Assembly: GCA_000934665.2 (NCBI GenBank)
Contig: KZ538092.1
Span: 124,001-188,000, forward strand
DNA from: Catajapyx aquilonaris
Lineage: Eukaryota
Reading direction: 5' to 3'
DNA: 64,000 bases
The notes below the pieces were generated by a model that did not search any database, was not told the DNA's origin, and was given only the letters and a program-made list of their open reading frames with translations. Below are positions 1-64,000 of the stretch, piece after piece. The position numbers and the translations under genes were made by a program. The first letter of the stretch is position 1. Each line of letters starts with the position of its first letter.

Positions 1-3000
1 GGAGACTTTTGGCTGGGGAGGTTAGGAATCTTCGGGGCTGGGGGTTGCCAGGCGACTTCCACCTATAGTATACACACTACACAGAGGACTATATGAATAT
101 ACCTTTTTGCCATGGGGATGCTGGATGACAGGCAGGGGCAAGACGGGGGAGTACACTCCAGAAGATCAAGTCGAGGGGTCATTTCCCGGAAGCAATATGG
201 TGGCAGCAGATTGCGTACATTGTTGACTATATAGAGCCACCTGATATGAGAGGCAGCGCAAATCAATTTTACTTGCACTATAGGGTTTTTGGACCTTCCA
301 GGGTATACGAAAGACGATGCGGTAGTGTAAATATGTGCTTGCGTTGTCGTTTCTTGCTCGACAAGATGCGCAAGAAAATTATGGCGTGTTGCACTATATA
401 CATGGAGGAAAGTGCTTGGGAATTGATTAATTGCGTTGTGGTTAGGAGCGACAGGTCGTCAATTATTGCTTCATCTGCATAGGCGGCAGACAAGTGAGCT
501 ACACGCTTCTGCAGGGTTTTGAAGCTGCTGGAGGTGATGCGTTCAAGTTATACTGCAGTGGGACTCATTCGAGTTTAATATGAATAATTGCTGGAATATA
601 GTCGGGACAAGTTTCTCTCTCGTTTTACCATAAAAGCGGTGCAGTTTTGTGACATCTCTCTGCGTCTGCTGTGACAAATTACTGAATATTGCGGCGACTC
701 CTGTTACTATACTCGCATTTAATTGCTCGTTTTTGGTGTTTTTTGAGTATGTTTTCTTAATTAGGGCTTGCTGCACCATTATATTGGAACTGCGAATATA
801 TACTGTGTCCTGTTTATATCGTCATGACGTGTCGCCTGTCCAAGGGGAAAAAAAGTACGCTGAAAGTTTTTTAAGAGAACATGATGCAAATAAGTGAGCG
901 CAAACATCAGCATTAATTCGCAGCATTTGGGCAACGATGTGCTAAGGCGTTACGGATCATTCCGTCGTATATGGTGTGTGACAAACTAATTCAGCGTGAC
1001 ACTTCATGCAACCAACGGCCTTTGAGTGGACTATACCCCCTCTCTTTTTTTTGAATATTCCGTTTGGTCGAAAGCGCGACGTCACTTGTACATACACCAG
1101 ACATAAAAAGTTATGCGACGAAATCACCGTCGCGTAATGCAACACGACCACTGATTGCAGCTCGACCTGTACAGTTTGCAAAACGTGACAACTGTACGTG
1201 CGGAGATAATTTCGACGATAATTAAATGACACCGGGTTCCGCTCCACCCATTCTAGCTCATATGATATGATCATGCTCACACGTGCATAAGGATAATCTT
1301 CTCTTTCCCCCCTCCCATCATCTATATATATATATATGAAAAAAAAACTGGGAATCTCCCGTGTGGACCGAAAAAATGAAAAGAAAAATGCTGTTAGAGA
1401 GCTGGCGGATTCTTCAGCAAGAGTGCTCGAGTCAATAAGTAATGAGTATTGACGGGCAAGTTAGGAATATCATCGGTGGGTGGGGCTTATGTGTATATGA
1501 AGAGAGAGAAAAAAAGAGGTGCTGGCTTCCCCTCTTCGTCCCTGTTCCGGGGTTGTACTTAATAATTCATCGGTCTGGGCTGCAAAACTCATGAATAAAA
1601 GCTGCAGACTTTAAAGCGAACCCCCTCTCGCTTTTTACTGACATCGCAAAAAATTTGATAGATTTTTATACCTTTCCTGCCATCATATGCAATTTTTTTT
1701 CCAGCGAATGTACGATTCCATATGGGATTGTTTTCCAGTATCGCAGCATCGATTATTTGCTTCTTTTTTTTTGCAAACGGATTAAATGCAGAGAGTGTGT
1801 GTGCTGTGTTATAGAGAGAGATGAGGAGTGGGGGGTTCACAGTCCTGGACAAACTTGTTGGGCACACATCCTCGCCATGGCAACCTGACCTAACTCTCCC
1901 CAGGACCCCCCCTTATAATACCGGCCTTAACCTCCTTAACCCCACCCCCTCTGGACTTTCAAATTAATTGGGCAAAGGGACGTGCCACCTTTAAGTGCAG
2001 GCGGGCATGGCAAATTCACTTGCCGGAGCAGAAAGTGCCTGCTCTTAAGCCGAGTGTTGCCAAATAGGACGGTACGTTGATCAGAAGGACCTGCTGATGC
2101 TTGATGCACAACAACAATACCAGCTAAGAATTTATGCAAGGTTGTAACTGTTAATGGGCCAGGGATTTTAGTCAACGAACAAAAAAAAAAGCAAATGTTG
2201 CTGGGCTGAACTACTGTAAAGCATGGGGTTTGTGTGGAGAAGGGGAATGTTTGCGCAGACCTGTTTAAACTTTTAAGCACCACTTTGCGTTCCACCACTA
2301 AACAGTAGCCGTGGCACATGAAAGGAAAGTGAGACGTGTTTCAGATTCAAAAAGGTAAAGCTATAGGAGAGGGGGCTACTATTTTGTATATCAAGGACTG
2401 TAATTTTGTTTATTTAAACAAGCGGTCATTATTTGCCCTGTTAGTCACTCCCACTGATGTTGAGGTTTTTTTTTTCTCTTTCAATCTGTTGTAATGTGCT
2501 CTTGTACTACTCCAATTACATTTCATTAAGCGTATTCCGCACAAACAAGGCTGCTAGGTGGTCCTCCATTCCCTTGTCACGAATTCATATTTTTTTCCCC
2601 CTCGCCCTTATATTAATGAAGTTGTTAAATCAGTTCTTTTCCAAAGCAGGCCAGGCAGTATATAAAACGCCACAGCTGTAATGATAGGCCATTTCACAGA
2701 GTAACGACTTACAGAGTGGACCACGTAGCGGCTATTGATTTAAATTAGAATGCAAATTGTACACTACGGCCCACTCGATTGTTCATTAATTAGTTCGTTA
2801 ATAACGTGAACAGCTGCCCGTACAGGATCCCACGCACTTGTTGCAACCTATAAGTAACGAGGCCGTTTTTTTGTACTCTCTCCGCATCCTGTCACTGATA
2901 ATATTCCAGCCCCTTCTTCCTTGTCTATTAATGCTACAGGCACACAAAGTTGATTACAACAAGTAAAGTCCATTTTCTGAGGGAATATAGCTAGAATTAT

Positions 3001-5673
3001 AGGGTAGGATATCAGGATTTCCATATCGAAAATTATGTTGCGTCAGAATCGTTAAAACCATATTTTTAAAAACAGTGTTGATAAATCGAAATCTATATGC
3101 TTTTCGTTGATATTAGCCTTCACTATCGTATAATAATTATGCCCATATGAACCGTTATTTTTACATATAGTGTGTGAAAATTATGTTGGCCGAATTGGTT
3201 TTGGCGAATATTTTTTTTCATCCCATTTTAGTGCAAAGCGAACCAAACAGTGTTTTGTTGGAGGCATCGCCAATTTAAGCCCCTCGTCAAAGTAACGACC
3301 CACTTAAACCGAGTATATCAGTACGAGGCTGATAGATAAGAGGAGCAAAGTCGTGCAGCTGCCACCTGAAAACCCTAGTGTTGTGTGCGTGTGTGTCGTA
3401 GAGAGCTGCGTAAAATAGCACCCGACAATACATATAAGGAAAAAGGTCGGGGCAAAACTTTTTTTTTTCCTCCCCCGGAAGGAAATGGGTGAGTCTGGTT
3501 TTTGTCCTAGGGGGGGTACACCTGAAAAGCTTCGGTCCTCGGGGCTAATTCGGGACCGGGGTTGTTTTCATTAGAACGGTGTAGAAAGGAAGGAAACAAG
3601 CTTCCGCACTCTTGCACCTCCGATAGATGGGGTTGGCCTCTCAACAAACAAACAAAAAAAAAGAAGGTGTCGCGCGTGCACAGTTCAATTTTTTTTTTTT
3701 TTTACCTCATTCCTTTTTGAAAGGGGAGGTTGGAAAGAATGTGCGATTTCTGCGGAGGATTTAGATGCAATTAGCACTTTCTAATGTTGACAAAGTAAGC
3801 GTCTTCTCTTGCTGGTCGAGATGGTGGAGCTTTGAGTTTGGAAGCACTTTACCTGTCGTCCTGAGCTATTAGGACGCGAACAAGTGGCGGGGTTGGAAGT
3901 GAAAGCTTAGTCGTCGTTTACGTCGTGCTCAAGAAAAGTTGCATCGGAACAGAGTTGGGACTATATAGTCAAGGTGAGGAAGGAGCAACTTCGATTATTA
4001 TAGGGGCAAGTTCAATAGACACAACGATGTAAGTGACTTTTCACCCGTTCACGTGAGTGATAAGTTTATATGACTGCTGATCGTTCAATAGTTCAGTGAC
4101 GGGCAATCTGTTCACACTCGGTAAATGATTTCAACACCATTGCGCTATTCGTAGAATGATTTTGTTGTCGAATTGAGTCAGTTGGGGGAAAAAAAATGTC
4201 TTCAACAGATGTGCTGCTTCAGGTGTGGAAATGGAGAAACGTACTACCCAAATATTGATAGTCAGACACTCAAAATAGTTAGAGGCCGGTCCATTCAATT
4301 TTTTATTGAACTTTTAATTCGAAATTAGAGTGTCGACAGTCGTACAAATAATGTTCGTGAGGAATGTAATATCAGTGCGTTATCGGCATGTTACATTGTT
4401 TTCCTGACATACCGTGGCGTATCAGTCTGGTATGTGCATATAGGTTTTTTGAATAGTCTGTATGAGTATATAGCCAGTTTGGTATTGACCGTGTGATGAA
4501 AAACCGCATAACTCAGATTAATTATAAATACGTGCATGTCCCATGTGCAAGCGTAGCTCCGAGCTCAATTAATTTAGACGGCTGTATATAATGCAGTTAA
4601 TAAATCATTGCATGGATGTCATTATTGCGTTGATTGAATTCCGAATTAAATGCGAATTAATTATTACGCCTTATTTGCCATATTATTACGGATGTTCATC
4701 AACAGCTAATGTATCTGGTTCAACCAGCTATATACCGACGAACTTTCTGTAAGATTGATGATCGTTTTATATTCAGGTGTTGTTTGGACTGGTGCTACCT
4801 TCTTACTTGGATAATTAGCTTACACTGTACCTTTTTTGTCGGTCTCGTCTGCTAGGCAACTGCCAGCTTCACCTGATGAGCCTGCAGTTTTAATTAAAAT
4901 TTGACGAGCAACACTTATGTTCCAATTAAATATTCAGACTCACAGGGACCTACCTGCCTGGAAATTCGATGCGTTGTCTTTGAAGTCAATAACCGAGGCG
5001 CCTGTATAACGAAGCGTCTCCGACCACACCTAAGCATTATGAACATTGACCGGAATTCACCTCATTAGTTTACAGGGATTTATTACATCCTGCTTTGTCA
5101 TGCAACCTGCTCTGATTTGAACACTGTATGTATGTTGGAACAAGGTTTTCACATGAGCGTTTGATAGAAAAGGTAAAGGAATGAATAAAATGGGGAGGGC
5201 TTTAGACGTCTTCTCAGTAAATGGATTCCAAAGTACCAGCAGCTTTTCCTCTTCGAGATCTTTAAGTTCCCTCCCCCCCCCTTATATATACCCCCCTCCC
5301 AACCTTTTCTGCCTGTGCAGTCGGGGTACTCAGAATCTCTTCTTTCCCTCCCCAGTCGTCTCTCTCATGCCATGATGGTCGGACCGAAAAACAAACAAAA
5401 TACGAGCTGCAGAGCGTCTCCTGAGAGATGGAGATGAAGGCTGTTCCCCAAAGTGGAGGCACGCCCACCTTTGCAAAGTCCAAATAAAGGCCTTCTGGAA
5501 TATTAAATTCGCCCTCGGCTTTTCCCCCCCTCCTCGTGATGTGCTCACTGTCAGCTCACCACTATGGATTCTGCCATTGCTTGATATAATGTGCTAGGAG
5601 AGGCTTTTGTGCTGTGTGTGTATAGAGAGAGATACGTATATATATATGAAACCCTGTGCCTTGCAGGTATGTG

Positions 5674-8600
5674 ATGCCCATCAGGATGCTGCTTCTGCCG
5701 CTGATATTCGCAGTCCTGTGCCATTTCCTTCCCGGCGCCGGCTCTTCGGGGATTAAAGGTGAGTTTCGAGACGCCTCTGAATAAATGACGTCAAAGTGTC
5801 ATCTCATCAAGCGAGAGGACCTACCCCCCTCCTATGGCTGTGCCTTACCCTTTATATATTCTCCATTGGCTTTTGCCTTCCCCGGCGACGAGGAGAGCCT
5901 GTTGCCAACGGCAACGCCTTGGCTTCAGCTTCATATCTCCTTTCAGTGTGTCTATATGGATTGGGAATTAGCCCAATCGTCTTACAAAACCCAAGTGTCT
6001 CGAGGAAGCAGTTTCGTGTACCCATTACCCCCCTGACGTTGATGGCTTCCGGTGTCGTAGATCCTTTGCGACTTCCCAGATCATTATTGGGTGGACTCAG
6101 ACAATGTGAGTTATCGGATGCAACGTCAACCATCAGCAGCATCATAATAGCGTTGCCAACAAAAGAACGTGACTGAATATACACCGTCTATTGTTGACTT
6201 GAAAATAATATGGGGGTTATGGCTTCAATGAAAATGATATTTAGGAGGAGCAACTAACTCGATAAAATGATATCCGGTTTTGTGGCCGAAACTGCTGATT
6301 TAACTCAGGGAAATGCAGCAGCGCACCCAGAAATTCAGATCCAGATACACCCTGTACCCACCTGTTAACCCAACTTTAATTGTGACTTTGGCTTCTGCGG
6401 ACTCGTATATGAAAGCGGTCATCATATATTTAGCAGGTTCAGTCTGGCGGAATGAAAAAGTGCCCACCGCATGCGCCGAATACCTGAAGAGAATGAGAGT
6501 TTTATGCGGACCATTATTCAACCTCGTGTAGTACAGGACTTTTGGGGGCATTCAAGCCCAAGAATTTGACTCAATTTTTTAAATGCAAAGCATATAAATG
6601 GGACAATGATACGCCTTTTATTTTGGCACTTATGATATCGGCTTAGTAATCAGAGTTTCTTCGTTCATTTGAGTTGACAGGTCAATTCTGAATTTCTGGG
6701 CTGTCAGAAGTTTTCTCGAGATTTCATTCCGACTTCTATCATCGCTATGGAAATATTGAAAGAGTGACCAAAATGGCCTTCCTTTATAGATAAGTAATAA
6801 CTGTAAATACCTAATCGGCCACCGGTATTATCAGCATTGTTATTTTAGTGCAGCTCTGCACATTGTGACAGATAATTCGAGCACACTTTTAAAAAAAAGA
6901 GGATGCAGTGTTCCGAAGCACCCTGTACACACATGAACTGTAGCAACTTGCGTGTACTATTGACTGGCAAAATAATTTCGTTACGTTCCATGGAATCCGC
7001 GCGTGTCAAGTATGAAAATTGCAATACAGTTCGGCAAACTGATTACGGCAGTTGCTCGCATGGGGATGCTATGCTGCAGGGGGCCTGAGAGAGCCAGGAA
7101 ATGTCGATTTTGGCAGATGTGGAGGGATAGAAATTGGCTGGCACAGCGCATGTTAACCACAATGAGGTGGGTGGAAAAACAACAACAACTATACAAACAA
7201 AAAAAATTGTTGAGCAACTTGCAGGTCCCAACACATTACTACCTATAAACTCTATATACCTCCAACCCTGCTGTATTTCATCTCCCTCTGTATATAGTAG
7301 AGAAGAGATCGATGTGGACCGGGTTGGGGATGCAATTTGGCGAAATTTTGGGGAGGAAGGGGAGAAGCGAGCCAGGTCAAGGGATCTCCCGAGATGAAAA
7401 TCCCCGAAAAAGAGGAGGGGAAATTCGAAGAAAGATTTGCAGGAGGTGGAGGGGGGTGGATGGGAGAGAGAGAGAGAGAATATAAGGGATCCGAAATAGG
7501 AAAAGTTTCTTCCCCGCGGTCCCCCGTCTGCTTTCGGCAGCAAAGCCCAATTTGCTTGAACGGGTTTTGCGGAATAAATTCGGGGGGGTCGTGGGGGCAG
7601 CAGCAGGATGTACAGGTTGTGGGATTAATTCGTGAATAATTTCTGTCTTTTGTTAGGACCCCCGCACGTGTCTGGAGAAGTTGATCCGGAGCAAACTGCC
7701 AGAGCTGGAGATGTCATTCGTCTCCAGTGTCCAATCAGGGCCGAACCTCCGCCTATCATCGAATGGTTCAAGGTGCGTCCAATTCCATTGTCGACTGACA
7801 CGTGGGATAAACCCTATTCTATATTGGCAGGATGGAGAGCCTATTACGGCAGCGTGGATGAGATTCCGGTCATCCGGAAGCTCCCTGAGGATTCGCCCTG
7901 TGGAAACTGAGGATGGGGGAGTCTACGTGTGCAAAGGTGTCAACGGGTTCGGTTGGAAGGAGGTTGCCATGGAGCTCAAAGTCACAAGTCAGTTCAGTAT
8001 ACACACAGACGAACCCATGAAATATAGGGTGCTAACTCAATATTTGCATTGGTAGATCCAGAGGGCGAGGAGGAAAATGCGTACCCCAGAGGCGGAGGGA
8101 TGGTGAAGGTCCATGAGAAAGGGCCTGTGGGACCAGGAGGAACTGCCCCCCAGCTGGTGGAGGTCAGCCCGAGCGCGGATGGGTCAGAGAGTGTCCTGAA
8201 GCCTGCGGGGTCAACACTGAGGCTCAAGTGTGTTGCAGACGGCAGCCCGCCGCCGGAGATTGTCTGGTTTAAGAACGGGCAGGTCCTGATGGAGGAGCTG
8301 TCTGCCGCTTCACAAGTGGCTGCCTCGGTGACCTCCTCCATGACCTCTGTGCCCGTGGCCAACAAGGAGACCAGGAGGACAAGGTCGCTGCTGCACAGGC
8401 ATCACGTCACTGTTGCCGACTCCGGGTTGTATGTCTGCAGCGCGAGGAACTTTCTGGGAGAAGTCAGCGCGTCGTTTCCAGTCGAGGTCGTAGGTCAGTG
8501 GTGGTGAATCAGGTCATATCGAGAGGCCTCCTACATGTGAATCATATTTTAGATAAAGTGAACCGCAAGCCGGAACTGGAAGGAGTTGACCCAATGAACA

Positions 8601-9716
8601 CGACGGTGGAGGCGGGCAACACAGCCACGTTGCTGTGTCGGGTCAGGTCAGAGGTCCCTCCGGATGTTCGGTGGTTGAAGCGACTTTCGACTGGAGAGCT
8701 GCCACTGCAGCCCGCCTCGGGGCCGCCACCCCCTGGACACCCAGGAAACTGGAGCATCGAGTTTGACGGTTTCCACTACCAGGTATGCACTAGTTGACAG
8801 TTTACAGGAGTGGGAATGCACCATTTAGGTCACGCCCCCATTTTTCCCGCCAATTTTAAACTTTATGGAGGATTGACATTTTGGTGCTGAAAAGTGGTGG
8901 AATGGGTGTTTGCATGTATGGTTGAGCTATTCGTGCACAAATATCCCAAACCATGGTGTCATTGTCCAACAGGTGCTGCCAGCCAGCGAAGTGGTTGCCG
9001 TACAGGACGGTGCCTACCTGAACAAGCTCAGCATAATGGAGGCTCGTCCCCAGGACAGCGGCGTGTACCTCTGCCTTGCTGTCAACCCAGTGGGCTACAA
9101 CTTCAGACAAGCTGCACTCAGCGTACAGCGTCCTTTCCCGAAGAACCTGTCCGGAATCTTCCCTTCCTCTCAACCCCATCCGTACCCGGACAGCTCCCGT
9201 CTCCCGGACGTCCTGGTGTATGTCGTGGTGCCGGTATTGCTCTGCTCATTTCTAGCCACAGGAGGGGTGTGCTTCCTCCGCAAACGTAGGAAGGGCAGCA
9301 GCACCAACCCACCACCTGCACCGGCAGCACCGCCTCCGCAGCATCCAACGACGCTACCGACCATCAAGACCAACACACAACACAGCGGTACACAGACGCC
9401 CGAGGTCTTCTTGCCAACCTCCTGGCCTTACTACCACACGCCTCTTCAGCACCATCAGACCAGCAGTCCGGAGTACGCGTACCCTCGACTGCTGTTTCCG
9501 GCCAGGAGCGACCATCCAGACGACATCACGTCTGATGATGACACGGCCAAGTCGTACCACGACGTGATGAGCTACGCCGTACCCGCACCTTCTCCATCCC
9601 CGCCTCCGCCTCCCTCCCCTGCACCGCCACATAACATGTACCTGCATTACCCTCACACTCACCATCCTCACCACTCGTGGAGGCATCATCACCGACACTT
9701 GCATCTTCATTGTTAG
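5674..9716 (+). CDS. FGFRL1: FGFR-like 1 (FGFRL1/nou-darake-like) kinase-less receptor, paralog A, about 589 aa, 6 coding exons
   Basis: Exons 5674-5758 (signal peptide MPIRMLLLPLIFAVLCHFLPGAGSSGIK), 7657-7772, 7831-7987, 8056-8493, 8553-8782 and 8973-9716; all GT-AG and frame-consistent. Ig1 has [10 protein letters not shown]; Ig2 has LKC..DGSPPPEIVWFK...YVCSARNFLG; Ig3 has C.VRSEVPPDVRWLK...YLCLAVNPVGYNFRQAALSV. TM segment LVYVVVPVLLCSFLATGGVCFL is followed by RKRRK. The tail has no kinase, contains YPRL, and ends HTHHPHHSWRHHHRHLHLHC, like the His-rich, Cys-terminated vertebrate FGFRL1 tail. Confidence 0.9.
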
Positions 9717-9902
9717 TGCGAAAGCTGACAAAAGCCCCTCCCGCTTATGTACTGAGACAGGACTGGTTTGTTGGGAATTGCCCATTACTCTTCACGTGTC
9801 ATTCCAAGGCTTTTACCCAAAAAAAATGTTTCATAAAAACAAAGATGAAGTTCGAAGGAAGAAACTCTCAGGCTCCAGGAAACAGTTTTCTGACTCATTA
9901 AT

Positions 9903-9995
9903 TTGTGATTCAATTGTGATTGTGATTCAATTGTGATTGTGATTCAATTGTGATTGTGATTCAATTGTGATTGTGATTCAATTGTGATTCAATTG
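9903..9995. repeat. 17-bp minisatellite (TTGTGATTCAATTGTGA), about 5 copies
   Basis: Directly visible perfect tandem repeat about 190 bp past the stop codon of paralog A. Confidence 0.92.
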
Positions 9996-11430
9996 AAATC
10001 AAGTCCATATAGTAACTGCAATATTTGGACATACTGCCAGTACTGACCTGTTCAGCAAAAGTAATCTAACTGGACCACTTACAGTAAGAACTACCTTTCC
10101 TGGATCACCATAATCAGATTTATTAGTTTTGCCAATAATTGCAAAATTACAGATGCAACCCTTTCATGGATCACCATGTGTAATATTCGATTAGAAATTG
10201 CGCACTTTGAAAAAAAATTTAAGCTTTTGGAATGAACACAGAGTACTCCGCTGCATATCATAATTGGACAAATTAAGGAGTGGGCAGGAAGATGAGTGTT
10301 TTATTCAGAGAAAAGGGGAACAGGGATTGAAAGAGTCTGGGGCACAATTTCGTCCAAAGATATACATATGTCTCATTGTAAAAATTTCCATTTGTTTGTT
10401 TGTTTCTTCTGATGATGTACATCCCATCTTGATCAAAGTGTGATGTCAAGTACGGCACAAGTGTTTCAAGGAACCAAGAAGAAGAAAAGAGAGAGAGAGA
10501 GAGAAAGAGAGAAGCATTGTTGTGGCCGTTTTGTTGGCGTTTTTTCCGAACTCTGCTCACCAGTGTCCAGCCGGAACTATTTTTGTTATCTGTGATATTA
10601 CGAGAAAGAGTCAGCGTGGTTTTTTGCCGTAATTTATTTGGTGTTGTTTCCAAGTTTCCCCCCCCCCCCCCCNCCCCCCCCCCCCCTTTCCCCCCAAACT
10701 ATATTTGTGTGCTCTGGTCATTCGTTCGTCAGGGATTACTATACGGTATAATTGTTATTGTACTTGTTATGCGGAAGCGACATTTTTCTAGTCGGAAATT
10801 GAAACTTCAGAAAAAAAAGTCAGGACATGTTCAGAGAATGTATAACACTCCAACACTGTACTGTGTGAGAGAAGACATGCCCACCAACTCTTTTTATTAC
10901 ATATTGTACATGTACATTCTGTGATGTACGTTTGTAAAACAGTTGTACTATTTCCAACCGACTGTCTATATTTATTTTTTTCCCGGCGTCCTTTCCTTTG
11001 AAAATCCCACTTTTGCAGGTGACTGCGACTGCGTTATGTTGAGTGCTGGAAATTCGATAAATCTACCTCCGAAACTTGTGCATAGGATTCCAGGGAAATG
11101 CATCAGAGCCATCTGTGGATACACTCTCACACAACGTCTTCTTTATTTTTCATTTTTTTTTCTTTCCAAGGAAAAAAAAGAGGGGAAGAGACCCACTTTT
11201 GTTAACATTAATAATAGGATAACAGTCATTGGTATAAAATTGGAAAAAGATAACACTGGAAACTTGATTTTTTTATAATTATGTTAAAAGATCGATGGTA
11301 ATTTATAATGGTGACGATATAATTGACTGACGGCACAATCGCCCATAAGCACGTAGAAAAAATTGTACGTCCATTTTGCAACGACGACTGCCGAATTTAT
11401 GTACAGGCCACTATGTACAAGTACAATGCT

Positions 11431-14400
11431 TCAGACGAATATCGGTCCTGCAATGATTGAACAATCAGTTAGTTTATTGCACCTTAAATGTACCGTGTTA
11501 TGCAATAATGAGTCAACCCACCCGAGAACAGTTTTGAGAAAAAGAGCTTTGAATGTCACACAGCATGTGAAATTAATTCAGTGTCCTTTTCGGTCATTAT
11601 TATGACAAGCTTGGTTTTAACTGAATAAAGTAAGATCCTTTGAGCGTAACTCAATTGTGACATTTTGATGGGTTGACACATTATTGCATAACACCGTCCA
11701 AATATACAATAATTTTCCTCCAAATTGAAAGTAATTGTGCTTACTGTTTGTGTCGGGACAGTCGCCAGACCCGACTCCTTGAAGTGAATTCCTGGACTGA
11801 TCTGAAGATGAAACGTGGTGCAGAAGAGGCTGCTGGCACTGTTGCTGCCAACAGTCTCTCCTGGACAGTCCTCTGGCTGGTAGCACCCCTTGGACGCCTC
11901 CTCCGACAGTGGATGGCGGTGCTGGCACCAGATGAGATGAGGCCGAGCTGGGAGGTGGAGGCAGGTGTGGGTAGCTGGCCACGGTGCTTGGGGTGGGTCC
12001 TTTGCCACCCATCGGGTGATGCTGGTGCTGCGCCTGCCCCTGCTGAGGGTGATGTCGACGACGACAGCTTTTGTGACGACGACGCCTCCAGCAGTATATG
12101 CCCAACACCAGGACGACAGCTCCGGCGACACCAGCCGCTGATATTGACACCATTAGGGTCATAGGGATGGACTCTGTAGAACCAGCTGTGAAATAGACAC
12201 AAAAGATCCGTCTTATATAGTTACTTCTAAAATAAACAGGAAGGCATATTCCGTGTATAGGTGCATAAGTAATAGCTGTTTGCAAGGTGATCGATACGAG
12301 ATAGCATCTCCGAAGCGCCTTTAGTCCAAGTACTCGGCACAGACACTGGATTATTAGATATTCATAGGAAAAGGCAGTAGTAATCAAGAGAGTCAACAGA
12401 GCCAGACGCATTAAAATTCATTGGTTACGCCTTGTAATCAGCAGAAATAAAGAATTCCCCCCACCCCCTCCCTTTCCCTTTCCCTTTTTCCTTTCCAACT
12501 CCGGATGCCTTCTTTCGCTATCCGTCTCTCATTCTGCTGTATGTATGCAATTATGCATAATAGATATCACCGAGAGTTTGTTCATTATCGGGATTTGAAC
12601 GCGAGAATGAAACGGGAATCCTATGCTGAATACCTTTCTGCAGCAGAGATGCTCCAAATCTCGAGATGCAAAGACGTCGATATATTACGGGCCGCCATGC
12701 AACGTTAGCTCTCTATTAACGCTACAGGAACCACGGTTCAGCTACATTTACTTTGGCGCAAGGAACACTTTGAAATTGCTCCTAAAATAGAATTACCTGT
12801 TTAACAAAGGAAGCTGCGCTTTTCACAACATGCATCCTTGCACACTGCCAGGAAGGTAAATAGTATATACAGTGTATAAGTCCCTGTACATGAAATTGCC
12901 TATAAAAGTCACATTATATCTGAGAATCTAAATAGTGTTAGGAATCACACTGCATGAACACTCTAAAACAATAAGGATGTAAATCAAACTAACACTGACA
13001 AGTGAGTGTACCTCTTTGTATATTCAACTTCAGTGACACTACCAATTTTTTTTTGTTATGTAATGCTCAGGTGTTGGAAAAATAAGTTTGAGTCAAGAGA
13101 TCCTGGTTTAGTTTCTCTACTCAATGTACAGTACGTTATATTTAAGTTTAATTGTAATGCAATTTTTTGACGATTTATTTATTTATTTATTAGAATACTC
13201 TATTGAGTCCTTGCCATTTTTTTGAGTAAGTTAGGCCTACTTCGCTGACAACAAAATTGACGAGGGTTGTCTACTCACCAGAAGGTTTTCCCAATTTCAA
13301 AAATTCATGCGGAAAAAAAGCTGAGTGGGAAAGATTCAAGAGTGCGGAGACAGCAAGGAAATGCGAGAAAATCCATATAAGGAGTGACAGGAAGTGGGAG
13401 GAGTAATCCTTGGGAATACGGCAAAATCCAAGGAAATCCCAGATTTCGCCATACGATAATCCCAAAGAATTTAGATAAAACCCGCAGAGAATTTCCTTTC
13501 GGTTATGCTCCCCTGCAAGATGAGAAATTCTGACAGTGAGTAATATGGGTACCAGCAACCTGGTTGGAGACCCTGTAAGGTGATCTCGCTTATCTTGTGA
13601 TCTGATACGCCTGAAACTTGGCGTGTTGTCTACTCATATTCGACTCTTGTCAAGAAAAAAAAGGTCCTGTCTTTTGTGGCGTAGCAACCTTTGTTACTTG
13701 ATGCTTACTATTTTTCTTCTAGATCTTATCATGTCTCAGGTCTCATTTTGCCTCCAAATGCAGGACTCACGATACACCCAGTGGGCCTCTCAGACATCTG
13801 GGTCAATTGCCCTTTGAGGTGGCAGCAAGTGGTGTTTATATTATATCCTAAACACTTTGATAAGCGGTCTGCAAACAGTAGCTCGGTTATATTAACTGTC
13901 AATCAAGTGAGAATTCCAATTAATATATGGGAGGAGATTTGATTTTTTCCTATGTAAGAGAGAGCCTTTTCCGACTTGTCCACGTAAATTGTACCGCACT
14001 ATAAAACTAATATTTCTACACAGAATAATTTTCACGTCAATTATTATCCAACTCCTAAACTTTTGTATCTATAGAATACCGGTAGTTTATGGAAAACCAT
14101 AATATGAGTAAAGGGTGTGGAAAAGACATATATAAGTGAAAAATATACGGACATAATTATTACGTGTAAATGGACAATTTTAGGTGAAAAAATACGTAGC
14201 TTTGATTTCGATTTCACAACTAGACTAATTGGCAAAATTTTAAATGCAAATGAACTATTTTACTTTCTTCATACTTATCAGTGTGTTTATTGTCGCTTCA
14301 TAACCTCATAAAAACATACTTTAAGAAAGAGTGTTATTAAGTGTTGGACATGAACTTTCAACTGACCTGGACGAACTTTAAGTTCAGCCTGCGAGTGATC

Positions 14401-17400
14401 ATATCCTTGCTCGTTGGTGGCCAGACACACGTAATCCCCAGAGTCATCGATTGAGACCTTTGAGATTCTGAGCGTCTTTGAGAAGGATCCGTCCGGCAAT
14501 GGCTGAGTGGCCGACGCCCCATGTCTTAGAAGCTGGAAGGCTCGACCGTCGACCAAAAGCATGTCATCTGCCTCGTGGTTGACCTCCGACTGGTGCTGGT
14601 TCTCCACCTTCTTCAACCACTGAATGTGCGGAAGTACCTCGCTGTTCACCTTGCAATCCAGCAACACCGACTCACCCTGTGACGCCTGCCAGCCCCTGTC
14701 CGAGTGCATTCCGACCACCTCCGGACGTTTCTCGGCTCGTTCTGAAACAGAATAATTGATGAGACGACGACGGAACAACTTCAGGCGCTGACAACGTACC
14801 GACAACTTGAACCCGGAAGGAATTCTCGACGTTCCCGAAAGAGTTGGACGCTCTGCATAGGTACGTCCCAGAATCCTCTGGAGACAAATGGGTGAAATGA
14901 AGGACAGCCTTGTCCTGCGGATCCTTCGCATGATGCTGCTCAGGCAGGGCATACCCTTCCTGTAACACAACATGAAATTTTGGCGGAATTCTCAGGTATC
15001 ACCCTATTCATTTTTTTTAATGGGCTTGAAAACCGACCTTGTACCAGAGTAGCTGAGGTTCAGGAACTCCGTCGACATGACACCTGAGGATGAGCGATGC
15101 CCCAACCGGCCTCTTGAAACTGCCCTCTTGATGGGCATCCGTGAAGAAAGGTCTCACGCCTAATGTTCCGGCCGGAAGCCGCCCAGATCTTTCAGTCGCT
15201 GGCGCGTTCGGATCTGGAGCAAAAAAAAACATTTCCCATCACAAAAACTATAGGAGTGAGTCCCCCCCAAAAAAGAGTATTGTTGTACCATAGACGACCA
15301 GTCTGAGTGAGACTTCCTCGGATCCAAATCCATTGACCCCTTTACAGACGTAGATTCCGGAATCTTCTATCTCTGCATCCTTGATCCGGAGCCCTCGGGA
15401 ACTGGCCCGGAAGCGGGGCCAGGCTGTGTTTATGGCCTCTCCGTCCTACGGTACCAGAAAAGGGGAGGTTAATACAATAAATCCGGGCTGCACTATGCAA
15501 TAAACAACACAAACTGCATACCTTGAACCACTCCAATATTGGTCTTGGGTGGCCTTCGATGGGGCAGTCCAGACGAAAGCTTGCACCGATGGGCTGGGAT
15601 ATGGCGAGGTCACCCTGCGAGGTCACCTGGGGTGGTCCTATCAATCAGACAGAAAATATTATATAATTAATAACAAAATTATGTGCCTGATGGGGGTATA
15701 TCTCAACTGATTGGGACATCAGCAGCGGATTTCAGGCATAAAAATAGGGTCTAATTAAGGTCCGCTTGATATAGTCTGGAATTCAATATGGTTTCCCCGG
15801 ATGGGATTATTACTCGGCGTGGCGATAATTAGGCATGCAAATGAAGGGTGTGCGCCACGTGGCAACACCGCGGCCTGCATTCAGATTTATGGCGCTGGAA
15901 TCCTTTTTGGGCGCCGTGGATGAGCGTTGGGGCGCAAAATGGGATCTAATGAGCAAGGCTTAAAGGCTCTTTCAACCACCCACCCACCCACCCTGTGCTG
16001 TCACATTTTTGCAAATCTGCACTAGGAATAATACACCAGCAGGCAACACATTCAGTCACGATCTAAAATGACTTTTATGACACCCTGTATACTGTAACCA
16101 CTTGTTGGTCGATATATTTTGGCGTATGTTTCAAGACAGGTGTCGGTTGTAATAGCCTTTTCAAAATGGGCTATAAAGTAATCAGGAACACAACACTTTT
16201 GAGGGCCGGGCTATTAAAGCAGTGCATACTAAACAAAAAGTTATATGAACTCTTGCGATCTGAATGGCATGTTTTTTATGGGAGCCATTAATACAGCTGG
16301 GAGGGAAAAAACAGTATTTTTCCTTCTTTCAGTTATCGACAAATTGACCCGACACCACTTCTTTGCTCTGGAGGACTAAACTTTTTTTTTCCAGAACTTG
16401 AGTCGTTGTTTGCACTTTGCAGTCTCCTGTGCATTACCCGGGGCTTTTTGCGACCAATATAAAACTCCTGCACCGTAGTTCAACAGTCTGAAATACTACT
16501 CCTCTTTTTGCACTTAAAAGTTTTATCATCTACAGCAGTTAAAAAGTTCCACCTTTTTATATATGCTGGTCGAAATCCAACATTTCACAAACAGACATTT
16601 GGAACTCATGAAAATGGAGCTAAATTATATCTTTAAAGCCCATATATAGACATAACATATCAAATGACCCATCAGAGTGGACCAATCTGAATTCCACTCT
16701 GGCCACAGTCTGACCATCCCTTTTCGAATAGGTGAAATAACTCAGTGATTGAGCAATGCTTGGTTGGTGTAGAGATTTGCATTACTGTAGGCTTTATAGC
16801 CAGTTCGACGACCGAGTGTGTCTCCATGCTGCCTTTTTTATTGTTGTTATCCCCAACACGAGAGTGACCAAGAGGAACGGACCAAAGAGGAAAACCTGAA
16901 AGCTGCAAGGCAGGTGTCAACCTTAAGGGTGAGTGAACTTTTTTAAAAAAATTTCTTCAGTCCATCGCAGGGTCCTAAAACCTTTTAAAATGTGGCCTGA
17001 ACGACAGTGGAATTGAACGCTCCACCTGCTGGGTATAGGTGTGGCGGAATTGCATTTTTGCAGAGCTTCATGCATAAAAGTTGCGCTATCGGGTGAAATC
17101 CTATCATGTATATCCGGACGATCATCGCATGATTTACCTGCCAGAAAATATAATAATAGCGTGTGTGCCTCGTATAACCTGGGGAGTGACAGCACAATAT
17201 CGGTCGAGCCAGTGCCTGGATGTTGACACAGTTATGGGCCACAAAAATCGGATTATTAGAGACAACAAAAGGCAGTTCGAGGCGTGATATTGTCACCGAG
17301 CAGGCGACATTTTAGCCTCACATTGCTCCTTAAAAATCTGGTCCACGCCATAACTTTTTTCCAACCACTCTATATAAGAAAAAAAAAACGAGCTGCTTTG

Positions 17401-20400
17401 ATATCCACTTGCTGAGTTTTAGTGCCCTATTTTTAGAGTCACATTTTCTGACTCGAGTGAGTTTTTCGGTGATAATCTATAACTTGTCGTACACGTCTCT
17501 TCGCTGCCGTCTCTAAACCGCAGCCGCTTTAAAATAAATTTAAATTTAAACTGCGATTAAATGTTCAACATTTTGTGGACTGAGATTTCACATATGAAAA
17601 ATAAATGTCTGGATGTTGTTTAGGGAGAAGTGAGGGAGGGGGGGGGGGGAAATATTTTCTCCCCCCCCATATCCGTCACCATTGACAGGAAGAAACCTGT
17701 TAGCAGACATAGCCGGAATTGTACACTCCAAGTTGTTGAATATTAGAAGTGTTATTTATAATTCAACGTTGTATAACAGTTGGGAAAGAGAGGGAGGGTC
17801 ATTGAATCACTCTATAATTTATTTGCTCTTCTCGGAATGTCAGTGTGACGAGCAGGAGGGGGGAAATAGTCCGAAACGTCTCCGAGGATTTCTCCTGGCC
17901 TCTGCAAACTGTTGTTTTTACATCTGCTGCATTTCCGGTGTAATTACTAAAAATAAGTAGCTTACCACAAGCTGCTTATTTTCTTTATCCGTCATATTTT
18001 GGCCTCTCATTAATTCAGTAAGTTGTAAGTAGTGTCTAATATTGAACTGTGTTCACACAAACAAGGCCCTGTTGAGTTATGCTGGTGTATATGCCAGACC
18101 CTATTTAGTGAATCCAGCCTCTTATGCAAAAACGAGCCGGCACTTTTTTCCCTCCAACTTTAGAAGGCGTGTATGGGCTTCCATCAATGCATGTATAATA
18201 CCCAGAACCGGCGACGGAGCAGGTGTGTGGGACTTGAAGAGTATGCCGCCAGCAGCTAGCCTGCTTTGCATAGCCAATTTTCAGTCCCTGAGAGAAAATG
18301 CCAACCACTCTTTTCCGGAGACGGGAAAAAACTTCGTCACGCATTAAAAGCGTAAAACTGGTAACTTGTATAAAGTGCACATGATGTAGTGTAGGCGAGC
18401 CTCAATTTGTCTCTGGCAAGTTAATGGGCTCCTTTGACAGTCGACGCAGCAATCAAAACCCGGGGACCTCTTCTTCTTCTTCTTCCCAACCAATTCTTCC
18501 GCCCCCGCTGCTTTTTGCCCGCAAAAAGGGATCAAAAACAGGGCGGCCTCCCGACATTTCAGTGCCTTCAACCATCTTCATCAGGTGCCTTTTGACGAAC
18601 AATTATTTCGCGATTGAGGCGATGGGAAAAGTTGGGAACTGGTCTGATGGAAGAAATTCCTTGCTCGACCTAAGTTTATGCCGTCTTGAGAGTGGGATGG
18701 AGAAACTTCCCTCATCCAAAAAAATAAAAGAAAATAAAAAAAGAAAGAAGAAGGATTCCACCCACACCTTCTTTGGTAACCATGACAGCAAGTGCACCAT
18801 CTTTTTTCATATCGACAGTGGGGGGAACTCCCTTTTCTTTGAAGGAACAACAAAGGAGGGGGAGGCCTTGTTCGGGTTTTGGCAAAGGTACAGCCTGATG
18901 CAAAAAAAAATTGGTGCGCGAATTTTTTTGAGGAGGAGAGTACCAGAATTAATCTCTGGGGAGGCTTACCCCAACGTCATTGCCATCTTGTTGGGTGTCC
19001 GGAAACATGGGGCTTCCCCGGAATATCCGAGCTAATTATCCGGCCTGAGAGGGGGATGATTCTAAGGGGGGTGGATTTATTTTAACATGGAGTGCGCCAG
19101 AGAGCTCGGTTTTTAGGCAACGTCCTCGGGTCTGAACCTGCTGAAAGTTGATGACATGTGGATTGCGGACAATTCCGCATTTTCCTCATTGCACGTTCAA
19201 CTGGTTCAACTGGTGTGGTCAGATTACATTAAACTGTCTCGAGAGAGGGATCCACACCATCAGCTTTTCTATATAGTAACAAATAGGTTTGGTATGGGGG
19301 GGACATATTTTCAGTTCAAAAGTGTCTCTATGATTGTGTGGGTCTATCAAAAAATGTGGAAGGGAAATCCGGTTCCTGCCATTTTTATATGCCTTTTGTT
19401 GCTTCCCATCTATAGTGCTGCACCTGCTTGGGTTGAGTGCAACATATTTCACGGTCTCATAATTCGCACACAAACACACATAATGCACCAACATATTTTA
19501 CGACCCCAGGAGCCCGTGTGCTGGAAGCGACGTAAATGCGGCCTCCACCCAGCAGCACCCTCCCCTATACCCCCCAACCCTTGTCCCCATAATTATGTCA
19601 CTTTCATCCGGCCCTGCCTAACAGCTACATAGTCTGGAGCAGCACCAGGAGTACACTAAACCCCTGAGCGCACTGCTGGAGATATCCAAACCGTGTCACA
19701 ATTAAAGCTTGAAATTTATAGCTATTCTTCTCAGTTACTGTTAGTCACTCAGCTGGCACTGTGCAGGCCAGTTCATAAAAAAAATGAAACAAAAAAATAA
19801 GCCATATCCAGGTTAATATCAGAGCTGAATTATGTTATAACTCAAGATCTTCACAGGTCTGATAATAAAAAAAGTTTGGGGAAAGGAATTTCACTGAATC
19901 ACCTGGCAGCTTGGGCGTGAAAAGGAAGCGTATGATATATTTTTCTCTCCTCGACATTCCGGGCAAAAACGGATGTTTTTCAGGCGGTCCCAAGTCCAGA
20001 ACCCGAAAGGGTCGCAGGGTTCGAAAAAGAAGACTCGAAAAAGAAGAAGAAGAAAAAAAGATGCTCGGAATTCCTATTGCGCCCCCCCTTTGGGAAGAAG
20101 AAGCTTCCCATTTCCCATCCAATTTCCCGCCCAGAGCAGAAGGACTCGTGTCGTCGATAGATTTCCATTGACCGGGGCCGAACTTTGCCGAAGTTTCTAA
20201 TGAAAATCTGGTTTCAAAAGCTTGGGGGGGTTCTAATAATATCTCGGGGGCCAATTTTGCTCTCCCAGTTTGTGATGGCTGAAGGCGGCCTGCTGGCTGG
20301 GGTTTTTTGAAAAGAGTTAATAACCTGACGCTGATATTAATAAAGGTGTCAAATAGATTTCATTTGAACGACGTTGATGGGAAAATATGGCGGATAAATC

Positions 20401-23400
20401 CTTTGATTCCTGATGTGCAGCCCTCATTTGTAATGCGCAAAATTACCCCCAGCTTTTTTTGTGGGGATTAGCTGGAATAATAAAAAAAAAAGCTGAGGCA
20501 ATTTCTCTCCATTCTGAAAGCTTCTTTAGGATTCAATCCTCGGCTAGCAAATAACTTGGGCCCCCGTCCCCCTTTTCTGCTGCCATGTTCCGAAATGTAT
20601 TACTTTAAATAGGATCACATTAGAGGAAGGCCCCCAAGAAAAAAGGCCAGCAGTTTCTAAGGGAAACAAAAGGAGGAGCGCAGCATCAAAGGGACTTGAT
20701 ATAATTGGCCCTTGTTGCCAGCTTGCTTCCTCTGGGAATTGCCAAAAAAAATTGCATTGTTTTTTTGGGGGAGTTAGGATGTCGTCGCTGGTCCTAAATT
20801 AAGCCCTCAAAAAAAGTTGGTAATTGAGGAAATGTAAAAGGGCGAGAGGGGGTCGTGTTCTTCCGCGCCTTAATTAGATGGTTGAAGGGATAATTAATCC
20901 CAAAACACTTCCAGCTGACAAGTGGAGGGTTGGGTGCTATACGGGTTGTAAAAGTCGTGACAACACCGGAGAAGCACACAGGAGAGGAAACGTGGCGTCA
21001 GGGGAGCTCCGGTGAGTAAAGCACGGCATGAATTATCCAATAGAAAGTTTCTCGCCCGGGCCTTTGAGATGTTCTCAATTGGGGGGCGAAAATTTGCCCG
21101 ACGGCAGATTCGCCATGCACAGAGTTTAACTTGCTCGCAATTTCCTGGTCCATGAGACACACACACTCGACTTGCCAGGGCGTATGAAATGAAGATTAAT
21201 TGCGCACAAATTATCCGCCAAGTCCGCGTGTTTTTTTTCTGCTCTATAGCCTCGTTTCAAAATATTGCAGTAATTCAATTAAGATTCATGGTCCGGTACG
21301 AGTTACATGGAGTTCGTGCGGAAAATAACGAAGTGTGTCCTCGATTCTTAGAGACAGCCGAGTATGTGGGTTAGATTCACTCCCTCGGGGGACCATCTCC
21401 AGCCAAACGCGATGATTACAACTGCTGGAGAAAGAAAAAGGTAGGTCACCCACCTGCTCAACACACCGAGTAATTTTATTTTGGCTCCAGAAAATGACCA
21501 CCTTTTTTTTAAAAAAAAATGTTGACACGACCTTGCCAACAGTTGCCAACAATACATTAACCCAACCCGGATATGCCCGTGTTTAATTTTTAAAATATTT
21601 TTGTGAACCTAACATTTGTATAGGTGTCCTATCAGTGTAGACAGTGTTATGCAATAATGAGTCAACCCGCATGAGAAAGTGAAATTAATTCAATGGCCTT
21701 TTCGGTCATTTATCGGGCAGAAGTATGCAGATTTCGTCAGCTTGATTTGAATTGAATGAAGTACGATCCTTTGGGTGTATATGTTCCTGACATTTTTGTG
21801 GGTTGACACATTATTGCATATCACCGTCCACGTGACGCTTTCGGACTAAGAATGATGTTAAACTATCTTTTTATTGGCAGCCTTGAGATGTGTCAGTAAC
21901 GTGTCTTTATTTCATCCTATTTAATTTCTGCTCTCCAAAAGGTTACGCACGAAAATACACCAGTCAGCACGTGAACCTTCCCCCCGTCGACACCCGCTAA
22001 TTTGGCATCGGTGGAAAATCAGCGCGCGTATATTAAATGCCGGGCAAATGGACGACACTAACTCCTATTCTTTTTCCGGCCCACATAATTCTCCGCCCAC
22101 CCACTTCCGGTTGGCGAGGCACACTCGCACGCACACTATGGGAAAAAAAACACAAGAAGAAAAGAATCAAATGTGTGTGTGCTGGGCACCGGTAAAGCAC
22201 ATTGGAAGAATCTCTTGACCTTTTTTTTCGCTCTTCGTTTCCGCCTTGCTCTATTGCACACTCGTTTGTACGGGCATCAGCAAAGGAGGACTCCTAACCC
22301 TCCCCAAGGGAGAGACAGACCCTTTTTCTCCGGCAGACAACCATTACGAAACTCAGACGATGACCTGATCTTCTGCAGGAAATATTCACCGAGGTTAAGG
22401 GCAGGACGACTGGACAAGCTTTTTATTGTCTGCTAGTCCGGATTCCGAGGCATAATTTAGAACCGTGTACATGCGCCACATAGATATGCACTTCATCTGG
22501 TTAAGAGATCCTTGTTATTTATATTGGCCAAATGCAAAAAAATTTGCACATTGGCAGGTTACAGGTAACTCCAAAAGTATATACGAGTACAAGTGAATAT
22601 CTGATGTGTTTTTCCGCCTTGATGGAGTGGGATGCAATACACTGTTTTCGACCCAACGTCTCTCGATCGGATGTACTGATCAGCAACAAGTTACTGCCAC
22701 GACCTCCAAATGCTAAGTTCCCACGTGTGGAAAAAGGTTATATGCTGACTACACGGTGAACGGACTGTATATGGAGAGGTCATCTCATGGCTGTACTGTA
22801 CTGTTCATGTCAGACCGTGTCGGGCTATCAAAGATCAGTGGTGGTTGCCGACTCAACATGCAACATGTCCATATACTATAGGGGATGTTACAGGCTCCGA
22901 GCTCCACATATTTTCTTCATACTGGGTCAAAATCACTGGTTTGACAAATAAGCGGAAACCTCCTGCTGCGACCAGTTTCACCTCCCCTACAGAACCAACA
23001 AATCATCTTGACAAATATTGCAATTAATGTATTATATTCCCCAGCGTAATTCGGCCCTGTCACCACCGCTTAGCATAAACTTTTCATCCTGTGCACCAGT
23101 GGAAAAGGACACCTCCACAGCATGTCACACTCATATTTATTGGGACCCGCAGCCATCCACTGGGATTTGGCGAAAAAGCAAGTGCTGCTGGTCTCACAAT
23201 TCGTGTCGCAGGTGTGCCTCTCCAGTGCAGGTGACGTGGTGGGCATAATTAATGCGAACCGCTACAATAAGCTCTAGGTGCGGACGGGTAGAAATTGCGG
23301 GCAAAGTCGAGGGGCACATGGCGCCCTGGAGCCTTTAACGGGCTCCGGGGATTATACGGCCCGGAACGAAGATTAACTTCTTGGCGCAGAAATTGAGCAA

Positions 23401-24606
23401 AATGCTTTTCCTCCTCCTCTTCAAGGCTCCCGGGAAAGTCTTATGGGCTATAACCACGATGGGTCCAACCGTTTTGTAACTTCTTTTTTTGGGGGGAAGG
23501 GGCAGATGGGGCCATATCATGTGATCGATGGACAAGTTCCCTTTGTGGGAGTGTCCCATTAGAGGAAAAGGGGGTCCCATTTCGCCGGACACATCACGTG
23601 GAATTTTTGGTATGACATTTTTCAAGAGACTCGTGAGCTCATTTTTGGATGAGGGAGCAGAAAAGCAAAATTATTCAACTTGAATGAGAGAGCCATTCCG
23701 GGTTTGACGTGAAATATTGCTCAGTTGTTGTAATGTAAACCGCGTAACCTTGCCACCAAATGATGTCCATCAAGCTCCGGTTGTATAAACGCAACGGCAG
23801 TTAAAGTAAACTGCACGTGAAAATAATGAGTGGCATAATAATTGCAGCTTGCGTTTATGCAACAAAGCTTCTTGCCAAAATTAGCCATGAAATTAATAGT
23901 GCAGGAAGCATAAGCACTACCTTGTACTTGTACTGTACCATACACAGATGTGTTTTTTAATTTATTGTTTTTGTTTCCTTCGACGTGCTCTGCCTAATTT
24001 ATTACTCATTTAGGAGAAAGTCGAGGTCGCATATTTCGCTGCAAAATATTTACGCCTTAATATTTGGACAGCGAACAAGATTTGCAAAAAAAGGAGTGTT
24101 ATTACAGGAATCTCTTCCGCCTTTTTTAACGGTTTGCAGACCATGATACAGACCACCAACACTATAGTGCACTTTTTTAACTATATAGTAGCTGGTGATA
24201 TTTTTACTCCGTTATCATTTTTTTTTGTTTGTTCCTGCTTCAGTGGGTATGAACGAGCTGCACAGTTTACAAAATTAGGTATCCTATTTATAACGAAACT
24301 GCTCATGAATTTTCCCATGTTTCTGCGTTTTATTTCCAGTATTATTTATAAATGCAGTGTGCAAATTCGCGACAAGCAGCATTTAACTCCATTACTTTAA
24401 GTGCTTTATTAGATGCCTAATTACCGCAACGCCTGATAAGCTGACTTCCCTTCTAAGCATGTTTTCCAGGCTAATAAATTGTCTCCCATTTCCTGCCATT
24501 TTTCTCTCGATCACTGACCTTTGATCCCTGAATCTGCAAGGGTCCCTGTGGTGGTCAGCAGAAGAGCGGCCAGGACGAGGTTGGCCAGCAGCAGCCGAGT
24601 GGCCAT
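11431..24606 (-). CDS. FGFRL1: FGFRL1-like kinase-less receptor, paralog B, about 509 aa, 8 coding exons (last micro-exon tentative)
   Basis: Exons 24606-24519 (MATRLLLANLVLAALLLTTTGTLADSGIK), 15637-15522, 15445-15289, 15213-15038, 14959-14800, 14741-14367, 12185-11745 and tentatively 11447-11431; the alternative is read-through to a stop at 11617. Ig1 has [10 protein letters not shown]; Ig3 has CKVNSEVLPHIQWLK...YVCLATNEQGY. TM segment LMVSISAAGVAGAVVLVLGIYCW is followed by RRRR. The Ig1 exon sizes (116 and 157 nt) equal those of paralogs A and C. The first coding intron is about 8.9 kb. Confidence 0.87.
11492..11697. mobile_element. MITE family 1, copy 1
   Basis: 28-bp terminal inverted repeats ACCGTGTTATGCAATAATGAGTCAACCC / GGGTTGACACATTATTGCATAACACCGT (2 mismatches). 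The non-coding interior is similar to 21641-21827. Confidence 0.85.
21641..21827. mobile_element. MITE family 1, copy 2 (in the first coding intron of paralog B)
   Basis: Same TIRs (ACAGTGTTATGCAATAATGAGTCAACCC / GGGTTGACACATTATTGCATATCACCGT) and shared internal blocks GTGAAATTAATTCA, CCTTTTCGGTCATT and GATCCTTTG. Confidence 0.85.
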
Positions 24607-27600
24607 TGGCCAAACGGGCCCAGCACCTGCAGCAACCCTGTGAAAAAAAAGAGACAGAACTTCCGATAGTAAATGACTCCAACTCGGCGACACTACATAC
24701 ATACGTACACACACAGACATCCACGTGGGTAGAATTCCGAATAGGGGGGTTTAGAATGGGGGTCAACAACCCGGAGTAAAAGAACTTGATGAACTGATTC
24801 ATCCACTCAATCCGGGGCGAGAGATATAGCTAGGAGAAAGACATAGGGCCAGAGACAGAAAAAAAGGGGGTCGGCTTCAGCTTGCTTGCTTGTTAGCCAA
24901 GGTTGAGCGGACTTCCTTTGTCTCATAATCCTCGGTATTGGCGCGCAAAAATGGCGTGTCATCCTCTGCCGCCCTTGTTTCGGAGGGGGACACGTCCGCT
25001 TATTGACTCGCTTCAGAGGGGGCGATGGAACCAGAAAAACAACTAAGCGAGATGTCTTCATTGTTCCAGGGTACACGTGTATAAATTTCTGCCTGTTAAA
25101 ACAAATGTGGATTGCCGGCCATGCTTCCGGGCCATCGTTTTTTTTTAAAGGCGCCCACGTTAGACAACTGGACTTGAGATGCGGCCAGAAAACACAAAAC
25201 AAAAAAAAAATTCACTCTCACTTTGTGGCACTAATTAAGACTTTTTGTGAGCTGTCAGAAACACTATTCTCTGTAGAATTAATGTTTATTGCGACTCAAC
25301 GTGTCACAAAGAATCATATAATGGGTTTGATGCAGACCGCAAAATATGCAGCATCACTGAAGCCTTGCTCATGAAAAGCGAGAGGCTTTTAAATTGTGTA
25401 ATAATTAATCATTTTGAAGTTAAATTAATGATTGATCTCGAAATTATTTTGGAATTTCTTTTCCACCTTTTTCCCGTTTGAAATATAGAGCTCGATAATT
25501 TTTTGAGCCAAATTTCACATTCAATTGCTTTACTATTGCGAATCCTAGAATAATTTATTAGTGCAATAGACTACATTTTAACATGAATTTTATTAATATC
25601 GGCGGCGAATAAATTAGCTTAAAACTGGTTCAGACTGTTCGGTAAAAAACCATATTCATCACTCAAAAACAGTAAAAGGTACGTAAATTTCTCAGGACAC
25701 GGTTGAAATAATTTGTACAAAAAATCATATAGAATGCCAGTTTACGAGTTTGACCTATTTTAAATTAAAATGCGTTTGGGCGTTCCATTTACATGTTAAC
25801 GATATAACTAGCCATATTGATTGTAATTTTTTCGTTTCAATAATTAATACTGTACACGCACTGCTATGATGGATAAAGGTCCGCACCATTAGAGTGAAGG
25901 CTTATTATGCATACTGTCAGTAAAGTACAGGCAAATTTTCTCACCTCACGATCCAGCCAGCTTCGCAACTACGTGCTAAACGAGCCGGTTACAACCCCGG
26001 GTTTTAAAATTACTCCAAATTTTTGCCCCCCTCGCATTAATCAGCCTCTCTAAAGTTCAGATCCGTATCCAAAGTTAGCTCCCGGAATTAACCTAACCGC
26101 ATATACCTTGGAAGACTGAAAGTTGTTGCCTCACTCAAGCCGCATCAGATCGTGCGAAATTCACACAAGAAAAGGCAACAGCGTGACGAAACCATACGTG
26201 ACGGTCAGACTTGAATTCACTTTAATATGTACGCCCATTTTTGGGAGGGGGGAGGGGGGGTGGAAAAAAATGAGGTGACGAATCTCGCTTGTCCTGTGCC
26301 CGAATATGAGGGATGTCCATGGAGACTTCGAAGTGTGCTGAATCCCAAAGGAGCAAAACCCTTAGCAGTGTGGACGCGTTTTGTGGGGGAGGGAAGTGCT
26401 GAGGGGATATCGAATTCCAATTTCTCCCTGTGGGCGACTATCCTGGCAGCCCAGCAGCAGGGAAAGGAAAAGGGGGGAGAGAGAGAGAGATAGCCCCTTC
26501 TTCCCTCTCCTCCCATCCCTTCCCCATTTTATTCCTTCCACTTGGCGAGTTCCTCCCCTTCTCCGTTTTGAAACTCATCATGACTCGAACTTTCCGCCCC
26601 CGCCTTCATAAATATATGCGGCCATTTGGGGGGAGGGGGGCTTTCGGGGGGGATGCTGACAGTGCTGATGATAATGGTCATGGTGGCGCCCATTCCGGGG
26701 AGGAATATGCACGCTGTGCCACACGTGCTGTTGGGTATGGACCCGATTTCCTGGAAGGCTTGACCGTATGTGGAGACATAAGCGGTTTGGAATTAAAACA
26801 GGGCTAACGGTGCTATACGCGTCAAAATTGGCTGTTTGCACACCTGCATTGTCTGAGTTACGATGCACACTGTATTTTTCATGGGGGCTGCGTATAGGCT
26901 CGGATGGACCAATTTGACACACAGTGCGTTGGAGCTGCAGCAGCACAGTAATAGGCTTATTCTCTCCGTCTGATATTTGTCCGACCTGATAGTATCGCTC
27001 TCTCTCAGGCCCTGAAGGTGGCAGCAGTGGGCAAAGTGAGTACGCCATCTGTGCGTGAAAAATAATAATACGTGGTAAATCGGCGGGTTACAGTTGTTTA
27101 ATTGCTGTCAGTGTCATACTGATTACAGGTTTTGCCCATTTTTGGCAACTACTAGCTTACTAATAATATGCAATGTTGCTGAATATATTGTTTGTATGAT
27201 TACCTCTCCAACCTTACATATCTTAAGCGGAATTTTAAGTCCTAGAGGAGCAGGCCGTTGGCACGTTTTTGGGTCCCCTTAGGAAATGGGTGGGTAAATA
27301 TCTGGCGAGCAACAGCGCTTTGGGGCCGATTAGCATACGCCCTGGCTGAAATTCATCCCTGGAAACAAGGAAGAGGAGGTTTTGGGAGTCAAAAGGGCGT
27401 TCCCTTTAATTGACAGTTGGAAAAGGGGGACTGTGGAGTGACTGTACCTTCCCCTCTCTCTACGTACAATTGGCAATGCTAATTGTGATTTCCTCCCTAA
27501 TTGCAAATTACAGGAGAGGGGGGGGAAGGTCGCAAGTGTTTGGCCAACTTGATTTCGCTGGAGATAATGAAACGGATGGGGAGGATGGTCGGGGGGGTTC

Positions 27601-30600
27601 GGATTATTGGATGAGAAAATGTGCCCCCCCCCCTCCCATCTCCCCATCCACACCCCTCAACACCGCACATTTTCAACCCGGAATTGCTCCAGGCCCTCTG
27701 GAATATTCGGGGTCATTTCATGCAATCCAAAGCTCCGGCTATATTACCTCCAACCTCACGCCCAAGCCCTCAATTGCACCGCATCTATTGAAGATTATTC
27801 GCACGCTCTTTCCCTTCAAAAAATTTTTTAAAACAAGTTGAAGAAGCCACTTGTAAGATGAGACACAATTGATAGTAATTATAGGTGTGGTTTGAATACA
27901 TCTCGAGGCGATGACCTCGCCAAACTTTGGCAACATGGCTGCCTTTTGCAGGACAAGAGAAAGAGAGGAAGGAGGAGGAGGAGGAGAAAAAAATGGGTAG
28001 AAAAAGGTGTCGGGTGTGCCATTAATTTCGATTAAATCCCATGGTAACCTGGCAGGAGTAGAGTACACCTCGGGACAAAATGCTCTCTCTTCACGCCTCG
28101 AAAAAGAGACTGGTTTTTGTTGCTGGTGGGGACAAGTTTTCTCAGTGCTTGCCTCACACCTTTCATGCATATACATGTGCCAGGCCAGTATATACTAGAA
28201 GTAGTTTTGCTTGGATAATTTCCAGTAGGGAGTATGCGAGAGGTAGGTCGGTGCCATAATTTGCCAGGGCCCTGTCATGTTACTTGGGTTGCTCGATACG
28301 TGCAATACATTTGCCATGACTTTCACGCCCGGTTGACATGACTGGCACAATCGTTCATTATCTCCAATTACATCTTTCTGACGTGATGTGACATAGATGG
28401 TGTCTGGTGGAGCATAACAAGCTGGGCAAGTTTCATTTATTATTTTCCGCAATCCACGCACCACATCTATAACTACACACATTTCAATGACTTGTAAAAA
28501 ACTCGTAAATCATATTTTGAGGTTACAAGCCACAAAAGCTATAGAGAACGTGGGACGGCCACACGTACCTCTCAATGCATCCTACTTTCCGACGCTTTTA
28601 TACGCTTTAAAAGTGGGGCTTAACACAATAGTGTAGCGGAAACTGGTACAGTAATCTAGTTATTCTTTCATACTCCAAAGCACTTCGCGCCCAAAAAGAA
28701 TTGCATTATGGGGATAGCCAGCGCAAAATTTTGTTTACGACAAAAAACCCGCATTACATTATGACACTGCAGAGGACGGAAGCTCGCTTTGAAGAAACGG
28801 AAATGAAAAAGCTCCCCTGACTGTGTACAAAGGACAAACGCACTGTACATGACACCCATACATATAATAATCACATTTTCTTTGTGACAGAAGTATTCAG
28901 TAATGAAACAACTACTAGTATACTGTACAGTACATGGCAATGTAGTGGGATGAGGGTTAAGTGTACTGTCAATCACATTTCAATCCTGGTGACACCAATG
29001 CAGTGACACCCCGGTTGCATATCTGCCAGGACATGTTTACAACCAAACCGGGATAGAAAGCATCACCTTTTATGCAGTTAGCAAGGATATAGGTGCAAAG
29101 TCCTGGCATTTTAAAAAAGAAGGGCATGATGCCTCTCATCCAGCAGGATCCCAGTGTTGTTGACGGGAGGCCTCCTCATTAAGTCGTCGCCCAAAATTTA
29201 TGGCCCGGGTCTCTCCTTTTTTTTAACATATACACATATCGGAGCTGGGTGTCGGGCACGGCAAGAAAATAATAAATAAACAGGCGGCGGTGAGGATCGG
29301 GTTTCCGGCTCGTTTGCTTCAGGTGGCAGCTCCATGCTTCACTTTCTTATATATACGACGACCCAGAGCAAAAAAAAGAAAAGCAGGATTATTTCGTTCC
29401 TCCCAGGCTGAAATATACTGTGTAAAAGCTGCGGTCATCTGACCGTGACCCCCTGCTGGGCCTGATCCTTCTCCAGGCTAAATTTTTTTTTAAAGTTCTT
29501 CACAGAGCCAACTTCCCTTCAGAGTAAGATTAGGCCGAGTTTTACGAGCGTGGGGAAGGGCGTGGGCGAAAAAAGAGGACTTTTTCTTCATATACTTTAG
29601 ATGGTGCAGGCTCTTCTATGGTTTCCCCCCCCCCCTTCCGATAAGGCGTTTATCAATAGAATTTTATTACGCTAGTCGGGGGCGCCTACCTTCACCTTTT
29701 TGTTTTTCTGGCAAATATTGAGGCCCCCACCGCCATACAATGGAGGTTAATATGAAGACAAATGGCGTTTTCCACGCGCTTTCATGGAAAATATGAACAT
29801 AATGGCCGAAGGGTTTGGTCCTCCGGTTGTTTTCCAGGTCGTTCCTCCTTCCTTGTTTTATATATATTTTTAAAACGTATTTACTGCAGCTTTTTGGAAG
29901 CCTTTTTTCGGGTCGCGGTTCGCCTCGAGCCGTTGAGAGGATTTTCCATCCGCTATAAACTTTCATTTTCCAAGCCACTTAGACCGTTTTATCCTGGCAG
30001 CCTTTCCATGAGCTGGTTTATGCGGTTTTGGACTTTTTTTTTGGGAATTAGGACTTTCATATTGGGAAAACAGCAGCAAACCAGAAGTGGTCAGTTTACA
30101 ATCCATCTTTGGCTTATGATAATATTTATACACAAATCCTGACGCGGTGTACAAACTAGGGAATAATTTAATGAGTGCAGATATGAACAAGGCAGGCCGG
30201 CTAATTTTGGGAATGTTTTTTTTTTTCAACAGGTGAGACTAATTAAGTCTGACAGCTCCAATTCCCTACTACACAGGTTTCGTCTTGGCCCCTGCGCCGA
30301 AACGTGTTTATTTACACGGGCCAAAATTCCATTTTGTGCTATCGGAAAGCTAAAAGGAGGAAAAAGGTCTGACTTGAGATATGTTGTTGTGAGGAGCCAA
30401 AATGGCGTTTTAAAAAAACCTAGAGGGGGGTGCGTTAGAAGCCCTCCGAATTTTAAAAAAAATAAAATACAACCAGTTGAAAATTCTTGAACTACACATC
30501 CAAGCTTAACCCCCTCCGGAATTCAAATCTGGCTTGCAAACCTGTTCCGCTTGCGGAGAAGTTCAATCACGTGGGAATGCACCGCGAAATATTTGGCGAG

Positions 30601-33600
30601 GAAGAGTAACGTGTCGGCAAACACATTTCGCACACGCGTGACGTCACTATTGCACACATATAATGCTCCAGGGGGGTTCAAAAAAAAAAGTGTTCCGGAT
30701 GAATGTGTGCAAGGAAAGAATTTTTCACCGTTGTTTGTAGTCTGCTGGGATTGGACTTTATGTGCAGGCTTGGGGGGGCTAGTAAATTAAAAAATTCCAA
30801 CGGGGATTGCGAAATTGGTCCCCCTTTTATGCGAGTCATTGGGCGAATTTTTTTTTGGTGCGGCTGGCGTCATAACTTATTGGTTCAAATCATGGGCGTA
30901 GTCACCACGTCAAATATTATTGCTGCGTTAACACAACAAAATAATACATGATAACGGAAAATGATGTACACCAATTGAATATTCATAAATTAATTTTGCT
31001 CGATGTTGGGTCGTAAAATAAAGAACGTACTTTGTATCTTCCGTGATCATAGCTGGAGGCTGACAGATTGGCGGATGTAAAAAAGTCAGCAAATTCCAGA
31101 CTCCGGGCTACTATTATGTCATGAACTTTAAAGAGAGATAGTAGAAGGGACCCAGAGAGATATAAATTACAGACTCGAAGAGATTGCGAGCTACAGAAGA
31201 TTATGGTCATGTGTCCCCAGCTTACAGTCAACACCGCAGTCATTTACGGCTTGATTGCATCAATTGAAAAATCTTATCGAGTTTGAAGAAATACGACAGG
31301 TCAACAGTGACATAAAATTAACACCGCCAGTTAGGCAGCAGTAAACACTAATGGCTCCAACGCGATAGTGTGCAGTACTTAATAATTCCTGTCCGTTACA
31401 CCTTTATTTTTTACGACAAGGGAAAAAAATGGTACTAGCAGGACCCATTGTTGTTGTTATTTTCTTTAACCCCTTCCTCAACACCTGAACACGAAGGAGA
31501 CAAAAGAGGAGAACCCAAGGACTCTCCTGGGAATTCAGTGGGGGGTTTTTCTCTTAGGCAAGCTCTGAAGGCAGGTGGGGAGCGGCCATAATTTGCATTC
31601 AGGGCCGACGTCACGTGATAACAAAACCCCCCAACTAGATAAAAGTGGGGCGGATGGTAAGCCCGGGGCCCAAATTGTGTCTATTTCATTGCTGACGTCA
31701 CGCCACACATCGCCTGAAGCTTCTACACAACAGGCAAACAGTACCCTATTTGCAGGTCCCAATTAAAAAGCCTCGTTTGCCACATGTGACATAAGTCGGA
31801 AATGTCCTGGGCAGCGTTTCCCCTTCCGGTTGAAAACCTGGCAACTACTGTCCAAAAAAAAAAAATAGGGGAGCCTAAGGGCACTCCCTGGGGATCTGAT
31901 AACGACCTGGGAAGTAGACTTGGCAGCGCCAACATTTTTTGCTTGGAGGAGGCCATCATCATTATTTGGGGATATAAAAGACTGAAGCCGAAACTGTTTA
32001 ATTAAGATCGGTAGTAAAGTGTGGGCAGTTAGAGATATATTCGGCGAGGACCACCCGGTGGATTGGAGAGAGCCACGTGTGCACCTATAGGGGTCAAGGG
32101 TCGTGTGGTGAAGGAGTCAGAGACATAGGAATCCACTCCGGGTTGGCAGATAGAAATCGCCAGGGTAATCCTTCTGAAAAGGTGTAAATGGCCTTGTCTA
32201 TCCTAGCTACTAAGAGCCGTTTAGAGACTATTATGGGTGCTGGATACATGTCAAGGAGATAGAAGCCTTACTTACTTCACAGCTTTTTGGATAGAGTGTG
32301 ACGGACGTGCAGGGGTGTGTAATCTGGTCGAGCCAAAAGCGAGAAAAAGGTGATATTTCATACCTATATGTGTATGCGAAGGTCTAATTAAACGCGCCAA
32401 ATTGATATGTCCTTGGGCTTATTCCCTTCATAGGTATTGCCCTAAAAGGCGACTGCAATAATTTATGCCACGAGACCTGTTCCGCCGCGTGAAAGTATAA
32501 TTACACGTACCTTTTAACGCGAGTATTTAAATTCGCTTATGGATCGTGATTTACAGAGTTTAAGTACAGATGGATTTGTACTTTCGGTGGTGGCACATGC
32601 CGCACACAAACTTGCAAAACATTGATTTCCTATGAGGGTGAGTGGAGGTGGAGGGGGAAGACTTCTATTCTGGTGGAGAAAGTTTGATTTTCATACAAGT
32701 TTGCAATCTTGTCGTGCAGGAAGTAGTTCACCGGAACAATTTTCCAGTAGTTGTCGAGACCCGAAAACTTCAAACGCAAAAATTATCCGCAACATTTAAC
32801 AAAGTTCGTCGAGTGATTTCAGCAACAAATCCTTTCCAAACCGCTTCATTTTCACTATATAATGCAGCATGGTACAGTAATAGGAACATCAATTTTTTTA
32901 AAACATTTCCACATAATGTTATTATTGTTTTAGTAATTACAACAATGATATCATTTGGAACTTTAAAAAAATATGGGGTGGAATTTTTGTGCGGCGAAAA
33001 TTCCACCCATTATTTTTTATAGCGGTTAATAACACCGCGTACTGTCAAATAATTTCTTAAAAATATTCTGAACCCAACTTTTCCGCAACATTGTATTATT
33101 TGCAATATTGTATTACCCGTCATGCTCACATTGTTCAGTGCCTAGTCTTACACCTTGTAACATGGGTGCAGCCCGTCTCTTTATCATACGAATTGCGCTG
33201 AATTAAAAGTTCTGATAGCCGTACATGTGTACCTGTCACGTCCGTCACGGTGAATTGACCCAGTAAGTCACGACCACATTTCATCACAAAACCCATGCCG
33301 ATTTTTGCCTTCCCCCATCAATCATAACATGTGTCAAACATAATAGACACGCGCCTCATGGACCGCCCCCCCCCCCTTACAAAAAAAAACACCGCAAATT
33401 TGGGGGTACAAAATGTAAACTCACCCAAGCAGCGTCAGCTCTGTATCAACGTCGTCTCCATGTCTAGTAGTGAATCTTCTTGGGTCCAAACTTCTTGTGC
33501 TTTGAGGGGTCCGGAGCAAAGTCCCGCGATCCTCTCCGGGTCGCCTAGGGAAACCTTCTAGGCAACCAAGCCGGCCCACCTAAAACTCAAACCAGCCAAC

Positions 33601-36600
33601 CAAACGGGACAGCGTTGCCACGGTTGCGCTGTTTGTCCACGTCACGCTCCCGCGCACATTGTTGCACCCATAAGGACTCGAAAAATATTTTTGCAAAAAA
33701 AAAAAGAGAAGCATCCAGTACATACATATTTAATAATATTTGCACATTCCACACTAGTCCGATTAAATGGTCGTGACCGATGACCTCTGTTGCAGCATCC
33801 CCCTGGGGCGGTCCATTGGTCAAGAGGTCTTTTCCCTTTTGCTGACAGGTCAATTAAGACAAATACAGACCCAGCTAATGTAGAGTCAGCATCTAAGCCC
33901 ACCCACATTTTTTATATATAGAAGAGTAAGGTTGACGCTCTTTCCGAGACACTTGTTGGATTTGGCGAGTCAATTTAAAACGTGCACTGCTTTTAGCAAG
34001 TTTGTTTGACTTGGGTTCCCACGTGGGACTTCCAGTTTGGATGTATAAAAAAAAAAAAGGAAAGTTTTTTTTTGGCATTTTTTTTCTTCAAACGTGATGG
34101 GAAGATTAAGATCTGCACGATTTTCGTGGGAGATATAAAAAGAAGCGCACCTTTACTTGACAACTGTCATGATTTTGATCACCATTTTTTTTGTGCGTCA
34201 GTGTCACGCGCTGGTCATTTTTCATCCCAACTTTTGTCGCCTTGACTCTATTTGCTCATTTGTATGCTGAGTCTATTACATCCTGATAACCCGGGAGAAA
34301 AATTCATCGGCTCAAGGATTCCTTAACGATTCATACTGGTTGGTGGTGGAGCAATTAAGGAAATAACACCCCCCCTTTGGCCCAACCAAACCTCTTTTTT
34401 TGGGGGCTCGTAATTATCGGCAGCCCATGAAACAATCATGGGGGCAAACAGAACCGGCGAAATTGGCTGGCCGGTAATCGATTGGATTCCGGTCCTATGT
34501 AACATCTTTCAATGGAAAGGCACACAAGGTGGACTGACCTTTTTAAACATTTATAATCCAGTGAATTCTTTGCTATATTGCATTTTACATATTCAACAGT
34601 CTTCAAGTTAACTTGAACCTGAAACAACCGACCTCTAAACACAGGTATTCGTGCTCGTCTGTCATTGAGGTGTTTGGGGAAATGCTGCTCTCGATGACAG
34701 CAGATAAATGTCGAGTTTTTAATGAATTGCATTTGCATCAATTTTCCATCCATGGGAACATTTTGTGGAAGGAAAAGGCTGCTTGTAATTGGAGCCACCT
34801 CAGCAAAGGGGAATGCAGTGTCGCTCACTTTCACGTTGCACAAAGGCTTTTATGGAGCGAGCACTGCACAGGCCCATTAGCCACATTGTATCGTGGCGTA
34901 ACCATTAATCAGAAATATTATGCGAAGGAAATGACACCCATGCAAGTTTGTTACAGTCTCAGGCACCATGACATGTTGCACAAACACTGCTTAAAACGCG
35001 TGAGTAATTGTGTACTTAGCTCGAAATGGATGAGTTTCGTAAATAGAGCAAACTACATACACAGCAGTACGCTTTATTTATTTATTTGTTTATTCAATGC
35101 CATTATAGGACCGTGGCCTTATTATGGTAAAATACTTAACTAATTGGCTTGTTAGCATCATTGCGGCGAAGTGACTGACCGATAGTGACCATTGCAAATG
35201 AAATTAGCTATACAATATTGCGTTTAATATTAGCAATAATTTTTCCGCAGGAGGCATGTGTGTTTGGGGAAGAAAATAATGAAGCGTGTTGCTATTGAAG
35301 TGTGGCAGGTGTATTTCCACTCCAGTTTCTGTGTGGGCTGCTAGTTCCTTAATTCAGTTGGAATCGTGACACAGTTTATTACATGGTAATTTCTTTATGG
35401 CCCAATTTTACACAATGGCCCTAATTACACCCAGGACCTCCCGCCCTTTCTATCCCTCCGTCGGTCAAGCCTGGCTGTATATTCACGTCAGATTTAAAGC
35501 CTCAGTGCAGCGCAATATGTTGGACACCGCAACACACCTAATGTTGATTAATTGTTTACTTGTGACATTTGCGTTTGAAATGTAGTGTTTACGGACACAA
35601 TATGAGCACGAGGTGACTTTCGATTGGCGATCGTTCATGACTGAAAATAAGCCCAATCATCCGTAATGAGTGGGGGTGTATGTAGATAGGGGTGATTGGG
35701 TGGGGGGGGGGGGGATTTACCCGTGGAATACTCGCAGTGAGCCGACCAATAAATTTCCGTGGCTGGCTCCTGCGGCAAGCCTGGTTGGCGAACTGCAATT
35801 TGGCAACTTTTTGGCAAATGAAGAGAGGGGGCCGAGGGTGTGAGAGGCGAGGTGTGTAGTACAAGCCCGCTGATGAGGGGCAGGAACGGGGCAGTTCATT
35901 ACAAGCCGGCAAAAAGAGGTAATGGCGGTTTAGTATGGCCGAGTCCAGTTTTTAATTTGCCTCTGGGACACGCAGAAGGGTGAGGGAGGGAGAGGAAAGG
36001 GTGAAGAGAGGGCTGTAATGGAGGGGATGAATCCCCTATTACATGTGCATGTGCAGTCAACAGAATGTAAAATACAACTCTGCAGGATCCACACTTGATC
36101 AGAATCTTGTACACTAAAAAGAAGGGCATTACTATACATACAAAATAATGGCAACAGCACGAGAGGGAGTTGCTCTTGATCAACGCTAAAGATATATAGA
36201 CTAACATATTCTATTGTTTTTCCACCCTACTTGGGAACCTTCTCATGGTCTGGATTTGTCAAGAATCCGATGAGTTTGGCGTTGTATCCGATGGCTAACG
36301 ACTAGTGCAAACACCCCAGCAGAGAGAAAGAGGAACATCCAGGCCGAATCAGAGCGGCGTTTGGAAGTTAGAATTTAAGATTCTCTTCGATTAGCTTTCA
36401 GGAGGGTATAAATCAGCGAGAAGGCTTTTTTTCAGTGGAATGCTGTGCATATAGGCTAAAGTGCTTTAAATTGACGGTATATGCTGTGTTAATAATGAAA
36501 CATTTTTGCAGTTTTTGTCCCGTTCACAAAGCCTATTGCCTCATTAAAATTGCTCGATGATACATTATTTACATGACAGGGCCAATGGCAAGTTGCAAAA

Positions 36601-37570
36601 CTGAGCCTTAATTTACCGCACTAAAATATTCAGATGCTGCTGGCTTTCCGTTAAAATCTGTGGAACTGTGTAAAGGGAATACGTAATGTCCCAGGTCCTG
36701 ACAATAATTTTTTTTACAGTTACATGCACTCCATATTGGCTGTATTAATCACAGTTATTAACAGCGAAAAAATGGCCACGTAACCAACGAGTATTTTAAT
36801 GAGCTTCATATTGATACGCTCTTTCAATTAGCACATGCACAATACTGTTCATTGCTTTTTAAAAATATCCGAAAGTGAAACTACGAAATTTTGATTTCAT
36901 CATTTACGAGCTAGTAATGGGCATGAAAAATTGCGCAGCACATTTCGGTTCAAAGATATGTACAGTAATATTTTTGTGTGTGTACCAGTGCTGCTTATAG
37001 ACGCAGCTGGACCACTCTTCCATTAAAAACATATCTATAATAAGACAAAGGTGTAATCTGAGAATCCCCAGCACCCAAAGGTTTTGTGGACTTTATAAGC
37101 AGATGTACCGCCGCTGGAGGAATATTTGCCCCTGTGGGGCACGTGACTGGGAATAAGTTATGGGGTCAAGGTGGTGGCGATGGCTTCTCCCCACACACAC
37201 GTGTTCCGTTCCCATTTCAGGAAGCTCCAGTTTATTTTTCCACTTATTTCCAATTCCCAACTCCCTGGAGTGAAAGGAAAATATTCTGACTTCTTCCTTC
37301 CCGAACCACGATTTTTTTTTTTCATTCTCTTTTTCTTCTTCGCCTTTTTTTTCCTCTCTTGCTGACTCGTTCCCTGGATCCCATCCGAGCAGCAAATGTC
37401 CCGTTGGGAGTCATCGCCCTAAGGCTAATAATTAAGAGGAGGCTCCCAGAGTTCAGGCCATAACACCGGTAGCACCAGTGCTGCTGCTGGTGTCTTCCCG
37501 TTTCGGCCCACGTTCATTCCAACGAATGTGAAAGTAATCAGCTTATAAACGGTCGCCTCCGTAATTTTTA

Positions 37571-37625
37571 TTTTACTAAATTTTATTACTCCACTATTAT
37601 AGTGGAGTAATAAAATTTAGTAAAA
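37571..37625. repeat. Perfect AT-rich palindrome, 27-bp arms with a 1-nt spacer
   Basis: TTTTACTAAATTTTATTACTCCACTAT-T-ATAGTGGAGTAATAAAATTTAGTAAAA. Confidence 0.93.
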
Positions 37626-39363
37626 AAAATAATAGTAGGCATTTGGAGGAAGATTCAGCCAACAGATAACCAGGAAGAAATAGCTGAGTACATTAGGTAT
37701 ACATTAGCAAATAATATATTTGATACCCACCAATTGTTGGCACGTAACTGCTTAAAATTGTAATACATGGTATTATTTATGGCTAATTAGATAAATATTT
37801 CCCGAGGGCTTTACCTCTCATATTTGGGAGGAAAATGTAATTAGGCGACGTTAAATAGTTGGGGTGGCATTGGCCTCATGGATGCTGCAGAATCTTTTAA
37901 AAGTGTAATGATGAACGTCTAAATTTTTTACCCGGGCGCCAGCGTGTGGGGGGAGAGACCCCGACTCGAGCCTTGTTTTACAAATCATAGTAATTTATTA
38001 ATATCCATCCTTCACGGTGAGATAAATATTAGTGAAGGCGGAGTGACATCAGCAGCTCGTCTTTCACGGAACAGCAGACCCCCAGGGTGGGTTGGGAGAG
38101 GGGTCCTTTTTTTTATTCTTTTGGCATTTCAGAGTCCATCTGTGTACACCATGTCTCATTTGCATAAAACAGTAGGAGACCCTGCACGTTTCGCTGCAGC
38201 GTACCGGCGCACCGCACCATACACCCCTAGAGGTTGGGTTTGTGGCATCCCCATGCCTTTGGAGAGAAGAGAGAGAGAACTTGGCTGAGCGGAATAACAC
38301 TGGAATTGGTCCCGGAGGAGTCGCTTTGCTTCTAAAGGTAGTAGGGGAGGGAATGGATGATGGCCGGCACTTTCTTCTCCCCTCTCGACCCATCATCTTT
38401 CCCTAGAGGACCAGGGATAACAATGCCGACGTCACGGCTCAACGACGATCTTGTTAGCACCAAATCTAGGACACTCTCACTCTCAAGTCTCAAGAGAGAT
38501 CACTCGTGCGGCGCGTGTTCACTAATGATAATACCTGCACATTTAAATAATAATATAATATGTCAATATACAGGCTGCGTCGAACATGACCGTTACAATG
38601 CGTGGCATGTAGGAATTTTTGCCCATATAATTATTTCTCAACTGGAATTGTTAGCAGTGAGTTTTCACGTTTACTTTTCATGCGGGTAATGACTTTATTG
38701 AGAGTCACGACTTTTGGAAAACAATCCGGTTTCATGGATTTTAAACCGTGTTCTCCGGCATATATACCATGTGAGGTCAGTTTTTTTTCGTGGCTACTGA
38801 TTCCCCGTTAATTTGCATCCTTGTTATTGCTGCATACACCTGGAATTTTTGCGAGCGTGGCGGAAGTTTCATGTACATGTATTATGATAAAGTACCGTTG
38901 ATTTGCGGGGCATTAAAACAGTACCGGCCTATGCAGGGTATTACACCTGCCGCTGCTTTTCCATTCATCATGCCTATAGGGGGTAGTTTGGACCAGAAGG
39001 ATTAATTGTATTACTACCCTCCGAAAATGAGCCAACTAGTAATTAGTAGTTTTTGAGGGGAGAAACTCTCTCTCTCTCTCTCTGTTTTATTTTCCAAATG
39101 ATGCGCTCACTCAAACAAACACCGGGCATCCAAACATACAGTCCATGCAAATATATATACACAGCGTGCGAGTCTCACTGTACAAAGGGATTACAAATAA
39201 TAATTAACATTTACAAATGACGACATACAATTAATAAAAAGCTGACTGTCCAAAAATCAGTCTTATCATTGTTGAGCGTTTACGTACAAATCTGTATACA
39301 AAAACTGGACTAGAAGTTGTGATTCAAGTGAACCCCTGAAGGAAAGGTCACTCTTTTTTAAAT

Positions 39364-42300
39364 TTAACACATGAGGTCAGTGTGGTATTGTCCCTGGTCT
39401 CTAGGTCTAGCCCAAGGAGGCAAAAGCGGTTCTGGTCCTCCTTGATGCGGATGATGGTAGTGGTGGTGATGATGACCCACTGATGACCTCCCGTGACTTG
39501 ACCCGCTGCTGGCCCTCGGGAGGTGTGTCGCCGAGCAATGCGGGTCGTTTCTGGCCAGGAGAAGAGGCGCTTTCTGGTGGTGGTTGGGGTCATGGCCGGC
39601 TCCTCCTGGTGACCAAGCCATCTGGATCTCCCTCGACGGTCCTTCAACCACAGGTACAGGAGACGTCGGGGCTGCAGAGGCGGTCATCTTGTTCCGGTTC
39701 ATCTGCCATCGGACTGCAGCCAGGATGAAGACGCCTAGCACCAAGATGACCGCCGGGAGGGCCACCAATGGTATCAGGGAGAAGGTGTCTCCTGGATTGC
39801 GTCCCACCGTGTCTGAAAGATGAAACAACATCGAGTCATTTTTGAGCAACATTTTAAATTCCAAATACGTGAGTAAATACTTTTCAAGCCAGCTTCAGCG
39901 ATTTCTACGGAGGGTCTAACAGTCACACGTCCATAAATTGAAAAGCTCTCATAAGGTCAACTTTCAAAAGTGATTCTCACTCAAATTGAGTCAAATACAA
40001 TTATAAATATTTTACATTGTGTAGCATTGATTTACCCTTCAGGTCGCGCAATCCAACAAAATCTTGGAATGATTAAAGGCATTGCAGCGCCTGATTGCCT
40101 ATAATGTTATACATAAGTAAAAAAGTCCTTCACTTTTACATATGCCCCAGAGCTTGTTTGCTTCACTGCAACTACGTTGATGTGCCCGAATATTCTCCAA
40201 ATGCTCAGTTCCTGGAGGGTATCACTGCACAGCCTCTTTTGTGATCTGGGAGTTGAAAGCTCTATAGAGGATATGCCTGTGTGGCTGCAGAATATACCCT
40301 CCAGCGCTGATGTAATTTGGACCCTCTCAATACTGGGCCACGTCGCTATAGAATTTGATCCAGAGATTTCTGTATACTGTATAAGGCTGGCTATTCACAG
40401 ACATGTAAATGGATACGTACATGGGATTACAGTGAGGTAGGCTTCCCTGAAGCTGTATCCTTGGTTGTTGGCTCCGACACATATGTACTTTCCAGACTGT
40501 GCCGGAGTAGCTCTGGGGATGATGAGTCTGTGCAAGAACAGACCGTCGCTGGTTTGGTGAATATTCTCGGCCCCTCTTCGCAGGACCCTGAATCGGACAC
40601 CTCCGATGTCCAACGTGCTCTGGTTCGAGGATGAAGTGACACTTCCTTCTTCCACCTATACGAGGAAATCAAGAAGATGTTAATACCTTCCTCTTGACAA
40701 GCTTATAAATTCTTCTTTCGTAACATCATTATTTTCTATATACTGCTGGGCACATATTTGTAACAAAATGCAGAGCAGCAATTCCTATAGCAAGATCCCT
40801 CAGGATTGGTTTACTTGTGCCCAGAAGAAGATCCAATGCGACTTCTCAAGCAAGAAGTCCTTCGATTTTTATGCTATGAAAGGAGGGCTCAATATGTGGA
40901 AATTCATGGAGAACCCAGGGGAAATCCTGAGGCGACTTGAAAATCGAGTGAATGTAAAATGAAGCTGACCTGCTTCAGCCAGTCGATATGGGGGTGACTG
41001 GCGCTTCTCACTGTGCATTGAAGAGACGCCGTCTGTCCCTCGTGAACCGTAGTGTTGACAGGATGAACGCCTTCCAATTGCGGCTTTCTCCCTGTAGTAA
41101 CTATAAAAGAAAGCAACAACTCTAAAGTATACAGGTCATCCGTCACAATGTGCAGTACATACCAACAGCTTCTACGCTGATGTCAAAGTTGGCCTCGCCC
41201 ACAATATTCCAAGCTCTGCAGGTGTAAACCCCAGCATCCCTGGGACTCAGGTTCCTCATGAGCAATACTGTTCCGTCTCGTACATTGTTGCTCACTTGGG
41301 AAGCATCCACCGGTTGGCCGTCCTGCGGGGACGAATAATTTAGTAACAAACTTTCCATGGAAAGTTTGTGCTGTTGTAATAATATATACCTTGAGCCATG
41401 TGGTCTGCGGGCGAGGGTTTCCCACAGCCTGGCACAGAAGATTGAACGATGACCCTAGAGGCCTCTGCACAAAAGGTGACTGGCTAAGGGTCGCTCTGGT
41501 CAGGCTCGGGATGGCAGTCCGACCTTCTTTAGCCTCTTCGTCATCGCCTTGTCCATCGTCGTTGACCACTGACCAACTGGGTCGATGCAATCGGTGTGAC
41601 GATTGGTCCTGTGGCTCCTGGCTATCCGACGACGATCCTGAAATTAATCAGAAAAAATGTTCATATTAAGAAGAGATTAGAATCCGCTTACTTGCATAAA
41701 TTTATTCAATTATCCGGAGTCCAAATGAGATGCGACAATCATGTGCAAATACGATAATCCATAATGCTGATAAATATATTGACTTCATACTAAAGCGGAT
41801 GCCATATTTTTTAATGCTTCAGGCGATAATTATTGATGGGTCGTGGGTCGAATTAGCAGCTACTTAACAGTATTTAACACTCTTACGAATTATCACAGGT
41901 GAAAAAATGTGGCAACCGTGCAAGTGTCCGATGGTAAAGGTGGGGGGGATAAAAAAAATTTGTTGCTCACGTTCAAACTGAAAACAAAGACTGGTGATGT
42001 TGGTGATAAGACTGGAAGGCGTTGGGTCGCTGAGGTGAGGGGGACGGAGTTGATGGGGAGGGTTTGGAGAATAGGTTTCTTTGCTCAGTTGAGGGTTTAA
42101 TGTATCATTGTGATGGCGCCCTGATAGTTGGTTGGCCCACTGCGTCGGAAGTAGTTGCTCACGCTCCAATGACTGCCACATTGCTATAGCTTCATCAGGT
42201 CCGAATTTTTTATCAGGTTATTTTTTTCCCCCCAGCTCTAGCTCCACCACTCCGGAGCGCGAGAAAAATTGCTTGAAGCAATCATTAAAAAGAAATAATC

Positions 42301-45300
42301 CCAAACACGCCGGCAGTTAATATAAATTATTGCATTGTGCCGCCTGAGATAATGGATAACACTTTTTCATTATTTTCACAGCCCCTCCCTGGGTATCAGA
42401 TATAATTGTCGAATTCCATGCAGCAACTGCATTCATTGCCCGGATTTCATTCCCATGGTTATTGTCTCTTGGCCGTGGAAGCTATAATTTTGAACATCAT
42501 CAGCGGATAAAAAATTAAGAATGATTGTGGCCATGTCCGCATATAAAAGAGTACGTTTATATTACGCCAAACAAATTTAGGCTGATATAATCTATACAAC
42601 ATTTTCGGTCAAATTTTCAGCCTGATAGGAGGATATTACGTTCACTATTTTTATTCTAATGATCAGCCACTTTCTGCTAATATTTCAACGACAATGTAAG
42701 TGAAGTCACACAACGTTTTGGCCGGAATGTCTATCAACATTTTTTACATTCTATAATATTTTCAGCTTACAAAAAAGGTTGCGAAGCATTTTTTTTCTCT
42801 TAAATCTTGTTAAAACATATTGCCCACTGTCAGAAGAATTACGACTTAAATATTTTCGTGTAGCTCGTGGGCGCAGTGCCCTTGACACATCCTCAATTAA
42901 CCCAATTTTTCACGTGTGTGGACATCGTAGTCGTTAGTTCTCAGGACCTCCCGAGACAGAGGGGTGACGTTAAAAAAATAATTGGTCGGGCATGGGAAAT
43001 GTCCTGAGAGATAAGAGCCCGGGTTTTGGAGGGGAAAAAATATTGGTGGGGCAGCTGTGTCCTTTCAGAGAGAGAAAAGGCCACAAATCTGTCGTTGAGG
43101 TAGTGGAGAATGGCGGCTTGGGTCCTGAGGTGTGAGGGGAGGTAGGGCAGAAAATATATATCTGGTAAAGGGCGTTTGGGTTGGGCGCGCCTCGTCGCCT
43201 GCCAGCTCAACCGTGGGGCTCTCGGGTGACAGACATACCCGACCCCACAGAGGATTTGGTTTCCAGGCCATGCCAGGAAGAAAAAAAAAGCCTTATACAA
43301 CACTGAACCCACAAAAAAAATCATACCCAACACTAGAAGACGGATTGAAGCCTCTTCCCAGCCGAATCCGTTGACTCCTTTGCACATGTACAGGCCAGAG
43401 TCCTCATGGGTCGATTCCTTCAGGCGAAGTGATCGGCCGTTCAGCTTCAGACGATCCCATATTTTTGTCACTGATTCTCCATCCTGTTTTGGGGGAATAA
43501 TGGTTTCGGTTATTGGGTTGTCAGCAGATTATTTTGGCTATAGAGAAGGATGATTGATTTGGGACCTTCGGAGACCCTCGCACGCGGCATGTGTCATGGT
43601 GACTCATTTGAACACGAGCATTACTCACCATCATTAGAAGACACATGTAATCAAAAACGACACGACAGTTGACTTACTCTACAAGTTTCCAATATTTGCA
43701 GAAATGTGGCGAATGAGCCTGCAGAATGAACTCATTTTTCAGCACGATTTCATAAGGTTCTGTAATAAATCAGCAGTAACGCGAGGTGAACGCCCTACTC
43801 TCCTCAGCCAGTGTTTATATATCCTGGGAGCATATGCAACTCGAGTGTTTACCCCCCAAGTATTCGGCCTGCTAGGGGGCCCACTCAAAACGCACTACTT
43901 TTCGGCGGTTCGTCCCCTATTGTAACTGGTTTGATCTACAGCTCGCAGTTGTCACGCTGAGGCTTATTCAACCGCGATAATTATCCCATCATATCGCCCT
44001 GACAAAGGTATGCTTATACAGCAGATTAAAGCGGGGGGACCGATTTCCAAAGTTGGGTGTGTGTGGGGGGCGGTCCATTGTCCAAGAATTATATCTCCGA
44101 TAAGCAGCTTTTGGGCAGGGCCACTCTATAACCCCCACGAGGGTCATTACCATACATTACCTTTGTCCAGTGCACCATTGGGGGTGGATTGGCATCGACG
44201 GGACACACCAGTTTGACATCGTCTCCTTCTCTGACCGTCTGTTGCTGTGCAGAAGGACCCAACAATCGGGGTGGACCTGTAGACCAAAATATTATTTTTC
44301 TTGGCAATTTCATGGGGCAGACCTTTTGACAAACACCAAAATTACGATTTCTTCGCTTCAGGCTTTTGGGGTGGATTTTTGGAGGGGGGGGGAGTATAGC
44401 TAGGGGGGGAAGAGAACCCGCAAGCTTTCTGCCTGAGTAAACACTCTTGAAAGGCTGCGGTGGAAATAGCCGGGCCGAGTCAACACGCAGCCCATCAAAA
44501 CGCAACTGCACGCCAAACAGCTTCTGCTTCGCCTAAACAGCCTCCCAGGAGTGTTTATTATGCGGGAGGAAAGCGAGGATGGATGTGTGTGTATAGGTGC
44601 TGCAGAGGACTAAGTGGTGTAGAGACCATATGTGTTAAAAAAAAGCACCAAAAATTTTCGCTCGTTTCCGGGATTTCTAATGTGGATAGAAAACATTTTC
44701 TTCGTGCAATGGTACGGCCTGATGCCAAACCCGTTTTTTTTTATTTGCATGGCACACCTTGGCGGCCATGGCACCGAAATTTCAGCATTCAATGGCCTTT
44801 TTTTTCGGAGAGGGAAAGCATGCATGAAATTCAGAATATTTTCACTACACGGTTTTATGGTGTGCCATCTTGTTAATCACATGTGGAGGACATTGCAGAT
44901 TTGGTAATGCGACCTCAAATTCGCAACCACTTTCAGGTCACCACAAATCTGTGCCGAATCGTCCTTCGCATATGCCCACCTAATGCTCAAACCCACATCT
45001 GATTATATCACTATTTTTATAGAACGTCTGAGGTTAGGAAATTCAGTGCGTTTTTTTTCTGGTGCGTGTGTCCCTTTCAGAGGGGCTTGCCACACCGGGT
45101 ACCAAAAATAGCCTTGGCTCTCTCGACAAGTCGACAAGCTCCATTACTCCTAACCTCCCCTACCCTTGTCACTTATTCCCTACCCACACCCACCACAAAA
45201 AAAACAACAACCGAATAAAACAAAAAAAATATATGTCTTTAAAAAAAAAAATCCCTCCCGTGAAGCAGTGTTTGCTTAGAGATCTGGAATGACGGCATGC

Positions 45301-46106
45301 ATCTTGGCTTATTCCTTGACCCTTTCGACCCCTTACCCACCTTGAAAAGGGGCCAGGAGTTACCCTTTTCGGCAGGAGGAATACCATCCTTCACACTCTC
45401 TGCTCATTTTTCATCATCACTTTTCACCGTGGGGGGAACCCGAGGAACAAAGTGAAAAATTCATCACCCTGCCAGGATGTGAGCAAGGCTAGCACTTCCG
45501 AAATATTCCCCCACGCCCGTCTGTCTCGACTTACAACTTGCTTATATTGAACTAACCCGTCATCATGACTCACAACCCACACCTGCTAAATCCACGTTTT
45601 TAGATGACAGCATGCTTGCCATATTTTCATTTAAAAAAATATATTGGTAAATTTTGTGTTTGATTGCCAATTTCATACTGATTATAGGTTCTGCCCAATT
45701 TTGGCAACCGTTTCACTAGTCTAAAATAATTTGCAATTATTTAACGCCTGAAATATACGGTAATAAAATAGTATAGTGACGCCCGCCGTGACGTTACTTG
45801 CCAATACCTTGAGTACCTTGGCTGCCTTTTAGAGAACCTGGATAATAACAGTCCAGCACCGGATAATATAGTGTTCTTGTCGGAAGCCCGTAAAAGGCGA
45901 GAGGCCTTGTGGTCCACATACTGACTGACCCACTCTGGATGCCAGATAACCCCCCCAGTGCATCGCAGTGTTGCCATCAATCTCTTTTTTTTTGAAGTAA
46001 GAAAGACAAAAAGAAGAAAAAACAACTTACCTTTATTTGCATCCGCCACAAGGATCCAGGCTCTAAGCAGAAAAAGTAGGATCAGTCCCAACGACTTCAT
46101 AGTCAT
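39364..46106 (-). CDS. FGFRL1: FGFRL1-like kinase-less receptor, paralog C, about 523 aa, 8 coding exons
   Basis: Exons 46106-46031 ([25 protein letters not shown]), 44276-44161, 43483-43327, 41637-41390, 41322-41163, 41100-40970, 40655-40421 and 39812-39364; all GT-AG and in frame. Ig1 has [10 protein letters not shown]. Ig3 has [15 protein letters not shown]...[22 protein letters not shown], close to the vertebrate FGFRL1 D3 end. TM segment is [19 protein letters not shown]. The tail has [10 protein letters not shown] and ends YHTDLMC. Confidence 0.9.
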
Positions 46107-48703
46107 TGATTCAGGACCTGTTTGAATAAGAGAGAGATGTATAGACAAAGAGGACTGGAGGGGTAACCCTCGAAAAAAAAAGAGTGTAATCTGCCCCATC
46201 GGTTCCGAGTCATCCAATCGAATAGTGCAAAATGAGACAAGAGCCAAGCCCATAGTAAGCACGCGAAGGGGACCGTACACACGTATGGACCATCAGATCG
46301 ATCAATTGCCAGACGACAAATATATCTGACAGGTAAAGGAAGCATGTTTTCAAAAATTTGCATGGGAATTGACAGGTTTTGATAATAGCCAACAGCAAAT
46401 TAAGGAGAAAATTTAATTATATGAAATACTGAGCCTATTTTTTATTAATTTGCACGAGTACTTAACTAATATGCTGTTACGGTCAGGTTTGCTCTAAATT
46501 CAGGATCAATTACGGGCAGGTTTTACTGCCTTTTTATTCGTACGGAAACCTGTTCAGCGCGAAAAGGATCCATACCACTTCTGACAGGTTTTCATGTCCC
46601 TTAAGACAAGCTTTGATGAATTTCTTTTTCACAAAGGAAGTAAATAATTAGGCCGTCTGGGGGCAAGGCACTGATAATAACCGATACAAAGCTGATGTGC
46701 ACTAACAGATACTAGAAAACAAATACATCAATGGGAGTCGATATTACTCTTTGTACAAACCAAGCACCTGCGATAGTAAATTTCAAAAACTTCAGAACCA
46801 TAAAGAGTATCTAGCGCTATTAATCACTGAAAAACAATGACTCTTACTCCAATGGATCATGATAATGATCACAGTCGGGCGTAATGCAAGAAGTGAATTA
46901 TACGACAGGCACAACTTGTAACTCAACCCTAATTCAGTGATATCTACGAATAATTCAATTTATGAACAAGTGCGTGGTGTACTGACTGCCCAAGTTCATG
47001 ATGAGAAGGTCACGATTGTTTACTCTAGCAACAAGCTGCAAACGACACTGGAGCTTGAGACTTTCATTAATTATAATAATTGCACATATTAGCAACAGTG
47101 TAGTTTTAATTCCATTGCACTATTGTATTAACTTCCTTTACCGTAAAATATCAGACATTATTTTCCATCATCTCCAACCCTTTAGACCCGCAGTTTCTCC
47201 AGCAATAAACCCGTGAAACTAATGGCGTGCAAGCATTTGAGTTATACATGCGTAGTCACAACGGCAACGCAGACCTTATGAATTGTTGATTGGTCAGAAT
47301 AATTCGGCTGGCAATTTGCCTAATTGGGGCTTCCCTATTGCCATTGGAATAAAGTAGGGCCCCGGAGAGCTGCGCAAGGGGAGCAAACCGCACTTTCTTT
47401 TTATTACCTCCCCCCCCCCCCCCATACATACTTCTCATTTATTCCCATTCCTCCCCCACCATTCTCTTCCCCTGCTCTTTATTTATTCCGCCTCTCCCCA
47501 GCTCGTAAGGTGATGTCATCCACCTTTTGCCTTTATCGCATTGATTTGTGTACTTGCCCAGTTGCCAATATTTCTGGTTTTGAAAGGCCCACCCCCGTTT
47601 TTGGTTGGACCCAGAGAGAGTTGAGTAGTTGACCCAGCACATTCTGGTTTGATTTTTTTTTTTAATGTCTCATTCCAACCCACTCTGCTGACCTGGGGGT
47701 GTCGCAATGGAGTGCGACTAACGACATGCCTGTCGGATTAGACCTCCATTAGATATGCTATGGAAAAACCTTGTGGTTGGCAGGTCGGTGTGTGCAAGTA
47801 GTCAGCTGTGGCATACACAAGTGCAATGACACTTAGTAACACGAACCCCTTTTAAAACTCCCAAGTTTACGACCGGTTCATACTTCGCGCCCTCCATGCG
47901 CACACGAAATTGCCCCCCAAAAAATATTGGCTCCACATACCTGTATGATCCTCACCACGTGCGAACCGAGTGGCAACCTCACGCACATGTATCCCTGAAT
48001 CTCTGACACTGCCTCTGGCGACTTACTGACTGTATCTGCCTGTCTCTACTGGCTTGGCCCCTCTCTCTTGGAGTTGGAGAGAGAGAGAGAGAGAACCCCC
48101 CACCACCTGCCCCCTCTTTTGGCCTCCACCCCTAACCCCCCACAGTCCCTTCCCACCCACCCCCTTAAGTGAGTACCCGCTGCTAATCCGCTGATCGCTG
48201 CCACTCGCTTAGGACAAGCATTTTCACTCCGTTGCCAAGTTGGAACACTACATTGCTCACTACCATGCGCATCTAATTCATTTGAATGAGGAACAAAAAT
48301 TGAATCCACCAGAGGATGTCCCACATTATGTGGATGGAAGGTTGTTTACCCCAGCAACTAATGATGATGACAAATAATCTACAGGGTGACTCTATAAAGT
48401 CAGGATACATAGGATTGTATATTGTTGGTTGTCAGTTTGTGCCAACTCAAACTTTACTGACTGTCAACAATCACAATCAGCTATAGTTGGCACAACTGGA
48501 AACCAACAATTCAATCCAATTACCGGTACCTATGTATCCTGACTTTAGAGTCCCCCTTGTAAAAATTAAAATATTTCGTTGTATGACATGTGATTGGCCC
48601 GCCGTATATTGTTTGCTGGACGCTTCCTATTGGCCCCCGTTTTGCGCCTGCGCAATGGGGGAAGGCAGCACCTCTGGTGGATGTAAATAATGTTGAATTT
48701 AGT

Positions 48704-48764
48704 TAGTTACCGCTAACTTAGCAGTACCAGTGTGGGAATGTTACTGCTAAGTTAGCAGTAACTA
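48704..48764. repeat. Inverted repeat, 23-bp arms (1 mismatch) with a 15-nt loop
   Basis: TAGTTACCGCTAACTTAGCAGTA ... TACTGCTAAGTTAGCAGTAACTA. Confidence 0.85.
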
Positions 48765-51454
48765 GCAGTGGGACAAAAAAAATCCATCAATAATTGCACC
48801 TGTTCAGTGAGAGACGAATTCTGAGAAAACCATGCGAATATGAGTCAACAGGCCAATTATCTGGGGCGAAATTGTGGTGAAATTTAGGCATTTTGTTATC
48901 GACTGTGCAGTAGGGTAGTAAATTGCGTATGTTGAATTATTTAACTGTGATGAATTATTTAATAGGGGGAAAAGGGAAGGTGGGGTGTCTCGGGAAGTTT
49001 TAGGTGGAAAAACAGGGTTTGGCAACAGGGCGTCCTCCTGGAAGCACCCCCGACCGAGTCCCATTTTCCTTGGACGCGACAAATTTGCCACCCGGACAAA
49101 AGTAAAGTTTTTGGACAGAAGAGGGGCGTAGCCATCTGTCACGTCAGTCAGGACCCAAAAGAAGGGACAAAGATCTTTTCTTTCCAAGGACTCCCCATCT
49201 GGCTTTTGTCCTGTTGGTGTGGGGGGAGACTCTCTCCATTTGGGAGCAAAGAGGACAGTGGTGGTTCAAGGGGGTGGATTTTGGAGGGAACCCCTCCAGA
49301 GAGGACCCCCCAACCACCATCGCACCAGGCCCACCACCCCCATCATCCTGTGCTCTTTAGTACTTCTTCCTCAGACTCCTCCCTGCAACTAAATGACATT
49401 AGTCCATAATCCCATCCGGTGACTCACTGGAGCCATTCTTGATCCCTTCAACTTGTACAGTTAGCTATCTTGGAATTCGGAGCGCGAACGTGTCAGTCCG
49501 GGGGCAGCTTGGCAACTTAATCTACTTTTTTTTTTGCGTGTCTTGGGTGGGTGTGTAAATGTTAAGCCGGACCTGAAAGTCGATTTTTCACGTAATTCCA
49601 ACGACGTAGACAGGGATTTAAGAAAAAGCAGGGTTGGGACAACTGACGCGCAAGAAAAAGTATCGGATTTGAGCTTTGTAACTGACATGTCCGTTCGATG
49701 ATGATGATGATGATAACGTGACAACTTGTAATTCATGCTTGGCGCAAAAAATGGGATCAGGAATGTGGTCTTAGTCGTGTTACTTAAGGATACAGACATA
49801 TGACACACATGTGATTATGAAGGAAGTAGCACATTCCTTCTTAGATGTCGCGGAGGAAGGGTACACCACCGGCTTAATTTTAATCATTGGGGTAATTAGC
49901 ACACAGGGCGGTCCAGACACGCCTTCGTTTTATTACAGCATGTCAGTTTCAATTATGGAAACAAGCAGTCCGGCACCGATGCAATTTTCAGGTTTTATTT
50001 TCACTTTGTATTTCTTTTGAAATTCCTGACTCTTCCTTCACGTAACAATATTTTCATCCCAAACAAAACCGTTGGCGTCCAACAGGAACGTTAGCGTCAG
50101 GCATGCGTGACACAAAAAGTTTGTGTTCATAATCAGACAAGATCCGAAGAAAAGGCTTTTCGTAGAATTGCTTATTTGTCATGATCTTCTCTTTTTGGCC
50201 CCCCCGCAGGTGTTTTGAGAGATGAGGCAGCAACTGTGAGGATGAGGGGTCCTCCCCCATTCCAATGAAAAAAATCGGTGGCAAGAGGACACCTTGTGGG
50301 TTGGGTTCGGGCGACACCTGAGGAGGTCCAGCCCTTGGGACATCCTCTGGAAGGTTGGAGGGGGGGGGGGNGAAGACAAGAGAGCCAGTCCTTCCAGTTT
50401 TTGGTGGACTTATCGCAGCCCTCTCTTGACCCTGGATGAGCATACAGACGCTGTAGGGGGACACACCGGGGGGAAAAAAATATGAACAAAAGGTAACCTG
50501 AGTCATGCCTACACTGCTGGGTGTCTCGGATCCATTTTTATTCTCAGGGGGAAATGTCACAAGAGGGCTTTGAAACAATTGCGGGGGTCAACCTTCGTGT
50601 CTCCTTACGTCTCGTCGAATCCATCACTCTCTTCCACACTACTCGTGTCGCGTCTTGTTGTATATCATTCCAACACAGCTTGCTTGATTTGCATAGACGT
50701 GATGGATAGATCCATGATTTAGTGTCAGGTTGTGGATTATTCCTTCGTGAAATATGCCAGGAACAGTTTAGGCCAACACTGGCGCTCTACAATCGTTATT
50801 AACCAATTAATTGAGCTTAATGGCTAATTATTAGAACTGGTTACTATTTGGCCATAAATTAATTTACCAGGTAAAGATAATAATCAGCCTGTTCTCCCTT
50901 CCTTTTCATCTTCGCTCCCTAATGCTTATTTCTCGTCGTGTTCTTTGAAAAATCCTGGAAAAATAACTGCGCAGCCGGCTGATTTCTTTCTGTCGGATTA
51001 CTTACGACCTCCTTCTAACTTAATTGTGATCTGTGATCAATCATCATGATGTCTTCAAAATGACACTTTTGTTTACTGACACCTTTCCAATGGAACTGGT
51101 TTGTCCCTGTTATCAGGGAGTTTCCATGGCATGTCAACCCCTCCCAATAGAGATGAAGTTTTGGTTTCCAATTAAAACAAAATGACAATATATAGATAAG
51201 CATTTAAAAACAAGTTGATATATTAAATTGTACAAAAACTTATTAATGAAACGATCTAGTGGCAGACCATCTCCATGCCCCCCATCTCTTTGACCGCTTT
51301 GGACTATACAATCACAATACCTCTTGGCTGATCAGAAAGTATAAGGTCTCCAAGGCTGTAACCTTTATTCTAGATTTTGGGAGAAGATGGAGGACAAGTG
51401 GTTTAAATGTGATCTACTCAATTACACTATGCAACAAAATTCAACGTTATTTTC

Positions 51455-51812
51455 TGTCCACGGAAATTCATCGCCATTTACTTGTTCCTTAGGTCACTCG
51501 TAACTCATAATTACCATGATGCATTTTGTCTGAGATTTGTTTTTGACCTCGGGGCTGTCAAAAAATAAAATTCCTCGAAATTTTGGGGACTTTCCTAATC
51601 AAGTGGGCCGAAATGTTGCTAGACTATCTCGGAATTTGCTGAAGAAAATCACAGCTGTACACATCTATGTCATGACACTGCATATCAAGTATACATTGCG
51701 CAATACTGTGGGGAGGAAAGAAATCGCGAAATTTTGAAAAGGGCTGAAAATGAGGCCTCTTTTGTCAATTTTGTTTTCGGGTAGTGGAAGTGGTCAAACC
51801 CCAATAAACATA
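51455..51812 (+). repeat. Left arm of a diverged ~350-400 bp inverted repeat pair
   Basis: Blocks TTTTGTCTGAGATTTGTTTTTGACCT, AAATGTTGCTAGAC, GAAAATCACAGCTGTACAC, GTGGGGAGGAA and GAAGTGGTCAAACCCCAATAAACATA recur reverse-complemented at about 53170-53575. Ends are approximate. Confidence 0.82.
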
Positions 51813-52351
51813 TAAGTTACAGTATGGTATATCAAATTAAAGATAACAGCGAGGAGAGTTCGCCCATGGAATTAGTTTTACTCTAAAATGTAACCAGCTC
51901 AGTCACATCCAAGAATTTTGACTCCAACAATGAGTGATGTATTTGTGTAACAGCAGTCATATTTGGTGATAAGAGTTGTGACCCACACAAGTTCGAAGTC
52001 TGGAGAAAATAATAAGTTATATGTTTTGCAGATAACTTATAGTTTATACTATTAATTTTCAAGGACCCAAATTCTTGGACATGTGACCAATGGAATGCCA
52101 CTCACAATATTCTGGATACATTTTCGTAATTCCATAAGTGCCTTCCAGTGTTTCTCTTTCATTTGATATACAGTAATTAACTTGTCTATGTTGGACAATG
52201 ATGGTTGCATTTCAAAAGTCCAACATAGAGAGGTGCCCAATTTATTAGGATTTCAAGTTTTCAACCTAACAGATTCATAGTACAACTCAGTAATGTAGAG
52301 TACAATTCAAAGAACTGTACAGTATTCATCCAGTAATCAAATTCCAATATA

Positions 52352-52568
52352 CAGAGTGTCTCAACTTTTTTGTCCGAACAGTTATCGGAAAAGCCTACGT
52401 ATCTTCTAGCTATGTAGGCTAGCCTATGTCCCAACATTCCTGGCACATCCCGCAACTGATAAAGGCAGGGAAGCATCACTGGTTGGCGGTTGCAAGTCAC
52501 TGCTAAAAAATATGCAGCTTAGTGCAATATTTCCGATAATTGTTCGGACAAAAAGTTGAGACACCCTG
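52352..52568. mobile_element. Tc1/mariner-type MITE with TA target duplication
   Basis: TA|CAGAGTGTCTCAACTTTTTTGTCCGAACAGTTATCGGAAA ... TTTCCGATAATTGTTCGGACAAAAAGTTGAGACACCCTG|TA; TIRs of about 39 bp. Confidence 0.88.
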
Positions 52569-52839
52569 TATGTTTATGCAGGCTATTTACTTATTTTCAG
52601 TGCAGTCTTCATAATATACAATTCCTGGAACTGGCTTACTCTTTGGTTTAAAAAAATCGGTAACAAGTGACTTTTTAAAAATTTACCAGCCTCTGTCTCT
52701 CCACAGCAACATTCTGGTCAATAATCTTGTGCTAAAATGACTCAGGCATGCGTCATAAAATGTATTCACACCTCAGCATGGTTCAATTTTTAAGGAAAAA
52801 CAAAAATACACACCAAGTAAATGTGACAATTGTACCGTA

Positions 52840-53047
52840 CAGTCCCGAGCATAAAGTTGGGAGACAGCAGGCCATCCCCTTCGCAGGATGCTCTGGAAAT
52901 CCCCGCCAATATGGTATCAAATATACAGTTATAAATACATGAACACACCCCTAAAGCAGCTGGGTCCAAAAAGAGTCCATTAGTTTGAGTCAGATAATGG
53001 AAGGTCAGAGAAGGCCTGTAGTGCCTCCAACTTCATGCTTGGGACTG
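52840..53047. mobile_element. Second Tc1/mariner-type MITE with TA target duplication
   Basis: TA|CAGTCCCGAGCATAAAGTTGG ... CCAACTTCATGCTTGGGACTG|TA; 21-bp TIR with 2 mismatches. Confidence 0.82.
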
Positions 53048-53169
53048 TACATGTCCAGCGTAAGAGGAAAAAAGTGTCTAACTTAGCAACATTGCAAGGG
53101 ATAGGCTTTTTGATGGTTCCAAAAATAATGTCCAACTTAACCAGGTGTCCAACTTGACAGGTTTTACTG

Positions 53170-53575
53170 TATGTTTATTGGGTTTTGACCACTTCACTAA
53201 CAGAAAAAATTTATCCAAAAAATGCTTAATTTTCAGCCCAAGTGCTGAAAATTAGGCCTTTTTTTGGGATAATTTTGGATAGTGTGGGGAGGAAGAAATT
53301 TTGGCAAGGTTTCCAAAATTTCTTCCTCCCCACACTATTGCGAAATATGGCTGAAACTTAATATGTAGTGTTATGGCATAGGTGTGTACAGCTGTGATTT
53401 TTCTCAGCAAAATCCGAGATGGTCTAGCAACATTTAGGCCCACCAGATTCAGAAAGATCGTTACGTTTTGAGGATTTGGTTTTGTGACTGCCCCAAGGTC
53501 AAAAACAAATTTCAGACAAAATGAGTTACTAGCAGCCTAAGGAACACGAAAATAGCAATGAATTCCCATGGACAA
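53170..53575 (-). repeat. Right arm of the diverged inverted repeat pair
   Basis: Reverse-complement similarity to 51455-51812, e.g. TATGTTTATTGGGTTTTGACCACTTC, GTGTACAGCTGTGATTTT and AGGTCAAAAACAAATTTCAGACAAAA. Confidence 0.82.
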
Positions 53576-54582
53576 TTATCATGTTGCATAGTGTTATTAA
53601 TCCAAAATGTAAAATGGCAATAACTAACTGCCCCACATGTATTCGACCACAGTGCTTTGTTACAGGTGGGTTGATTGCTTCTTCATTGATGACACGTTAC
53701 ACCAGTGCTGTGGCCTTCGCAGTATCCTGAACAATATTCACAATCAGGCCTACCATGTATGGCACAGCAGTATTACATCATGATGACAAGGCCCGTATCA
53801 ACATACCCAAAACAGCAGTTATGGCCTTTTCTAGTCTGATTGATGGAAGGTAATATACTTTCTTTGAATTTTTGGCCTTTCATCTGCTTCTCTTGGGATT
53901 CATATTTTGAAATTTCATACCTGTCAGTTATGTCTCCTATAGGAACACAGTCACACCCTCCTGTCAGGTAGGGTCTGCACATGACATTATGTACTCACTG
54001 GTTATAGGTGGTTGGCACCTGAATGTTATGCTGTGCTAACAAAATTATTTCAGGAATTCTAGAGTTCATAATTTACAAAACTATGTGGTTTCTGTGTGGC
54101 TTTTTTGCTCTTAACTCACCACAAAAAGTCATAAGTTTCTAGGCACACAAAGTGGAAAAATTGGCCATTTAAAAATCCCTTGTCATAAAAGTTGAACCTT
54201 GACCTCCACATTGAGGTAATTCCCATCAAGAAGTCACTTATCTCAACGGAACTATTTTTAGCTTTCAAATTTTTAAATGAGACCAGAGTAAACAATATGC
54301 TGAAGATGCTCATTCCCACTGTTGAAACACATAAAATTCAACCCACAGCTAGAAAATCTTCAATCTGTTGTCAGATAAGCTGCCATAGTCTTGTAGATGT
54401 CAGGGATTTTGAGTGTATTTGTGCTTATAAACCAGGTTTGATAGGTCTCCTTGAAGCGAATATTAACAAAATGAAAAAAAATGAGTATCTACATTATGCT
54501 AAGTCACTACTTTCCAGCTCCAATTTATTGATAGTTTTACTATCAAATGATTAAAATATCAATTAGTTCCTTTTTGGGTCTC

Positions 54583-56804
54583 CTACGATCCACCACCATC
54601 ACTCTCTTCTGCGTCACTCTCACTCCCTGCTCCTCTCAAAAGCTCGACTTTTCTTGCGGCTTTTCCTAAGGGTGTTAAATTCACAGCAGTTGATTCATCT
54701 CTCACGTCGTAACTGTGAAATGGGAGGGTCTCCAACCACGAGAACATCCTGCACACTGTTAAGGATCATCATGTACAAAGTGATTATGAAAATATGGAGA
54801 CATTTCATAAATATATATGATCTTTCCTGCTATATTTTACACAATATATTGGTATGAACCATCCTAGCCTCACTGATCATATAAATAGTGCAGACAAAGG
54901 CTCAAACACCAAAGCAATTCCAGGTTTATTTGATTATTTAATTGCTGGTGAGTCACAAGGTGCTCATACGCACTAAATGTTAAAGAATGTTTGAACTGGC
55001 TATGAAAATATGGTAAACCAATCAGAAATAGAGTTCACAGTGACAATATCCGACAATTGTTAAAAATATCGACATTTGCTCTTCCACAGACCCCCATTTC
55101 AGCATGGCAAAAATATAGCAGGAAAATACATTATTATGATTTGGAATTATTGTTGAAGTTTGGAAGAATTGCAACATTGTGTCCTTCTAATGATAATACT
55201 TACCCTAAATTTTTCGTTTTTTTTTTTTTACTACTGGCATTAACAGCAACTGATAATAACTACTGCACCCTGCTTATTTTCAGGAACAGTATGACCACAT
55301 CATCAAAAAAAGGATACGATTTCTCCTCCTTTTCCGCCTGAACAATGGCAGACAGAATGTACTTGTCTACAAATTCCTTCACTTTTTCTTCCTCTGATGT
55401 CCAGGTAAGTGGTGCATGAAGTCCATCAGCACCAAATCTCATGTTGTATTTGTCATAATGCACTTGCTCCAAGACAAGTCCCAGGCCTGGAGCGATGGGG
55501 ATGTCCACACGGTCTTCCCCCCAGGCTCTGTCCACAACATCCTCAGAAGCCATTCCCCTTGCAATTGCCACAGCGACTCCAACCATCTTCCTGATCTGGT
55601 GAAGCATGAAGCTCTGGCCCTTGACCACTAACCTGACCAGTTCAAGCCCATCCCTTTCAAATGGCTGCCCGCATTCCATGCTCATAATGTATCTCTGCGC
55701 ACTGGGATCCAAGTGCTTGCGCTTGGCTGTGAAATTGTGAAAGTTATGAGTGCCCACAAACTTGGATAGGGTGGTGTTCAGGGAAGCGATGACCTCTGAG
55801 GTCACACGGTACGAGGCTGTGGTGAGTTCAGTGACAGGCGCAAGGGCAAAGGTCGGTAGGGTGTACGAATAGGTTCGAGCACAACAGAAAGTCTTGCTGT
55901 TGAAGCGTTTGGTCACCTGGCAGGTACCCTGCACACGTATGAATTCAGGAAGATGCTCATTAATGCGATCAACTAGGTCCTCTGCCACAGCTGCAAAAAA
56001 TGTTACAAATTAGTACCATGTCGAGAATTACATGTTAGATTACACAGTAGAAGCCGTTAACGTCCTTTTAATACACCAAAAATATATGGAAATCAGCTAA
56101 AGGATTAATTTTTTAGAATTATGGTTCATGTGATGCAGATGATAATCTTACGAAGTTTCAGGTTGACAATCTGTCTTGCTGCGGACACTCCCTTGTCTGT
56201 ACGTGCAGCTCTCTGGAACTGTATGACCTGCGGCGTCTCAAATGCTTCCTCCGATATGAGATTCGCTTTCTTCAGCGCCACTAGGAGGTCTTCTTCAATC
56301 GTTTTCATGCCAGGGTTTCTAAGGAAGAGTCAGTCATCAGGACAGACTCATATGAGTATACATTTCAGATATTAATAAAATGTTAAAAACTTTAGAATAC
56401 ATTTTTTACATTACAAATACCTCAAGTACAGGTCCATTACAATGCATCTTGTGCTCATACAACCAGTCACCTCACCTCTGCATTCCTAAGTATCCTTTTC
56501 CCAAGTAGGACATGAGGAGCACATATTTCTTTAGCTTAACCCTCTCCTTTTTCTCCTGCGAATCGTCCCCATCCAGCGCGGCTCTTTTAGCGTTATCCTC
56601 CTCGGTCCTATCCTCCCACGGCCGCTTTATGCCATGGGGCGGCTGCTCCTCTGTGGCTGGCGTACTGGCCACGGCCACGTCGCTCATCCTCGCAGTCTGG
56701 AGAAGGACCAGTTGGGTGAACCTGAGCTGAAGAACTCTCGGAGAAGACAACAACCGGCTGCTCCAACTCAGGCTAGCTGCAATTACAGTGCCCAAGTTGA
56801 TCAT
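54583..56804 (-). CDS. PUS1: tRNA pseudouridine synthase 1 (TruA family), about 444 aa, 4 exons
   Basis: Exons 56804-56476, 56318-56152, 55990-55318 and 54748-54583. Motifs: YLGKGYLGMQRNPG, catalytic FQRAARTDKGVSA, ARTYSYTLPTFA, GTHNFHNFT, VKGQSFMLHQIRKMVG, IPIAPGLGLVL, and the C-terminal SMFSWLETLPFHSY. Confidence 0.95.
54749..55317 (-). other. U12-type (minor spliceosome) GT-AG intron, last intron of PUS1
   Basis: The 5' splice site is GTATCCTTT at 55317, and the branch sequence TCCTTAAC (54765-54758) is followed by AGTGTGCAG with no polypyrimidine tract. Splicing joins EKEEKS to MFSWLETLP in frame. Confidence 0.9.
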
Positions 56805-57424
56805 ATTTAGGCAACCATGTACTAACTCATACTTTACATGCATACATGTCAACGAAGCACATGTACGCTCGCTGTGCGGCAATACATTTCTAAAGGTTGT
56901 GTACTAGCTAGATAAATATCATCTCCAGTTTCCAGTAATTGTAAGGGCAATTGTAACGCCTCGTACATGCTACTTGCGCAGTACTTACTGAATTTCGAGG
57001 AAAAAATTAAACCAATAATCTCACCAAGTAATGACCGGACAGCCATGCCATTGGAGGGCCGGATATAGCCTAGCTGCTGCCAAACACAACAGCAGCTACA
57101 CTCCCATAAAAGTAGCTATATTAGCTACATATATTTGAATCAGTTCTGTGAGTTTTCGAACTATTCGTCAATATTTTGCAAAAGTGAAAGAACACGCAAT
57201 TATTGCTCCGTACAATTTTTTCTGTTTAGATTGCGGCGTGTATGACTTGTGATGTCGATGTACAGATGATTCATTATAACATCATTATGATTGTAATTTA
57301 TCAGCGGAGTCCCATGAAGTTTGCCAAATTATCGTTCAAGGAAACGGACACTGAACCCAAAAATTAACATTGCGATGTTCGGGGTGAACGTAGACCTCGC
57401 ACTTTTGTATTTGCAAGAAATGGC

Positions 57425-57523
57425 AAAAGGAAGGTCAAGGTCACTGATGGGAGGGTTTCAAACATGAATCAGTAGCGACGAACTTAAGGGTCATAGACAA
57501 GTACCATCAGTATCGGACCTCCC
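57425..57523 (-). ncRNA. Y RNA-like small RNA, copy 1 (99 nt)
   Basis: Minus strand reads GGGAGGTCCGATACTGATGG-loop-CCCTCCCATCAGTGACCTTGACCTTCCTTTT. It forms an 8-bp terminal stem GGGAGGUC/GACCUUCC, a bulged C9, GA/UU pairs, an internal loop, an 8-bp upper stem ACUGAUGG/CCAUCAGU and a U4 end. This matches the GGUCCGA...UUGAC Ro60-binding signature of Y RNAs. Confidence 0.78.
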
Positions 57524-58153
57524 TACCTGGCTACTCTCTCCTAGGGATATTCATGCCAAGTCCGAAGGAAAAGGCCATGTCCGTCAATTACTCATAATCA
57601 ATATGGGAGAAATTGACCGCAAATGGTTGCAGCCACTACTTACAATCCATACAGAGGAATTGTATGTGCCAACACTTTTCCATATGTCCGAATATGCTTT
57701 ACTGGATGACTGTTGAGACAAACGACGTTTTAGTGATCTGGCCAATGGGAGCGCGCTATTCTCCCCCCCCCCNNNNNNNCCCCCCCCCCGATTAAAATGT
57801 CCAGGCGGGCTTTGTGAAGTCGGGCAATTCACTCTCGTGTACTGCAATAGCCTTGCAAATTGCAATACAACCTTCAACGTGGCATGTAACTAAATATGGC
57901 AATGAGAGTAATAACGTCAGAAAGGCAATAACCGAAAGTTAATTTGAATGGTTATTACTGATATTAATTATTCCTCCACCTTATGCTCTTTTGTCGTTCC
58001 CCATCCTGTTACGTATTCATTTAAATAGGCATTAAATAATTGTTTTAATGGTCTTTCTGTTGTCCTGCAGGTGTGCGGCCTTCAAGGCCGTAAAAATCCG
58101 GAGGCAATGCGGTGGCGGCTGGCGTAGTTTTGTGCAACAAAAAAGGGGGGCAT

Positions 58154-58251
58154 AAAAGGGAAGTCAAGGTCACTGATCGGGAAGTATCAATCATGGTTCA
58201 GAACTGCTAGCTTCAGCGTATTAGTGAATTACCATCAGCATCGGACCTCCC
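58154..58251 (-). ncRNA. Y RNA-like small RNA, copy 2 (98 nt)
   Basis: Minus strand reads GGGAGGTCCGATGCTGATGG-loop-CTTCCCGATCAGTGACCTTGACTTCCCTTTT. The fold is the same as copy 1, with pairing-preserving changes in the stems, a diverged loop, a U4 end and a second T6 run at 58139-58144. Confidence 0.78.
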
Positions 58252-58726
58252 CGGCGGCTGAACCATATCAAAGGCCACCATCTTCAGACCCTGGACTAAA
58301 CAGTGCGGCTTGCAATAAATAAACAAGTCGCCACACAGATTTATCGGGCGTGTAACAACGCATATGCTCGTTACTACCTGATATCATGACGTACTCTACA
58401 CATTTTGCATATAATGTACCTGCAATTTTATATATAAAAAAAGATAAGTGGCAAAATCAATACTGCAGTCCGCGCATGTCCGCATCGTAATGAGTACCGT
58501 CCTTGCCCGCGCGAAATCGAAAGGTCAAGCCATCACTGTCAACACCTAGATATACTGCAGCAGATGACGCGACAACACCTGTGTGTACTTACATGCATTA
58601 TCGCACTTACAGTTTAGTACGGATCATGTACGGATTTACTCAAAGATAAAAAGCGATAAGGAGCAACAACCTCAACAAATGAATTATGCTGACACATGTT
58701 GGCTCTTCCGAACGGTATTGTAAGTC

Positions 58727-58993
58727 TTGTCGCAATTGCTAATTGTCGCAATGGCTTAATTGTCGCAATGAGTAAATCGACATTACGCCTGATTGGCCAC
58801 CTCCCCCCTTCCCCCTAAAATCGAACAGTCCCACACTCAGTACGCATGCGTCGTATCAGCTAGCAGCATGCTGATTGGTTGTATCTCCCATGACCCCGAG
58901 TGGTGATTGGTCCAATGGGGTCAGCTGGTTTGCTGTTGTGACTGGAAGGTGTGAACGGCCTCTGACTGGAACTGAGCGAGTGAGTGATGCAAG

Positions 58994-58999
<6 letters not shown>
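58727..58999 (+). promoter_or_regulatory. Probable tankyrase housekeeping-type promoter
   Basis: Three TTGTCGCAAT copies (58727, 58743, 58760), several CCAAT/ATTGG boxes (about 58791, 58873, 58905, 58912), an NRF1-like ACGCATGCGT (about 58842) and a YY1-like AAGATGGC overlapping the ATG. Motif-only evidence. Confidence 0.5.

Positions 59000-64000
<5,001 letters not shown>

Follow-up and report, generated by a model that had tools for sequence, protein, structure and literature searches.

A probable pair of Y RNA genes between PUS1 and tankyrase in an arthropod close to insects

Results

Two short, similar units lie on the minus strand between the starts of two protein-coding genes, PUS1 and tankyrase, in the window (the whole 64-kb stretch of DNA analyzed here). 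Unit 1, a Y RNA-like gene, occupies 57425..57523 (read 57523->57425; 99 nt including the terminal UUUU), and unit 2, a second Y RNA-like gene, occupies 58154..58251 (read 58251->58154; 98 nt including the terminal UUUU). An earlier note on this DNA had described two same-strand units of 98-99 nt; their positions and lengths were confirmed, both on the minus strand. A repeat finder reported the units as two direct-repeat pairs, one of 48 nt at 79% and one of 41 nt at 80%, with spacings of 729 and 728 bp. An assembly gap (7 N within a long C-run at 57773-57779) separates unit 1 from unit 2, and the spacing of 729 bp is therefore uncertain.

The neighboring coding exons provide the context of the units and are not part of the RNA genes. 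The first coding exon of PUS1 (56475..56687, minus strand) has its ATG at 56687. From the Met at this position, the frame 56472-56903 (minus) aligns to residues 1-59 of cockroach PUS1 (E 4e-9), the alignment taking in frame residues 73-143, and the Pfam domain PseudoU_synth_1 matches the next exon of the gene. The first coding exon of tankyrase (58994..59239, plus strand) has its ATG at 58994, and the frame 58988-59248 (plus), read from this Met, aligns with spider tankyrase-1 from residue 1 (E 2e-20). Most of the tankyrase-named proteins listed share 73-83% identity with another tankyrase exon, at 61603-62178, and one row shares 65%. The location between the PUS1 and tankyrase starts proposed in the earlier note is thus borne out by flanking ATGs at 56687 (minus) and 58994 (plus). 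Because these exon starts flank the units, we place both units in a divergent intergenic region of 2.3 kb, oriented like PUS1. Short tandem repeats were seen upstream of the first tankyrase exon, at 58727-58770 (17 nt x 2.6) and 58391-58437 (23 nt x 2); at the units themselves, tandem-repeat and composition profiles showed nothing special.

The same two genes were used to place the host. No protein found shares more than 59% identity with the PUS1 exon, whose best named matches are from polyneopteran insects. In a PUS1 tree of 33 rows (32 of them picked from 120 listed), the window falls on a long branch in a weakly supported arthropod group. The tankyrase-exon tree has 34 rows (33 picked from 120) and places the window as sister to the whole insect side of 10 rows (9 from named insects, the other an unnamed Logan row), in a clade with an SH-aLRT value of 98. 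From these gene trees the host reads as an arthropod close to insects, and no finer placement is made.

Immunoglobulin-domain exons (Pfam Ig_3 and I-set) occur elsewhere in the window, at 7657-9716 (plus), 14287-14991 (minus) and 39364-44532 (minus). Two of the Ig frames, 8877-9716 and 39364-39894, end in histidine-rich tails. Recurrence of the motif CKGVNGFGW in the Ig exons suggests paralogous receptor-like genes. For the 279-aa Ig-domain frame at 8877-9716, no relative was found among proteins of 490-2000 residues.

Units 1 and 2 are most alike at their ends, with identity of 21/23 at the 5' end, 24/28 at the 3' end and 30/48 in the middle. The 5' motif GGTCCGATRCTGATGGTA has 2 occurrences in the 64 kb, compared with 0.08 expected from shuffles, and the 3' motif ATCAGTGACCTTGACYTYCCTTTT also has 2 in the 64-kb window, compared with 0.00 expected. 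Stems are kept better than the loop (45/51 vs 30/48 identical positions, Fisher p = 0.004), the differences amounting to 6 of the 51 stem positions and 18 of the 48 loop positions. It had been stated earlier that most of the loop diverges; in fact, it is 62% identical. Both units do carry CAUG.UUGA.AC in the loop, with a pyrimidine run after it, as described. Since a neutral dead copy would spread its changes evenly, we reason that both copies have been under constraint for most of their history. The flanks were said to be unrelated, and local alignment agrees: scores were equalled or exceeded in 117 of 300 shuffles for the 150 nt upstream of the units and in 136 of 300 for the 80 nt downstream.

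Both units can adopt a common predicted fold, which consists of a lower stem of 8 bp, a bulged C9, the pairs G10.U and A11-U, a 3-nt bulge on the 3' side, an upper stem of 9 bp, a loop of ~52 nt and the terminal UUUU. All 38 of the 38 cells of this fold hold standard pairs, compared with 34-55% when the partner was slid by 1-3 columns. The architecture proposed earlier (8-bp stem, bulged C9, GA/UU pairs, asymmetric internal loop and upper stem) can thus be formed by both units. In unit 1, the 5' arm of the lower stem (RNA positions 1-11; 57513..57523, minus) carries the bulged C9 and G10 A11, and the 3' arm (RNA positions 86-95; 57429..57438, minus) consists of UUGAC plus 5 nt, with positions 1-8 paired with 88-95 and positions 10-11 with 87-86. 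The upper stem of unit 1 (9 bp in the minimum-energy and consensus folds) has its 5' arm at RNA positions 12-20 (57504..57512, minus) and its 3' arm at RNA positions 73-82 (57442..57451, minus), and its core is formed by A17 U18 G19 pairing with C75 A76 U77. The predicted energy is -26.7 kcal/mol for unit 1 (z -3.21, 0 of 200 shuffles as good) and -24.6 kcal/mol for unit 2 (z -1.72, 10 of 200 shuffles as good). The plus strands of units 1 and 2 fold worse than the minus strands, with z of -2.22 and -0.86, respectively.

The pairing-keeping differences between copies reported in the earlier note are real (G3.U/G3-C, G5-C/G5.U and A13-U/G13.U), but all of them are one-sided wobble changes. A fourth difference lies in the stem region: the best fold of unit 1 pairs G19 with C75, whereas unit 2 has G at column 75, and this pair is lost unless the register moves by one. 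In unit 2 the A-U and U-A pairs of the upper-stem core are kept, and G19 pairs after a shift of one column. Two-sided (compensatory) changes were found at 0 of the 19 pairs in this comparison of only two paralogues, and for this reason the structure rests on energy and the model. Covariation therefore proves nothing in this pair: behind the earlier claim of selection on structure stand three wobble changes and no compensatory change, and what the copies do show is the better conservation of stems than of the loop.

Family assignment was assessed with the Rfam Y_RNA model (RF00019), which is built mostly from vertebrate sequences. This model matched unit 1 with 34.2 bits (E 6.8e-5) and unit 2 with 29.1 bits (E 0.0014), in both cases over model positions 1-96 of 96 on the minus strand. 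The Y RNA identity that had been proposed for the units thus gained a full-length match at each of them, although both scores are under the curated gathering cut-off of 38 bits, a threshold that belongs to this single model and does not describe a property of the RNAs themselves. A standard Rfam scan of the window at the gathering threshold gave 0 matches, which implies that routine annotation passes over loci of this kind. A permissive scan of 57300-58400 (1.1 kb, 4227 models, E up to 10) gave 6 matches, the best two being Y_RNA at the exact unit ends and the other four having E of 2.5 to 8.4; no Rfam family besides Y_RNA among the 4227 models matched the units at E up to 10. Rescaled per family to an assumed 1-Gb genome, E becomes ~0.015 for unit 1 and ~0.3 for unit 2 by our arithmetic. 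When the whole window was scanned permissively, the units were not listed, and 12 unrelated hairpin matches of 23-32 bits were returned; scan filters tighten with more sequence, and a score of ~30 bits is weak when taken alone. Several unrelated microRNA models gave weak hairpin matches at 26454-26533 and 53268-53350, where both strands were hit, and at 27569-27653, where the minus strand alone was hit. These three hairpins score far below the cut-offs and are probably inverted repeats.

In the letters that matter most for the family, both units carry GGUCCGA and CUUGAC identical to the Rfam consensus, with GGUC-C-GA opposite UU-GAC. A structure descriptor (GGTCCGA, 50-105 nt, TTGAC, the remaining 5 lower-stem pairs and then TTTT) matched at 2 sites in the window, compared with 0 sites across 300 simulated windows. 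A covariance model made from both units listed 35 matches at E up to 10, namely the 2 units (by construction) and 33 noise-level matches, and nothing else in the 64-kb window scored above 14.5 bits. Four DNA-pattern scans for relatives, two of metagenome contigs and one each of prokaryote-genome and viral contigs, gave 0 hits each; these collections hold little animal DNA, and the result is uninformative on conservation. An ordinary local duplication that happens to fold could also produce model scores under the threshold, in a window with a hairpin background of 23-32 bits. We nevertheless consider such a chance resemblance very improbable, given the excess of descriptor sites over simulated windows and the fact that two full-length model matches coincide with the repeat ends.

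RNA evidence was taken from one public run (X1), which is labelled as an invertebrate metatranscriptome and shares 0.09 of the sampled words. Contigs of this run were placed on 57000-58700, and six fell there. Five of them (6 aligned pieces) are confined to 57427-57522 and together cover it; each piece has 0-2 other letters, and word depth ranges from 5.8 to 353. Elsewhere between 57000 and 58139, and beyond 58253, the bins have depth 0. RNA matching unit 1 is present in this run, in contigs that come from one study and carry no information on strand, ends, level or size. The label of the run means that this RNA may come from a related species. Confinement of the RNA cover to unit 1 is a further point against chance resemblance. 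Near unit 2, there is one contig (58168-58234, depth 6); since it differs from unit 2 at 6 of 67 letters, expression of unit 2 is not established.

As we read their sequences, two contigs of the run have a 3' part of unit-1 RNA joined head-to-tail to a Y-like variant, which sets in at position 1 or 2 of the predicted RNA; one of the two also skips 57486-57497. The variants agree with unit 1 at 21/26 and 25/30 letters; in the second variant, A10 G11 replaces G10 A11 and could still pair with UU. Joints of this kind would be expected from template switching at a true RNA 5' end, and would then fit the predicted start, but they could also represent concatemers, circular forms or an assembly artefact. 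Several loose contig ends in the run resemble what we take to be a transposase-library adapter.

Each unit ends in a T4 run. In unit 1 this run (57425..57428, minus), a candidate Pol III terminator and La-binding oligo-U, is the sole T run of at least 4 in the unit; in unit 2 (58154..58157, minus) a T6 run follows 9 nt further downstream, and neither unit body has T4 before its terminal one. Promoter signs were less regular. A candidate TATA-like word, GAATATCC, was found at 57545..57552 (minus), i.e., at -29 to -22 of unit 1, with no counterpart of unit 2 at that distance. The word TGGCCTTT occurs at -54 in unit 1 vs -26 in unit 2, and no upstream word common to both units at a fixed distance was found. 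Insect Pol III promoters of the snRNA type have a fixed PSEA-TATA spacing and a fast-evolving PSEA sequence (PMC1761439). From the two upstream regions by themselves, no type-3 Pol III promoter could be recognized.

An 8-nt direct repeat, CAGCCGCC, is located around unit 2 at -9..-2 and +33..+40 (58253-58260 and 58114-58121, minus), the second copy lying 32 nt beyond the unit 2 T-run. The probability of such a repeat by chance is ~0.03 by our arithmetic, and it may be either a target-site duplication or a chance occurrence. Because it brackets unit 2, this unit is possibly a promoterless DNA-level copy. One could then propose that only unit 1 works, and that unit 2, a copy of the RNA body plus ~30 nt downstream, is silent or decaying. 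Besides the bracketing repeat, several observations fit such a history: the lower model score of unit 2 and its weaker fold, the G at column 75 that forces a register shift in the upper stem, the absence of a TATA-like word near -29 and the divergence and low depth of the sole RNA contig nearby. However, the concentration of differences in the loop rather than in the stems is unlike a long-dead copy, and unit 2 keeps all 19 shared pairs intact as well as its T4 terminator. We treat a silent unit 2 as possible, while doubting it.

The sharp end of likeness at the unit boundaries, with unrelated flanks that include the promoter region, also raises the question of a mobile family, in which the units would be Y RNA-derived or Y RNA-like repeats (a SINE or pseudogenes) whose transcripts have no Ro60-linked role. 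Mammals have ~1000 Y RNA retro-pseudogenes according to one review (PMC5745555), and the further variants and chimeric contigs in the RNA run could be accommodated in the same way. Signs of mobility were few, however. Only 2 copies of unit-type sequence occur in the 64-kb window, no A-rich or poly-A tail was found downstream of the units (the longest downstream A run is 4), no direct repeat was found flanking unit 1, and ARAGORN detected no tRNA-like part in 56000-60000. In addition, the stems are selectively kept, and tandem copies 729 bp apart resemble the known clusters of Y RNAs and sbRNAs (PMC5745555). As judged from this window, a mobile family is an unlikely source of the two units.

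Discussion

Y RNAs are characterized by a helix with a bulged C9, which is the binding site of Ro60, and by a 3' oligo-U, which is the binding site of La, as described in reviews (PMC4030889 and PMC4726728). Vertebrate Y RNAs (human Y1, Y3, Y4 and Y5) share many features with the two units, including a length of ~100 nt, paired ends and the GGUCCGA / CUUGAC helix with bulged C9. They also have in common an internal bulge and upper stem, a variable loop whose 3' side is rich in pyrimidines, and UUUU at the end. Differences were also evident: the upper-stem core is GUG/CAC in vertebrates vs AUG/CAU in the units, UUAUC at the start of the loop is missing in the units, and no type-3 promoter was recognized at them. 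In the Rfam Y_RNA model the upper stem has 2+6 bp, compared with a continuous 9 bp and one 3-nt bulge in the units. To our knowledge, the vertebrate Y RNA cluster is not adjacent to PUS1 or TNKS. Clustering of genes on the same strand is a further likeness to vertebrates (PMC4726728 and PMC4030889).

Nematode stem-bulge RNAs have an upper stem of 9 bp with an A/GUG-CAC/U core and UUAUC at the 5' end of the loop, and the UUAUC motif has been linked to a role in replication (PMC4450293). The units resemble these RNAs and the CeY RNAs in the single bulged C, the 9-bp upper stem, the A/GUG-CAC/U core and the poly-U end (PMC4450293), as well as in tandem arrangement (PMC5745555). In contrast, the conserved UUAUC (TTATC) is absent from both units. 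The letters of the lower stem are nearer the vertebrate consensus, and the likeness to the nematode RNAs is one of described features.

Insect relatives are of special interest, as they represent the lineage nearest to the host. Y RNA-like or stem-bulge RNAs are cited for Anopheles gambiae (a candidate) and Bombyx mori (an sbRNA) in a review (PMC4726728), and the title of a Drosophila melanogaster sbRNA study appears in the reference list of PMC7281143. These insect RNAs are of the same kind as the units by citation, not by sequence. Bacterial Y RNAs (Deinococcus, Salmonella and Mycobacterium) likewise combine a bulged-C Ro60-binding helix with Ro60 orthologues (PMC4030889); here, however, the host is eukaryotic and no tRNA-like part was found in the units. 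Moreover, bacterial Y RNAs are called not homologous to the vertebrate clades in another review (PMC4726728).

The resemblance to nematodes raises the alternative that the units encode a different stem-loop RNA, such as a replication RNA of the stem-bulge type or a lineage-specific Pol III RNA, which would have its stem by descent or convergence and would not act via Ro60. The 9-bp upper stem with its AUG/CAU core, as in nematode stem-bulge RNAs (PMC4450293), and scores under the Y_RNA cut-off point in this direction; in addition, the replication role in nematodes is assigned to the upper stem and loop motif and not to the Ro60-binding lower stem (PMC4450293 and PMC4726728). Yet the best-kept letters of the units belong to the lower stem with its bulged C, where they agree exactly with the vertebrate consensus and make up what is named as the Ro60 site (PMC4030889), and it is the replication-linked UUAUC loop motif that both units lack. 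We therefore regard a different type of RNA as improbable.

Taken together, the data favor two paralogous genes of the Y RNA / stem-bulge RNA family in an arthropod close to insects, a reading to which we assign a probability of about 0.7. Unit 1 is the well-supported gene, with a solid case; for unit 2 the case is fair, and it is probably a second, weaker or diverging copy. The proposed link to Ro60 derives from identity of the binding helix and is, to that extent, an argument from sequence. If these are Y RNA genes, RNA polymerase III would start at the first G and stop in the T4 run, yielding an RNA of 95-99 nt with paired ends. The lower stem (8 bp, bulged C9, G.U and A-U) would then serve as a docking site for Ro60 and the 3' oligo-U as a site for La. 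Candidate sites for further partners would be the upper stem, with AUG/CAU at its core, and the 3' side of the loop, which is rich in pyrimidines.

A more specific proposal is that a Ro60 helix of the vertebrate type and an upper stem of the nematode type (AUG/CAU) are combined in a resident Y RNA cluster of a hexapod-related arthropod. We offer this combination tentatively, and at present would not expect it to hold.

Conclusions

In this study, we describe two Y RNA-like units that point to a Y RNA locus in a part of the arthropod tree where such RNAs are weakly annotated. Mapping of Y RNAs is good in vertebrates and nematodes and poor in arthropods, for which a mosquito candidate and a silkworm RNA are cited in the reviews consulted. 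The earlier note had placed the locus in a sparsely described lineage. Annotation is indeed weak there, but the lineage adjoins insects, for which Y RNA-like RNAs have already been cited, and the novelty is accordingly smaller than that note assumed. In a limited, word-based search of the open-access literature, we found no description of Y RNAs from crustaceans or from hexapods other than insects.

The units leave knowledge of how Y RNAs work unchanged. A confirmed pair with RNA evidence would provide a seed for a better arthropod model, and studies of Ro60 in the host lineage would gain a concrete RNA partner. If the combination of vertebrate-type helix and nematode-type upper stem were true, it would imply that one ancestral bilaterian RNA carried both Ro60 and replication modules. 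In that case, the head-to-tail RNA joints would be worth a look as circular or concatenated forms, and both roles could be tested in arthropods other than the model insects.
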